A stretch of 62,416 nucleotides of DNA, filler included, from Hausera hauseri (lineage: Eukaryota): the NCBI GenBank assembly GCA_046269625.1. It is 13 parts of 13 records of this genome, joined end to end, with 100 filler letters (N's around TTAATTAATTAA, not from the genome) between each part and the next. Parts side by side here need not be neighbours in the genome. Positions count along the whole stretch, not along the records: positions 29,087 to 34,040 come from JBJURY010380480.1; positions 34,141 to 38,461 come from JBJURY010635775.1; 11 more parts are not named here. One strand, 5' to 3'. Within the stretch, counting starts at the first letter, position 1. The number at the start of each line of letters is the position of its first letter. Below, piece after piece: positions 1 to 62,416 of the stretch. A program made the position numbers and the translations under genes. Under the pieces are notes generated by a model. The model saw only the letters and a list, made by a program, of their open reading frames with translations. It searched no databases and was not told the origin of the DNA.

Positions 1-755
1 TATCAATTCGAAAAGCCGAGGAAAGTTGCACGACCAAAACCAGTAAATTCACAAAATAGAACTGAACAATTCCTGTATTGTTAATTGATTTTGACTTTGA
101 TAATGTAAAGGAAATTGACACTGACTAAAAACGCAATTAGGAATGTAACTTGTACCAAGTTTTACACAATTAATTGACAACATCAAATTGAATATTCGTA
201 GCAAAATGTCTGAATATACGTTTTAAATCAAATGGCTGCAATAATTAAAAAAATGCAAATCAAAAACGTAAATAATTGTGTAATCGACGTTTTCAGGAAT
301 TGTCGCGAATCGGTACCATTTTCCCATTTAATTTGTACGTCAGTTACGTAGAAAACTGGCGCATTTATTACAAACCACGTAATCGCTGAACAGAGGATGA
401 AGATTTTTACGGTTTAATACGTTGTTAAATATAATCCAGGAAATGTGGTGATTTTCGGATTCCGANNNNNNNNNNGATGTGTAAAATTACTTTGACAATA
501 AAGTTGGACTTGAGGAATATGAAATATTTTATGGGTAATGCATGAGTTGTGAATTTGGTTTCGGTATTTGATGAGAACTACTTGGAGAGAATATAAACAA
601 AAGGTGACAGAAGTGAAATAATTTTTCATGGTATCGACAGAAAATAACAATTTCTGGAACTTAACCTATCCAAATCGTGTGCATTTTCAAAATCAAACCA
701 CATGGTATTATTCCGGTCGTAGTATGATGGTGTGTCTATATATTCAATCTTCCGG

Positions 756-868
756 TCCTCAAGGCGGAAAATCGGGGCCTGCCTATGCGCCCTACACGCC
801 GGCAGCGAAAAACCCGGCCGTGCTCAATCGAATGGGCCTGAGGGCAAACGGTCAACGCCGGCACCACA
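756..868 (+). repeat. GC-rich dispersed repeat, 5' part; second copy at about 5220-5330
   Basis: aggcggaaaatcggggcctgcctatg...cccggccgtgctcaatcgaatgggcc...ggcaccac matches aggcgggaaaccggggcctgcctatg...cccggccgtgcccaaccgaatgggcc...ggcaccac. Confidence 0.85.
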
Positions 869-1468
869 CCATCAATTTGTCCTAACAATGATGGATCGCG
901 CATCTCATTGGCCTGAAACTGTTCCTTTGAGCTCCATTAATATAGACTCTATAGTTGATGTCTTCATAAGGATTACGATTAGCCGGTTCGGTTTACCACT
1001 TTACACAATTACGGACCAATGTCCTCAATTAGAATCAAACCTATTCAAGTCTTTAGTTAATCAATTGGGCATAAATTACACACATAACTCTATATCATTC
1101 CCAGTCGAACGGCTTATTGGAACGTTTTCATCGCACTCTTAAAATCTCTAAAAATCCTAGCCGAAACACATAATAACTGGACTACCATCCTTCCGTTCAT
1201 ATTACTTGGGTGGCGCAACACACCCTTTACTACCACTGGTTGTGCACCCGCTGAAGAACTTTTCGGCACACAATTTGCGCACTTTTTGAATTAACCGATT
1301 TGGACAACACATCGACTGACGAAACCATTAGGTCTGCAAAAAATAATTTCGCCCGGTACCTGACTCACTAGTTAACGCAAAGCTCGTGCGGTTAAAAAAT
1401 CTTTCATCATCGGGATTCTATCAACACTAAGACCATTTAAAGTCCTCAGTATTACCTCACACACGGTA
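869..1468 (+). pseudogene. Ty3/gypsy integrase core fragment (CHCC-Gag family), frameshifted, with an internal deletion
   Basis: HQFVLTMMDRASHWPETVPL...ISRFGLP..ITDQ..ESNLF...ERFHRTLK; colinear with 16940-17595. Confidence 0.9.
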
Positions 1469-1469
1469 A

Positions 1470-1785
1470 CTTTAGGAGTTTTTGCCTTTATGGGGGCCAT
1501 AACTCTGTCCCATAACCTCGTGGCGCCAGAACAATAAAAAAACAAGGAAACTAAAAAATAAATGAACAAAAGTGGCCAATTGTTGGAACATTAATTTTTA
1601 TAACAATTGCCATCCGCTGAGACATACGACTCCTCGATAGTGGATCGAGACGATCCGAATCTACGAAGTCGATGTGGACGGGCTCGAATGTCGTCCGAGC
1701 TGGAGCTCAACGTCCGTGTCCGCAGTGCTTTGATGGTACGGCGTCCTGGAATTAACTGACTCTCCGAGGGAGCCAGGGATTCGTA
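1470..1785 (+). repeat. Duplicated segment, close match to 5395-5710
   Basis: Long shared blocks, e.g. ggccataactctgtcccataac and gccatccgctgagacatacgactcctcgatagtggatcgagacgatccgaatc...gggattcgtaa. Confidence 0.95.
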
Positions 1786-2349
1786 AAAGCGATCAGTTGC
1801 CGCCATCAGTCTCAGGAACACTGGCAGAAAAACCGACGAGTCGAACAGACGTCGATTTTCCCCGTCCTCATAGAACCGATGGAGCGTTCCCACCGGTAGA
1901 GAGTAAGGGTCGTTTCGCTCCAGCCTGGTTAATTGCCGCACGAAGCGGCTTCGTTGCAGTAGCTCCCGTACCGTTAGAAAGTCCGAATGGGACCGGTATG
2001 GGGTTCGCTTGCCGGTGTTGCGGCGTTGTCTATCTCGGGAGACGGTATCTCTCCGGGTCATGCACGGCTGGTCAGTCTTGACTGTCGAGGCTTGGATGGT
2101 GTCTGGGTCTCGCGTCGTTGTCAAATTTGGTTGGGATCGTTTGGGGATCCGGTAGTTCGGGGCGAGCCGCATATTCATTTCGTGGACGGCGGCGCCGACT
2201 AGTATGGCCTTCGCACCTTCCTTGGAGATGGTTTCCCCTAGTATCGGTGCCTTGGTTAAGCACAATTGCTTTGTGCCATAGCTGTTGGTTGTGGAAGGCA
2301 TCTCGTCGTTGCCGCTGGTCGAATCGTTCATTTTATGACTTTCTGGCAT
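1591..2349 (-). CDS. Hypothetical Arg/Ser/Thr-rich 252-aa protein; 3' end duplicated at about 5515-5710
   Basis: Uninterrupted ATG ORF in a GC-rich island within AT-rich DNA; no recognisable motif. Confidence 0.4.
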   Translation of the reverse strand: MPESHKMNDSTSGNDEMPSTTNSYGTKQLCLTKAPILGETISKEGAKAILVGAAVHEMNMRLAPNYRIPKRSQPNLTTTRDPDTIQASTVKTDQPCMTRRDTVSRDRQRRNTGKRTPYRSHSDFLTVRELLQRSRFVRQLTRLERNDPYSLPVGTLHRFYEDGENRRLFDSSVFLPVFLRLMAATDRFYESLAPSESQLIPGRRTIKALRTRTLSSSSDDIRARPHRLRRFGSSRSTIEESYVSADGNCYKN

Positions 2350-3882
2350 TCTGGTCCTTGTATATCTTTTCTTTTTTTTTCCTTTTTGAATATTTATCTA
2401 CTGACTTTTAACTGTGGATTTAAAGAAATGAGCTTAAATCCGCACATTTTGTTTCGTGACTTTTTGTTGGCTACAAGTGCTGATTGTCCCAGCACTTGCA
2501 ATGCCCTATTTGCTTTTCAATTTATTTATATTTTTTATGTTGTTTCGTATAGGGGAAATTTTTTCGTGTTTACCGAATCCGTGATTTTGTTTTTCATATT
2601 TGATTTAGTATTTTGTGTTTATTTTAGATGAATCCGTGATATTAACTGATTTAGTTTGACTTAAATAAATTAAGTATAAATTTTTTAATGTTTTTTATAA
2701 GGTGGAACATTATAAGGCTCCCCGCCTGAAAAAATAAAAATTAAAAGCACTTGTTAATTGTTAAAGCAATTTTGTAATGGAATTTAAATTTGGCATTAAC
2801 AATAAAAGTTAAGCGATTTTCTCCATGCATTTCAAACGTAATTTGCTTTCTTAATCGCAGTTGAGAAGTGTAATTTAAACTTTTCTTAGAAATTTGCTTA
2901 CACATTTACATTTTTACTCGTCTCTGGAGTGAAAGTTAAATTGTGTAATTTTAGCCCTTCCTAGAGCGTTTAATTTTTTTATCCATACCCACCAATTTTT
3001 TGTTTTATTTTCATTATTGCATGTATTAAACAAGAATGTTTTAACTGTTTGAAAATCGCACCAATTCAATCTTAATTTATTTTAATATATTGCATTTCCT
3101 GGTACTGAACAAATTTGGTTTGATTTGTTGCTAATTACGTCGTATGTAACATTAAGATAATTTCACGTGGAACTAATAATAATCTGAATGTTATCTTGAT
3201 TGCTGTCATCTGATGTGTGCGGTGTTTAAGCCGGAATGTTTTCAACGGCTGAGTTTAATGAAATGCCCGTTTTATATTTTTCGCACCGATGAATATCAAA
3301 ATGTATAAATTCAAAAAAATTAGATACAAAACTGAATAGAAACGAAATTCCGGTCTAGGAAATGATTGGCAAATGCAAAAGGTAAAAATTTCCAAATTTC
3401 ACAAAATAGATTTGTAAAATCCGCAAAATAAATTCTTAAAATTCAAAATAAAGATATCTACTGAAAATAATCAATATATTCGTATTTACATATACAAAAG
3501 TAAATAACCAATACAATATTTAAACAAAATCATTTTGTTATTTCAAACGTTTGCAAATTGATTGAAGCCGGTAATTGAAATGCTGTTGCATACGTGAAAG
3601 TATTCGGAATTTTGGGAGCTGTATCTTAAGATTTTGTTAGTATTTTCTGATTGATCAGAACACTCAACGCGATTTTTAGAATCATAAATAACCTCAGGAT
3701 AACTAGTCTGCTTCGAATTTTGATACGGATTTTTCCGGTATCTGTTCGTAACAACGTTTTGGTTTTTTGTAATAATTACGATTATTACTACTCTCTGAGG
3801 ATGGAAGAATTAAAGCCTAAGTCAAACCGCAGTTTGGATTAAAGTCACAATTATCGTTATTATCTAAGAAATCCAAATTTTC

Positions 3883-5112
3883 TCATAACTTGTCTGATAC
3901 TAAATCAAGAGCCGTGTGAATATTGCATGTGTATTTTCCTGAGTCGGTTAACTGAACGTTGAAAATATTCAGATTCCCGTTCTTAGTAATTTTAAGTCTT
4001 GTAAATATTGTCGTTTGGAAAAATGGGGAGTGCTTGAGGAGTTTCCCAGTAGAACTCAGCCTTTGTATTTTTAACATCACATTCAAGAGTAACATTAGCT
4101 CCTTCAATCACAATTTTTTTTCTATTGGTCATTTATTGCACCTTTTACACTCTCTTTAAGTTCTATATAAAACAAAGCCAAAAGTCTGATATCTTTCTGA
4201 TCCAAATAGCATCCGTAGTAACCCTGATTTTTCCTACTGAAAACTTTAATCTTCAGTAGGCTATTGTCTACGAGAAAGACAATATTTGCCATTTTATCAT
4301 TGGATAAGATCGATTTCATAATATTGTCACCATCTTTTGGACACAACAATTCGATGGTCTTTAATCTTAACTTTTAATTTTTGTAAATTTACTTTTAATA
4401 CATTGTTGTTTGAATCCAGAACCAACAACCACGAGTCACTAAATTACAATCGACCATAATCGTTTTCTGCTTCGCATTTATACCTTCCTGTATCGGATAA
4501 TCTCAAATCACTGATTTTTAACGACCATTCTGTTTGATTTTGTTGAACATTAAAACTACTCGAAAAGTAATATCTTTTTATTACGTCTTTCTGAGGTTTG
4601 ATTTTAGCTTTTATCAATTTATTGTTTTTCAACCATCTGACTTGGGGTTCTGGATTGCCGACTGGCGGTTGACATGAGATTGAAGCAGATTGTTTGACAT
4701 CTAGAACTTGAACAGATAACAGCTGGCTTATGAATGATTCTGACAAATATGACAAAGCCGTTTTAGCGGGAGAGCTTACAGTCCAGTCCATGTAATTGGA
4801 CGCGGTACAGTAAAATTCATACGTTTCTCTCGGCACCGGTTTGTTGACTTTCAAAATACCCAAATCGTTTATAACCTGGAGACCTCTGGTCTAATCATCT
4901 GCAACTGGTATATGATTAGCGATATTGTACCATATTATTCAAGGAACCGGATTGCCGATTGCTTCGCACGACAACTGAAGACTTCCAGATTTCGGGAAAA
5001 AATCTTTCGGTTGTTTGATGATCGTTACTGATTTGGGCATTTTGTTTCCAAATTATGATTTAACCATAATGTAGTTCGATAGAATTAGTAACATAACGAA
5101 CAGGGTCCGCAT
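3883..5112 (-). pseudogene. Ig I-set cell-surface receptor pseudogene, Robo-like (signal peptide + about 4 Ig domains)
   Basis: From ATG 5112: MRTLFVMLLILSNYIMVKS*FGNKMPKSVTIIKQPKD..LQLSCEAIGNPVP*IIWY...FYCTASNY...ISCQPPVGNPEPQVRWLKN...DTGRYKCEAENDYG; then GYYGC and NGNLNIFNVQLTDSGKYTC. CQPPxGxPEP resembles Robo Ig2. In-frame stops and frameshifts. Confidence 0.75.
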
Positions 5113-5219
5113 TACGGTTGCGTAATTTTGATTCTTTTAGAGAAAATAGTAAATCGCTTTCTGAAAAATGAATCGATTAAATTGTTTTAAAACGTTTCTG
5201 CTGTTAATAAGTCATTGCT

Positions 5220-5710
5220 GCCTTGAGGCGGGAAACCGGGGCCTGCCTATGTGCTCGACGCGCCCGCAGCGGAAAACCCGGCCGTGCCCAACCGAATGGG
5301 CCGGAGGACGACAATCGATGCGGGCACCACAGCCCGAACTAGTATGTACGCTTCTGTGCAAAAGGGACGTGTGTGCAGTTTTCGCTGCCACCATTTTAGG
5401 AATTTTTGCATTTTTGCAGGCCATAACTCTGTCCCATAACTTCGTGGCGCCAAAACAATAAAGCAACAAGGATACTAAAAAATAAATGAACAAAACTGGC
5501 TAATTGTTGGAACATTTATTTTTATAACAATCGCCATCCGCTGAGACATACGACTCCTCGATAGTGGATCGAGACGATCCGAATCTACGAAGTCGACGTG
5601 GACGGGCTCGAATGTCGTCCGAGCTGGAGCTCGACGTCCGTGTCCGCAGTGCTTTGATGGTACGGCGTCCTGGAATTAACTGACTCTCCGAGGGAGCCAG
5701 GGATTCGTAA
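5220..5710 (+). repeat. Second copy of the GC-rich dispersed repeat, without the gypsy patch; cut by the contig end
   Basis: Matches 756-868 and 1470-1785. Confidence 0.9.
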
Positions 5711-5810
5711 NNNNNNNNNNNNNNNNNNNNNNNNNNNNNNNNNNNNNNNNNNNNTTAATTAATTAANNNNNNNNNNNNNNNNNNNNNNNNNNNNNNNNNN
5801 NNNNNNNNNN
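5711..5810. other. Artificial contig-joining linker (44N-TTAATTAATTAA-44N), first of 12
   Basis: Identical 100-nt linker with stops in all six frames at 5711-5810, 11450-11549, 15571-15670, 19697-19796, 24288-24387, 28987-29086, 34041-34140, 38462-38561, 43931-44030, 48021-48120, 53849-53948 and 58133-58232. Confidence 0.98.
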
Positions 5811-5940
5811 GTGAAATGTGCAAAAATGTGCCTAGCAACGGTGCCTAACGGCACCGTTGCCTAGCACTTTATGGATCGATAGTGCACAATGTGCACTATC
5901 GATTGGCACATGTGCAAAATCGATTTATCGATTACCCCCC
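5811..5940 (-). repeat. Palindrome-rich repeat end (possible non-autonomous DNA transposon terminus); reverse complement of about 14907-15033
   Basis: Hairpins gcaacggtgcc-taac-ggcaccgttgc (5835-5860) and atcgatagtgcaca-a-tgtgcactatcgat (5875-5903); shared end GGTAATCGATAAATC(G/A)ATTTTGCACATGTGCCAATCG. Confidence 0.75.
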
Positions 5941-6311
5941 CCCCCCGGGGGTGGGCTAGAACCGCCATTTTCCCCCTACTCTGGCGATAGTTTGAAAATA
6001 GTTTCGGTAAGACCGCTGACTTCTGCAATTGAAGTAAACATTCTTTTACTGGTTTTTGACTGCACTCATTGATTGGTTGGATTGTTGTAGGTACGACGAG
6101 ATAAAACATCAAAAACGCGCCAATTCGTCGGCAATTTCAAAAGAAATAACAATAGAAGAGGAAACAACAAAATTTTATTTACAGGCAAAGCAAAAAAGAA
6201 AATAATCAAGGAAACACGACCTCTTTGGGAACAACATCACCCTCTTCCCGTGTCAAAGCAAAGACTAAAGAGGTAAAAAAATATAGAATGGGTAGAAACT
6301 ATATAGGCAGT

Positions 6312-9300
6312 CTAAGTGGTCTTTGTGTGGGTAAGACGTTGTACTCCTGCAGTGTTTATCTCCTTGCTGTAGGTACTAAAGGTGACTGCTTGTTGAGGTG
6401 ATTGAGATACAACAAAATCGGGTTTGGTCGTGTTAGGTGTTGAGTCATACAAGGACGGAGAAGGAAATGGGGAATAAAATGTAGGAGAAGAAGAAATTGT
6501 TAGGGTAGTAGAATTGGAGCCTGGAAGAGGTTCTGATAGAGAAATAGAAATATGGGTCGGCATTGGAATGGGTGCAGGTTATGGATGAACTGAAGAAGGA
6601 AAAGGTGGAGGAGTCAAAAAGGGGTAGAAGATTTAATTTGTGGGGTATAATTTACAAAAAAGCAGGCTTTACATTGTTGATATGTACAGCTAGTTCTTTA
6701 CCGTCTTTTGAAATAACTGCATTGTGGGAATACAATTGAACGAGTTTGTAAGGTTTCAAATACCGTGGTTGAAAACCGAACGGCGTCAGGTTTTTCAGCC
6801 AGACGAACTTTGCCGAGTATAAATCCTCCGGTAGGTACATTTTACTATTATTTATTATCCTGCATAATGAATCTTTACTAAATGATATAAAATAATCCTG
6901 TGCCGTTCGGATAGCTTCATCCGTAGGTGTGTCTTCCAAGGCAGTTAACTCAAATAATGAACGTACAGGTGTTTCGAAAAGGGCTTCCGTAGCTGAATAA
7001 CCAGTAAAAGTAGAAGGGGTGTTACGCCAACCCAGAAGATCCAGCGGAAGAAGACTAGTCCAACTGCTATTAAATTCTGCGAGAATTCTCAGTGACGTTT
7101 TTAGTGTTCTATGGAATCTTTCCAGAAGACCATTCAATTGGGGGTGTTACGGTGATGTATGTATATGGCTGATTCCTAATCGGTTAACAAGAGATTTAAA
7201 CAAATTGGACTTAAACTGAGTACCTTGGTCTGTAATAATGAATCTAGGGGATCCAAATTTGTTGATACAAGTACGTATGAAAATGTCTGCTATTGTGTCC
7301 GTGTTAGTGCTCCGTAGTGGGACAGCTTCTGGCCAACGTTAGGAACGATCCATTATGGTCAAAATGAACTGATGGCTATTGTCAGAAGGAAGAGGGCCAA
7401 CGAGATCAATATGAACAGACTAGAAACGTGATGTGCAAGGGAAATGATGCAGTAGTGGCTTCAAATGTTTGGTGATTTTAAATTTCTGGCAAGCAACGCA
7501 CTCATTAACCCATGCTTGCACATCAGAACGCATAGTCGGCCATATTACTTTCCGGTGGAGTAAGCGAAAAGTTGCCTTAGTGCCAGGATGGTGCAGTGAA
7601 TGTACACTGTTAAACGTTTGCCGTTATAAAGGTGGTGCGAAAATTATTACGGAATAACCTGGTTTGGAAGTGTCTAAAGCCACGCCGTCAACAATTGTGT
7701 AAGATTTAAAAGAATTAAGCATGTTCTAAAGTAGCTGGTACTGTTGTAATTGTATTTGAGAGAAGATTGGTGAAAAATTAATAGAACCAACCGTCCTAGA
7801 TAAGAAATCGGCAATTCAATTATTGACACCGTTAATATGTTTTATGTCGAAGTTGAAGGTCGACAGATATGATATTTGTCGTTCTTGGTGTGCGGAAGGA
7901 TGTTTCATAGACATAATATTGATTAGAGGTTTGTAATTAGTTTGGATAACAAAACTGCGAGCTGTGAGCAAGTGGGAGAAATGTTTTAAGGCCAAAATTA
8001 TATCCAATAGTTTTCGATCAAATGTAGAATACTTAGTATCTGGTGTGTTAATTTTCTAGAAAAAAATTCAAGTGGTTGGTTTTTGCCTTTGTATAACTGA
8101 TGTAACATAGCGCCTACCGCGTAGTTGAGGCGTCTGTGGTGAGAATAAGTTCAGCCTCCGTCTTAGGAAATGCCAGAATTTCTGCGGTTTTGATACCTTT
8201 TCGCAGTTTGTCAAGCTTATCAAGGAAATCGGGTATCTATTGGATAAGTTGATGTTTTTTTCACTGCTTAAATGTACAAAAGGCGCCGTGAGTTCCGAAC
8301 AATATGGGATATATTTGTGAACGAAATGTAAAGTCCCCATGAAACTACTCATTTCTGTGGTGGTTCTAGGTAGTTGTATGCTTTTGAGAGCTTTAAAATA
8401 TGTTCTGGCTGGGGAGAATAATCATTTGCTGAAATGATGTGGCCAAGAAAGTTAATACGTTTTTTGAAGAAGTGACATTTGGTAAAATTAATTTGTAAAT
8501 TATGGTGGTTAAGCCATTGAAAAATAAAACGAAGATGTTCTTCATGCTATCTGGTTGAAGACAAAGCAATCAGTACATTGTCCATATATGGATGCGCGAA
8601 AGTGAAATCCGAGAGGATGGAATCAATGTGACGTTGGAAATTCTGCGCAGCATTGCGTAAGCCAAAGGCATATAAATGTACTTGTACAAGCCGAAAGGTG
8701 TCGTAACGGCAGTTTTTTCGATGTCCATGGGTGCTACAGAAATTTGTTGATATGCCTTGGCTAAGTCTGCGGTTGAATATACTGTAGTGGAATTAAGCCA
8801 GTGCAGGATATCCTTAATTAATGGTAAAGGCTACGCATCCATAACAGTCAAAGTGATTAGTTAACGGTAATCACCGCTTGGTCGGAAGGATCCATCTTTT
8901 TTTGGACAACGTGTAAAGGCAAAGACCAGGGCGATTTAGACCTGCATACAATGCCGGAACGTTCAAGGTCTAGAAATTCCGCTTCAACAGCTTGCCTACG
9001 ACGAGGTGACAATAGACGTACCTTTTGACGAATAGGTCATTAATGGTGCGTTATGATGTGATGAAAAATGATGTTGATAGGTGTGAAGGTTCGATCTTTC
9101 TGAATTAAGAGGGAGCATGAAGTGTGTATGTATTACAAAAGATTTTTAGACAATTGCGAGAGATTGTGATGGTTGTGTTGTTGAGTCAATATGTGCAGTT
9201 ACTAAGGAAGTTTGCGGGTTATTGAAATCAAAAGGAATTTGGTGTAGTATAGTAGTATTAAAATGGTGTTCGAAGAAGTAATTTTATCTAATGAATGTAC

Positions 9301-9908
9301 TCAACCAACATAATCGTAGTTTTCAGAACCAAATCTCGACTGAATATCGATATTATCATTAAAAATATGCGAAATGAAAAATGCTTGTCGAAGAAGTTTG
9401 GATTACTTACAGGATTTTTGACTATAGACTTCCGCGGCAAGATCGTTTGCGCGTTAGCGGATATACTATTTATTTGCTCGGTAAGATATCAGGTAGTGTT
9501 ACCTTTCAAACATTGTTGTTTGCAATCAACTAAAAGATTATAGTGCGATAAGAAATCCGAACCTAGGATTGCTGTGAGGACGTTAGCGACGGTAAACGTC
9601 CAATGAAACGTGGGCTGGAAGTTTGGTAAGGTGAACAACAATTTATATGTACCGGAAATGTCTAGCGGTTCTCCTGAAGCCGTAAATAACGATTTGGCTT
9701 TGAATGGTGAATTTTGTAGAGGGAAGGTAAGTGGTAGCAAAGAAACCGCAGCGCCTGTGTCGATACGGAAATCTATGGATTGACTTGTTGGTGTGGTTAT
9801 CGAAGCCTTTAGTGTAAAGACTGCAAAAGAAGAGTGTCGGCAGGTAGTATTAGAGAAGTTACCTTTGCCAGACTCTGCCGTGAGTACTAGCGGCGAAATT
9901 AGTTTTTT
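6312..9908 (-). pseudogene. pol: Gypsy pol (PR-RT-RH-IN), many stops and frameshifts
   Basis: ORF pieces 9489..9740, 8068..8352, 7816..8007, 6652..7137 and 6312..6563. Confidence 0.9.
9899..9908 (-). promoter_or_regulatory. Putative -1 ribosomal frameshift site A AAA AAC TAA at the gag/pol junction
   Basis: X XXY YYZ heptamer just before the stop; pol is open in the -1 frame; same motif in the other copy at 38435-38444. Confidence 0.7.
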
Positions 9909-10900
9909 GAAAAAGGTGAAACAGGGCGGCTGTTAGAAGGGATGTATGTGTCTTCGTCATTTGGATGATGAGATTTGTTTTAAAAGTGCAACCAGGAATG
10001 CATCTGCGTGCGTTATGTCGGAATTTTGCATGATATATGCAAATGACATTATCTGTATGATATCTTTGATTATAAAATTTGCACCCTAGGTGGCATTTCT
10101 GTGCATTATTATTAAACCTACCGTGGTAGTAGCAAATCGATGATAGCCCAATTAAGGGTGAACGACCATGAGATACTGAACGGTTACGGTCACATGTGAA
10201 CCCCCCGTCGAGTCAATGAAATCTCGTTCACTTTGTTGTTAATATTACTTATTGTTGTTTGTAGGGCTACATTTTCGGCTTGTAGTTAATTTAACTGCTG
10301 TTCGAATGTAGCGTTGTTGATACTAACGGCTGCAGAAATGACTGGTTGGATGTGTACATTCAAAACCTAGTATGTTTTGTCTGCCAGTTCGGCCAGTTTG
10401 TCAAGCGTCGTCGATTCTTCGACGACGGTAAGTAAGGCCCTTATTTGTATGGGCAATGCGTTTAGGAAGTAGCGTCGCAAAAGATCTGAGTTATGTTGTT
10501 TAGTCACGCCAAGTGCTTGAAGTTGAACGAGTGAAGTTCTAAGAAAATCTGATGGTTTTTGCGTTCCCATAGCATTGTCGTTGAAGAACCAATGAATAAA
10601 TGTGTCCATAGATGGTTTGGTAAGCTTTAAAACGACATTGTAAAGATTGGTGTATGGATTTGGTTGGTGAAAGATGTCTAGCAAATCATGAATGGATGTT
10701 TTTACAGTTTTCGGTAAAAGACAAAGTAGGTTATGAGCTTTGGTTAGTGGATCAGTGATGTTGTTAGACTACAGCCAAAGTTTGTGAAAGCTAAGCCAGG
10801 TTTTGCTGGATTTTTCATGGTCGATAAAATACTCCGTGCACTGAGAAGTGTGTTTGGCTGGCGGGATGAAAGATGTATAACTGGTGAAAGTAGATAGTTT
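9899..10900 (-). pseudogene. gag: Gypsy gag with tandem CHCC motifs
   Basis: ORF 10367..10684 plus CYYHGRFNNNAQKCHLGC and CIYHAKFRHNARRCIPGC; after one decay indel the frame ends SPFSKN*. Confidence 0.8.
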
Positions 10901-11779
10901 AATTACGGTCGTTGCTCTCTGGTGAAAAGCAAAGTGTGATTGTTTAGAGGTGGTTTTGTCAGTTGTGTCAATGATGGGTGAAGAGTTCATTCCACCACGT
11001 ATGCGCAAATGTACATGGATAACTAGGTGTGGTGAAGGAGGAGAAAAAAATTGCGAACATTGGCATTAACCAGTGGTATATTATTAAGGGTTAAGTTAAA
11101 TCCTGAAAGGGCAGTAAAATGTTGTACATATTTGTGTATGTACAGTGAGTCAATATGGTATATCGTTTTGTGCATTAGTATTTGTGAATTATTTGATAAA
11201 AAGTAAAGCAAAAGAAATGTCACATGCCCTATTGGGTGGTGTGGCGATGGAATGAACCACGGTGTGGGACCCACTGATAAAATGACAGACGGTTGAATAG
11301 TCGGTCACGCTGTGATTCACTTGAAACTCGAGAGTATTGTTGCACGCATATAGACAGAAATCTGAACTATTGAGGTAAATGGGCCGTAAATGACTACCGT
11401 AACGGAGGGCTAAGTTTAAAAGGGGTGATGTTGTATCAACAATGGTATGNNNNNNNNNNNNNNNNNNNNNNNNNNNNNNNNNNNNNNNNNNNNTTAATTA
11501 ATTAANNNNNNNNNNNNNNNNNNNNNNNNNNNNNNNNNNNNNNNNNNNNCATGGCGCTCAAAGATGGTACGGCATGTAAATTGCCACGACGTTTTTTTAC
11601 CATTTTTATATAATCATAGTTATGCTTACAAACATGGTAAATATCAACAAATGTAACACTCAATCCTGGTTATGTTATTACAGTAAACATTTATTCGTAA
11701 GACATGCATACATTGGCGTCGTGTTGAACATCAACTAAATGCTAATCATAGTCCAAATCAACTGTATACCGATTTACTA

Positions 11780-12175
11780 TTTGCACACATCTCTGTGAGC
11801 ATGCGCGTGAGCATACTCACATGTCGCTCATGACTGCTCACATGTGTGCTCACATGTCATTCATAACTACTGACATGTCGCACATGCTTGCTCATATGCT
11901 GATCCTGTTCTCGACAACGTTTTACAGTGGACATTTAATCGTACTGTATTATTATTCATTACTGTATTATTATTATTCATTATCATTGATCATTATTTAT
12001 TACTTATATTATACTAATTACGTGTTTTGCGTAACGCGTAGCGTGGGAAAAAATTAATTTTTTTCCCACGCTCTACAGGCCATGTTCCGCTCGTCGAACA
12101 CTACACCTGGCCCGTACCGAGTCCTCCATACACGACCGTGGGAAAAAAATTGACTTTGTTCTCGATAACGCGTAA
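11780..12175. repeat. CACATG-rich degenerate tandem repeat plus a near-perfect palindrome
   Basis: Repeated (gct)cacatg(t) units at 11780-11900; AGCGTGGGAAAAAA-TTAA-TTTTTTTCCCACGCT at 12040-12072; arm repeated at about 12137-12150. Confidence 0.7.
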
Positions 12176-12428
12176 TCATCTACTCAGGGACACCAATAAG
12201 GGGTTCGACACTAGCAAAAGGCAAGACAGTTATATACACAAGGTCCATTAATTATTACAATAATATACACATAGTCATAGTCTATAGTATTGGGTTGATC
12301 ATATGAAGTCATAGTTTTGTTGGGATCACCGATCAATCGTTAATGTTCAAGATCATATATTTTGGAATTGAATTTGTTAAAATTTGTGACCTGGTCTTCT
12401 GTTTGGACTGATAGTTTGGGTGGTTCAG

Positions 12429-13879
12429 ATAACAAACCCTAATAGCCGCCCAATTTGTTTAAATGAACTCCAAAACAAAAAGTAGCTAAAACAACGTGTG
12501 GTCATTTATTTCGTTTCGATTGTATTTCCACATGGCTCATCACTAATCCAACATGCCCCTTGGACAGAAATGCTGTAGTGGACCTGTCCGTAATCAATAC
12601 CAATAATGAAATTGTATGGACAAAACCAGTTCGAAATATTGTCCTTAAACAAATAACAAAACCCATTTCTGTGATGCTGAAAGAATTTTATCAAATATCC
12701 ATGATCATCATTGATTCATCGATTGTAACAGTTACGAATTTCGAAGACATTTCTTTATTATTTCAAGAACAATCGGCCGTCGACATCGAACATTTCAACT
12801 CAATTATGAGATCATTAGCGCCAACTGCAGATATCCAGGGCACGAAATTAAACACACTACTAAATATAATCGATACCTCTGCAAATCAATTTCAGAAAAA
12901 CGTTGGCAGCTACATCCGAACTTACAATTATGACGTAATGAAATTTTATGAACCAATGTTTCTCATTAAAACAAGCAGTGTTTGCATGTTGAACATTGGT
13001 GCTTTAGTCGACACGTTTTTTTGTTTAAATATTGAAATATTCGATGGCTATGGGGAAATGTTGACTGAATTTTTAGACAATACCATAAAGAGTTTGAAAC
13101 AAAACGTTCAACTAATCAAACTGTTATCGTTTGAAATTCTACAGAGACTTTGTTCTAATGAATTGCTTTACAAATCGAGTAAAATTGATGACTGTCTGTT
13201 TTGCGGATTTCATATTGGTACTAAGAAGGAGAATGTTGTTGATTATACTGATATAGTTTGTGAAAATTGTCGAATCAGTTACCTTTTAGAAATAAGTCCA
13301 CCGAATTTGAATGAACAAAGTTGTACGGAAGAGCTTCAAGAATTAATAATAAGCGGTTTGAAATCAGCATTGCAATGTATTGAAAATTTGTCGAATACTC
13401 GGAAAACATTACACATAGCAAATTCGATAGATGAATGGGACAACTCAGATGAGGATCATATATCGATCGAATTTGAGTCCATAACGGATCTAACTACTCT
13501 GAACAGACATCAACTTTGTGACTTAATGAAGTTTATGAAATACTTATCTAATTACTTTCTGACTCTCACGAGAGACCCTTCGGGGTTCAGTGAAAATGTT
13601 CTATTAATTGATCTTTCAGTATGTGCTCGAAATATTTTCTGTTATTCAACACATTTCTTCTGTTATCTTTTGATGACGGAACGAATTCCGTTGGCGTATA
13701 TTCGACGTTTTATTTTCGAACTTTCTGTCGAATTTCAAGATATTGAAAATAAATTAGAATCAGTTGCTGATCATGTTTCATTTGGTCAAAATCTCGGTTT
13801 AATTCTGAATGATTTACAGAGAGTAACTGGAGTACTAACACAGGATGTTGATGAACTCAATAAAATTATTTTCTTTTGA
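12429..13879 (+). pseudogene. RING-finger protein (N-terminal RING, PHRF1/SCAF11-like) joined by a frameshift to a 439-codon open frame with a CxxC..CxxC motif
   Basis: Upstream of the tracked ORF: (R)PICLNELQNK /frameshift/ KVAKTTCGHLF(R)FDCISTWLITNPTCPLDRNAVVDLSV; later CLFC..x20..CENC. Confidence 0.65.
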
Positions 13880-14904
13880 TTTTTTTTTCTTTGAATGTCG
13901 AATTTTATATCATTTACCAAATTACTAACTTCGGTGACTTTAAAATATCCATTTAACTCGCTGTAGTCTCCAACATTCTTACAGTAATTTTCGGTAGAAA
14001 TATCATAATCGTGCAGCATATTGCGGAGACAATCTCGCGAAGGTAATAATGTTTCGTTTCAATTTTTCCACTCTGACGTAATCATGTAGATAAAATTACC
14101 AGGTAAACATTTTTCGTTAATTCATTCACACTGCTGCTGCTAAATTTGGAACTTTATATAAACAGCAGATCAATAATTATGATATGTATATAAAAAGACA
14201 GACATTAAATATATAGTTAATTATATAGTTTATAACGTATAATAATAGTTACACATCTGTATTGAATATTGATAATTGAAAACTATGCAACTATTGCAAT
14301 TCAGATTTGCTTTTATGCTGTGTCTTTTAACGTGTAGGACCTGTTACGAGATCATAGGAACGCATACATTGCTCACTTTTGTCTATAGTGAATATGGAAT
14401 ATTTTCAGATTATAAAATTATTTTACACTTTTTTACATCTTTAAATTTGAATTTTTGCACATCGCTCTTACAATTGGTCGCTCTTACAGAATTCTCATTC
14501 GCGTATATGGTAACAAAGATTGAAAAGGGAATGCACATCAGGCACTATCATAAAGTTGTAACTAGAACCATTGAATATGATTTATAGATATCAAGTGTAA
14601 ATCATTATAAATGTGCTATGATAGTACCTATGATGATACCCATTATAGTGAAAATGGATTCGTAAATATTACTGTCGTGGATGGGAAGATTAAAATTATC
14701 AAAAACCATTATGACATGGAAGTAACTTTTAAAAATCTGGGAGAATCTGTAGTACTGCGTTTTTTACAAATATATTTATATGGTAAAGAAATGGTTGCAG
14801 TCAACCGTTTACCACAGAATACATATAATCATCATTAGTATTAAACTTTATTCTGAAGAGGAAGTAGTGTGCAAATGTATGTTCTGTCTCACCCCTTCCA
14901 GAAG

Positions 14905-15570
14905 GGTGGTAATCGATAAATCAATTTTGCACATGTGCCAATCGGTAGTGCACATGGAGCGCTATCGATCGGTAGTGTGCTAGGCGTCGGTGCCGCTAGG
15001 CACCGTTGCTATGCACATTTTTGCACATTTCACAAATCTATCGATGCACAGAGCAGTATTGACCAAATCGATCGGGACAAAGTGCTAATCGATAGTGCTC
15101 ATAAGTGATCATCGATTGGTGCATAGTTCAGGTGTGCAGCACATGCGCAAGTGTGCAAAAATCATTAATATCGGATTTCCGATATTCCCAATATTGATTA
15201 TTTGCACCTGGCACCGGTGCAATCGGTAGCACACATGATGGACTGTGTGTATGCGCAGTTAGAATTTAAATATATTGATTGGTTTTCGATAAAATGTCAA
15301 CTGAGTCAGAACATAACTAGGCCTTTCCGGTATAAATTGAAAATCAATAATACCAATATGGCACATATACTGGCAGGTGCAGTACTTGATGTACTATCGT
15401 TCAGTGCACTACTCGAGTCATGCGTGCTCTTGGATACGGCTGCGAAGGAACTTTTTCACTTTTCACATTTTGGTCACTGTGCAGTGTAGGATTGATGGAA
15501 TCGATCGGGGTCAAGTGCATGTAGGTAGAGCACATCGAGATGCACCTTGATATATACTGTGCAGTGCAAA
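14905..15570 (+). repeat. Palindrome-rich repeat with dense ATCGAT/GTGCAC/TGTGCA motifs; same family as 5811-5940
   Basis: First about 130 nt are the reverse complement of 5811-5937; the motif density continues to the contig end. Confidence 0.7.
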
Positions 15571-16296
15571 NNNNNNNNNNNNNNNNNNNNNNNNNNNNNN
15601 NNNNNNNNNNNNNNTTAATTAATTAANNNNNNNNNNNNNNNNNNNNNNNNNNNNNNNNNNNNNNNNNNNNTGTGCATAACCCCAGACAGCCTAGAGAACC
15701 GGCGTTTCTCACTGTCCGTTCCCTTCCCTTTGATCGTTCCGCCTTGAGTGACATAGACCACCTTCAATTCAATGTAAAGAACACATGGTTGGTCACAGAT
15801 AATGAACAGTAAACATCTCTTCGACAATTGCAGTCACTTATATTATTCGTTATGAGTTGTTATGCAAATATTATAATCTACATGTACAAACAAATCATGT
15901 TTGTCAATTGAAGTTCAAAGTTCACGTATCTGAATCGCATGCGTAAGAGAAGCTAGTAAACGCTCGCCTCACAAACACGTGTGCACTCGAACACAACTGA
16001 GTTTAATGCGTTCCTAATTCAACAATTTGTTTAAATAAAGGAGACAAATAAGACAGAGGACTGGTATATTCTTTTCAGAACACAGAAATGTAATACTAGT
16101 ATGTCTATAATATTAATAATAATAAGGCCCTAGGGTGATGCAGAGGTAAATTATGCTAGTCCACCCCACTACCACTGGGATCGGGGGAGTGAATTCCTAG
16201 TGGTGCTATTAATCGTCAATTATGGTCTACATACACACAAGGATGTATTGCACCCAGTTCAAGCCAGATTGATTCCAGAATAAACTGGTAGTACAA

Positions 16297-16437
16297 TTGG
16301 ACTTGCAGGATGAAACTGGAGCAGCTGGAAGAAAGACAAACTCTACACAGAAAAGCCCAACTGGGAGTTGAAACTGTGAACTTCACGGTGCGAAGCGGCA
16401 GTCCTCATCAACGTTTCCACTGTTGACCGTCTGCCCC
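16297..16437 (-). mobile_element. tRNA-derived SINE fragment with a V-domain-like core
   Basis: Minus strand: GGGGCAGACGGTCAACAGTGG (A-box-like)...AGTTTCAACTCCC (B-box-like), then CTGTGTAGAGTTTG..TTTCTTCCAGCTGCTCCAGTTTCATCCTGCAAGTCCAA, resembling the V-SINE core as I remember it. Confidence 0.5.
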
Positions 16438-16449
16438 ATAAACACAAAA

Positions 16450-18070
16450 ACATAACATATAACTTTAAAATTTACCATATATCAGGAAAAGACAATTTAA
16501 TAGCTGACTTCCTATCACGGTCAGTTGGAGCAATTAGCGTCACACCAATATTTTCAAAGAATCAGTTAATTCAAAACCCACCTGCCAACGAAATCCTGAA
16601 ACAATATAGATCCGTGCAAATCACCGAAGGAATAGCCATGGATACTTCGACACCTGGACAACATTTGCCAATTTTAGCACCTCCTCTTCAACAAACTACA
16701 TTTCAACATGTTCATTCTTTGCATCACCCAGGTTTCAAGGCCACATTCCGCCTTCTCAAACGTCACGTAACATGGCCATCAATGAGATCTGACGTACAGA
16801 GTTGGGTTAGGCAATGCGTAGCTTGCCAAAAGTTCAAAGTTGCTAAATATCTTAAACCACCATTATTTCACTTCCCATGTACATCCCGTTTTGAGTCAGT
16901 TCATATAGATATCGTTGTCCCATTACCTTCTGATAACGTCCACCAATTCATCTTAACAATTATGGACCGCGCGTGTTGTTGGCCTAAAGCCGTCCCTTTA
17001 CACTCCATCAATATAGACTCCATTGCTAACGCATTCATAAGGATCTGGATTAGCCGATTCGGTTCACCTCGCTATATAATTACAGACCAAGGTCCTCACT
17101 TTGAATCGAACCTATTTAAGTCTCTAGTTAATCGACTGGGCATAATCACATACATACAACTCCATACCATTCCAGTCGAACGGCTTATTGGAACGCTTTC
17201 ATCGCACTCTCAAAATCTCGTTAAAAATCTTGGCCGAAACTCATAAGAATTGGACAACCATCCACGTTTTTGTTTTACTTGGGTGGCGCAACACGCCGTC
17301 TACTACCACCGAATGCGCACCCGCTAAAGCATTTTTTGGTACCACAATTCGTGCAGTATTCGAACTCACCGATCTGGACAACACACAAACTGACGAAACT
17401 ATTAGGTCCGCAAAAAATCACTTCGTTCAGTTAAGTCAGGATTCTTTCTACAAGATAGTACATGGCGATAAAACATATTTACCTGATTCACTATTCAACG
17501 AAAAATTCGTTTGGCCAAAAACCCTTCACCTGCAGGAGTCCAACCAAACTATTTAGAACCATTTAAGGTTCTCAACCTAAGTTTACACACGGCTACAATA
17601 CTCAAATACGATAAAGAGCAAAAGGTACACATAACTAACGTAAAACCTGCATTCTTCGTAGTTGATACACCGGAATCTTCAGCTGAATCCACTGAAAACT
17701 TTCTTGATTCTTTCAATTCTTCTCTCATTCCACCTGCAAGACAACCTGCTACACCAAAACCTGCATCAACTCAAAACATTACATTAAACGATATACCGAC
17801 CTGTTATCAAGCTACTGACATGTCCAATCAAAATCTAACGTCATCTCAACAGACAATTAAACAGCACATTAAACAAAGCAAGACAGTTACCTTCAACAAA
17901 TACAACAGTGAACAAAATATCGATAAGCTTCAACGTCTTGTCCATACAAAGACGCAATAACTACTTTAACTATTTCTTCCACGTTCCATTATTCCATCTA
18001 CACTCCTCTGTTTTGTCTTCTTACTTTCTTTACATTAATACAGTGTCATCTCCGTAACAGGAGGTAGTGT
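16450..18070 (+). pseudogene. Ty3/gypsy RH end + integrase (CHCC-Gag family) with PPT-like AGGAGGTAG before TGTGGTG
   Basis: YHISGKDNLIADFLSR; HSLHHPG..CVACQ; HIDIV..ITDQG..ERFHRTLK (ORFs 16614..17246, 17188..17556, 17511..17960). Confidence 0.9.
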
Positions 18071-18106
18071 GGTGACGCGGACTAGGGTGCCACCACAATC
18101 CACTAG

Positions 18107-18766
18107 GAACAGATTTACGACGATTTTAAAAGGCCGAACGAAATCTAAATGTTGCCGGTTATGTACATTTGTTGTACTTGGTAACGCCGTACGAATCTGT
18201 TGAGTCAGTGCAGGTCAATGCCTATACGTTATCGATACGTATGAATGCACTAAAAGGAAATGAGAAGAACATTATGGAACATATCAGGTTCAATGAAGCT
18301 GACTTATCGCGATTGTACAAGGCAATATGTATAAGAATGAGAAATTATTCATACTCAAGAGATTTTACATCACGTTAGTCTTACACGACCCCGGAATCAA
18401 ACACGTCTTGCAAAAATCTCAGCAACGTACGATTTGGACCTAGGTCGAATTCAGTCTCTTTTTTAATCTGCCGCTGCGTTTTCTGCGTGTCTTTCTAATT
18501 TTGTCAAAGAATTCACCGATGAACTCAGGCCGTTTAAGAAACTGCTCACGGAATTCATTGTTCACATTCCGTTCCGTGTTTCTCCCGAATTGATACCGCT
18601 TATGTCAAATAATGGAGTGAAGAAGGGTAGAGCACAGCACTTGTATAAAGCTGGTTATACGAGTGTCACGAAAATTGCATCGAGCAATGTTGCCTAAATC
18701 GTCAAGGCATTATCCCCAATTTCCCGTAAATCCGTATTACAGATTATCGTATCTGCAAAAATGTAG
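18107..18766 (+). pseudogene. HELQ: HELQ (Mus301/Hel308-type helicase) C-terminal fragment, disrupted
   Basis: HLLYLVTPY...KRFYITLVL...GRIQSLF*SAAAFSACLSNF..ELIPLM..GVKKGRAQHLYKAGYTSVTKIASSN...ISRKSVLQIIVSAKM matches the HELQ C-terminal and HhH region. Confidence 0.85.
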
Positions 18767-19235
18767 GATTCCCCAATTCGTAACGAAATCAAAGATTCCA
18801 TTAATGGGTTTTCACCGCTGAAGATGTTGAAACCGGACAAAACAGTTAGTAGTAGTACACTATTTAAACAACGGAACATTAATCTCAAATCAACTTCCAG
18901 ACACGATGACAGTCGCGCCACGTTTCTTTCATATCTATCCGATATAAAATAGAATGTGTTATTTTGTAGAATTGGTTGCGTGTCGTGTTAGGAGTCACTT
19001 TTATAATTGTTCAGATTTTTACGATATTAAATTGTTTTCAGTTAAAAAAAATAATAAAATTGTATGGAGATTGATTAAATATAATAATTGATGTTAAAGC
19101 TTTTGAATTTGAATAAAATTTTTTGTCATACATAGTTTCTGACTTCTCTAACGGAATTATTTATACACAAATTTTCTCCTAAATATCAGATTAATAACAC
19201 TATGTATCGTTCCATTTTCTCAAAGAGAAAAGAAA

Positions 19236-19696
19236 TTGTATGTGAGATCTATAAATACATGCATAATTATATTCCCGTCACAAGAATCTTCTGATACTTG
19301 GAGTTTCGCAACCCCAAAGAAAAGTGCAGTGCCGATCGGCAGCTATTATGAAATAAAATCGGATTATGAATTTACCCATACAGAAATTCCAAAAACATCT
19401 TTACAAATGAACGCCACATTAGTACATGGCTATACATGGAACAAGCATATAATTCGAGGAATTGTACCACTGGACAATAGTCAGAAGGTTGTGAATCATC
19501 TTACCTCCACGTGTGGAAATATATTTACGAATGTTGCAGCATCAAATAACATTCTGTCATTCACATTCAAAGATGATGTTGAGCAAGTTATTTTTGATAC
19601 TCAACTAGCTCGGGTATTAGGCTTTACCAAGACTGAATTCACGAACAAGGAAAGAAATAAAGGTGTGTTTCCAATTAAATTGAACAAGGCATTTAA
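19236..19696 (+). pseudogene. Polinton minor capsid (penton/PX)-like fragment, cut by the contig end
   Basis: IIFPSQESS...SDYEFTHTEI resembles LPSNSS..GxWEVALxEI; FDTQLARVLGF...GVFPIKLN resembles the LAxxLGF..PxDLN pattern. Confidence 0.55.
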
Positions 19697-19914
19697 NNNN
19701 NNNNNNNNNNNNNNNNNNNNNNNNNNNNNNNNNNNNNNNNTTAATTAATTAANNNNNNNNNNNNNNNNNNNNNNNNNNNNNNNNNNNNNNNNNNNNATGA
19801 TGGAATATCCTGACAACGACAGATCGGGTTATTCCACCATCAAACAAAGAATTGGTTCAAATTTCGAACAATATTTTCTTTTAGAATTGACCCTTACCTT
19901 GTATTTTTTTCAGA

Positions 19915-21655
19915 ATGGTAAGTACGAACAGCCGACCTAGGATCGACAATTTCCTACAACAATATGGAACAGTTCTCATTCCGAAATCAAAAGGGCTATA
20001 TAGGAGGATAAACGATGCGTTACGAGCAGAGACACATATTGAATATCGAAAGGTGGTTAAAATACCCAATGACATTAATGGAACTACTGAAGAAAATCAT
20101 ACAGTCTGGTTATACGCCATGGGTGAAAATAATGAAGCCAGATCCTATGAACTCAAGGAAATGATTAAAAGCAAAGTCACCCAAATAGAAGGAATATTTA
20201 TCCACCTAGCAGATGGTGAAATTTACTACCGAATAAAGAGCCAGCAATGGGATGGTAATGAAGGGCGCCAATACCGATTCAGCACATTCAAAATAAGCGG
20301 ATAAGGTCTAGAAGCCATCGATTATGGATTAGAATTTCGAGTGGCCGCATTATCGGTTAAATTGATGTTCGAAGTAGCCTATAAAGAGAGCTGAAACTTA
20401 GGCTTGCCAGTTCTACAGTTCGAACAAACGCCAACCGAGGATGAAATATATGAGCATTTGCAATCATACAAGTTAGTCCAAGACGGTCGTAATATAAGGA
20501 TCCTAGCTACAAACTATGGTAGAGGAGACGATGGATATGGAATATCGATCGAAGTATCTATTCGAGAAAGAGACTGATCCGAGTTATACGCAACCATCAT
20601 AAACTCTAGGAAGCACGTCCAGGAGTCACACGCGGAAGTAATTGGCCTAAGGAAAGATCAATGGAAAGGATATCTTAAAAGTCCGTTTGGAGTTAGAACA
20701 TTGCCTTTACGGATGTATGGTAACTAAATACAATGTCAAAAGAGAAATCAAGCTATTAGGGATATCCGATGCAAACATTGCCGGACTTAGGGAAATAGCT
20801 ACTCATCCAGTAGTTCAAAAACGAATGGAGAAAATAATGCAAGGAAGAAACCGACCAACCGCGCCAGAAGCCTTCTTTAAAATAACCGTTGAAGCAATGA
20901 GCGACAGCCCCAGTAAAATTCCGAGACTTTTGACAGCCAGTTAGCGTTCTCAATATTTACAGAAAATTTATATAACGCTAAAATGGGAACACGAATGGGC
21001 CTCTAGAAATCCCATATACAATCTGCGGAGCTCCATAAATCCTGAACGAAATGACGGTAAATGTAGAAGGTACAAAACATCCTACTCCCCGATGAAAACC
21101 AATCAACCAGCAGACAAACCCGGCTTAAAAATTTCAGTAACGAAACCGAAACCAGAAGACAGAACAAGATTACATGTAATCAAAGAGAAAGAAAAGTCAA
21201 TTCAAGGGACCTCAAAAACCCCAGAAGAACAAAGAGAGGAAGAAACGCCAGAAACAATAGTTAAGAAGATGAAAATGGAAGAGAAAGCCCAAACCAGAAA
21301 AACAATATCCATTTACAACTATCTATTTAAAAAACACAAAGCAGATGAACGACAGAGGACGGGAAACCAGCAGAATCAGCCGAGCACCTCTCAGAATACA
21401 GAGAAAATTAAAAAGGGAATTAGGAATCCTATTATAACAGAAATTAACGCCTTAATAGGGAAAAGGAAGAAGGAGAACACACATTTCAAAACAGATCAAG
21501 ATTTTCTCCGAATGTTGGTTACCACCGAGTATTACAGTAAGAAAATAATTAAGGAGGCCATGTTTTTCATAAAACTTGCCCCAGCCAGAGAAGTATTCGA
21601 GAATACCTACATATGGGAAAACACTAAACTTGGAACCTACCTTACGTCAATTTAG
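19915..21655 (+). pseudogene. Unidentified disrupted coding region (A-rich, Lys/Glu-rich), possibly a retroelement ORF1/gag
   Basis: Same-strand ORF pieces 19915..20304, 20687..20944 and 21092..21655 with purine-rich coding bias; no diagnostic motif. Confidence 0.3.
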
Positions 21656-21829
21656 TTTGAGAAATGTGAAAAATTTAAAAACTAATCAATACATAATATA
21701 ATTAATTTCACTAAAATTTAAATAAACTACATTTTATTGTTGGAAAATACAACTATAATGGTAAAGGAATTAATAAGTGTTTAAATTTGTTAGCTGTGTT
21801 TGGTAAATATTTTAAAATTAAGTCTTTAA

Positions 21830-22648
21830 CGGAAATGATCATCTCCTATCATTTGAACCACTCAAAAGCAGACAACGTGAAGAAGTTCGCTGGCATTGAA
21901 ATGACAGGACAAGGTGGTTACAAGGTTATCAAACGTTATAAAGAAAGGCGAACAGTAATGAGAAAGCCTGGAAGTGGTAGAAAATTTTCTAAAATTCCTG
22001 AAAGCCGTTGTAAACACCTTGTTTCTGCTGCCATCGGAAAGACAGACCAAAGCTTTCGAAAGCTTGGAAGGAAATTTAATATTTTCAAGACACGTGTGTC
22101 GAGAATACATCAGAACGAGAAAATCATCAATCAAAAACATTGTTCTTGATGAGCTACGCTTGAAATAATGCCAGAAATTTTGCCGCAAAATCTTAATTTG
22201 GGCTGCCGTTTCCAAGCGTGGAATTTCTTCTTTGTTGATTCGCAAGTCCAATTTACTTGCTCTCAATTCTGCTATTTACGAGAATGAATGGTCAAAAATG
22301 CATTTATTACCACTTCTCTTCACTGTCTATCCCAAAGGACATTACATCTTTTGGCCTGACATAACCTTGTGTCACTATACCTGTGCTACATTGGAGTGGT
22401 TGGAAAGCAAGAAGATACCATTCATTCCCAAAGAGAAAAATCCACATTGTGCACCACAGATCCGCCCAATTGGGTGCTTCTGGGCCCACCTTAAGTTGAA
22501 GGCGTATGATAATGGCTGGACTGCCGAAAATGAGACGCAACTTGCACAAATAATCAAACAGAAAGCAAAAACTTTCCGCCAATTTACTTCAAAAATCTAT
22601 TCCTCCACTTCAAAGAAAAGACGTTCTGTTGTGCTAAAAACGGCCTGA
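21830..22648 (+). mobile_element. Degenerate IS630-Tc1-mariner transposase of DD37E type
   Basis: RKPGSGR HTH linker, IVLDE, ILIWAAVSKRG, FWPD-x37-(E>G) with CHY and NPxxxPQIRPI.FW; internal deletion. Confidence 0.85.
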
Positions 22649-22799
22649 ACTCTATAATTTGATTGTCATTTTACTTACCGGGGGTATTATTTAATTTTTC
22701 TCTGAAGTTCCGTTGCTACACCTTTTTGAATTAAATAATTGGAACACTTTCTTTTGTTGTAAACTTTTTCAGGGGCACATGTTATATTGACGAATGTAA

Positions 22800-23880
22800 T
22801 GAGATAAGTGCTGTCTGCTTGGATAAAATACGGCAATAGCACTGTATGGAAAGACCAATTGCAATATTGGACTTGAGTGAAGTTTACATGCAGATTAAGG
22901 TGGATCCATCGATGTGACCGCACCAGACTGTCATACACAAGGGTCAGCGTTTTCTGTTAACCAGGATGGGTTTTGCACTCAACATTGCTGCAGTGGTGAT
23001 GGTCAACATAGTCCAAAACGTTTTAGATATGAGAAACGATATTACAGACGCTACGGATGCATACATTGATGGTATTGTAGTTGATGGAGGCAAAATTACA
23101 GTGGGGGAAGTTCAAAAACAACTAAGTAAATATAAGCTGAAAACAAAAGAATCAGAAAGGATTGTGGATGGTGGGGAACTGAAATCTTTCAAAAGGAAGA
23201 TCGATTGACGTGAATAGCTAACTGTTTATCAGATATACTGGAAACTGATGAAAAGCTTACCAATCGCAAACTATTTTCAATTTGTAGACAGCTTATAGGA
23301 ATTTATACGGTTCGTGGATGGTTAAGGATTGCTTGTGCAATGTTGAAGAGATTATTCAAAGGAAAATGGGAGGATCCAATTGAAAGCAAGGTAAAGAAAC
23401 TTCTAGATGGGGTTTGGGGGATTGGGAGTGTGGAAGTTGGGAATCTTTACAAGTTTGATGTGATGTGAGTTCAATGGCCATAGAAGTCGTTGTTGAATCT
23501 GATGGAAACATATCAGAAGATGCTGCATGACAGAGAAACGACAGCGACTGCCAGCACATAAGCTTGGCTGAGCCAGAAGCAATTGTGAAAGCTTTAAATA
23601 TGGCGTTAAAGTGGAATGCCAAAAATATTACAATTTTTTGTGACAGCGAGGCGGTTATCGGTTAGGTTAGAGAGTTATTATCAAACCACAAGCGTGTTAA
23701 AATGTCCGCAGCTTCGGCGATGCTGATCTGTCGTAGGTTGCAATTAATTCGGGATACAGTTCAAGAGTTTGATTTAAAGTTGGATATTAAGTTAGTTAAA
23801 TCAGAACATAATCCAGCAAATAAATTGACAAGAGTACCGACGCACTTACGTAAGAAATTGCGAGTCCAGAATCGCGTTGT
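22800..23880 (+). pseudogene. LTR-type RT + RNase H fragment of a second, unrelated family
   Basis: ILDLSEVYMQI...LTRMGFALNIAAVVM...AYIDGIVV (YxDD decayed); CDVSSMAI..EDAA*..HISLAEPEAIVKALNMALKW..FCDS..NPANKLTRVP. Confidence 0.8.
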
Positions 23881-24808
23881 CTTCGCTGTGAAGATGTCGA
23901 AATGCCCAGATATAAAGCCGATTGTTCCAGATGAAGAGAAAAAAAACAAATGGAAATTTGTTTCAAAAATGTCGTATTTATTGTACTTATACACAATTGC
24001 CCCGCAAATTTTATTTTACCAAATTTCTTATTTATAAAATGTTATTGTTCCTTCAGAAATCATAAATTATTGCATAATATTCCGGTGACACCCGAGAAAT
24101 GAACATTGACAATAGCGATAATAGCGAAGCTTTCACAAATAAACATCAATAGGAAACTGTGATCAATCTACAATATCACAAAGAGCTGAAGTAGCACAAT
24201 AATTTTTTACGTCATGCTTTATGACATAGTTGAGGAAGTTCTTTAAATATTTCAACAATAAAAATCGGTAATCAAAAAAACTTACCGNNNNNNNNNNNNN
24301 NNNNNNNNNNNNNNNNNNNNNNNNNNNNNNNTTAATTAATTAANNNNNNNNNNNNNNNNNNNNNNNNNNNNNNNNNNNNNNNNNNNNAAACCTCCTTATG
24401 CATAAAAATTATTCCATGAAAATGTACTATATAGGAATAAAATCAATATTTTGCATAAATCAACATGTGCTTTTAAAGCCCAGTAAAGCGGAAATCACTA
24501 AATCTGCAAGCGGAACTGGATAAGAAGTCATGTATTTAGAATCGGAATATGATTTTATATTTTCGACTTCGAGCTCACAAGTCGAATACTTAGCTATTCG
24601 AACTCGAAAACTCGGCCAAGCATGCCTTATTCGAAGAATCTAATGAGTTCATTCGATTCCTCATGGTCGAAAACCTTAAATTTCGCGCCGCCAGCTATTT
24701 AATTTAATTGATGCCTTAAAACAAAAGCGCATTAAAAGCAATCAATATGCGAGACAGTACGTGGTGATATAACTATATTTTTCATTATTTCCAAAACCAC
24801 TTCAACGA

Positions 24809-27800
24809 ATGGTGAGTTTTTTAATTGTGCTCCTCAAACAATTGATTGATTTTAGATGTGAAAACTTTACAGCGAATGTTTGGCTCAAATCTACGAGCCG
24901 GAAAATTGGCACAGTGTTATGAAGAAGTACTTTGGCCATATGTAAAACAGGGTTCAGTATTATATATGCCCTACATGTGAGGTGGTTGCCAAATTAATTA
25001 TGAAGACTTTTACAATGTCCATAAACAGCACCTGATTTCCTTCATCAAGATGAAAAATCAAATATTCAGTACAAATATGCCAATAACGACTTTTGTGCCA
25101 AAGGAAAATAAAAGATGCAGTTCATGTGTATGGCATATGTGCAATGCACAACCCTCAGAATTGACACAATACCATGAGGAGCTATTATGGATACAAATTC
25201 AATAGGGTCCTCTGTTATATATGCCCTCGATGTGAAGCTGTATGTGATGGAAAATACATGCATTTTTACAAAGATCTTATTGCCCATTTGACAGGCTTCA
25301 ATTTAATGCAAAAGAAAGTCTCATTTAATGAGCAGCATCCTGCTTTAGAAGCACAGCCTGCTTTGGCAGCATATCCAGCTGTACATCCTGCTTCTTCAGC
25401 AAAGCCTGATTCAAGACCAAAACGTTTATTAGAGGTAGCAGCAGATGCTCCATCAAAAGGCCAAAGAGAGCGTCCAGTTGATGCAGCTGAACTGAAGAGA
25501 AAAGTTCGCCGATACTTCATAGCAGCAGTAGGGCAGACATCGCTCCATAAATTCCTGCAATATTCAAAGGAGGAGGCAGCAGGAATTCTCAAGGACAACT
25601 TGTTGGAGCTGATAGTTCTTAAGGTGAACTTCAAATTGGAAGCCACCGTCACCAATGTCGAAGGAGAGCTGCCTAGTAGAACCTTAAGGACAAAGAACAG
25701 GCCACAACTGAAATCCTCTAACATTAAGGATTTCATTAGTGAGGAATATGCAAGGCTTATCCGCGAAGCTGAAGAAAGCCAGGACAAGAGGAGCGGTTGG
25801 ACTTTAGCAACAATAAAGGGGTTATTTGTGCATGTGCACAAGTATTCTTCCATGAGAGGTAGCTCCTACATACCGCTTCCTAAATTGATAGTTAAGAAAA
25901 AGGTATGTGTCAATGTCCATAATAATGACAACATTTGTTTCATGTATGCCATTTTATCAAAACTAGTCCAGGATCAACATAATGCTTCCTGAGTTGGCAT
26001 ATGTGACAGAGTGCAGCATACATACGACTTTAGCTGTATTTCATTCCAGCCGAGCCTAGATAAAGTCGTAAAATTTGAAAGAGTGAACAACATCTCAATC
26101 AACATCTTCGGATTGGAGGAGAACAAATTTTATCTATTATATGTGTGCAAGGAGAACTTAAAGGATCATAGGGATCTACTCCATCTAGAAGATGGGGAAA
26201 CGGGACATTTCATCTGGATTAAGAATTTTGAGCGCCTCGTAGGATCCCAAATATCCAAGCATAAATTAAGGCTGGAAATATGCAAGAGATGCTTTACTTA
26301 TTTTAATGAAGACACAGCCGCAGAAAAACTGGAGGAGCACAAGACCTACTACAATACACACTATTTCATCCGAGCAAAATTCCCCAAGGAGGATTATCTG
26401 GAATACAAGGAGTTCGAGAAGATGCAGGAAGTGTCGATTGTCACATATTGTTACTTTGAGTCCATCCTCAGCCCAGTTTACAGCTGCATCCCCAATCTAC
26501 AGCAAAGCAGTACTACAGCATACGAATACTATGAGTTATCATCATACTGCATGTATGTCAAAGGACTGGACAACGAATTCCATCTCTACAAATGTCTAAA
26601 TGCAGCAGTACATTTTATACAAAGTCTGGAACAAAATGTCCCAAACTTGAAGACATGTTGCAGCAGCATAAGGGCTACATGGTGATGCCGCAGCAAAAAA
26701 ATGTGAATGGGGCAAAGCATCAACATACTACTTATGCAAAAAGCCATTCATATGGGACAATTACAAAATCAGGGATCACTGCCATTTTACAGGCATATGC
26801 CGAGGTGCAGTGTGCAACAATGGCAACTTACCCTGCAAGACATGTACATATGTTCCCGTGGTATTCCACAATCTTAGTGAATACGATTGCCACTTCATTG
26901 TTCGAGAATTGTGTAATATTGAGGGGAACATAGATGTGATTTCAAATAGTGAAAAGTACATCACCTTCACGAAGCATGTGGACCGCATCAGACTTCGCTT
27001 CATTGATAGCTTCCGCTTTTTGAGTTCGTCACTGGACAGCCTCGTAAAGAACCTTCCAACTGATGAGCTCAAGGAGAGGAAGATGTTCTTTCCGGATACA
27101 TTTGACCTGGTGAAGCGGAAAGGAGTGTTCTTCTATGACTATATAACGTCATGGAAAGCACTGGATGAAGATGCATTACCGGCCAAGGAAAACTTCTATA
27201 GATATTTGTCATACAGTCATATTAGCGATGTTGACTACGAGCACGCCCAAAGAGTATTGCAGACCTTCCAGTGCAGGACAATAGAGGAATACAGTGATAT
27301 CTATCTCCTCACAGATGTCCTGTTGCTTACTGATGTTTTCGAAAGCTTCGGGGTTGTGACCCTTAAGATCCACAAGTTAGATCCAGCCCATTTCTTTGCA
27401 GCTCCAGGAATGATTTGGACAGCTTCACTATATGCTGCGCTATACCTCATAAGGCTCCAGATCTTGAAGGATTACAATATGGTTCTCATGATTGAGAGAG
27501 GCATCAGGGGCGGAATCTGCCAGGACATTCACAGGCACAGTGTGGCCAACAACAAATACATGGTAGATTATGATCCATCCAAGGAATCCTCATATGTATC
27601 ATACCTGGATGCCAACAATCTGTATGAATGGGCAATGAGCAACATATTGCATTGTGATAACTTTCAATGGGTGGAGCAGCCGCAAGTCCTGGATATTAAA
27701 TGTATGGATCCAAATGGAGATACGGGCTACATACTGGAGGTGGACGTGAAATACCCACATAGCATCCACACAATGCATTAGCAGCTGCCTTTTCTCCCTG

Positions 27801-28730
27801 AGAGCAAGAGGCCGCCAAATGGAAAGCATAAAAGCTGCTATGTCACTTCGAAAAAAAGGAGAGGTATGTAGCCCACTATATAAACCTCCAACAGGCCATA
27901 CAAAATGGATTCCGAGTCATCGGGATTCATCCAACTCTGCAGTTCAACCAGTCCAAATGGCTGAATCCATACATAGATCTTAATACTGAGTTGAGGGCCA
28001 ATGCCAAAAACGAGTTTGAATAGGATCAGTTCAAACTTTACAAAAACTCGGTCTTTGGCAAAACTATGGAGAACATCCGGAACAAAGAAACTCATCGCTA
28101 AGCCCAACTTTCACAGCAGCACATATGCTCAAGACATCACTTGAGTTCAGCAAGCCTATACATGTGGGCATGTCCATATTGGATCTATCCAAGATCTTGA
28201 TGTATGACTTTCATTACAACGTCATGGTCCCCACATTCAATGAGCTCCAGCTAATGTACATGGACACGGACAGTTTCATATACCTGATCCATACAGATTA
28301 TATCTTTGAAAAGTTTGCAAAATTGGCGCAGTATATGGATACCTCGGACTAGCCCAAGGATCATCCAAATTACTTAGTCGTCAACAAGAAGGTCCACGGG
28401 AAGTATAAAGATGAGGCAAATGGGACGATCATCACCCGTTTCGTTGCGGTGAGATCAAAAATATATGCCATCGATGTAAGTGGTCAAGTAAAGAAGCGGG
28501 CTATGGGAGTTCAAAGGGCTACATTAGCTAAAGACATACGCTTTGTAGATTTTGAGAGAGTGTTGCGAGAACAAACTCACATCGTCAGCGAGGTAAAGAG
28601 GATCCAGTCCCGAGAACATCAGATTGCTACGGTTGCGCTGCGCAAGAAAAGCCTTAATTGATTCAATGACAAAAGGCACATTCTTAAAGACGGAATCCAC
28701 ACACTACTTCGTGGACATGTGTCATTGTAA
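24809..28730 (+). pseudogene. polB: Polinton/Maverick protein-primed family B DNA polymerase, copy A1
   Basis: SGWTL..GSSYIPLP, CVNVHNNDNICFMYAI, EndoVII-like DHCHFTG..RGAVCNNGNL, VVFHNL..YDCHFI, FIDSFRFL, RKGVF.YDY, DVLLL.DVFE, YLDANNLY, KNSVFGKTMEN, YMDTDS, RSKIY. Confidence 0.95.
24812..24855 (+). other. 44-nt spliceosomal intron immediately after the polB ATG
   Basis: ATG|GTGAGT...TTTTAG|; removal puts the ATG in frame with the conserved Cys/His domain; same position and length in copy A2. Confidence 0.8.
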
Positions 28731-28885
28731 ATATTATTATTATTCATTATTATTCTTTTGCCTAATAAATGTTGTAAATAAATATCTTGTTGTATTCTTG
28801 ATCAAGAAATGTGGGATATAGGATAAGGCCAAGTAAAAGTAAGTAACTGCTATATAGGATAAGACCAACTAATTTCATAACACAT

Positions 28886-28986
28886 TTATTTAGTAACAAT
28901 ATAACTTTAACATAACGCTAAACACTTTTTATATGCACAATGTGAACCATGTTCACGATAAATACATGTAATGTTCTTTGGTATAG
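28886..28986 (-). pseudogene. C-terminus of the DxE nuclease-like accessory gene, convergent with polB
   Basis: IPKNITCIYREHGSHCAYKKCLALC*SYIVTK*, homologous to about 33740-33835. Confidence 0.8.
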
Positions 28987-29086
28987 NNNNNNNNNNNNNN
29001 NNNNNNNNNNNNNNNNNNNNNNNNNNNNNNTTAATTAATTAANNNNNNNNNNNNNNNNNNNNNNNNNNNNNNNNNNNNNNNNNNNN

Positions 29087-30085
29087 AACTCGGTGCAGTG
29101 TATCCGTGCCACTTGACGAGATATTGTTTATTCGAACCTTTGCCACGTGAACGTAGAATTTCCAGAATGCGATGTACATCGGGTTTCTTGGGCAGTACCT
29201 GCAGTTTCTGTTTGAAGAACTTACCGCGTATTTCCTCACCGTTTTCATCCTCTAAAATGTACATGACAAGTGTTTGTTTTGTGTTAACTGCCGAAATGCG
29301 GAAAACCTTGTCTCTCCAGTTCTGATTGAAATTCTTAATGAACGACGTGGTACTTATTTTTGAAATACGTACATAATAACCGATTTTATACTTGAGACGA
29401 CGTTTAGTTGGTCGTCGTCGGTTTTGATAAAGCCACATGTCCAAATCATCGATTATATCAACCGGCCGTAATCCATTGATGCCACGACGTGTCGAATGAT
29501 TGTAAGCATGAATAATATCCGGCAGTGCATCTATCCAGCGTTTGTTGACTTGCTTCGTAAAGAATTTGTTTAGGCGACCGTGCAATGTTCGATTAAATAG
29601 TTCGACTAGTGCAGCCTTGTATTGGGAAAAAACCAAGTAGTGGTTTACGCCAAACCGTTTCAAGACCGCTGCAACGCGGGCGTTGTAGAATTTCTTACCC
29701 AAATCCGTTTGCAAATGCTTCGGCTGTTGTTGTTGTATCAGTGTCTGGACAGCGTCGGCAATATCTTTACCGGATTTAGATTTCACGGCAATTGCATGTG
29801 CAAAGCGACTAAACACATAAACACATGTCAGCACGTACCTATGCCTATCGTTGATGCTGACGTAGGGAATCATTTCCATTAGATCCATTTGCCATACGTT
29901 ATTTACATTGGTAGCACGGTATGCACAAGTTGGAAACAGCCTTTTTATAGGTTTTTTAGGCTGTATGCTAACTGTTTCCCGAGCCAACATTGGGTCTCTT
30001 GACGAGTCTGTTTGACAGTCTTTGCCAGTTTGTCGACGCCAGTATACCCAATAGGATGACGCGGATTAAACCACATGTCGCCCAT
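29087..30085 (-). pseudogene. int: Polinton retroviral-type (rve) integrase with C-terminal chromodomain, copy 1
   Basis: WQMDLMEM..YVLTCV.VFSRFA, LQTDLGK.FYN, KAALVE.FNRTL, YNHS, VRISK, YLVKWHGY. Confidence 0.95.
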
Positions 30086-30238
30086 CGTTGTCGTCGGTGT
30101 TGTCTATGATGTCTTTTTTGTTTGCATTGCAGCAATGAGAACGAAACGTTAATTAAAGATTCCGTAAACTGGGACAAAATGATGAAAACCATGCACCCGT
30201 ATCGCGGAATCATGATATACTTACCGTCATTGTTTATA

Positions 30239-30562
30239 CTAAACTGCTCCAAAAATCAGTCCCCCCAGTAATGACGTGACAACCGGTAGAATTGCACCCA
30301 GGAATCCGCCATTTTGCTGGCACATGACCTCTCGTTTCAGTCGTTTACTACGAGCGTTGGCAAGGCCAGTGAGTTGTTTTCGATACTTTAGTAAATTCTG
30401 CTTTCCACTACCAATATCAGCGTGACCCACAACGATATTGTACAAAATTTCCATCACGTCGTCCACTAAAAATTGCAGGAATGATCGTAGTATGTTTTGC
30501 ATATGTCTCGCAGATGCCTTGAGCAAAGCAATAAAGTACGGCTGACTACGTTTGAATCGCAT
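30239..30562 (-). CDS. Small conserved Polinton/adintovirus protein ending in QxGG-F plus an amphipathic helix (putative virion protein)
   Basis: 107 aa: EILYNIVVG..LLKYRKQL..QQNGGFLGAILPVVTSLLGGLIFG; lies between ATPase and integrase; second copy at 45755-46053. Confidence 0.75.
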   Translation of the reverse strand: MRFKRSQPYFIALLKASARHMQNILRSFLQFLVDDVMEILYNIVVGHADIGSGKQNLLKYRKQLTGLANARSKRLKREVMCQQNGGFLGAILPVVTSLLGGLIFGAV

Positions 30563-30593
30563 TTTAGACGTATTGATGCTGAGACGTTGTTGT

Positions 30594-30755
30594 TTATAAC
30601 CGTTGCCACTGTAACGGTAACTTGCGTCTAGCTGTTGTTCGAAACACATAATTGATTAATCGCTTGACTGCAGCGGTTTGTTTTGATACACATTTCTTGC
30701 CGGACATCCACTTGGTAGGTATACGTTTAACAATAGTTTTCCGGAAATTTTTCAT
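30594..30755 (-). CDS. Small basic protein (or basic C-terminal tail of the ATPase)
   Basis: MKNFRKTIVKRIPTKWMSGKK..KRLINYV..KLPLQWQ is conserved in copy 2 (about 46090-46265); in frame with the ATPase, with CGA here where copy 2 has TGA. Confidence 0.5.
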   Translation of the reverse strand: MKNFRKTIVKRIPTKWMSGKKCVSKQTAAVKRLINYVFRTTARRKLPLQWQRL

Positions 30756-30769
30756 TTTATTACAATCAT

Positions 30770-31426
30770 GTCGTCGACTTTCAAGTTTTTTATAGACATG
30801 CGCACCTTTCTGAAGGAAAATATCTCGTCGTACACGGATGTCATCGGAATATTGTTGTGTAAAGTCAATAAACAGATATCCATGCGCTTTGTTCGTAGAA
30901 TCATGATATGCATCTATCAAGNNNNNNNNNNGGCTGTGAGGAAATGCTTGTCGTGCAGCATAATCAATCATAGTTTGATCACGTGGATTTTTGAACAAAA
31001 CCAAATAATGTACGTTTAGATTTTTTGTTCGATGCTGTCCGCCTTGATGGAACATGTCTTACGTAATGAAAACAACTGTCACACCACGGTGTCCTACAAT
31101 TGTTGTGAACAGGTTGTTGAAGTCCGATTGTTTCGCGGCTTCCTGAAATAAATCGTCAATAACAATAACGTCATGGTTGAATAATCCCTCAGACCAGTTT
31201 TCATCAAATTAATCAATTACCGTTATGGATTTTAATTTACAAAATTCCCGATGTGTCAAACCGGACTCATCATCATCACTAACACCCTGATGCCAGTAAA
31301 TGTGATTGTACCGCGGTTAATGGAACATGTCACGGTATTTCTGCAATAGTTTTCACACAAATGCGTATTGCCACTTCCACTGGGGCCTACAATCTTCAAA
31401 ATTGCATTATTCTGCAGCTTCATCAT
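30770..31426 (-). pseudogene. A32/FtsK-like genome packaging ATPase, copy 1
   Basis: IVGPSGSG(N)TH Walker A, VIVIDDL Walker B, GHRGVTVVFIT, NVHYLVLFKNPRD, HGYLFID. Confidence 0.93.
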
Positions 31427-31510
31427 AATAATACAACCTTTCCTTACATGCTTTGTTTATAATCGTGTTACACACATATATATAGCTATAGTATAAACAC
31501 TGTTTCTATA

Positions 31511-32072
31511 ATGGTAGCTAATATCAACTATCGCGGACACGTTACCGAGTGTGACATTAACACATTACCTTTTAATCAATGGAAGCCTGAGGAAGTATGT
31601 CCTCAAGTGTCCACCGGATTTTACGTGCATTATATTTTAATCGGGAAAGTGTCGTATTATGGGTTGTCGCAAACCAATCACAGCTGACAGTAACATTAAA
31701 CTACTGCCATTCGGAATTGTCATTGACCAAATCCAATCAATAACGGTAACGACTCAGTCAGACTGCCCATCAATCAATCTGTACAAATTAGCAATGGCCA
31801 CTGCTGAATGTATGTATGAACTCAAACTGTTTCCAGCACTGAGACTGACATCGTTTCGCCCACTTTGTGTCAATGTGTTTAGCAGTGGAAAATTTGTTGT
31901 ACTCGGTATTCGGACAGTGGACTATGAACCGATTAATCAAATTAAAAACCACATAAATGTTTTACTGAATCAAAATAATGTACTTTGCACAAAAACAAAC
32001 TATAAATACCATTCCCATGCTCATTCCGACATTACTGTCATGGAAGACGACAAAAACGATTCTACTCAATGA
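31511..32072 (+). pseudogene. tbp: TATA-box-binding-protein-like gene inside the Polinton contig (one frameshift, one stop)
   Basis: Repeat 1: MVANINYRG...CIIF*SGKCRIMG; repeat 2: IQSITVT...INLYKLA...MYELKLFPALRL...PLCVNVFSSGKFVVLG (TBP YEPExFPGL..IFxSGKxVxxG pattern). Confidence 0.85.
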
Positions 32073-32265
32073 TGGTGGTTGTGAGAATGATGAAAGTTCA
32101 GATTGGTCATGGTTGTTTGGCTACAAAAAAGACAATTCTAATATTAAACTGCTGGAAACGAAAACGGAACCTGTCTAACAATTAGAAAAACCTTATAATG
32201 GCAACTGTCTGGAACTTGCTCAGAAATCAGCAGCGGCAGCAGCAAAACCGACGTTAAAAAGGCAA

Positions 32266-32712
32266 ATGGCAATGATTAAAATACGTAAACGAAAATCAAA
32301 ACCGTCGTGCCAAACACAGACATTTTTACCTAAACGAATTTTTCGCAAGTATGAAGTGCATTTCCTGCAAACGCCCGTACTAATTTCATTGAATGACCCC
32401 GTGTCTCTCTGTGCACACAAGTACAGCTATCGTGCAAAATGGCTTTCGGGTGAAAATTTGGATAAACTTTCTGATGCTTTTCATCAATTAGACGTGAACT
32501 TAAAGTTGAACGAAACGACCGCGCAACAGCAATCTGTCGTTTTATTGGCCCAGAAAACGAAATTGTTTGATTTTATCGGTCGTGAAATGTCTCATGTACC
32601 CGATGATGATTTAAAGTGTCGACTGAATATTGAATTGCAAGGACGCAGGGAAAAGGCCGGTATCAAAAGCCCGATTTGGCATGTAGCTGAAGCACATTTT
32701 AATTATCAATAA
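32266..32712 (+). CDS. Hypothetical Polinton accessory protein, 148 aa, basic NLS-like N-terminus
   Basis: Open ATG ORF in the co-oriented cluster; AATAAA overlaps the stop. Confidence 0.5.
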   Translation: MAMIKIRKRKSKPSCQTQTFLPKRIFRKYEVHFLQTPVLISLNDPVSLCAHKYSYRAKWLSGENLDKLSDAFHQLDVNLKLNETTAQQQSVVLLAQKTKLFDFIGREMSHVPDDDLKCRLNIELQGRREKAGIKSPIWHVAEAHFNYQ

Positions 32713-32799
32713 ATTTTGTTTTACCGTTCTTCTTTCATTAACCCAATTAACGAGTATAAATATACATGTAATTTTAATATAGGCATAAGAATATTGATA

Positions 32800-33264
32800 A
32801 TGAATAATGTGAAGATTATTTTAACAGACGAAAATGCCTTTGTATCGAGAAGTGTTACAGCAAACAGTGCAGGCTACAATGTGTTTCACAATGTCAATAC
32901 GACAATTTCGGACAGCACAATCAAATGCATAATGATTGGGATTCGATTGGCGATTCCACCCGGTTACTACGGCCAACCTTTATCGAAAAGCGGACTGGCA
33001 AAGCTCGGACTGACGGTTGTTGGCGGTGTCATTGATTCAGACTTTCGTGGTGAAATTAAGGTGTTGCTGAAAAACAAATCCAAGGAACCGTATGCTCTTT
33101 CGAAAGGCCGCGCAATCGCACAAATCGTGTTTCTTCGATGTGAAGAGGCGGAATTCAGTGTAATGTCACCGGAACAATGGGGATTGTTTTGTGTCAATGA
33201 AGCAACACAAAATGAATGCAAAGAATTTGGCTTTGGTGATATGAACAAAATCATCTATGTTTAA
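32800..33264 (+). CDS. dut: dUTPase (trimeric type), motifs partly decayed
   Basis: SAGYNV, SKSGLA, GGVIDSDFRGEIKV, IAQIVF; motif 5 degenerate (EFGFG). Confidence 0.93.
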   Translation: MNNVKIILTDENAFVSRSVTANSAGYNVFHNVNTTISDSTIKCIMIGIRLAIPPGYYGQPLSKSGLAKLGLTVVGGVIDSDFRGEIKVLLKNKSKEPYALSKGRAIAQIVFLRCEEAEFSVMSPEQWGLFCVNEATQNECKEFGFGDMNKIIYV

Positions 33265-33344
33265 TGATTGTGATAATAATAGTACTAATAGTTAGTTGTT
33301 TTGTTTGCGTTATAAACAAAAAATGATTTTGTATATGATAAGTA

Positions 33345-33839
33345 ATGGCGACAAAATTTATAGATATTGAAGCTTCCCAAGATGATAATGCTAGGTACAT
33401 AATAAAGGAATTATGAATTATGGACGTCGGTAACATTTTCGAATCGCTTGTGTACATATTCAAGCCCGGTATTGTGTGGAAAAACATGGAGGCAAAAGCG
33501 AAAATTACAAATGGATTTCTCTTTCGACATCGTCATTGACTTCATTGGTATGAAGGCAATTCTATTTTCTGTGCGGCGTATATTATTGGAGAGACTTGTG
33601 ATCGTTTTAACATTGAAAATACAATATTTTACATTAAAGATCAAATTGTCGCACAAAAGTTTACACAACTCCATTCACAGTTTCCCGAGTTGCAAATGAC
33701 GACGTATTGAACAACATCGAACAAGTCGTTGGCGATGGTACCTGACAATATTCAATGTCCGTATCGTGATCATGGACCACATTGTGCTTACAAAAATGTC
33801 TATGGCTTTGTATTGACTATATTTCATGCAAATAAATAA
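33345..33839 (+). pseudogene. DxE RNase H-fold nuclease-like protein with a C-terminal C/H/C motif (Maelstrom/DEDDh-like); absent from the ORF track
   Basis: MATKFIDIEAS..YIIKEL*I..YIFKP..W..KITNGFLFRHRH*LHWYEG..FYIK..CPYRDHGPHCAYK with three in-frame TGA; homologs at 43525-43930 and 28886-28986. Confidence 0.6.
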
Positions 33840-35129
33840 ACGTATTTCTCTGTTTCTTTTTTCTTTCCGTAAATAAGATACGCCGTATTGGTCAGTTAAA
33901 TAATTCAAAAACTATAAATACGGGTAGGAAATAATATTAATCATGATGGAAATAGTTAATCAACTGAAGCAATTGCAATATTTTAATGGATTATCAATTT
34001 CAGACTTGGTACAATGGTGGCAAGTACTTTATAATGAACTNNNNNNNNNNNNNNNNNNNNNNNNNNNNNNNNNNNNNNNNNNNNTTAATTAATTAANNNN
34101 NNNNNNNNNNNNNNNNNNNNNNNNNNNNNNNNNNNNNNNNCGACTTTGTACAATTTAGTTGACCAGAGCCTCATTGTGTCGTCGTTATTGGAAACGAAGG
34201 TGTTGTATAAACAGAACATTAGTCCAACGTTTCAAAAGGAAAATTTGAAACTGTGGATCTTATTAGCTAGTCGCTTGTCGCAACGAATAACCAAAAACAC
34301 GTTTTTATACCATTCGACTAACGATAAATTACAGTTGTAACCTTTTGTCGATTTCCTTTCTGTGCCCGTTATGTTTCTGACGGATTTACCGTTGGATCTT
34401 ATTTCGCTTGATGATTTCCATACGCTCTTCGATGTTTGGGGCTCGCTTTATGTCGATACCGTTATTAAGGTCGACTTGCTCTAGAAAATGTTGGGAAAAT
34501 TTGCCAAATTAAATCATCAAATTTAGAATTGGCATTTAATTTCTCCTGTCGAATTATGCAACGGATTGTAAAGTTTCAAAATCGAATTATAAACATTAAT
34601 AAAGACCAGATGAAATCACGGAAATCATGGAACGATCTTTGTCTTGAAGTGTTGTGTTTGCTGTTCGACAATGTCACGCTGAGTCGAATAAAGATCGATT
34701 GTAAGAATTTGGGACAGTTATTTTTCGATTTGTTACCAAATGACTCTGCGCCGATTACCGAAAGTTCGAAATCATCGAAATTAAGTCGCCGAGAATTCCA
34801 GTGCAATTTGTCATCGGACTGTAAAAGGTAAACTTTTTCTGTTGAAGAAACTTTCAGTGTCATCGTTGTTCGAGTGAAAGTCGCGGATTTTATTCATTTC
34901 TGATTTTATAGGATTTGGGACGAGTTTATAAGTGGCCTTTTGTAAAACTAAATCTGGTTTTGTACAACCTTTACCCAATCGGGTTTCTTGAATTAGACAC
35001 TGACAGAGCGGACAATAACGGTTGCTTTTAATGTACTTACAAATGCACGTTTTACAAAGGGTGTGTAAGCATTACGTAAGCATTGTTGCGTCAATCAAGT
35101 AAACACCACATAAGCAGAAATATAAAATA

Positions 35130-38100
35130 TTTGTTGTCATAATAACAGGTGTAGCAATAGATATAGGAATAGCAGGAAGTGTAGGAGTGAGAAAAAAGGT
35201 TGACGTGCCGATTGGTGAGATGTCGTCGACAAAAAAGGCGGGCTTTAAGTTGGTGATATGCACTGTAAGTTTTTTGCCGTCTTTATAAATAATAGCGTTA
35301 TGTGAATGCAGCTGTACCAGTATATAGGGCCCCAGATACCGAGGTTGGAAACCGCACGGCGTTTGATTCTTTAGCCATACGAATTTTGCCGAATACAAAT
35401 CTTTAGGGAAATATGTTTTGTCTTTATGGACTAACCTGCAGAACGAATCTTTGCTGACCGTAACAAAGTGATTTTGCACCACCCGTATCGTTTCAACTGT
35501 AGGAGTTTCGTCTAGGGTAGTTAGTTTGAATAATTATGTTACAGAAGCTCCGAATAAGGCTTCAGTAGATGAGCATCCTGTAGAAGTAGATGGAGTGTTC
35601 CGCCCTCCAAGCAGAACAAACAGAAGAAGATTCGTCGAACTAGTGTTGGACTCTGCAAGGATTCTTAGTTACGTTTTCAATTTTCGGTGGAAACGTTCTA
35701 GAAGGCCATTCTATTGAGGATGGTAAGGCGTAGTATGTATGTGATGGATTCTCAATCGGTTAACGATGGGTTGGATTCAAACTGTGGACACTGGTCCGTG
35801 ATGATGAAATTAGGTGATCCAAACCTGCTAATCCATTTACAGATGAAAACGTCAGCTATAGTGTCGGTATTTATGCACCGCAGAGGGATGGCTTCTGGCC
35901 ATCGCGAGGAATGGTCCATTATGGTGAGAATGAATTGATGACCGTTGTCTGAAGGAACAGGGCCAACAATGTCGATATGCATGGATTCGAAACGCGATGA
36001 TTAGGGAAAGTGGAACAGTGGTGGCTTTAAATGCTTAGTTGTTTTGTATTTTTGGCAAGCTACACACTCCTTAATCCATTCCTACACATCAGAACGCATT
36101 GACGGCCAAATTACCTGTCGGTGGGGTAAACAGAAAGTGGCTTTAGCACCAGGGTAGTGTAGCAAATGTACACTATTAAAGGCTTGCCTTTGCAACGGTG
36201 GTGCAAGAATTATTAAGGAATTACATGGTTTAAAAGTGCCTAAAGCCACACCGTCAACAATTGTGCAAGACTTGAAAGAATTAAGCATGTCCTGAGGTGG
36301 CTGGTTCTGTTGAAGTTGAGCTTGTGTAAAAATCAGTGAAAAATTCATCGAACTAACCGACCTAGACAAAAAATCGTCAACCAAATTATTAACCCCGTTA
36401 ATGTTTTATGCCGAAGTTAAATGTCGATAAGTATGATATCTGTCGTTCTTGGCGTGTGAAAGGATGTTTCATAGCCATGATGTTAAGTAAGGGCTTGTGA
36501 TCGGTTTGTACAGTAAAATGGCGAACGACAAGTATGTGGGAGAAATGCTTTAAAGCAAGAACGATAGCCAATAATACTCGATGGAACGTTGAGTATCTAG
36601 TTTCAGGGGATGTTAGTTTACGAGAGAAAAATTATAGTGGTTGATTTTCCCCTTTGTAGATTTGGTGAAGCAATGCGCCTGTTGAAGTGGTTGAAGCGTC
36701 TGTAGTAAGGATGAGTTCTGCATCAGGCTTGGGGAAAGCGAGAATGTCGACGGTTGTAATTCCTTCGCGTAGCTTATCAAACTTGTCAACCACTTCAGGT
36801 GTCCACTGGATTGGCTGATTTTTTTGTCGCTTAAGTGTGCGAATGGTGCTGTCAATTTAGAGCAATGTGGTATATATTTATGTACAAAGCGTAGTGTACC
36901 GAGGAAGCTGCGCATTGCGGTGGTCGTACGTGATAACTGGATATTTTTAAGTGCTTCAACCCGGTCTAGTTGAGGAGAGTGGCCGTCTGGTGAAATAACG
37001 TGGCCCAAAAAGTTGATGCGTTTTTTGAAAAAGGCATTTGTTGAAATTAACTTGGAGATTATGGTGGTGAAGGCTTTGAAGTATTGCGCGAAGTTGTTCC
37101 TCGTTTTGTTTGGTCGAAGAGGAAACGATCAGAATATCATCAATTTAAGGGCATACAAACGGTAAATCTGAGAGAATCGAATTAATATGTTGCTGAAAGG
37201 TCTGTTCGGCATTTCGCAAACCGAAAGGCATAAACAGGTACTCGTAATTTTTTCTAGGTCTTTGGATGCCACCGGTATTTGGTGATATGCTTTGGCCAAA
37301 TCGATGGTCGAATAAATGGTAGTTGAATTAAGGCGATGCAAGATATCCTTGATGAGTGGTGAGGGGTACGCATCCATGATAGTTAAGTTGTTCAACTGTC
37401 AATAATCACCGCATGGTCTAAAAATACGGTCCTTTTTTGTACAACGTGTAAAGGTGACGACCAAGGAGATTTAGAACGGCGTACAATGCCGGAGTGTACA
37501 AGTTCAAGAAATTCGGCTCCTACGACTTGTCTACGACGAGGTGACAGTGGTCGTACATTCTGGCATATTGGTCGTGGATTCTGTTTAATTATGTGATGTA
37601 CAGTGCTGTTTGCAGGGGTAAACGAACGATCTTTTTTAAGTACGTATGGACACGATGTTGTAACGAATGGCTGTAAAGTTGTAGGCAACTATGATAGATT
37701 CGGTGACGATGGTGAAACAGCTTGAGTAGTGGCGGATGCGATTTGTAAATTGTTTAGTAATGTGCAGTCAAGTGGTATTTGGTGTAAGATGGTCAAATTG
37801 AAAATGGTGCTTGATGAAGTGATTTCGTTGCGTGAATTAAGTTTGGTGACAGTACCACAATTAACGACGTTGAACCTTGATCAAATATCAATATTATTAT
37901 CTAAAAATTTACGGAGTGAAATATTACGAAAATTTAAAGTAGTTTTTAGTTTTCTCAAAATTGATCTCCGCATCTCGATCGACTGCGCAGTAGTCAAAAT
38001 GCTATTGATATGCTCAGTAATGCTGCCAGTGATGACACTCCTCAGACATCGTTGGCTGCAGTAAACCAATAAATTATAATATGATAGAAAATATGATCGT

Positions 38101-38461
38101 AGAATTGCCGTCTGGACGTTCGCAACTGTGAACATCCTGCGAAAAGGTGAAGGAAAATTTGGTAAGATAAAGGATAGATTAGTCATGCCAGAAATGTGCA
38201 GCGGTTGACCTGAAGCGGTGTATAAGGACTTGATTTTGAAGGGTGAATTTTGTACAGGAATAGATTGTGGTAATAAAGAAATCGCTGCACCTGTATCAAT
38301 GAGGAAGTCAGCGGATTGCGTTGTAGGAGCGGTGATTGCAGCCTTTAGAGTAAAGACAGCAAAAGAGGCGTGGCGGTATTCAGAAAGTGAAGTAGTGCCT
38401 TTGCCAGTGTTTGCCGTGACTTCTGGAGGCATATTTAGTTTTTTTGAAAAGGGGAACTAGG
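35130..38461 (-). mobile_element. pol: Degenerate Ty3/gypsy pol (PR-RT-RH-IN), CHCC-Gag family, with the gag end and slippery site at the contig edge
   Basis: FLIDTGAAIS, SPWSSPLHVV, IDLAKAYHQI, FLGHVIS, HIDIVGP..ITDQ, YLGPY. Confidence 0.92.
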
Positions 38462-39049
38462 NNNNNNNNNNNNNNNNNNNNNNNNNNNNNNNNNNNNNNN
38501 NNNNNTTAATTAATTAANNNNNNNNNNNNNNNNNNNNNNNNNNNNNNNNNNNNNNNNNNNNTTTTAAGTAACGTAAACCGTGATCTTCAAGGGGAAGGGG
38601 GCCAAAGTCGATAAAGTTGTAAGCGTACGTAGATAGGAAATCATGTATGGAATGTCCGATCTGACGTTAGAATTCTGAATATCGGTTCACAAGTCGAATA
38701 TTCGAATAATTTAATACTCAAAAATCGAAAAAATCAGGTGTTCATATGTTGTTTTACTGTGAATTTCAAGATGATGAAGCAAAATTCAAATTTGGAGGGG
38801 CAAAAGAATTTTATGCAATTGATGCATTGAAACAAGTGTACAAATGCAGTATGTTGGCAATACAAGTGCCATATGTTGGCAACAATATGCAGTGCCGAAT
38901 TTACCCCACCATTAAAATTGTTCCTTTTTCCTTACATGCGTGTTTTGTTTTACTTCATCAATTATCAAAGTAAAATAAAAATCAATAAAAATAGTCAGTC
39001 CACTTTGACATGGCTATATATTTCATTATTTCGAAAATCACTTCAAAGA

Positions 39050-42000
39050 ATGGTGAGTTTTTTATTTGTGCTCTTCAAACTAATTGATTTGTTTAGATTT
39101 GCAAACTATACCAGGAATGTTTGGCTCAAATTTACGAGCATGAAAATTGCCATAATACGATGAAGAAATTTTATGCATCTCAACAATAGGACGGAGTATT
39201 ATATGTTCTATATGTGAGGTAGTGTGCCGTACCGGTTAAGAGGAATTTTACAATCAGTATAAACAACATCTGGATTCCTTCACAAAATCGAAGAAAGAAA
39301 TATTCAACAGTAAGACACCAATGACAAAATGTGGCTCAAAAGCAATTCAGATGTGCGGTTACTATGCTTATTGTGCATTTGCAACGCATTATACGTAACA
39401 GTGCCATGAAACGATGCAGCGGTATTATGGACACAAATACAATCGGATCAAATATTATATATATCCAGGATGCGAGACTGTATGCGGTACAGATTACATA
39501 CAGTTCTATTATAATTACAAACATCATTTGAGTGACTTCGCATCAAAGTCCAAGAAGACTATCTTAAATGCGCAACATAATCCTGCTGCATCTGCTTCAC
39601 TGTATGCTGCTGGAGCTGTTGCAGCAGCTGCAAAGCAGATTAGAGAATTGAAACGCGCGGCCGAAAATACGCAGCAGCATCAGGTGCAGCATAAAATTCT
39701 CCGCCAAAAAGCCTACGGCAGCGGCCGGTTGATGCTTCAGCATGAAAAAAGAAAAGTCCGCAGCTATGCTATTGACGCAACGGGTCAAACAACGCTTCAT
39801 GATTTTCTGGTGTACACAAAGGATGAAACAGAGAATTCTCCAGGATAACATGGCGGAGCTCAAAGCACTTAAGGTCAATATGAAACTGGAGGCCACATGC
39901 ATCAATGTTGATGGCGAAGAATCCAAAAAGGCCTTCAAGACCAAAAATAAGCAAATATTGGAAACTACCAATATAGTATAATGGCTGCATGAGGAACACA
40001 GGAAGCCGATACATGAAGCCTAGGAAATCCAGAAGAGTGGATAGACCATGGCAACCTTACAGAGATTGTTTGGGCATGTACACAAGTATTCGCACATGCA
40101 GGGCACTTCCTATATAATACCCCCTGAATGGATTAAGCAGAAACGCATGCATCAATGTCCATAATGATGACATGTGTTTTATGTATTCCATTCTATCAAA
40201 ACTCGTAAAGGATCAACATAATGTTTCACAAGTCATAGTATACCGAAACATCCAGCACAAGTGTAACTTCCAATGTATTAAGTTCCTGTTATCCTTAGAC
40301 GATGTCCAAAAATTTGGACACCAACATTTCCATCAACATCTTTTGATTGGATGATGAGGACAAAGTATATGATGCGGAATTGGAAGATCATAGTGATCTG
40401 CTCCTAGCAGACGATGGAGAAAAGAAGCATTATGTTTGAATAAAGAATTTCGAGCGTCTATTCAGGTCCCAAATTACGAAGCATACAACAAGAATCGAAA
40501 TACTCAAAAGACGTTTGTCCAATTTCGGCGGTGATACCTATGGAGAAGCTTTAAGAGCACAAGGTGTACTGCAACAACAATTATTGTATCAGGATAGAAT
40601 TTCCCAAGGAGGACTACATCGAATTTAAAGAATATGAAAAGAAGATCAAGGTCCCAATAGTCATCTATTGCTACTTTGAAGCCATATTGAGCTTAGTTCA
40701 GGTATGCAACTCCAATCTAGAACACAGCAGCACAACAGCATACCAATTTCACGAACTCTCATATTGAATGTATTCCAAAGGACTGGATAAGGAACCATTT
40801 CTATTCAGAGGCCCCAATGCTACAGTACTAATCATGAAGCGATTGGAAGACATTGCTCATAGGACTGAAGTTATGTTGCAGCAACATAAGGATGCAATGG
40901 GCATGTCGAAGAATTAAGAAGAATGGCGCAAAGCAGCAGCATGTTACTTGTGAGACAAGTCCTTCACCATAGATAATTGGAAAGTCAGGAATCATTGCCA
41001 TTTTACAGGCAAATATCAAAGCAAAGCCTGCAACAATTGTAATCTACATTGCAGAACAGCGACATTTATACCTGTAGTATTCCACAACCTCAGTTGATAT
41101 GATTCCATTTCGTAGCTCGAGAACTGAGAAACATTGAAGGAAACATTGAAGTGATTCTCAACAGTGAAAAAAAACTTTTATAAAATACGTTGGAAAAATC
41201 CGGCTTCGCTTCGTGGACACTTTCCGATTCATGTCCTTTTCACTTGACAGCTTAGTGAAGAATTTTCCTTCAGATCTTAAGGAGACGAAGCTGTTCTTTC
41301 CTAATACGTTTGATCTAGTCAAAAGGAAAGGAATGTTTCCCTATGATTACACCACATCAAGGAAAACAGCTTTGTCGGCCAAGAAAGATTTTTACAATAT
41401 CCTCTCAAACAGTGATATCAGCGATATGGACTATCAAAATGGCCAAAATGTCTGGGAGACATTCAAATGCCGAACATTAGGCGAATACAGCGATATATAT
41501 CTTCATACGGATGTACTGCTGCTGATGGATGTCTTTGAAAGCTTTCGGGATGTGACATTAGCAAGCCACAAGTTGGACCCAGCTCATTTCTTTGCCTCTC
41601 TAGAAATGAGCTGGACAGCAGTTCTGCGATATACCGGTATTAGACTACAGATCATAAAGAATTATGACATGATCATCGTGATCGAGAGAGATGTTAGAGG
41701 CGGAATATGCCAGGTCATTCACCGGTATAGTGAGGCCAGTAACAAGTATATGGTCCAGTATGATCCATCAAAAGCATCTTTATGCATCACGTACCTAGAT
41801 TCCAACAACTTATGTAGATGGGCAATGAGCCTCCCATTGCCTTATGATGACTTTAAATGGGTAAATCACCCGGAAGCCATCCTTGCTTCAGATGTAGATC
41901 CCAATGGAGATATATCCCAATGGGCTACATACTGGAGGTGGATGTTGAATATCCACATAGCATCCATACAAGGCATGAACAGCTGCCTTTCTTACCTGAG

Positions 42001-42980
42001 AGCAAGCAGCCACCTAACGGTAAACATCGAAAGCTGCTCTGCCACCTAGATAATAGGGAGAGGTATATAGTCCAATAAATCACTCTCCAGCAGGCTATTA
42101 GAAATTGACTCCGCATTACGAAGTTTCATGGGCCCTGCAGGTCAGCCAATCCAAGTAGTTGCAGCTATATATAGATTTTAATACGAAGCTGCGGGCTAAT
42201 GTCAAGAACGACTTTGATAATTATCAATTTAAGCTGTATAATAACAGCGTTTTTGACAAGACGATGGAGGACATCTGCAAGAGGATTAACATTGAGTTGG
42301 TCTGAGTGGAAGCGGGCAAAGAAGCTCATTGCCAAGCCCAACTTCCACAGCAGCATCATATATACGGAGGACTTCGTCTGCATTTATATGCTGAAAACAT
42401 CGCTTGAGACAACATGCCAATGTGTGTATGGCGATACTAGACCTGTCAAAGACCATGATGTATCATTTCCACTATGACATTGTCCCCACATTCCAGTCTA
42501 TGAAGCTCATGTATGTGTATACTGATAGCTTTATCTATTATATCCATATAAAGGATATCTTTACAGATTTTGTTCATTTGACACAAGATATGGATACATC
42601 TGACTATCCTAAGGAGCATCCGACCTATTTAATCACCAGCAAGAAGTTCCTTAGGAAATTCAAAGACGAGGTGAATGGGGCAATCGTCTAGCGATTTTTG
42701 GCGCTGCGGAGCAAAATGTATGCCCTTGATGTATGTAGCCAGATCAAAAATAGAGCCAAGGGTGTACAAAGGGCTGCATTGGTAAAGAAGATTGATGTCA
42801 GTGACTATGTGATGTTCTGCATGAGCAGACTCACAACATATCAGAGATGCGAAGGATCCAATCTAGAGCTCAACATCGAGACAGTAAAGCTGCAGAAGAG
42901 CCAGGATTGGATGGATGATAAGAGGCGCATCCTGGACGATGAAATAAGTACTCTACCTCACGGACGTGGCAATTGTAGAT
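39050..42980 (+). pseudogene. polB: Polinton pPolB, copy A2
   Basis: Colinear with copy A1: RKGMFPYDY, DVLLLMDVFE, YLDSNNL, YVYTDS, LRSKMY, RAKGVQ; many lesions. Confidence 0.95.
39053..39096 (+). other. 44-nt intron after the polB ATG
   Basis: ATG|GTGAGT...CTAAT (branch-like)...TTTAG|ATT TGC AAA gives MICKLYQECLAQIYE. Confidence 0.85.
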
Positions 42981-43241
42981 ATGATGTAATTACTTTGTTC
43001 TTGTTATATCTTTGTTGTATTGTTAATAAGTCTTGCTTCAAAATATCTTGTTGCCTTCTTGATCAAGTAATGTGGGATATAGGATAAGGCCAAGTAAAAC
43101 TAATTAAGTACTATATAGGCCAATTAAAACTATACAAGTAAATATATTAATCAATAAATGAATAAATTTGAAATTCAACTTTAAAAAATCAACGCAGTGC
43201 GTCATTTACTTGCATTAATCTGCCATTATTTCAAAATCAAT

Positions 43242-43459
43242 ATGGCTGAAGCATGTGCAATATGTCGGGAAAAAATGAACGGCAATAATGCAAAATGTCA
43301 TGCCCAATATGCAGAACAAAATGTGAATATCGTCATCCGGGATGCAGAAGATCAATGTCTGTGTCGTGGGTAGGGTGTCTAATAAAGACCCTATATGATC
43401 TCTGGCCTGACACTGAAAGTGAATATGACAATGATGAAACCATTGTAATTTTTGTTTAA
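43242..43459 (+). pseudogene. RING-finger remnant (central part deleted) downstream of polB A2
   Basis: MAEACAICREKM /frameshift/ KMSCPICRTK...DTESEYDNDETIVIFV*; segment absent at the same position in copy A1. Confidence 0.55.
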
Positions 43460-43524
43460 TACACGTTTTTTCTGTATTTTTGTCTTGTATATAAAACCAA
43501 CTATTTCATAACACATTTATTTCA

Positions 43525-43930
43525 TAGCAGCATAACTTTGAAATAACGATAAACACTTTATAAGCGCACGTGAACCATGTTCACGATAAATACATGTAAT
43601 GTTTTTTGGAATAGCTACCATTAGCTACATATTCGTAATTTGGAATGTACTGTTAAATATCTTTCGCCCACCAAAATAAACTTTGACGTAGAACGTGGCC
43701 TCATGTATATTACATGTAGCCTCAATGTCTCGCACGAGGCAATTGTTACAAAACTGGGTATTATATTCATTCCACGTCAATTTATAATGATGTTGTGTCA
43801 GATAGGCATTTGTTGCTTGTGCCTTGTTTGAGCAACAATGCATTAGGTGTCTAAATAGTATATAATACGTCTATTATACTAAAATTCACTTACGAAAATA
43901 CATAATATATTGGATTAAACATATTATTCA
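43525..43930 (-). pseudogene. DxE nuclease-like accessory gene, copy with a 43-nt intron (43851-43893)
   Basis: NMFNPIYYVFS|HLMHCCSNKAQATNAYLTQHHYKLTWNE..FC..TFYVK..IPKNITCIYREHG aligns with 33345-33839. Confidence 0.75.
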
Positions 43931-44030
43931 NNNNNNNNNNNNNNNNNNNNNNNNNNNNNNNNNNNNNNNNNNNNTTAATTAATTAANNNNNNNNNNNNNN
44001 NNNNNNNNNNNNNNNNNNNNNNNNNNNNNN

Positions 44031-44555
44031 ATGAGAGTAAAAGAATAATTCAGTCTTTTGCCAGTTCACTGTAATATCGTTGGTTTTTATAGAAAAGTTC
44101 AATTTTTCACTAATCATACTACGTCTACCGATCTGTAGACCTTTCGAGCGCATATTGACAGATTGAAAACCACATGCCTGAGCGTCGGTTAGTGATTTCA
44201 ATTGAAATTCAATTGGATGTTTGTGATTTAGCACCAATCGATTGTTTAAATGAAAAATATAAACCGGGAAATATTGCCGCTTGTAATTTCGAACGTGAAA
44301 TGTTCCATTAGTGTCTCGGACTAACTGCAAATGACTACATGCAAGAGATTGTCTTAGTAAAGTATAGCATATTCCACTGTTCTCACGTATTGTTATTGGT
44401 CAAAATGTAAATGTGAATTCCGCCAAAGCCACTTCCAAGGCTCCATGGTGTAAATAGAGAGGTTAGTCCAACGCTATGGTAAACCGTTCAGCTGTATTAT
44501 TGTTGTCGTCTTGTTCTTATAATCTGTTACTGTCTAGTACCAAATAAATCCTCAT
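44031..44555 (-). pseudogene. Polinton minor capsid (penton/PX)-like N-terminus
   Basis: MRIYLVLDSN..NTAERFTIALD*PLYLHHGALEVALAEF matches the NTxxxFxxxLxxPLxLxGxWEVALxE pattern; ATG overlaps the integrase stop (TGATG). Confidence 0.75.
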
Positions 44556-45599
44556 CACTTAATCTGAGATGAAAATATCCAACTCGGCGTAATGTATCCG
44601 TGCCACTTGACAAGATATTGTTTATTCGAATCTTTGCTTCGCGAACGTAGAACTTCCTGAATACGATACACATTAGGTTTTTTCCGGTAGTAGTTGCAGT
44701 TTCTATTGGTAAAATTTGCCACGTATTTCGTCACAATTTTCATCTTCTAAAACGTACATAACAGGTTTTTGTTTTGTGTTGATGACTGAAATTTGGTAAA
44801 CCTCATCGCTCCAGTTCTGATTGAAATTCTTAATGAATGGAGTCGTACTCAGCTTTGAAATACGTACATATTCACTGATTTTATACTTGGGGCATTTAAT
44901 TGGTCGTCGTCGTCGTCGTTGTGTTTGGTTTTGGTAAAGCCACATGTCAAAATCATCAATTACATCAACCAGCCGTAATCCATTGATGCCATGATGTATC
45001 AAATAATTGTATGCATGGATAATATCCTATAGTATATTTATCCAGCGTTTATTACCCTGCTTGGTAAAGATTTTGTTCAGTCGACGGCGTAGTGTTTGAT
45101 TAAATCGTTCAACGAATGCAGCCTTGTATTGGGAAAACACCGAGTAGTGGTTTACACCGAACCGTTTCAAGACTGCTGCAACGTGAGCGTTGTAGAATTC
45201 CTTACCCAAATCCGTTTGTACATGTTTTGGCGGTTGTTTTTGTTGTTCAAATAATCTGTGAACAGTGTCGGCAATCTCTTTACCGGATTTAGATTTGACA
45301 GCAATTGCACTTGCAAAACGACTAAACACATCAACACATGTCAGTACATACTGATACCCATCGTTGATGCTGGCGTACGAAACCATTTTTATAAGATCCA
45401 TTTGCCATACATTATTTCCACCGGCAGAACGGTATGTACGAGTTGGACACCGCCTTCTTATCGGTTTGTTTAGGCTATATGCTAACTGTTACCCGAGTCA
45501 ACGTTGGTTCCGGTTCCTAGTTTATTTGACAGTCTTTGCCAGTTTGTCGACGCCAGTATACCCAACGAGATGACGCGGGTCGAACCACACGTCGCCCAT
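44555..45599 (-). pseudogene. int: Polinton rve integrase with chromodomain, copy 2
   Basis: WQMDL, CVDVFSRFA, VQTDLGKEFYN, VERFNQTL, YLVKWHGYITPSWI. Confidence 0.95.
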
Positions 45600-45754
45600 C
45601 GTTGTCGTCGGTGTTGTCGATAATGTTGTTTTCGTTAGTATTTCAGCAATTAGAACGAAACGTAGATGAAAGATTCGGTAAACTGGGACAAAATGATGAA
45701 AACCATGCACCCATATCGCTAAATCATCATATACTTACCGATATTGTTTATACT

Positions 45755-46053
45755 ATGCTGTAGAACCAGTGAGTCCAACCAGTAGTTATGTGACAACCGG
45801 TAGAATTTTACAAGGAATCCGCCATCTTGATGGTAAATGACCTCTCGTTCCAGTCGTTTACTACGAGCGTTGGCAAGGCCAATGAGTAGTTTTCGATACT
45901 TTAGTAAATTCAGCATTCCACTACCAATATCAGCGTGACCCACAACGATATTGTACAAATTTTTCATCAAATTCTCTACTAAAAACTTCGCTTATGTCTC
46001 ATACATACCTTGAGAAAAGCAATAAAGTACGACTGAATAAGTTTAAATCGCAT
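45755..46053 (-). pseudogene. QxGG-F small protein, copy 2 (frameshifted)
   Basis: LYNIVVGHADIGSG..LLKYRKLL..HQDGGFL. Confidence 0.75.
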
Positions 46054-46279
46054 TTTTGGACGTATTAATGCTGAGACGTAGTTGTTTATTACCATTGCCA
46101 CTGTAACGGTAATTTGCTTCTAGTTGCTGCTGCTTCTGCTGCTGTTATTGTTGTTAGAAGCACAAAATTTATTAATCTCTTGATTGTATTCGTTCGTTTT
46201 GATACACCTTTCTTGCCGGACACCCGCTTGGTAGGTTTAACAATTGTTTTTCGGAAATTCTTCATTTTATCACAATCAT

Positions 46280-46835
46280 TTCATTGATTTTCGAATATGT
46301 TTATAGACATGTACACCTTTCTGATTGAAAATATCTGTTCGTATACGCATGTCATCGGGACACTGTTGTGTAAAGTCATTAAACAGATATCTATGTGGTT
46401 TGTTCGTAGCATCAGAATATGCATTTATCAAGTAGGCTGGGTTGTGAGGAAATGCTTGTCGTGCAACATAATCAATGACAGTGTACGTTTAGTTTTCTTT
46501 TTTGATGCTGTCCGCCCTGATGAACATGTTTTACGTAATGAATATAATTGTCACACCACGATTGCACAATCTTCGTGAACAGGTTGTTGAAGTCCGATTG
46601 TTTCGTGGCTTCCTGAAATAAATCGTCAATGACAGTAACATTATCGTTGTGTAATCTCGCAGACCAGTTCTTATCAAACCCATCAATTACCTTTATCGAT
46701 TTAAATTTAAAAATTCCCGATGTGTCAAACCGACCTCACCATTATCTCCAACACCCTGATGCCCGTATATGTGATTGTACCTCGGTAAACGGAACATGTC
46801 ACGGTAGTTCTGCAATAGTTTACACACAAAGTGCG
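46280..46835 (-). pseudogene. A32-like packaging ATPase, copy 2, cut at Walker A
   Basis: Colinear with 30770-31372; VTVIDDLFQEA, HRYLFNDFTQQC. Confidence 0.9.
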
Positions 46836-48020
46836 TGTTGGGACCCGATTGTTAGTTGAGGAATCTGGCAAAAGTCCGATCAGAAATCGAAATTAGGGTA
46901 AAAAGAGGGTATGTGTGTATATAGAGTGTATGCGTGTATGTATAGGAATGGAAACGAATATGTTGGCATTATATATATTGTACATAATATTTGATGTTTA
47001 TTGTGTTAAGATTGTGTGTGAGATCCGGTTGAAAAAAGAGGAGTGTGATTAGAACATGTAAATATGAATGGAATGTGAAATAGAATTATGAATTATGTAA
47101 TCGTGACGCAACACCTGTAGACGTGCATGGAGTCGGGGAGAGGAGAAGCTGTGTATGGGTAATTATATACGTGTGTATCGATAATGTATATTCACATAGG
47201 TGGAGAAAGAAATGATGTAAATGGAAATTTATTGCAAATTGATCAGAATTATATAATAAAAAGAATTTAAAATTTAAAAATATTTTGAATTGGAGAGGAG
47301 ATTTCTGCTATGATTAATCCGCCAAACCAGAGCTGTATATGGTTATTAAAAATCAGTATCTGCAGATTCAATTCCAAACGAGAAGAGAGTGTTGAAAGTC
47401 TATGGAAACGGATAAAGAATCAATTTAGAATTGAGTTTCGTGCGACAATAATGAAGATATTCATTTTAATATCTGAACAATGGATGACTTGAAAATTATC
47501 TCACTCCACTGGTAGAGATTTCGTGATATGCTTCTTCTATGCTAGCAATGTAAACGACGCTGAGAAATGTTGAGGAATTGATGGGTGATTACAAACAGGT
47601 CGATGTATTATTGAAGTCTGGTGATAGATCCAGAGTCTGTAATGTTGAAACAACCTACCTTAGGGATTTAAGTGTGCCGACTGGACGACGAAACACATAT
47701 CACAAGATAAGTGGACAAAATTCATCAAAATTATTGCTCGAACAAAGACTGATCATTGAAAGTAAAGTGAATAACCCGGTTATTCGTTCGACCCAGATGT
47801 GTAATAAACACGAAAGTTCTCAATTTATCTTTCAGAAATGTTTCTATTATCTTCCTGGTGATCTCAGTAAAAATATTTCACTAAACTCAACCGTTTTGAA
47901 ACGCTCACTATGGAATCACCGATGAGTTTCGTTAATCTCGTTGGAAAATTCACTTCTCAGTGACTTTTCTACGATGACGCATAGATATTTGTAAGTTGTC
48001 GATGGTTGTTAGAGCAGACT
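46836..48020. mobile_element. Foreign insertion interrupting ATPase copy 2, possibly LTR-derived
   Basis: Homology to copy 1 stops abruptly at TGTTGGGACCCG; a candidate TG...CA unit spans 46836-47113. Confidence 0.35.
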
Positions 48021-48120
48021 NNNNNNNNNNNNNNNNNNNNNNNNNNNNNNNNNNNNNNNNNNNNTTAATTAATTAANNNNNNNNNNNNNNNNNNNNNNNN
48101 NNNNNNNNNNNNNNNNNNNN

Positions 48121-51100
48121 AACTCTTATTTCGCTCCAGCCACTTAAGCTTCTCATTACTGCATGATAAAGCGACTTTTGTATTGGTCACCATATATAGC
48201 TGGTGCTCAATCGATCGGATGATCGTTTGTGACACAACAGCCTTTTATTGTCCTTATTCTTCTTCATAGATACGGCGATAAGCACAGTAGTTTATTTCCG
48301 TCTGGGTCAATTGAACTCCTTTGGCGCGCATTTTCGGTTTAATATCAGTTAAAAGGCTATAACATTTTGGCCATAGAAATATCCATTTTCGATACTGAAC
48401 CCGACCTTCACTTTCATCCTTGAAGCAGCCTATTTTGTTGGTGATCGCGCTGCTGTACAACGGATTATCCGGTGGACAGTTGCACGTGACCAGTAATCCA
48501 TCTGACTGCATTTTCTGCAGTAGCAGTTGGCGATTGACTTTTTTCAGCCTCAGGAAAAAACTGTCTGTGTCACCGGCAATTATACTAATGTCACAGCCGT
48601 GAAACATTTGCCGGTAACGTACCAAATCACGATACTGTAGCTCATACATCCGCAACTTACTCAGGTCCAATACCACTTGTCCGATGTAAATTGACCGGTC
48701 CAGAACGACTCTTCTCTGTTTAAAGGCATGGAAACCAATCCATCGGCAATGTGCATTGACCGCCGAAACTGCGCCTTACTCGTGTATGTAACCAATTGCT
48801 TTATGCTATTGCATAGGCGTACATTGAGCAGCTTTTCAGATTCTCCACTGCTTTTCCATACAGGGAATTGTTTTCCAGCTTGTAGTAATCCTTTTCGAAC
48901 TTTGTGCAAGCTGCGGCTTGTTTTGCCGAATTTTCATCTATGTACGCCTTGAATATGGAAGCCTGAGCAAATCGGATTGCACGATGCAGCTGTGTGACGC
49001 GTACACCGAGCTGCATGTAGAACTGTAGCAGACGCCAATGGATCACGTAATTCAGCTTCGGTTCATGCGTCATAAGGAGTTTCTTCACCTTTGAGCCGCC
49101 GAGCGGACATTGGCTGATTGTTGCGAAAGGCAATTGGTCCAAAGCGTCATGTAACTTATCCGGTACCATGAGATCAACTTCCATCAGTTAGCCGAGTGAG
49201 CTGTTTTCTGCAGTGTCTGCTTTCGGTAAATTTTCCAATATTGCCTTCAGATCTTGCTTGTCCGTTAACCATTCAAATGAACAGTACGGCAAGGATTGCG
49301 AAAGCGCCCAGACGTATAGGTTATTAATGTCCATGTACAACAGTGATGTGGTGTTATCATCACTGGTTATGTAGTGCTTGTTGACAAATATCATGCCGCC
49401 ACGAATACCAACATCAAACAGTCGGCACATTTCTGGGTCCTGCGACAGTTCAATGTCCCGGTTCGGTGATATCATAGCCGATGCCCAACTCATTCCCGGT
49501 ATGGAGTAAAAGTTGAGAAGCTCCAGCCTATCTTCCGCCAACGCCTTAGTCCGAAATGTCTGAAACACATTGGCCAGCAAGTACGCGTCCAGTTTCAGAT
49601 ACTGGAGCATGTAATCCAATAGGCTTCTGCAGCCGAGCTCTGACCAAGATTCCTGTGCTCTGTTATATTCATCTTCTGTTATACTGGACCACCGCGGTGG
49701 CAATTCCGCTGTTGTCTGAAGCCGCTCGTACGATACAGTAAAGTCATACGGGAATATGCCTTTGCTACGTGCAATATGCATCGGAAACTGCGTTGATGTT
49801 AACAGCATATCTGGCAAGGCACTCACCAGCTTTGCTAGAGACTCATTGAGGAACTGTAATAAGTCAAGGAATCGCACATAGAACCGGTTTATGCGTGCCG
49901 ACAGAGACAGGTATTTCTCCGTCGTTGTTGGAATTATGGACAGTTCCCAGTGTGGAAATCCATTAATGCCCATTTCAGAATATGGTGACAATCATAACCC
50001 CCGTAGTTATGAAATATCACGAGCAAGAATGGCCGCACATGCAGTGCTAAATTGCATAATTTGCATGCTGCTCCCGGGTATCGTCCGGTAAAGTGGTCGA
50101 GATCAGGTACGAGCAGTTCCTTTTTATCGAATGCTAATATTTTGTGGCACAGATAGCATTTATCTGTGACTGCAAACGTAAGGCCTTCGTCTTTGTCTGT
50201 CCAGATCAAAGAACTAATGCTGTTGTTACTGTATCACGGTGCAATTTCCGCTTCTACTATTGCCTCCAACTGGTGCAGGAAATCACGTACACAGTTCCAT
50301 CCGTGCAAAACGTAATACTGCGGTTGTCCTGTGGTTTTTATTGGTACTAGCAACATACAGACGGCGATTGGAATGTGATTTTGGTCGCAAACGCTGTGCT
50401 GCGGTAGAATTACTTCAATATAGGCATAAGCCACATATGCCGGACTGTCCGTTTTTGACCAGTCACTGAATCTCAGCTACTTTTTGAGGGACATGACGTA
50501 CATTGTTGTTCCCGATACGTTTCGTCTGCATAGTGCCACGCGTTTTTCCCATGTCGCTTCTAATCTGAAGCCATGCAAACATATAGGGCACCATTTGCAG
50601 CGTATTTGTTTTTGGATGAACTGGTCATGGTCCATGTTAAGCAGTCTGTACAAATTTGTTACGGCCACGTAACGAAATTATTCTGCCTGCTCCAACTGCA
50701 ACAGATATATTTGCGTCCATTCGGGTTCGGACTTCGATAGATTATGTCAGTGTGAAGATTCTTGTAAATTTTCTCTTCTGCCGGTATCATTATTACTGAG
50801 TTGAGCCGGAAAACGTTCATTGACAGTGTCGGATTACGCCGTTCATAAACCGGAATGGTTTTGAGTTTCAACGGCATCCAGCTTTCATCAAAGTTCAATT
50901 GACAAAATACTGACGATATTGTTTTGAACGATTTGCACGATTTCTGGGCACTTCGTCATATTTAAACATGGCTAAAATACTTCAAAGAAAACAGTATTCG
51001 TCGCTATTATTTTCTACATTGACTACAATTTTAGAGTGCTTTAGCGTTGCAGGTGTCGGTATAAATGATCTTCCCGACAAGTAAATCATGCCACTCGACT

Positions 51101-52082
51101 ATGTAATGACAAAGCCGAGAGTGACAATGTTTACAATTCGCCATCCACTACCTTTTCCGTGTATTTGGAGATTTTCTCCTCGAACTTCTCGCCAATCTCA
51201 GCGATAAAATCCTCGGTATATGGTATAGCCCTATGTGGCAGGTACTATTGCAGTTGTAATGGTGTTGGAATTTGCCAACTCCAAATTCCAACAGGTTTCG
51301 CACAATGGATGGAACATGTCTCAATTGCGTTGTTGTTGTTGTTGTTGACGCTGACATGTTCACTTTTATATCCACGTACGATTTTTTCAGATCGTATATG
51401 ACAGTAATGCGTGGTGCCTCTCCGTCTTGCTCCTGTTCCTGCTGCTGCTACTCCTTCGGCTGTTCTTGATTTCTGTTGTTTTGCAAGTATTAGTCAAGAC
51501 TTGTTGATGCCTGACGTTTCCTACTTGTTGAGGGAATACTGCTGCTGCAGTTGCTTTTTGCTGCGTCCAATAATATTTGACTTTTTGACAGCTAAAACTG
51601 GTTTAAGTGGTCATGGTGCTGATTATATAATTGTTCACAGTTGACTTGATCATCAGCTATAGAACAACCGGGACATACTTAGGCCCGTTTACTGTACACC
51701 GTTGTGGTGCCATAGTATTGGTCCATTGCACTATGACAACAACCAACTTCAAGCACTTTATTAGTACAGTAACTTGGGTATGTGGGGCAATGCACAAAAA
51801 TCATCTTCTTGGATCGCGTGAACGGACCGACGTGATGCTTGTACATCTCATAAAAGTGGGCATACAGACATGTGTTTTGAATAAAACACATGGGACAGAG
51901 ATACGCGTCCTTGGCCACTGAATAATATTTGGCCATTTCTTTGTGGCATTGTCCACCCTCATGTATGCGGGCGACGCAATACATGGAGTATTGCGAACAT
52001 TTCTGAATGATAAACAAATTAAACTAAAAATAAATAAAAATGTATCAATTATAAATAAATGAATTTAATTACAATACACCAT
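48121..52082 (-). pseudogene. polB: Polinton pPolB, lineage B, copy B1 (C-terminus cut by the contig end)
   Basis: DHFTGRYPGAACKLCNL, IFHNYGGYDCHHI, SKGIFPYDF, YLKLDAYLL, YMDINNLY, NNSLYGKAVEN, AGDTDS, PKCYS, RAKGV. Confidence 0.95.
52003..52079 (-). other. 77-nt intron after the polB B1 ATG
   Basis: ATG|GTGTAT...T-rich...TTCAG|AAA TGT gives MKCSQYSMYCVARIHE. Confidence 0.7.
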
Positions 52083-52161
52083 AACTTATTCCCCTTACTG
52101 TAGTCTCAGACGTCGCCAAAATAGGCTATAAACTTTTATCAACATTACTACACTAAGTCAA

Positions 52162-52437
52162 ATGGAAGAGTATATTGAAAGTGAAATTCAGAGATTGACC
52201 AATGACATTTTGACCGGACATGTGTTTGATGTACAGTTTTTATGTGTGCTCACAGAAACGAGAATAATGAACAGGCGAGAGTATATTGAATTGATAGTCA
52301 GATCGCTTTTGGTAAAACGTATCGAGGATGAAATGAGACGAAAACAACAACAACGACAGTGGATTAGTTTCCTCATTGGACTTATATTTTCTGCTTCGCT
52401 TTGTATTGTAATGAAAAAGTTGATTGACCGTATTTAA
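52162..52437 (+). CDS. Small accessory protein with a C-terminal transmembrane helix, divergent from polB B1
   Basis: 91 aa ending WISFLIGLIFSASLCIVMKK; TATAAA at 52127-52132. Confidence 0.5.
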   Translation: MEEYIESEIQRLTNDILTGHVFDVQFLCVLTETRIMNRREYIELIVRSLLVKRIEDEMRRKQQQRQWISFLIGLIFSASLCIVMKKLIDRI

Positions 52438-53775
52438 TCACAAATATGTATTATTTTGCTATGTTTGTTTTCGTGAATCAGTATAATTTATTTGTTACAT
52501 TTCAGTATAAATACATGTGCTTCTTTACGGTTTGACATTACAACATATCCCATTTAACAGAACTCATTCGTTTATATCACTCGTACGACGGTCTCCAGAG
52601 TAACCTTTACAATCTTAATCGACCTTTACATGATGTGCGATACGGTTCGCCCGAATAAATACTACGGCGTGCTGAGAAGAATCGGAGGGCACGAGAACCT
52701 TATCTACGACATATAAAGCAGGTTGTTGGTGATATGGATACAATATTCGGCCAGATTTTTGCACGTATCAGAAATTGTCGTTTAATGACAATCCACATCA
52801 AATACGGTTTGTGAAAGATTTGGTCAAAGGTGATTCTAACATTCCAACGTGGCAGTCAGCAGATCGGATTTGTTTCAAGCAATATTACAATATAACTAAT
52901 TCCGATAGACTCGTTTATTCTGCTGCTGAATTGGTTAATGCTTGTTGTTTGTGTGCTGGTGGTGGTGATCCGACTTTATCATTAATGGAGACTCTTGTTT
53001 AGTTGCACTACTTAAATAGAAAATAAAAGATTTATATGGATGTAATTGTGCTTCCGTAAGTCAAACAACAACAACAATATACGAATAAAGATGTAGTTAT
53101 TTGACCAATTTAATTAACAACAAAACAGTGATCATGGGTAAAGTTACATAAAAGCAGCTAATAATCAATAATTCTACGATACATACACGCACGCGGAAGA
53201 GGGTCGATTGTTATGATGTAACAGAATATTCAAATATAATTACCGATCGTTAATGTCTATTTATAGACTTTCTGGACTACTTTATGTACACTGTACGACA
53301 GTGTATTGATTTTCTGCTTGGCTTTACTTACCTCGTGTATGCTTTTCTTCACAGATGCATGATTGACACAAAAAACAGGATTTCAGAAATATATAAATTT
53401 GAAAAATAATAAGACAAAAGCAAATAAGAATTGATAAAATAATTAATAATAATCATTATGCAATAAATGTAAACTTATGTTGTTTCTGGCCATCGACAGA
53501 AATACAAATAACTTTAATCTATCTATGAAGTACATGTATATTTCATTGTGGGCCATACATCTTAGCATTGTCTGACCATTCAATTCGTCGATAAACTTAA
53601 GTATTTGTGTGTGCATGTGCTAGCAATCTGTGTCACGTTATGTTTAATTTCTTTATTGTCAACACACACACTTCATCGCTGAGCGAACAAATCATGAGAA
53701 ATAATATGATATGTCACAACCATTTTCCTTGTGAGTAGTAGTACAAAATAAAATTAACACGAATTTTTACAAAAT

Positions 53776-53848
53776 GAACGAACGAACGAACGAACGAACG
53801 AACGAACGAACGAACGAACGAACGAACGAACGAACGAACGAACGAACG
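53776..53848. repeat. (GAAC)n microsatellite, about 18 units, running into the contig end
   Basis: Perfect tandem repeat. Confidence 0.97.
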
Positions 53849-53948
53849 NNNNNNNNNNNNNNNNNNNNNNNNNNNNNNNNNNNNNNNNNNNNTTAATTAA
53901 TTAANNNNNNNNNNNNNNNNNNNNNNNNNNNNNNNNNNNNNNNNNNNN

Positions 53949-56900
53949 AAGATTGGGAAGTGTATGCGCTAATCGACACAGGATCAGAAAAATCGTTTAT
54001 AAAATATGAATCGATACCAACCACATTGCGAGACCATCTATGTCCACCAGCATCATCGAACCCAGGCAGCGTAGAAGCATTTGGACAGGTGTCAAAGCCG
54101 AAATTTAAATGGACTCCTACCGTTTATATGATGGGCCAAGCACTTCCACATGAATTTGCAGTATGGACCAATTAACAGATGATGTAGTACTGGGTTGTGA
54201 CGTATTCAAACAGATACCAGGTATGGCAATCGATGTTCATAACGGAAAATTAATTGAGCTCAAACCAATAAAAGGGACAAAAGTAATAAAGGAAAGGAAA
54301 TCAGGAGAAGTATGGATTCCAGTAGATGAGGACATTCCGCCTAGAAATGAAATGATAATTTTTGCATAAATCCGTCAAGATGAAAATCTACCGGTATATT
54401 TCGAACCACAAGAGAATATTGATCCGAATCTCATGCTTAGTAATATTCTATGTAGAGTAGTGACGGGACGTATACCCATCAGATTAGTAAACAGTGCACC
54501 AACTTCTGTACGATTATACGCTAACACTTCTTTAGGTCACACTTGTAGAGTATCGGCGATAACAATTGAAGAGAAACCATACAAGTACGCTGAATTTCCG
54601 CATCATGTTGAAACCAAACTCTCTCCCAAAGCCTATTGCAAGTTTTACGAACTATTATGTAAGTATAGCTCAATAATTGCGCAAAATGAGGAAGACATAG
54701 GCAGAGCAAAAGCTCTGAGATTAACAATTCCATTAAGAAAGAAACCCGGCTCAAATGACGAGATCGATCTAGAAGAACAGAAAATGCCCAAGCGGTACCC
54801 GCCTCCTCATTTGTTGAGACCGGAGATAACTGAAGAAGTAGAGAGAATGTTGAAGGCCGACATAATTAGACCAAGCTACCGATCATGGTACTCGCTTATA
54901 CTGATGGTTAAGAAGAAAGGGACTACAAAACATAGGTTTTGTATAGATTATCGGGCATTGAACACGTTGATGATGAAAGACTCGTTCCCATTACCATCGG
55001 TAAAAGAAGCTCTAGATAGACTATCAGGAGCAAAATGGTTTACCACTCTCGACTTACAATCGGGATACTGGCAAGTAGAAATAGAAGAAGAAGATCGATA
55101 TAAAACAGCGTTTAAAATGATGACGGTGTATAAGAATTTAATGTTATGCCTTTCGGCATCACCACCGGACCAGCTATATTTACTAAAATGATGAATAAGA
55201 TGCTCATGGGACTTGATCATGCTTTCGCGTACTTAGACGACGTGATAGTAGCATCAAAAACAGAAGAAGAACATTTAAAGGACATTGAAGATACGTTTAT
55301 GCGATTAGAACAAGCCGGATTAAAATTAAATTTGAAGAAATGTAAATGGGCACAGAATGCAGTATCGTACCTCGGACACATAGTTAAAGAAGGAGGATCG
55401 AAACCAGACAAATCTCTACTAAATAAGATATCTGATTGTATGGAGCCGCAAAACCAAAAAGAGTTAAGGCATTGGTTGGGCCTATGTGGGTATTATGCCA
55501 CTTACGTACCAGACAACTCAAAAATTAATGCACCCTTATATCGTTTACTCAAAAAAGGAACTAAGTGGAGATGGACAGAAGTGGAACAAAAAGCATTCGA
55601 TGAAATGAAAAAAATTCTGACAAGCGAACCAGTTTTAAGGTATTCAGACTTTAACCTACCGTTCATCATTAAAACAGATGCGAGCAAAGAAGGCATAGGA
55701 TACGAATTAGCTTAAAAACGCGAAGACGAAGAATTAGAACATCCAATAGCCTATGGAGGACGCTCATTAAAGAAAGCAGAAAAGAATTATTCGGTTACCG
55801 AACTGGAAACATTGGCAGTTAAGGAAGCACTACTACGCTTTAATGTCTATGTTTACGGACAGAAGATTATAATAGTGACGGATCACAAAGCAGTTACAAC
55901 ATTAAAAGGACGAGCTAATAACCCAACATGCAGATTAAACCGTTTGATCGAGGAAATCTCACGATATAATATTGAATTTCAATAGAAACCGGGTAACAAG
56001 CACGTCGACGCAGATGCACTGTCAAGATTAAAAACAAAAACAAGTACGATCACTACATTAAAGAGACCACAACTTGAACAGCTGATTGAACGACAAAGAA
56101 CTCTAATATCGGACAAGACGATTAGAATTACAGCTGAACAGACTAAAGATACAGTTATTCAGCAAATTATCGAATTTGTACGAAACGACAAAATACCAAA
56201 AGGACGACAATTGAAAAAGCATCTACAGAAACACGGACATAAATATCATGTATCGGATCAAAATAATATTTTGTATTACGAGCGAAAAGGAAAAAGACTA
56301 ATAGTTATTCCAAAAGGATTGCGTGTCGAAGTACTTATGGCCGAACACGATTCATATTTAGCCGGACACATGTCTTGGAAGAAGACATTGGAAAGGATAC
56401 TAAATAAATACTATTGGCCAAGCATCTATATTGATGTAAAGAATGGGGTAGGAGCATGCGAAGTTTGTGCGACAAAACAGAAGAAAACAAAAGGTTACGT
56501 AGCAGAATTTAAACCAATAAACGTACCAGACAGGCCCATGCAAGCCATTACTATGGACATAGTAGGACCGTTACCAAAAACTCACAAGAATAACAGGTAT
56601 ATCATAACATGCGTGGATCGACTCACGCACTTTGTTGAATTGGTGGCACTATTAGATCAAAAGGCAGAAACTCGAGCCGACGCAGTAGTAAGAAAAATTA
56701 TTTGCAGATATGGACCACCAGAACAAATTTTAACGAATAGAGGAAGGAACTTTACGAGCGAACTATTTGAAAAGATTACTAAAATATTTGAAATCGAACG
56801 TTTAACTACTACCGCGTACCATCCACAATGTAATGGAATGGTCGAGCGGATGAACGCAACAGTTGTTCGTATATTTTCAACAGTAGTGGCAAAGGACCAA

Positions 56901-57400
56901 AAGGATTGGGATGCATTCTTAGAAGGAACACAATTCGCGATTAATACGACTCCACATCCAACAACAGGATTTACACCGTTTTTATGATGTATGGAAGAGA
57001 AGCAATCTTACCTACCAATCTAGGCATGACGCCGTATGAAAAGAACCTCGAGGATCTAGAACAAAACTTTGCCGAAGTTTTACAGACAAGATTACAGAAA
57101 TTTTGGGAAGTCGTGAAAACGTTATCATTGGAATACCAAGAACAATTTAAAAAACAATGTGATAAAAGATTAAACCTCATGATCTGTAAAAGTGAAATTG
57201 GGTTTATATACACTACCCAGTCGCAAAGAAAGGTACATCCTTGAAATTAACACGCACCGGAAGAGGACGCTATTAAATCAGCCGGACAACACCAACTACG
57301 GTTTATGTCAATAAAAATGGTAAAGAAGAAGTTGTATCAATTCAAAGAGTAGTTAAAACAGATATAAGGCCAGCTAAACATTACAATTTAAGGCCACGAG
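53949..57400 (+). mobile_element. pol: Third Ty3/gypsy family: pol (PR-RT-RH-IN), lightly decayed
   Basis: ALIDTGS, RFCIDYRALN, LDLQSGYWQV, AYLDDVIV, KTDAS, NYSVTELE, HDSYLAGH..CEVC, MDIVGPL, YHPQCNGMVER. Confidence 0.95.
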
Positions 57401-58132
57401 AAAACAAGACCTCGTCAGTTATCACCAGACCGATATCATATATTCAGATAATCCTAGCACTATCACTAATCGCCTCTTATATTCCAAAAACACAAGCTGG
57501 ATGGTGGCACGATGAATCCACATTAAAGAATGGATACAAAACGCAGAAGAATGAGATTGATAAAACAGAAAAGAAACCAATATTAGAAGAAACCCAAAGA
57601 CTAAAAGATATCACGTTATTACAATCAATCACAATTCAATATTATTCACCGAACTCTTCATGTGTTGGATTTACTATACAGAAAATATACTACGATTCTG
57701 GAAGATTTCAAATTGCCCTAGATGACATAATGACACAAGAAACAAGAAATTGTGATTTTGAACCTAGAGAGCGCACGCAATGTTGCAATACGGAATTTGG
57801 CCATACTTATAACCTCACCTATCTGCTGTATTTATCGAAATTATCTGAAATCTATGAAATGAAGCCGCAATATCAATTAGTTATTCCTGCTTGGAATAAG
57901 CATCATGGGATAAAATCTAACGAAATGCTCCAGTCCATTAACCCAGTAAAGCCAATGCTGGAAGAAAATATCGCCAGTATTTCAGAGAACCCCAAGGACA
58001 ATTGTGTTCAAGTAAAAACAAAAGGACGATTAATTAAGGGCCGAGTAATCTCAGTCCGGTTTCTGAACGGGCACATACAAGCTCATAATCAACAATACTG
58101 CCAAATCGACGTCAAACAACCAACAATATGTT
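57400..58132 (+). CDS. Env-like Cys-containing ORF with an internal signal sequence, in frame after the integrase; cut by the contig end
   Basis: HYNLRPR..ISYIQIILALSLIASYIPKTQA|GWW...C..C..CC..C..C..C; no stop from 57277 to 58132. Confidence 0.6.
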
Positions 58133-58319
58133 NNNNNNNNNNNNNNNNNNNNNNNNNNNNNNNNNNNNNNNNNNNNTTAATTAATTAANNNNNNNNNNNN
58201 NNNNNNNNNNNNNNNNNNNNNNNNNNNNNNNNCACATTAAGTTCAGTACATAAATGTATATAGATAAATTAAATGATAATAAAACAGAAGGCAAAACAAC
58301 ACAATGAAATGTCACAGTA

Positions 58320-61300
58320 AATGGGTCACTTTGATCTGTCTATATCATCAGCACCGAATTCATGCGTGTGCGTGCTTTATTCCGAACGCCAATGTCCGCA
58401 CGCCCAACGCTTGTTTCGCCCCCCCCCACATACGCTTAGCATCATTGCATGATAAAGCGACATTTGTATTGGTCACCGTATACAGCTGGTGCTCAATCGA
58501 TCGGATGATCGTTTAAGATACAACAGCCTTTGATTGTCCTGCGTCTCTTCCTTCATAGATACTGCAATAATCACCGTAGTTTATTTTCGTCTGGGCCAAC
58601 TGAACTCCTTTGGTGCGAATTTTCAGCGCACCATCAGTTTAAAGGCTATAACAATTTAGCCGTAGAAATATCCATTCCCGATACTGAACCCGACCTTCAC
58701 TTTCATCCTTAGAGCAGCCAATTTTGTTCGTGATAGCGTTGCTGTACAATGGACGATTCTGCGGGTAATTGGACGTATCCAATAATCCATCTGCCATAAT
58801 TTGCCGCAGTAGTTGTTCGCGATTGACGTTTTCCAGTTCCAAGTAAAAACTATCTGTGCCACCGGCAATCATATTGGTCCTGCATCCGCCGCCGTCGCCA
58901 AACATTTGCCGGTAACATGCCAAATCGCTATACTGCAGCCCATACATCCGCAACTTGATCAGATCCAATACCACTTGTCCTATATAATGTGGCCGGTCCA
59001 GTACGACTTCTTCCCTGTGTAAAAGCACGACAACTAATCCATCAGCAATGTGCATTGATCGCCTGAACTGCGCCTTGCTCGTGTACGTGACCAACCGCTT
59101 TTCGCTATTGCACAGGCGTACACTGAGCCGCTTTTTAAGATTCTCTACTGTTTTTTCGTAGAGCGAATTGTTTTTCAGTCTTTTCAAACTTCGTACAAGC
59201 TGAAGCTCGCTTTTCCGAATTCCGAATGATATACGACTTGAATATCGGAGCCTGTGCGAATCGGATTGCGCGACGCGTATACCAAACTGCATGTAAAATT
59301 GCAACAGACGCCAATGAACAATATAGTTTTGTTTATGTTCATGCAACATAAGCAGCTTCTTCACCTTCGAGCCTGGTAAACATTGGCTGATTGGTGCGAT
59401 CGGCCGTTCATCCAGAAAGTCATGCAACTCATTTGAAACCACGAGGTCAACTTCCATCAGGTATCCGATTGAGCTATTTTCTGCCGTGTTTGCTCTCGGC
59501 ACATTTTCCAGTATTGCGTCCAGGTCCTGTTTGTCGACTACCCATTCGAATGAACCGTACGGCAATAGTTGTGAAAGTGCCCAGTCGTACAGATTATTAA
59601 TGTCGATATACAACAGTGATGTGGTATCATCACTGGTTACGTGATGCGTGTTGACAAATATCATGCCGCCACGAATACCAACATCAAACATTCGGTACAT
59701 TTCCGGATCTTGCGATAGCTCGATATCCCCATCCAGTGACATCAGAGCTGATGCCCAACTCATTCCGGGTATTGAGTAAAAGTTGAGTGGCTCCAGCCAA
59801 TCTTCTACCAATTCTTTACCTCGAAATGTCTGAAGCACATCGGCTAACAGGTACACATCCAATTTCAGATAGTGAAGCATGTCCTCCAACAGGTTTATGC
59901 AGCCGAGCTGTGACAAAAATGACTATGCTTTGTGATATTCTTCTTCTGTAATACCGGGCTATTGCGGTGGTAATTCATCTGTCGTCTGGAGCCGCTCGTA
60001 CGATATCACAAAGTCATACGGGAATATGCCTTTGCTACGCGCAATATGTACAGAGAACTGAGTCATTGTTAGCGGCACATCTGGCAAGGCACTCACCAGC
60101 TTTGCTAGAGATTCATTGAGAAATTGCAATGAATCGAGGAATGGTATTTGGAACCGGTTTATACAAGCAGACAGTGGCAGATATTTCTCCATCGTAGTCG
60201 GAATTATGGATAATTCCCAGTGCGGAAATCCGTTTATTGCCCATTTAAAAATATGGTGGCAATCATAACCCCTGAAGTTATGAAAAACCACCGGTAGGAA
60301 TGGCCGCACTCGCCTTGCCAAATGGAATGATTACATGCGGCTCCGAGATATCGACCGGTAAAATGATCGTAATCCGGTACGAGCCGGTCCTGTGCATCAA
60401 ACGGTAATATTTTGTGGCACAGGTAACATTCACCTGTGACTGTAAATGTCAGGAGTTCATCTTCATCAGTCCAGATCAGAGGTTTGGTGCTATTATCGCA
60501 ATACAACGGTGCGATTTCCGTTTTCACTATGTTTGCAACTGCTGCAAGAAATCGCTTTTATTGGGACAACCAACATATCGACGGAAATTGGAACATGTTT
60601 TCGGTCATATATGTTGTGCCGTGGTAAGATAGCTTCGATATCGGCATATACTACATATGCTGGATTACCTGTTTTTCAGCAATCAGTGAATCTGAGTTCC
60701 TTTTTGACGGGAATGACATACATTGTGGTTCCCGACGAATTTTGTCTGCACAGAGTCACATGTTTCTCCAATGTTGTTTCTGATCTGAATCCACGCAGAT
60801 ATACAGGATACCATTTACACTGTATCCGTTTTTTGAAGTGGTCATGTTCCATGTTCAGCAGTCTGTCCAGATTTGTCACTGCAACGTAATGATACTTTTC
60901 CTTTAGCTCCAATAGCAACAAATTTATTGAACGGCCATTTGGGTTTCGACTATGATAGATTATATCCACATGGGTATTCTTATAGATTTCTTCATCTATC
61001 GATATTTCAACTATTGAGTTGTACCGGAAAACGTTGACTGACAGCGTCAGATTACGCAGTTCGAAGGCCGGTATGGTTTTTAGTTTCATCGGCATCCAGC
61101 TTTCATCGAAATCCAAGTCGGAAAAATACTGTCGATACTGATTTGGACGATTAGCATGTTTTCTGCCATCGTTTTCATATTTTAATACCGCCAGAATACT
61201 GTAAAGAAAACAATATTCATCGTTAATATTTTTTACATTTACTACCGCCACAGACTGCTTCAGAGCTGCAGGTGTCGGTATGAATGATCATCCAAAAGAA

Positions 61301-62370
61301 TATATTATGTCACTCGGTTTTGTATGATAAAGCCGAAGGTGACAATTTTTATAATTCGCCATTCACTATCCTTTTCGATATAATTGGCGATTTCCTCTTC
61401 GAGCTTTTCGCCTACGTCGGCAATAAAATCGTTGGAATACGGTTCGGCTTGATGTGATAGGTACCATTGTTTTCTGTCATCTTCCAAATTTTCAAATTCT
61501 ACCCGTGCATAATATTGCACTTTGCAGTTATGTTGGAATTTCTTCACTTCGGATTCCAACCGGTGGCGCACACTGGACAGTACATGTCTCCATTGCGTTG
61601 TTGTTATTTTCGCCATGTTCGCTTTTATGCCCACGAACGATCTGTTCAGATCATACTTGACCGTAATAATGGGAATATTGGTTTCCTGTTGCCCCTATTC
61701 TTGTTGTTGTTGATGATGATGCTATTCCTGCTTCTCCTATTGCTGCTGATGCTCGGTACTGTTTCTGACTAAGTCGTCAAGACTTGTTGAGGCCTGACGT
61801 TTCCCACTGGTTGTTGAGGGGATGCTACTGTTGCTCCTGCTTTTAGTTGAGTCCATAAATAGTTGTTTTTTAGACCGCTTAAACTGGTCTAAGTAGTACT
61901 TGTTCTGGTTATAAAATTGTTCATAGTTGATTTCAACAACTATTGAACAACTGGGACAAACGTAGGCCCATTTACTGTGCAGCGTTGTGGTGCAATAGTA
62001 CTGCTCCATTGTACAATAAAAACCATTAACGTTATGCACTTTATTATTGCATTAGTATGAATATGTGGAGCAATGCTCAACCATCATCTTAGACTGAGTA
62101 AACGATCCAAGATGATGCTTGTGCACCTCATAAAAAGTAGGCGTACGGGCCTTGGAAAGAAACATCACACGTTGGACACATACGTGTCCGTGCCAATTGT
62201 GCAATATTTCGCCATCTCTTGATGGCGCTGGTCCTCCACATGTATGCGCAAGACGCAAATCATGGGATATTGCTTACATTTCTAAATTTAAACAAATTAA
62301 AGTAAATGTTAACTTTAAAATGAAAACAATAAATACAATTATGAATAATATAATATATTGATATACACTA
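58320..62370 (-). pseudogene. polB: Polinton pPolB, lineage B, copy B2
   Basis: VVNVKNINDEYCFLYSIL, DHFTGRYLGAAC, VVFHNFRGYDCHHI, YIDINNLY, NNSLYEKTVEN, GGTDS; colinear with B1. Confidence 0.95.
62282..62368 (-). other. 87-nt intron at the same site in polB B2 (ATG eroded)
   Basis: TTA|GTGTAT...TTTAG|AAA TGT AAG CAA TAT (KCKQYPMICVLRIH); same donor hexamer and acceptor context as B1. Confidence 0.65.
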
Positions 62371-62416
62371 AAGGTAATATGAAACATATTTCTTTTACGC
62401 AGTATAAACATATCAG

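Follow-up and report, generated by a model that had tools for sequence, protein, structure and literature searches.

A candidate spliceosomal intron at the start codon of decayed Polinton-type polymerase genes

In a genome assembly of Hausera hauseri (GCA_046269625.1), the decayed gene of a Polinton-type protein-primed family B polymerase (pPolB) is headed by an ATG that runs directly into a GT; the segment so begun ends in AG after 44 nucleotides, and the conserved N-terminal reading frame opens behind it. The question raised by this arrangement is whether the segment is a spliceosomal intron placed between the first and second codons of the gene. The initial annotation read it in this way and noted that Polinton genes are generally described as intron-poor, which is indeed the picture given by the accessible portions of three sources: intact vertebrate Mavericks have no introns (PMC8097293), core genes are intronless and introns occur in cargo genes (10.1101/2022.07.12.499685), and a large survey of endogenous viruses assumed them to be intron-free and hence used a prokaryotic gene caller (PMC10120064).

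Four polymerase genes and their 5' ends

The window, that is the whole stretch of 62,416 nucleotides analysed, consists of 13 separate contigs of 4.0-5.7 kb each, joined through 12 spacers of the form N44-TTAATTAATTAA-N44 (e.g. 5711-5810), and neighbouring segments in it are not genomic neighbours. Decayed pPolB genes lie on four of the 13 contigs, one on each, and form two lineages, A (copies A1 and A2, 67% nucleotide identity) and B (B1 and B2, 74%). All four match PF03175, with the A2 match below the curated cutoff, and all four are dead, being broken by 5-14 stops per copy inside the aligned stretches and by several frame switches. The polymerase cores of lineage B are ~30% identical to those of A and ~35% identical to anything else retrieved. 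The nearest named relatives of A1 are the pPolBs of Rhodnius and Halyomorpha, at 48-53% identity, an insect kinship that suggests an arthropod host for the elements. Cassettes of an ATPase and an integrase with a chromodomain sit on other contigs of the window than pPolB, and linkage of pPolB to integrase and ATPase on one element was seen only in a locus from another assembly (L011, below). The features of lineage A are as follows.

24768..24808, plus strand: TATA-like box (TATA at 24768 and 24774) and short 5' leader of A1, a putative RNA polymerase II core promoter
24809..24811, plus strand: A1 start codon, the sole coding part of the candidate exon 1
24812..24855, plus strand: A1 candidate phase-0 intron, 44 nt, GTGAGT...TTGAT...TTTTAG, 39/44 identical to that of A2
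24856..25323, plus strand: start of A1 exon 2, two tandem Cys/His repeats, broken by stops and frame switches
25324..28721, plus strand: rest of the decayed A1 pPolB gene (PF03175 match; tblastn with P0022 and P0026)
39015..39049, plus strand: A2 TATA-like box and short 5' leader
39050..39052, plus strand: A2 start codon
39053..39096, plus strand: A2 candidate phase-0 intron, 44 nt, GTGAGT...CTAAT...TTTAG
39097..42964, plus strand: A2 exon 2, Cys/His repeats and decayed pPolB, first in-frame Met at codon 22

Between A1 and A2 the 44 nt that end with the ATG are identical at 37 of 44 positions without gaps, and ATGGTGAGT occurs twice in the window, at these two copies. Their donor, GTGAGT, is of the U1 consensus type; that of B1 and B2 is a weak GTGTAT. 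Common to all four copies are an acceptor TAG or CAG, a T content of 45-57% and a branch-like CTAAT, TTGAT or TTAAT, the A of which lies 7-17 nt from the end of the segment (14 nt for the CTAAT of A2). The case is weaker in lineage B, which is laid out as follows.

52097..52132, minus strand: B1 TTTATA (52132) and CAGT (52100), spaced as a TATA/initiator pair, a putative promoter
52080..52082, minus strand: B1 start codon
52003..52079, minus strand: B1 candidate phase-0 intron, 77 nt, 14% GC, GTGTAT...TTAAT...TTCAG
48121..52002, minus strand: B1 exon 2, Cys/His repeats and decayed pPolB, as far as the contig end
62282..62368, minus strand: B2 AT-rich segment, 87 nt, acceptor and branch-like end common to B1, donor position uncertain
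58381..62281, minus strand: B2 exon 2, Cys/His repeats and decayed pPolB

The CAGT of B1, ~30 nt below TTTATA, is presumably the transcription start, going by the consensus of arthropod promoters. A stronger donor, GTAAGG at 52098, competes with the one drawn from 19 nt upstream; no ATG precedes it, it overlaps the GT of CAGT, and its use would place the B intron in the 5'UTR. In B2, none of the nine GTs within the 135 nt left on the contig has an ATG before it; 48 nt of contig remain upstream of the proposed donor, and the start-codon pattern may be hidden by decay or by this contig end. MAFFT sets the ATG|GT of B1 opposite ATA|TT in B2; when the two GTGTA donors are instead paired in a local alignment, 139 of 500 shuffles score as high. 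In the acceptor region, the last 25 nt agree at 21 of 25 positions (84%), a level equalled by 45 of 153 coding windows. On such signals a start-codon intron in B1 is plausible, at somewhat better than even odds, and the donor of B2 as drawn is doubtful. The full ATG|GT..AG pattern is present in three of the four copies, B2 showing the acceptor only, so that the original statement that all four share it stands for A1, A2 and B1 and falls for B2. Separately, a divergent frame at 52132-52434 on the plus strand begins ~50-100 nt from the B1 pPolB start, and the two may have a promoter region in common.

Reading frame, protein relatives and constraint

The conserved Cys position of the first Cys/His repeat falls, in every copy, on the second codon after the AG, and in every copy a stop in the polymerase frame lies at most 8 codons upstream of the AG; these in-frame stops exclude read-through and -1 frameshifting into exon 2. 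Removal of the segment restores the conserved reading frame in A1, A2 and B1, and its retention does not. The spliced product had been given as M-x-C in the frame of the N-terminal domain, with the Cys codon as TGA in A1, and its coordinates and frames are confirmed, B2 lacking the ATG. Exon 2 of A1 opens with ATG as codon 1, followed by that TGA stop at the conserved Cys position as codon 2; in A2, B1 and B2 the first in-frame Met of exon 2 comes after the conserved Cys, at codons 22, 7 and 7.

Without splicing, the ATG opens a frame of 37 codons in A1 and A2, ending at the same TGA in both, and this shared frame could be taken to mean that the unspliced RNA was itself translated, into a functional 37-residue peptide or through a -1 slip of the ribosome on the U-rich stretch that follows the ATG, given that 44 and 77 are both 2 mod 3 and a -1 shift reaches the polymerase frame. 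We consider this very improbable. In A1, A2 and B1 the shifted frame is closed by stops ahead of exon 2, one of them in A being the TAG of the acceptor; the TGA common to A1 and A2 lies within the codons for a conserved Met-Lys in the polymerase frame; the unspliced frame of B1 has only 5 codons; and no fold better than that of shuffled sequence was found in the A1, A2 and B1 segments, nor a conserved one (z -1.7 to +0.4). The segments of the four copies, at 44-87 nt, also fall short of the hundreds of nucleotides of a group I or II catalytic fold, no part of the window matches Rfam, and the only near-identical intron copies in the window are the two orthologous ones of lineage A.

By chance, a YAG with ATG|GT ~35-100 nt upstream occurs at 217 of 119,572 window positions (~0.2%) and the strict version with ATG|GTRAG at 9 of 119,572 (0.008%), both counts including the candidate sites. 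When the upstream regions of the four copies were shuffled, the pattern appeared in 11, 7, 13 and 3 of 5000 cases.

The Cys/His repeat, which from its sequence is probably zinc-binding, spans ~65-70 residues and occurs in 1-3 copies, at 51500-52002 and in homologous parts of the window as well as in P0001-P0014; its fusion partner is either pPolB or a C2H2-finger protein that has no polymerase. A search with the repeat among 1.84 billion protein representatives gave 15 matches, from which P0015 was dropped as a repetitive chance match. A Met stands 2-3 residues before the first Cys in five of the 14 homologues, with exactly M-x-C in two (P0007 and P0011), and this placement fixes the junction position independently of the window. 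The M-x-C relatives, known from protein alone, may derive from spliced transcripts or from intronless genes. P0016, a cluster mate of P0007, and P0006 continue into sequence that matches the N-terminal region of the window pPolBs.

Except for separate C2H2-type fingers, neither the 14 homologues nor P0016 have a Pfam match above cutoff, and the repeat itself has no match in Pfam, PDB or BFVD. Its AlphaFold model is of middling confidence (mean pLDDT 61.5), and structural matches to it reach a Z of 2.0 at best, with none at E <= 0.001, from which no new fold is implied. Word-index protein searches, one with 5 candidates and one with 1497 (the latter among proteins of 371-2000 aa), gave no longer relatives of the repeat and no full-length intact pPolB that carries it; the best hit of a profile scan of 215 further proteins was no better than E = 0.07, an Atlas search returned only unnamed leads at 0.77, and P0016 had no match in GTDB, plasmids or phages. 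PF02945 is present in relatives and is reminiscent of the HNH insert of pPolB2. Zinc-binding domains at the N-terminus of pPolB are probably annotated too rarely. The RefSeq model P0142 (XP_073979165.1) begins with 61 Cys/His-rich residues where P0031, 99% identical to it, has 11 Phe/Tyr-rich ones instead; to judge from the two sequences this contrast fits a missed exon, and it could be a difference between copies. Phe/Leu/Tyr-rich N-termini in P0003, P0004 and P0031 hint at an intron tail read through, and a comparison of P0156 with P0028 gives a further hint, one Rhodnius model carrying an extra Met ahead of M-E-C.

A1 and A2 diverged under purifying selection, with core identity at codon positions 1, 2 and 3 of 656, 716 and 480 of 889 (0.74, 0.81 and 0.54). 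Their introns, 39/44 identical with gaps and 34/44 ungapped owing to a small shift near the 3' end, reach in the gapped comparison a level found in only 1 of 90 coding windows, far above that of third codon positions (binomial p about 1e-6) and no different from that of second positions (p = 0.13). The conserved block continues across the TATA-like region (61/68 nt), so the identity of the introns may owe something to promoter function, or to elements having recently exchanged their 5' regions. Taken together, the splice signals, the frame, the constraint and the N-termini of relatives make a strong case, and the start-codon intron of lineage A is very probably real.

The introns of A and B do not resemble each other beyond chance (123 of 500 shuffles score as high). 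In quick trees, A groups with hemipteran-named and unnamed near relatives (SH-aLRT 96), several of which begin with C2H2-like fingers instead of the Cys/His repeat, and B forms a very long branch. The tree leaves A and B apart, and a topology that unites them is not rejected by the AU test (p = 0.37). With introns so dissimilar, one old intron is a possible origin beside transfer of a promoter-plus-repeat module and repeated gain at ATG|G. The annotation had called the feature old and selected: the dissimilar introns, the distant cores and the AU result do not bear out the former, and the latter finds support in the constrained intron of lineage A only, the acceptor region of lineage B being not unusually conserved.

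Polinton loci from other assemblies and known systems

A scan of GTDB gave 40 pPolB loci (L001-L040), all in prokaryotic genome bins into which eukaryotic or viral contigs had most likely been sorted in error. The Cys/His repeat was found in none of the 40. Among the 12 in which the frame is open for 400 codons or more ahead of the core match, the suggested scan of related pPolB loci for ATG|GT recovered no strong case: ATG|GTRAG stood at the pPolB start in 0/12 and a loose ATG|GT with a poor donor in 2/12. Most of these loci have their own ATG near the frame start, and a start-codon intron is therefore not general in pPolB.

Introns of other placement do occur. The 5' end of L011 (3340-3762) has a TATA box, an ATG and a 94-nt exon encoding a C2H2 finger above the Pfam cutoff, followed by an intron of 67 nt (GTAAGT..CTAAT..TTACAG), a 63-nt exon and a second intron of 157 nt (GTAAGT..TTTATAG), and these exons are in frame with an unbroken pPolB frame of 1112 codons. 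An ORF caller would begin this pPolB at codon 40, which, like the comparison of P0031 with P0142, agrees with the earlier expectation that ORF callers would miss such exons. At 1-2283 the same locus carries an ATPase, a small GG-F protein and an integrase in opposite orientation to pPolB. In L012, a segment of ~200 nt (1053-1254; GTAAGT..TTTTACAG) ends 3 nt before the ATG of a C2H2-led pPolB and, by its signals, is likely a 5'UTR intron; a similar donor/acceptor pair, weaker than that of L012, lies near 3280-3410 in L010.

These loci bear on two ways in which the window copies might be read differently. The intron could be real but confined to the 5'UTR, with translation beginning in exon 2, at the A1 ATG after the AG or at Met 7 in B, the stronger upstream donor being used in B1. 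This is how L012, and more weakly L010, appear to be built; exon 2 of A1 does open with ATG, no ATG precedes the GTAAGG of B1, and ATG|GT is absent from B2. It is an unlikely reading nonetheless: the first codon after the AG is ATT in A2 and AAA in both B copies, the relatives have their Met two residues before the Cys and not one, a start at Met 7 or Met 22 would lose a Cys that recurs in the internal repeats, and the ATG upstream in lineage A, if not joined to exon 2, would act as an upstream start in the wrong frame.

It is slightly less likely still that there is no intron, the segment being conserved promoter or leader DNA with an incidental GT and AG and translation starting at an ATG or near-cognate codon after the AG. 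Conservation through the TATA region does exceed what splice signals need, 44 nt is short for an intron (no host intron for a comparison of length was found in the window), and the core genes of nematode as well as vertebrate Mavericks are reported intronless. Against this stand the perfect donor right after the ATG and its agreement in phase with an acceptor that precedes the conserved Cys by one codon, the low chance expectation per site given above, lower still for the strict donor, for a pattern found in two lineages unrelated in sequence there, the absence of a usable start after the AG in three of the four copies, and the clear introns of L011.

We therefore prefer a start-codon intron spliced by the host in active ancestors of these copies, an explanation that, read from sequence as a whole, we hold at a probability of roughly 0.75. 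Host RNA polymerase II would have transcribed pPolB in the nucleus from a promoter of the TATA type, with a very short first exon of roughly 10-25 nt, depending on where transcription began, that ended in ATG. Excision of the short phase-0 intron by the host U2 spliceosome would then have placed the ATG directly before exon 2, so that the protein began with M-x-C, contained the whole of the first Cys/His repeat and went on into the polymerase. Full-length polymerase would have needed splicing, because unspliced RNA is out of frame and stops after 37 codons in A or 5 in B1; the dependence of the replicase on host splicing that had been proposed would thus follow if the intron is real. As to its effect on expression, the likeliest benefit would be ordinary intron-aided expression and not a switch, and the intron may be one case of a wider tendency to 5'-end introns in zinc-finger-led pPolB genes. 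Taken further, and at distinctly less than even odds, 5'-end spliceosomal introns could be common and overlooked in the zinc-module-led pPolBs of animal Polintons, the start-codon intron could be a hinge that moved promoter and N-terminal module between distant lineages, and its conservation in lineage A could reflect a host-splicing gate on the replicase; the hinge is suggested by the fact that A and B share module and intron position at so low a core identity.

Start-codon introns of host genes are phase-0 introns between codons 1 and 2, at an ATG|G proto-splice site, and have been proposed to swap 5'UTR modules (PMC1626468, Nielsen and Wernersson 2006, in the parts of the paper that treat them). 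The candidates in A1, A2 and B1 are like these in phase and position. The host examples described there are mostly in short conserved proteins, e.g. ribosomal ones, whereas the gene here is a ~1300-codon replicase of a virus-like mobile element, and the 44-nt intron of lineage A is shorter than the 53-nt cutoff applied to arthropods in PMC1626468, a cutoff that may not be the host's. The adenovirus E2B genes are likewise replication proteins of a related virus group that depend on splicing, but their first exon is kilobases away on the upstream side, within a transcription unit of complex alternative splicing, and here a single minimal intron stands beside the promoter. Mastadenovirus pol probably also takes its ATG from the upstream pTP exon. 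For HAdV-37 the pTP gene is listed with a first coding exon of 9 nt, and pol as unspliced in the same table (PMC2397415); in turkey haemorrhagic enteritis virus, the mRNAs of pTP and pol have upstream exons in common, and splicing creates the start codon of IVa2 (PMC11304566), so far as the relevant parts of these two papers go.

Polintons, Mavericks and adintoviruses share the PF03175 polymerase with the window copies, and insect pPolBs reach up to 53% identity; Polinton and Maverick core genes have been reported intronless, whereas the window copies carry a candidate 5' intron, and near Polinton relatives have C2H2 fingers at the N-terminus where the window copies have the tandem Cys/His repeat. 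The sections on virophage elements consulted in PMC8547959 describe no introns. Introns inside polinton-like elements are known from protists, in the form of introners (PMC12166617) and group I introns (PMC12220804); these, as characterised in the relevant passages, are recent mobile or self-splicing sequences, in contrast to the short, non-folding window segments, which have no Rfam match and a fixed, constrained position. Spliceosomal introns in pPolB go unmentioned in the available portions of 10.1101/2023.08.22.554363, PMC8502044, 10.1101/2024.03.25.586562, PMC11296320, PMC8363768 and 10.1101/2024.01.15.575659. Among the papers turned up by literature searches, chiefly on Polinton introns and adenovirus first exons, no title or abstract opening reports a conserved spliceosomal intron in an animal Polinton polymerase, though the original Polinton papers and Repbase may annotate such exons. 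Both the intron type and a splicing-dependent viral replication gene are known, and their presence in Polinton polymerases appears to be new.

If true, a conserved replicase intron would make the transcription of these elements a nuclear process run by host machinery, in parallel to the replication genes of adenoviruses, and such nuclear transcription would set them apart from the polinton-like viruses thought to use the cytoplasmic factories of large viruses. A read across the spliced junction cannot derive from genomic DNA and would provide a simple assay for whether and where Polintons are expressed. If 5' introns are common, many annotated pPolBs would lack their true N-terminus.

Other features of the window

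Decayed genes for an ATPase, a small GG-F protein and a chromodomain integrase lie at 29087-31450 and 44581-46840 on the minus strand, in the same order as in L011, and frames for a TBP-like protein and a dUTPase (31641-33264), possibly cargo, stand beside this cassette. A 56-nt GTAAGT..CCCAG segment upstream of the integrase on contigs 7 and 10 (30224-30169 and 45738-45683, minus strand) was considered as a second intron; it is likely coincidental, as it joins no ATG to the integrase frame and overlaps a short frame common to both copies. Just after the small GG-F gene, AGTATAAACA occurs at ~30240 and ~45755 (minus strand) and twice in L011, at ~1268 and ~1105 (minus strand), and is possibly an element-specific promoter motif. 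The idea that contigs 6 and 7, and 9 and 10, are halves of the same elements is unsupported, given identities of 80% vs 67% and the separators between them. A frame at 19152-19696, at the end of contig 4, has no Pfam match and may resemble a Polinton minor capsid protein. On contig 3, a frame of 470 codons (12467-13879) opens with a partial RING finger; downstream of A2, at 43200-43370, there is a small remnant that is rich in Cys and RING-like.

Follow-up and report, generated by a model that had tools for sequence, protein, structure and literature searches.

The window analysed here is a stretch of 62,416 nucleotides from Hausera hauseri made up of 13 unlinked contigs joined by spacers. Its contig 7 (29087-34040) is a decayed Polinton/adintovirus fragment carrying two of the genes by which Polintons/Mavericks are recognized, an rve integrase with a chromodomain and a packaging ATPase (broken). 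The minus-strand arm holds the integrase, a pX-like 'QxGG' ORF, a basic ORF and the ATPase; the plus-strand arm holds a TBP homologue, a conserved ORF, a dUTPase and a Maelstrom-like (MAEL) nuclease-fold gene. These features and those of other contigs taken up below are as follows, the basic ORF, the divergent promoter zone and the further ORF start being assigned from sequence (L numbers denote related loci):

29087..30085, minus strand: integrase of retroviral type, chromodomain at its C-terminus (Pfam rve 4e-13, Chromo 0.0026)
30232..30238, minus strand: TATAAAC box before a small pre-integrase ORF
30239..30562, minus strand: pX-like 'QxGG' ORF, GasderminX-type by resemblance and position
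30592..30598, minus strand: TATAAAC box of the pX-like gene (ATAAAC 35 nt upstream of its start)
30594..30755, minus strand: short basic ORF that probably encodes a core protein
30786..31426, minus strand: packaging ATPase, A32/FtsK-like, broken (54-57% identical to the L013, L023 and L039 ATPases)
31455..31461, minus strand: TATAAAC box of the ATPase gene (ATAAAC 34 nt upstream of its start)
31478..31498, plus strand: divergent promoter zone before TBP, TATATATAG then TATAAAC 18-19 nt before the start
31511..32072, plus strand: compact two-lobe TBP homologue, broken (Pfam TBP 1e-9; 75% identical to P0001)
32179..32712, plus strand: conserved ORF, adjoining TBP in 21 of 80 related loci
32800..33264, plus strand: dUTPase, open frame, canonical TATAAAT upstream (Pfam 6e-22)
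33311..33317, plus strand: TATAAAC box of the MAEL gene (ATAAAC 33 nt upstream of its start)
33345..33815, plus strand: MAEL nuclease-fold gene with E-C-H-C zinc motif (family HMM 2e-32)
33943..34040, plus strand: start of a further ORF, canonical TATAAAT ahead
44031..46840, minus strand: contig 10, sister subfamily copy from ATPase to penton start (80% DNA identity to contig 7 over 2334 nt)
25165..28986, plus strand: contig 6, decayed polB A with convergent MAEL tail; second copy in contig 9, 39399-43870
48122..52057, minus strand: contig 11, decayed polB B, also present as a copy in contig 13 (58405-62335)

The integrase of contig 7 is 51-55% identical to those of L023 and L039, the pX-like ORF shares 43-48% identity with its positional counterparts in L011, L013 and L039, and Lys/Arg-rich ORFs occupy the slot of the basic ORF in L023 and L039; the L023 ATPase matches Pox_A32 (5e-6). 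A small decayed ORF behind a TATAAAC box precedes the integrase. The original prediction had read penton, integrase, QxGG ORF, basic ORF and ATPase as one row in contigs 7 and 10; this is true of contig 10, where the penton start lies at 44166-44555 (E 2e-6), and not of contig 7, which stops inside the integrase. Similarity between the two contigs ends at the ATPase 5' end, and contig 10 has no TBP arm; it retains the TATAAAC before the pre-integrase ORF (45746-45752), and the two integrases differ with dN 0.14 and dS 0.47. The predicted order of the other arm, from the ATPase head to head with TBP through the ORF and dUTPase to the nuclease-like gene, was confirmed in contig 7, as was the convergence of polB and a nuclease-like gene in contigs 6 and 9.

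Most genes of contig 7 are broken, namely the integrase (one frameshift near 29955, and truncation by the contig end), the ATPase (one frameshift, four stops and a 10-N gap), TBP (one frameshift near 31590 and one stop) and MAEL (three stops in the aligned part); only the dUTPase and the pX-like ORF (aligned part) read through. Splicing was considered and rejected, the breaks being frameshifts or stops against intact relatives, with no intron seen. The optional RING and spliced genes of the original prediction have counterparts in relatives, some of which carry RING genes as well as short stretches resembling GT-AG introns; in the window, RING-like remains occur in contig 9, of the polB A family. 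Many variant contigs cover all 30 bins of contig 7 in three of three runs. A look-up of RNA data sets for 30932-34040 listed none, a result with no bearing on expression. The contig is an internal fragment; no long inverted repeat was found in contigs 7, 9, 10 and 11, and no capsid, protease or terminal repeat in the 13-contig window. The original prediction, too, had seen no major capsid or protease gene in it, and the proposed look for a major capsid gene, adenain and terminal inverted repeats yielded none there.

Intact relatives of the contig 7 TBP are 145-160 aa long, and the family comprises 368 clusters at E<=1e-25. The family model (pLDDT 94.5) retrieves TBP structures at Foldseek ranks 1-44, with TM 0.58-0.70 and 19-28% identity to cellular TBPs, and the TBP profile is matched by both lobes of archaeal TBP; the modelled fold is the two-lobe saddle of PF00352, with a shortened first lobe. 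F40, F101, F117, E97 and E99 are invariant in 60 of 60 sequences, and the first-lobe stirrup has no conserved Phe. R105, C113 and N115 are likewise present in all 60 viral TBPs, in place of the I, I/V and L, respectively, of cellular TBPs. According to the accessible part of PMC1636458, substitutions at I194, V203 and L205 of yeast TBP alter specificity; the correspondence of the viral patch to the yeast numbers is our own mapping by motif. The protein appears to be a viral TBP with altered DNA-reading residues and an intact E-x-E stirrup. It is under purifying selection (median dN/dS 0.17 over 84 non-independent pairs), and no viral TFIIB was seen among the ORFs scanned.

For the conserved ORF beside TBP, Pfam, PHROGs, PDB and Atlas gave no assignment, and no copy of it was detected in a distant TBP group; a role in ssDNA binding, considered for it, found no support in these four resources or in profile comparison. 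The dUTPase, with two close homologues (66-73%) and none in the 80 related loci, is a lineage-specific accessory gene. For the nuclease-like gene, Pfam gave no Maelstrom match with five of five intact relatives, and no solved relative was found by sequence alone; the family model (pLDDT 92.3) has Bombyx Maelstrom as its best Foldseek matches (E 7e-5), and E21, C130, H135 and C139 are invariant. As modelled, it is a MAEL protein, a DEDD fold with an ECHC zinc motif; most copies keep a D/E-x-E first motif, and the acidic DEDD residues further along vary among copies. Elements without TBP (L085) also carry MAEL, and the available part of PMC8502044 labels MAEL and dUTPase on its Alpha-PolB maps (Fig. 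S2). MAEL is a known, widespread adintovirus accessory gene, and accessory genes in common such as this one are unusable for joining Polinton contigs.

The predicted gene set does recur elsewhere. TBP, ATPase, integrase, capsid and polB lie together on one contig in 5 of 80 metagenome loci, so the general architecture needs no contig join. The original prediction was right in seeing an element of adintovirus type that integrates and encodes a TBP-fold factor, a dUTPase and a nuclease-fold gene. A Polinton core gene is present in 40 of the 80 TBP loci, and in 18 of the 21 that span at least 4 kb; polB shares a contig with TBP in eight (none on contig 7), and capsid, protease and penton occur in 12, 12 and 13 loci, the capsid and penton being labelled by their size, location and resemblance, with no match in Pfam. 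A relative's protease matches Pfam C5 (1e-7), and L025 and L032 have the same head-to-head ATPase/TBP layout as contig 7. Scans of viral contigs with TBP returned one locus, of large-virus type, those with the polB A segment, ATPase and capsid none, and those with integrase and polB 4 and 16 control loci; a prokaryote collection gave two Polinton fragments.

Three genes of contig 7 (ATPase, pX-like and MAEL) have the ATAAAC box 33-35 nt before the start, and the same box recurs across the relatives. It was scored 15-75 nt before starts in de-replicated loci, with expected counts from 2-nt tile shuffles. It precedes the ATPase in 23/25 cases (expected 1.4), the pX-like gene in 17/17 (1.2) and the capsid in 9/10 (0.8), in all three at a distance of about 35 nt, a PLA2-like gene in 10/11 (0.7) and MAEL in 20/26 (1.5), as well as the protease in 4/5, the penton in 6/11 and the integrase in 5/12, over half of the integrases being without it; cupiennin-like genes mostly lack it (1/6). 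TBP itself has the box in 2 of 55 cases (expected 2.5) and a canonical TATA in 31 of 55 (expected 10.2). A reading of the box as a poly(A) signal (AATAAA) was rejected, because the preceding base is T or C in 78/82 instances and A in only three. Among TBP-bearing loci (n=13) the box stands at 54 of 118 ORFs (expected 5.7); in loci without detected TBP (n=21), a control set that is partial, partly redundant and mostly distant, it is at chance level (7 of 210 ORFs, expected 11.9).

Taken together, sequence comparisons suggest that box and viral TBP likely form a built-in switch for late genes. Host TBP would first transcribe the genes behind ordinary TATA boxes, including viral TBP and dUTPase; the viral TBP would next bind (T/C)ATAAAC(A/G) and, once bound, would recruit host TFIIB and RNA polymerase II to the ATPase, core, capsid, protease and MAEL genes. 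Counting against it are the lack of the box before most cupiennin-like genes and over half of the integrases, and the TATAAAC that stands 18 nt ahead of TBP in contig 7. We hold it moderately probable that the multi-copy Polinton of which contig 7 is a decayed copy belongs to a lineage with a compact TBP of its own, which likely acts as an early-to-late switch via the ATAAAC box. We lean slightly towards the wider proposal of a broad animal Polinton lineage with a one-protein late switch, in which a minimal, re-specified TBP recognizes (T/C)ATAAAC and works together with host TFIIB and polymerase II.

A less probable explanation, although one to be taken seriously, is that the box is a late promoter read by host factors or by another viral protein such as the conserved ORF, with the viral TBP doing something else, for instance acting as a decoy for host TFIIB or serving all viral promoters. 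TATAAAC is only one position off canonical TATAAA(A/T), and two TBP-less loci, L097 and L100, have the box before ATPase. TBP and box also have a common ancestry and may occur together without a causal link, and since the TBP-linked polymerases form one clade, TBP with box versus neither is a single evolutionary contrast. This explanation is opposed by the chance-level occurrence of the box over the 210 ORFs of TBP-less loci, among them L100, which has the same virion module and the box at only 1 of 11, and by the invariant changes on the DNA-reading face of the viral TBP. As for the conserved ORF, it is found in only 21/80 loci and is undetected in the distant TBP group, which keeps the box.

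The window has two polB lineages. PolB B groups with the polymerases of L013/L023, the closest relatives of contig 7 (support 100/99). PolB A is rejected from that clade (p-AU 3e-6) and not rejected as sister of the whole TBP-linked group (p-AU 0.52); it is 30-37% identical to TBP-linked polymerases and 40-45% identical to several TBP-less ones. The polymerases show weak or no PF03175 match, their putative Alpha class being taken from the layout of L085; the accessible part of PMC8502044 describes adintoviruses that combine an Alpha-type polymerase with a virion module of GasderminX and Cupiennin. These comparisons suggest that the contig 7 family likely uses the polB B lineage (contigs 11 and 13; no physical link in the window), not polB A, and that the polB A contigs are likely a separate Polinton family. 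Summed contig depth in run X1, which is not copy number, was about 1,800-125,000 for the contig 11 polB and 105,000-456,000 for contig 7; contig 11 is more diverged, and the comparison lends no support to it as the exact partner.

The original prediction had instead joined contig 7 and polB A (contigs 6 and 9) into one element through the nuclease-like gene, which we now regard as improbable. Both sides do carry MAEL, and MAEL and polB run towards each other in contigs 6 and 9 and likewise in the TBP-bearing L023; the two window MAELs are mutually nearest by tree path, although without support in the MAEL tree, and Polintons swap polymerases, as described in the accessible part of PMC8502044. 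The join fails because the MAEL proteins are only 32% identical (29/90; tree path 1.71 changes per site), because MAEL occurs in TBP-less elements and because of the placement and identities of polB A given above. At the DNA level there is no blastn match at E 1e-5, and a weak alignment scores 50 against a shuffle maximum of 47; moreover, MAEL in contig 7 is followed by a different ORF start and not by a polB end. A chimeric origin of contig 7, or capture of a functionless host TBP retrocopy by a Polinton, as its short-read assembly with a gap, its broken TBP and the missing TBP arm of contig 10 might suggest, is very improbable and already largely refuted by even cover of the ATPase-TBP junction in three of three runs with a contig piece spanning 31371-31624, by the shared layout of L025/L032, by purifying selection and by how little sequence the family model shares with cellular TBP structures.

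As a copy, contig 7 is dead; it contributes a variant with a dUTPase and a head-to-head layout, and the value lies in the family. An own TBP with a matching box would offer a trigger open to testing and mark late genes by sequence, while a re-specified minimal TBP would be useful for studying how TBP reads DNA. If the switch is real, integrating viruses of 12-20 kb gain a timed gene programme of the sort so far known from herpesviruses and giant viruses, together with a predicted means to see when silent Polintons make particles.

The gene combination had been thought undescribed. This does not apply to dUTPase and MAEL, already known in adintoviruses; the undescribed part is TBP with the candidate promoter box, for which no description in animal Polintons was found in the open-access text searched. 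In the accessible parts of Starrett et al. 2021 (PMC8502044), adintoviruses have the same rve integrase with chromodomain, FtsK/A32 ATPase, pX-like core protein and penton, and their capsid, adenain and polB are matched in relatives of contig 7; within those parts, TBP appears only in the Fig. 5 legend (in the section on non-animal datasets) and is absent from the extracted Fig. S2 text, and no late promoter box was found. In a published mael-marked Polinton group, mael is a group-marking accessory gene and the core genes are as in contig 7; its main text contains no occurrence of TBP, TATA or dUTPase, and contig 7, unlike that group, joins MAEL to a pX-like/cupiennin-type module. The Maelstrom MAEL domain (PMC4408791, in part) has the same DEDD-type fold and ECHC zinc motif; the viral form differs in standing alone at 150-160 aa and in mostly keeping the D/E-x-E first motif.

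Large dsDNA virus TBPs, as far as the accessible text of PMC7221094 goes (in which 'polinton' is absent), share the two lobes and the conserved DNA-binding phenylalanines with the TBP described here; they have reportedly diverged at the TFIIB-binding signature, often alongside a viral TFIIB, whereas here E-x-E is invariant. The working analogy for the proposed Polinton switch is KSHV ORF24, where, according to the available part of PMC12529657, a virus without its own RNA polymerase uses a TBP-like protein to serve its late promoters through host polymerase II.

The 13 contigs of the window, each 4.0-5.7 kb, are merely joined by spacers, so adjacency within it carries no meaning. Contig 10 matches contig 7 (29087-34040) at 80% identity along 2.3 kb; contigs 6 and 9 share one type of polymerase gene, polB A (67% identical), and contigs 11 and 13 another, polB B (74% identical). 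The other contigs are retroelements and host-like DNA, in which an Ig I-set coding stretch and gypsy-type elements point to a probable animal host. Side observations within the window are as follows:

Contigs 2, 4, 8, 12 and 4444-4791: degraded gypsy-type retroelements (integrase, RT) along with the Ig I-set coding stretch
43240-43400 (contig 9, plus strand): between polB A and MAEL lie decayed RING-like remains that contig 6 lacks
52000-52100 (contig 11, minus strand): an intron-like stretch rich in AT, its acceptor-like end just before the polB B zinc-finger start

The gene order predicted for contig 7 stands except for the penton gene, whose start appears only in contig 10, and Pfam backs the integrase with chromodomain, the TBP and the dUTPase. 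Contig 7 is a decayed copy from a multi-copy family: compared with intact relatives, its TBP has one frameshift and one stop, its ATPase one frameshift and four stops, its integrase one frameshift, and its nuclease-like gene three stops. A chimeric origin is made very unlikely by many variant contigs covering 30/30 bins in 3/3 runs (best run 42,378 records), one piece of which spans the ATPase-TBP junction. No polB, capsid gene or terminal repeats are found on contig 7; on testable features the element fits the Polinton/adintovirus group and would work like it.

An alignment of the TBP matched 171 metagenome stretches, and the best 80 were kept. A Polinton core gene occurs in 40 of these 80, and in 18/21 of those of at least 4 kb; TBP, ATPase, integrase, capsid and polB stand together on five, and the head-to-head ATPase-TBP layout recurs in two. 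Since TBP and core genes share single stretches in relatives, the broad picture of an integrating element with its own TBP is borne out with no join between contigs. Further features of related loci are as follows:

L023, 5616-7684: two penton-like genes in tandem, with a ubiquitin-conjugating enzyme gene (Pfam UQ_con 2e-12) in the same element
L007, 4008-4316: dual-specificity phosphatase, cargo of a TBP-bearing element
L061, 7136-7993: KilA-N, cargo of a TBP-bearing element
L082, L083: Polinton fragments within bacterial metagenome-assembled genomes, likely contamination; L083 has both TBP and box
L003, L006-L008, L010, L012, L013, L015, L017, L018, L026: AT-rich GT-AG intron-like stretch of about 45 nt upstream of two accessory ORF families, matched before 16/25 of their starts (vertebrate Mavericks are reported intronless in PMC8097293)

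The nuclease-like gene is a MAEL gene with a predicted nuclease fold. Its E, C, H and C, the zinc motif of MAEL (PMC4408791), are invariant among 27 intact relatives, and the family model (pLDDT 92.3) best matches Bombyx Maelstrom (E 7e-5), with DEDD nucleases next. A group of insect polintons is marked by mael, and adintovirus maps (Starrett Fig. S2, PMC8502044) label both MAEL and dUTPase. Among the best 80 of 171 stretches, MAEL is present in 30 TBP-bearing relatives and dUTPase in 0; the contig 7 dUTPase has two close homologues and, judged by sequence, is a local gain. Six loci (L069, L072, L074, L076, L078, L080) carry diverged MAEL genes as tandem pairs directly 3' of TBP, with E replacing the first D in one paralogue.

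The original prediction had used this gene to join contig 7 to polB A, a reconstruction that is not supported by the diverged MAELs, a locus (L085) with MAEL and no detected TBP, or the polB tree. Contigs 7 and 9 have MAELs identical at 29/90 positions (1.71 changes per site; grouping without support), and aligning their DNA gives a score of 50, the highest from shuffles being 47. Compared with L013, L023 and L039, the contig 7 ATPase shows 54-57% identity and the integrase 46-55%; compared with the L061 group, both show 32-38%. In a 24-row polB tree built from uninterrupted frames, polB B groups with L013 and L023 (support 100/99) and polB A falls among TBP-less elements; a clade of polB A, L013 and L023 is rejected (p-AU 3e-6), and the test does not reject a sister position of polB A to the TBP-linked polymerases as a whole (p 0.52). 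Summed depth, which is no copy number, is several-fold lower for contig 11 than for contig 7 and counts against contig 11 as a simple replacement partner, though contig 11 is more diverged (8,409/22,414 records less than 90% alike, vs 9,128/42,378). The partner is thus likely a B-type polymerase.

The TBP profile gathers 368 clusters at E<=1e-25. For P0001, a homologue 75% identical to the contig 7 TBP, the model has pLDDT 94.5 and Foldseek ranks 1-44 are all TBPs; median dN/dS is 0.17 (84 overlapping pairs, picked at 60-95% identity). Three phenylalanines and the E-x-E stirrup are shared by 60/60 viral TBPs, the two glutamates being TFIIB contacts in cellular TBP (PMC7221094). Also invariant in 60/60 are R105, C113 and N115, sites with hydrophobic residues in cellular TBPs; by motif they would correspond to the yeast I194/V203/L205 patch, where substitutions change specificity (PMC1636458).

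The candidate late promoter, (T/C)ATAAAC(A/G), was scored 15-75 nt before starts in de-replicated loci, leaving out ORFs whose start was unclear or had <70 nt before it, with expectations from 2-nt tile shuffles. ATAAAC precedes 23/25 ATPase, 17/17 pX-like, 9/10 capsid, 10/11 PLA2-like, 20/26 MAEL, 4/5 protease, 6/11 penton, 5/12 integrase and 1/6 cupiennin-like starts, mostly at 33-41 nt (0.2-1.5 expected for these classes). Upstream of TBP it occurs in 2/55, and a canonical TATA in 31/55 (10.2 expected). Thirteen TBP-bearing loci (12 longer, hand-chosen ones and L083) have the box at 54/118 ORFs (5.7 expected), vs 7/210 (11.9 expected) in 21 loci with no detected TBP, which amounts to one evolutionary contrast with partial and distant controls; L097 and L100 are exceptions. 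Contig 7 itself has five TATAAAC (1.5 expected; 5/300 shuffles reach five), three of them 33-35 nt upstream of where the ATPase, the pX-like ORF and MAEL begin; ordinary TATA boxes precede TBP, dUTPase and the last ORF.

The contig 7 element fits a variant of the known Polinton/adintovirus kind, the TBP and late box being the part for which no account in animal Polintons was found in the literature searched; figures, supplements and subscription papers may contain one. In the available text of Starrett (PMC8502044), TBP comes up solely in the legend to a figure of the non-animal section.

We propose, from sequence, that early genes would be driven by host TBP, and that the viral TBP would then read the box and recruit TFIIB and polymerase II of the host for transcribing the particle genes; this we consider the probable course, with moderate confidence. 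The main rival, in which the host reads the box and the viral TBP is a decoy, appears rather unlikely. For the viral TBP as the putative reader of the box, a likeness exists in the herpesvirus TBP mimics, described as directing late genes (PMC12529657).

Follow-up and report, generated by a model that had tools for sequence, protein, structure and literature searches.

A TBP gene carried by a Polinton lineage, a decayed copy of it in Hausera hauseri, and a candidate YATAAACR promoter box before most genes of the virion module

Two glutamates in the C-lobe of TBP contact TFIIB, while a basic cluster in the N-lobe binds TFIIA, TAF1, Mot1 and Brf1/2, according to passages in PMC7221094; in the TBPs of large viruses, the same passages place the first of these glutamates in about 40% of the proteins and describe almost all of them as paired with a viral TFIIB. 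In the herpesvirus KSHV, ORF24 binds the Pol II CTD via an N-terminal domain of its own and works with five other viral proteins (passages in PMC7498053). For Polinton-type genomes, the legend of Fig. 5 in Starrett et al. 2021 (PMC8502044) attaches the label 'TBP' to a MELD virus with an adintovirus-like PolB, as a label without analysis in that legend, and the bare presence of TBP in such a genome is therefore already in print; the word 'promoter' does not occur in the main text of the same paper. Within the literature that we covered, which lay outside subscription journals and repeat databases, we found no description of a Polinton TBP family, of its helix loss or of its box. Neither 'TBP' nor 'TATA' appears in the main texts of PMC11161782, PMC11131425, 10.64898/2026.10.13.758929 and 10.64898/2026.06.19.733378, and the term 'polinton' is absent from PMC7221094.

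We analysed a window of 62,416 nucleotides of Hausera hauseri DNA in which 12 identical artificial spacers (44 N, 12 bases, 44 N) separate 13 short contigs, and gene neighbourhoods were read within contigs and never across spacers. The window is rich in retrotransposon and Polinton fragments, and one of its contigs carries a broken TBP gene among Polinton-type genes (Table 1). Translated from its ATG with an X put at both breaks (186 positions), this gene scored 49.1 bits against the Pfam TBP family PF00352 (E 5.1e-13; cut-off 22.9) in two stretches. Its intact portion of 143 aa by itself gave a Pfam TBP E of 1.1e-9, and 35 of the 36 PDB sequence matches at E≤1 were TBPs or TBP fusions; the full-length Pfam score and these PDB matches rule out chance similarity to TBP. 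A sequence-only reading of the locus had taken both TBP repeats to be recognisable, which holds in that there are two Pfam stretches and fails in that the N-terminal repeat is incomplete, the model of an intact relative having no helix in residues 1-83. Its statement that the protein lacks an N-terminal extension was borne out in the window copy, as was the head-to-head arrangement with the packaging ATPase on one contig, with the ATPase starting on the opposite strand 85 nt from the TBP ATG.

Table 1. Features of the contig that carries the TBP gene (positions in the window)
Feature	Position	Strand	Evidence or remark
Contig with part of a decayed Polinton-type element	29087..34040	.	spacers 28987-29086 and 34041-34140; gene matches
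Retroviral-type integrase, chromo-like end, cut by contig end	29087..30103	-	Pfam rve E 5.5e-13
YATAAACR box	30231..30238	-	upstream of integrase, whose 5' end is broken, start codon not fixed
Putative basic core protein ('pVII-like')	30239..30562	-	family in 18 loci; HMM E 4e-27
YATAAACR box	30591..30598	-	36 nt before putative core-protein ATG
Packaging ATPase, broken, 10-N gap 30922-30931	30594..31426	-	HMM matches in four pieces
YATAAACR box	31454..31461	-	35 nt before ATPase ATG
Canonical-type TATA (TATATATA), candidate early promoter (putative function)	31477..31484	+	34 nt before TBP ATG; class pattern in relatives
YATAAACR box	31492..31499	+	19 nt before TBP ATG; exception against 0/45 relatives' TBP genes
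Short-form Polinton TBP gene, broken	31511..32072	+	Pfam/PDB matches; intact relatives 75-77% identical
Broken small gene F2, usual TBP neighbour	32040..32712	+	family in 21 loci; HMM E 1.8e-17; TATAAATA at 32001-32008
dUTPase, CCAAT and TATAAATA upstream	32800..33264	+	Pfam dUTPase E 8.7e-22
YATAAACR box	33311..33318	+	34 nt before next ATG ('EXO')
Broken putative exonuclease-like gene ('EXO')	33345..33836	+	family in 12 loci

In the window copy of TBP, a pseudogene, the reading frame is interrupted by a shift near 31588-31592 and, in frame, by a stop codon at 31638-31640; in line with this decay, the copy also lacks one TFIIB-contact acid of the pair. TBP homology stops near 31975, and the final ~30 codons of the 186-aa frame overlap a TATA-like box and the probable start of the next gene. 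Because the two nearest intact relatives (75 and 77% identity) are 160 and 149 aa long, the stretch beyond ~31975 is probably read-through, and the 186 aa previously given for the repaired protein is probably too long. We found related contigs in three public runs (24,442, 1,062 and 220 contigs; 30932-33900, 80% likeness), which covered all 30 bins with TBP included, and one 292-nt contig of run X1 covers 31371-31624, from the ATPase start into TBP. In that run, 269,958 of 273,686 of the summed contig depth at the stop position and 2,161 of 2,272 at the frameshift position differ from the window (such depth being no measure of copy number); hence, neither break is the family state.

Five gene labels ('pVII-like', 'EXO', 'penton', 'MCP', 'F17') are presumptive, assigned from size, motifs and gene order, and a Pfam scan gave no match for any of the five. 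For the packaging ATPase, a relative matches Pox_A32 with an E of 3.8e-6. Comparison of F2 with Pfam, the PDB and the Atlas gave no assignment, and a likeness to F24 proved unsupported; a role as an OB-fold/SSB or PC4-like protein is a guess. The resemblance between F2 and F13 is weak (probability 48%, E 2e-4), and a small beta-rich protein of the F2/F13 kind lies near TBP in 21 (F2) and 8 (F13) loci.

Elsewhere in the window, a second copy of the same Polinton family at 44031-48020 is 80% identical over 29087-31370 (ATPase to integrase), and both its core-protein gene and its integrase gene are preceded by the box. There is no TBP on that contig, which cannot serve as a TBP-less control because the 5' end of its ATPase is also missing. 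Broken PolB genes of two types lie on the contigs at 24388-28986, 38562-43930, 48121-53848 and 58233-62416; the type at 48121 and 58233 is nearer (47-52%) to the PolB of short-TBP loci than is the other type (33-37%), and the ORFs that start the PolB regions at 25020 and 39258 each have a YATAAACR sequence ~150 nt ahead of them. A separate contig has a 470-aa ORF (12467-13879) with an N-terminal RING finger and no match among the fetched loci. Other fragments are an Ig I-set domain at 4444-4890 (minus strand), probably a host exon and as such suggestive of an animal host, and decayed, gag-pol-like LTR retrotransposon pieces at 5811-11449, 15671-19696, 34141-38461 and 53949-58132.

The gene belongs to a family that recurs with Polinton genes. 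A word search yielded 29 relatives among 39 candidates, and a profile search of 1.84 billion representatives yielded 3,452 matches at E≤0.001; from the best 150 of these, we excluded 8 that looked cellular or were in other ways canonical, two-lobed TBPs, and took 142 as the family. Four intact relatives score 58-63 bits against Pfam TBP. By scanning metagenomes for TBP relatives, we obtained 61 loci. Polinton core ORFs are present in 32 of them; among the 21 loci of at least 4 kb, 19 have one. Clustering the 60 loci with a TBP ORF at 70% identity gave 31 clusters, 20 of them with a Polinton core gene. TBP occurs together with PolB, ATPase, integrase and putative capsid genes in L008, L029, L047 and L051, and in L067, a locus recovered via its integrase, the ATPase likewise has a TBP for a neighbour. 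The relatives further encode an adenain-type protease (Peptidase_C5 matches) and a packaging ATPase (Pox_A32 matches), and conserved ORFs of 400-430 aa and 340-510 aa, with no Pfam match, occupy the places expected for the genes of jelly-roll major and minor capsid proteins. Scans of a viral contig collection returned one distant match with the TBP alignment and none with the ATPase, 'MCP' and PolB alignments, and an ATPase match was not found in a phage collection. Other cargo in TBP-bearing loci includes a ubiquitin-conjugating enzyme, a dual-specificity phosphatase, an LRR protein, KilA-N proteins and a RING protein (coordinates listed: L029:225-719, L009:4008-4316, L031:1918-3327, L059:606-1739 and L040:1710-2168); the LRR cargo stands behind a YATAAACR box in all five cases.

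We built a quick tree with IQ-TREE from 90 rows, 65 of them from the family and the rest TBPs of cellular (19), archaeal (1) and divergent, unlabelled (5) types, with animal TBP/TRF rows left out. In it, the 65 family rows fell on one side of a long branch with an SH-aLRT of 100, and 24 mostly short-form rows including the window copy grouped inside the family clade (97). The 61 loci, this separate clade and the core genes in 20 of 31 clusters rule out a one-off insertion of a host TBP, an outcome that would have undone the sequence-only reading. Overall, the TBP gene is a regular part of one Polinton lineage, and the window holds a decayed copy of it. The family is under purifying selection: of 28 pairs, which share rows and are not independent, 27 allowed a dN/dS to be calculated, and the ratio stayed under 0.5 in all of these but one (1.14), with a median of 0.165. 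The head-to-head layout with the ATPase was rejected as a general functional unit, since among 24 loci with both genes the two lie on the same strand in 21 and are divergent in 2.

The family comprises two forms, a long one of 165-170 aa and a short one of 144-160 aa, to which the window copy belongs. The long-form model (pLDDT 95.7) is a complete saddle with four helices and a TMq of 0.77-0.88 to solved TBPs; the second helix of its N-lobe is acidic. The short-form model (pLDDT 94.8; TMq 0.61-0.73 to TBPs) has helices only at 84-90 and 133-147 and none in the N-lobe, so that two complete repeats with two helices each are present in the long form and missing in the short form, the closest relative of the window copy included. 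Foldseek searches with the models of two intact relatives gave best E values of 1.7e-8 and 2.2e-12, both to TBPs, and with these predicted TBP saddles the concern that the protein might lack a TBP fold fell away.

Mapping 113 full-length representatives (of 142) onto the fungal TBP P0334, in yeast numbering checked by the expected residues, we found the intercalating phenylalanines retained at F116 (108), F190 (112) and F207 (111); at the F99 offset, where the loop register is uncertain, only 4 of the 113 have a Phe. The expectation of four intercalating phenylalanines thus holds for three, with the F99 equivalent lost. The N-lobe Phe pair of TBP kinks the 3' end of the TATA box. Five replacements are near-invariant among the 113 representatives, namely V122R (108), T124M (112), N159S/T (113), V161T/S (111) and L205N (111), and all five positions face the DNA. 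The pair of TFIIB-contact glutamates, singled out beforehand for checking, is kept in the family at E186 (102/113) and E188 (111/113), the window copy being short of one. The N-lobe basic patch is lost, with positions 133, 141 and 145 mostly gapped or non-basic and a lysine at 138 in 26 of 113. A Pfam scan of 46 and 105 proteins from incomplete loci, which a divergent TFIIB could escape, returned no TFIIB-type gene.

We found a strand-specific box upstream of many genes in these elements. Scanning the sense strand within 120 nt upstream of start codons for YATAAAC[AG], we counted it before ATPase (18/20), 'pVII' (14/16), integrase (11/13), 'penton' (10/15), 'MCP' (9/9), 'F17' (6/6), 'EXO' (7/9), PLA2-like (7/9), LRR (5/5) and protease (2/5) genes. 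These ten families, grouped into a box class after the pattern was seen, together have the box in 89 of 107 upstream regions and lack it in 18; in each of them, the antisense count was 0 and shuffles gave less than 0.5. It is absent before TBP (0/45), F8 (0/7), F14 (0/6) and ZnF (0/8) genes and rare before F13 (1/8), F2 (3/19), F7 (2/10) and PolB (1/3). An unbiased 7-mer count on the box-class families returned as top words ATAAACA (78 sense to 1 antisense), TATAAAC (60:0) and CATAAAC (37:0). Sites often lie at -34 to -38, often near -36, and position 7 is a fixed C; at position 1, long-form loci favour C (24:13) and short-form loci T (42:10). Long and short TBPs go with one and the same box, so specificity would not depend on the loss of helices. 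The box is not explained as a by-product of conserved protein sequence, since 41 of the 89 sites lie outside coding sequence and the 48 within upstream ORFs occupy all three frames. At least one box site is present in 19 of 20 clusters, and the window contig has 6 against 1.4 expected, a number reached by 3 of 300 shuffles. In the genes of the other class (TBP, F8, F13, F14), we found a canonical TATA in 41 of 66, and an initiator-like word TCA[CT]T follows 23 of these 41 TATAs as against 1 of the 89 boxes.

As a comparison, we counted the box in five Polintons without TBP (L063, L064, L065, L069 and L070), where it precedes 1 of 17 homologous genes. These controls were found regardless of TBP, are all incomplete, have distant ATPases and belong to other virion-module classes, and box and TBP may therefore share only ancestry. 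Left out of this count were L071 and L072, which are very distant and carry the ATPase only, and L066-L068, which are of the same class; L066 and L068 have the box and are too short to show whether TBP is present, and no element of this class emerged as TBP-less. L069, with PolB, integrase, ATPase, protease and capsid-like genes, has canonical TATAs and a box before its ATPase, whereas the TBP-bearing L067 lacks a box there. Whole-locus box counts overlap between the groups (8 against 4.3 expected in the TBP-bearing L008, 8 against 4.5 in the control L065). Within the TBP-less L063:1-9034, which encodes a protease-integrase fusion, the start codon of almost all listed ORFs is immediately preceded by TAA (TAAATG). 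This arrangement resembles the poxvirus late motif, and L063 may depend on the polymerase of a helper virus.

From the gene family, its Polinton context and purifying selection, the predicted fold and residues, and the strand and spacing of the box, we infer the functional steps as follows. Promoters made up of a canonical TATA and an initiator would let host TFIID transcribe TBP and the other early genes. The element TBP, its DNA face apparently rewired by the loss of one Phe and by the five family-specific positions, would prefer a TATA that has a C at position 7 and starts with T or C, and its kept glutamate pair could engage host TFIIB. Loss of the N-lobe basic patch may free it from TFIIA, TAF1, Mot1 and Brf, a release to which the loss of both N-lobe helices in the short form would add; such freedom fits the absence of an initiator in the putative late promoters. 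Together with host TFIIB and Pol II, the element TBP would then turn on the virion module, the ATPase and the integrase. We therefore propose, with a probability of roughly 0.65, that the intact protein is an element-encoded late-gene TBP that binds YATAAAC[AG] and recruits host TFIIB and Pol II. The earlier suggestion of a viral basal factor working with host TFIIB agrees with the kept glutamate pair, the absence of a TFIIB Pfam match in the scanned ORFs and the upstream box, and does not extend to the window copy, which is a pseudogene; its alternative of a TBP mimic gives way to a true TBP homologue. The window's own TBP gene, which has both a canonical TATA (at -34) and a box (at -19), counts against the late-gene reading.

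Other explanations were weighed against the same observations. The element TBP might instead be a general, regulation-proof booster of all element promoters, with host TBP reading the box as a weak TATA variant that delays the virion genes. The TATA-like distance of the box and its presence before the ATPase of one TBP-less element speak for such a division of labour, as does a known variant of the adenovirus TATA: TATAAAC would, by the usual numbering, be the C(-25) variant, which with wild-type TBP reportedly needs a Hoogsteen pair and would be a poorer but usable host site. A crystal structure of plant TBP in its wild-type form with this C(-25) variant exists (entry title of PDB 1qn3), so host TBP can bind TATAAAC. 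Nevertheless, we consider a general booster unlikely, as the residues substituted on the DNA face are near-invariant in the family and differ from those of cellular TBP, which indicates a changed target, and as the box is very strict, with its fixed C7, and comes without an initiator.

A more distant possibility is that the protein has no tie to the box and acts as a decoy, sequestering host TFIIB or blocking promoters and so dampening host or early transcription. A TFIIB-contact loop among the best-kept parts of the protein and a short form devoid of N-lobe helices would suit a decoy, but conservation of the three phenylalanines and of the family-specific DNA face is no less strict than that of the glutamates, and a strand- and distance-specific box would be left unexplained, which makes this quite improbable. 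We give similarly little credence to a box read by another element protein, either the F2/F13 neighbour or a C2H2 zinc-finger protein, and travelling with TBP by shared descent only. The lineage-confounded controls would allow it, and candidates exist in the weakly alike F2 and F13 near TBP and in the C2H2 protein encoded by long-form elements; however, F2 was not seen in long-form loci nor C2H2 in short-form loci, while both kinds of loci have TBP and the box, and the box resembles a TATA element in sequence and position.

The late-gene reading bears on the timing of Polinton gene expression and on a possible autonomous infection cycle. A TBP matched to an 8-bp site is directly testable with one small protein, and the box offers a sequence rule for finding late genes. 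If true, the reading would provide a natural TBP with changed DNA specificity and a way to test how little of a TBP, here one devoid of N-lobe helices, suffices for Pol II initiation. At about even odds, we envisage a one-protein early-to-late switch in a widespread Polinton lineage, in which a natural altered-specificity TBP reads YATAAACR, ignores TFIID-type regulation and plugs into host TFIIB, with the short form (~145 aa, without N-lobe helices) as the smallest two-lobed saddle seen here, and thus an orthogonal promoter code in animal nuclei. The window copy itself is a fossil, and the value lies in the TBP family.

Set against known systems, the Polinton TBP shares with cellular TBP (PF00352; eukaryotic and archaeal) the saddle fold, three intercalating phenylalanines, N69 and the C-lobe glutamate pair. 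It differs in its length of 144-170 aa, the missing N-terminal extension, the lost F99 equivalent, the five replaced DNA-face positions, the lost N-lobe basic patch, the absence of both N-lobe helices in the short form and its separate, long-branched clade. Like the Nucleocytoviricota TBPs described in passages of PMC7221094, it lacks the eukaryotic N-lobe signature, and there are fold matches in BFVD; compared with the TBP-TFIIB pair of large dsDNA viruses in those passages, it retains the glutamates (102 and 111 of 113) and has no TFIIB match in the ORFs scanned. The elements themselves are of the Polinton/Maverick (adintovirus) type, with a retroviral-type integrase on the TBP-bearing contig, protein-primed PolB on other contigs of the window, and PolB, integrase and TBP joined in L008, L029, L047 and L051. 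The likeness to the ORF24/TATT system of beta- and gamma-herpesviruses lies in a virus-encoded TBP-type protein, in the use of host Pol II and in structural genes preceded by a variant TATA (passages in PMC7498053), the Polinton role being the putative one. Unlike ORF24 as described there, the Polinton protein is a bare TBP core that starts at the first TBP strand, with no Pol II CTD-binding N-terminal domain; it has clear sequence homology to TBP, keeps the TFIIB contacts and goes with the box YATAAACR rather than TATT. On this comparison, the Polinton TBP is a divergent member of the TBP superfamily that would work like the herpesvirus late system but outside it.
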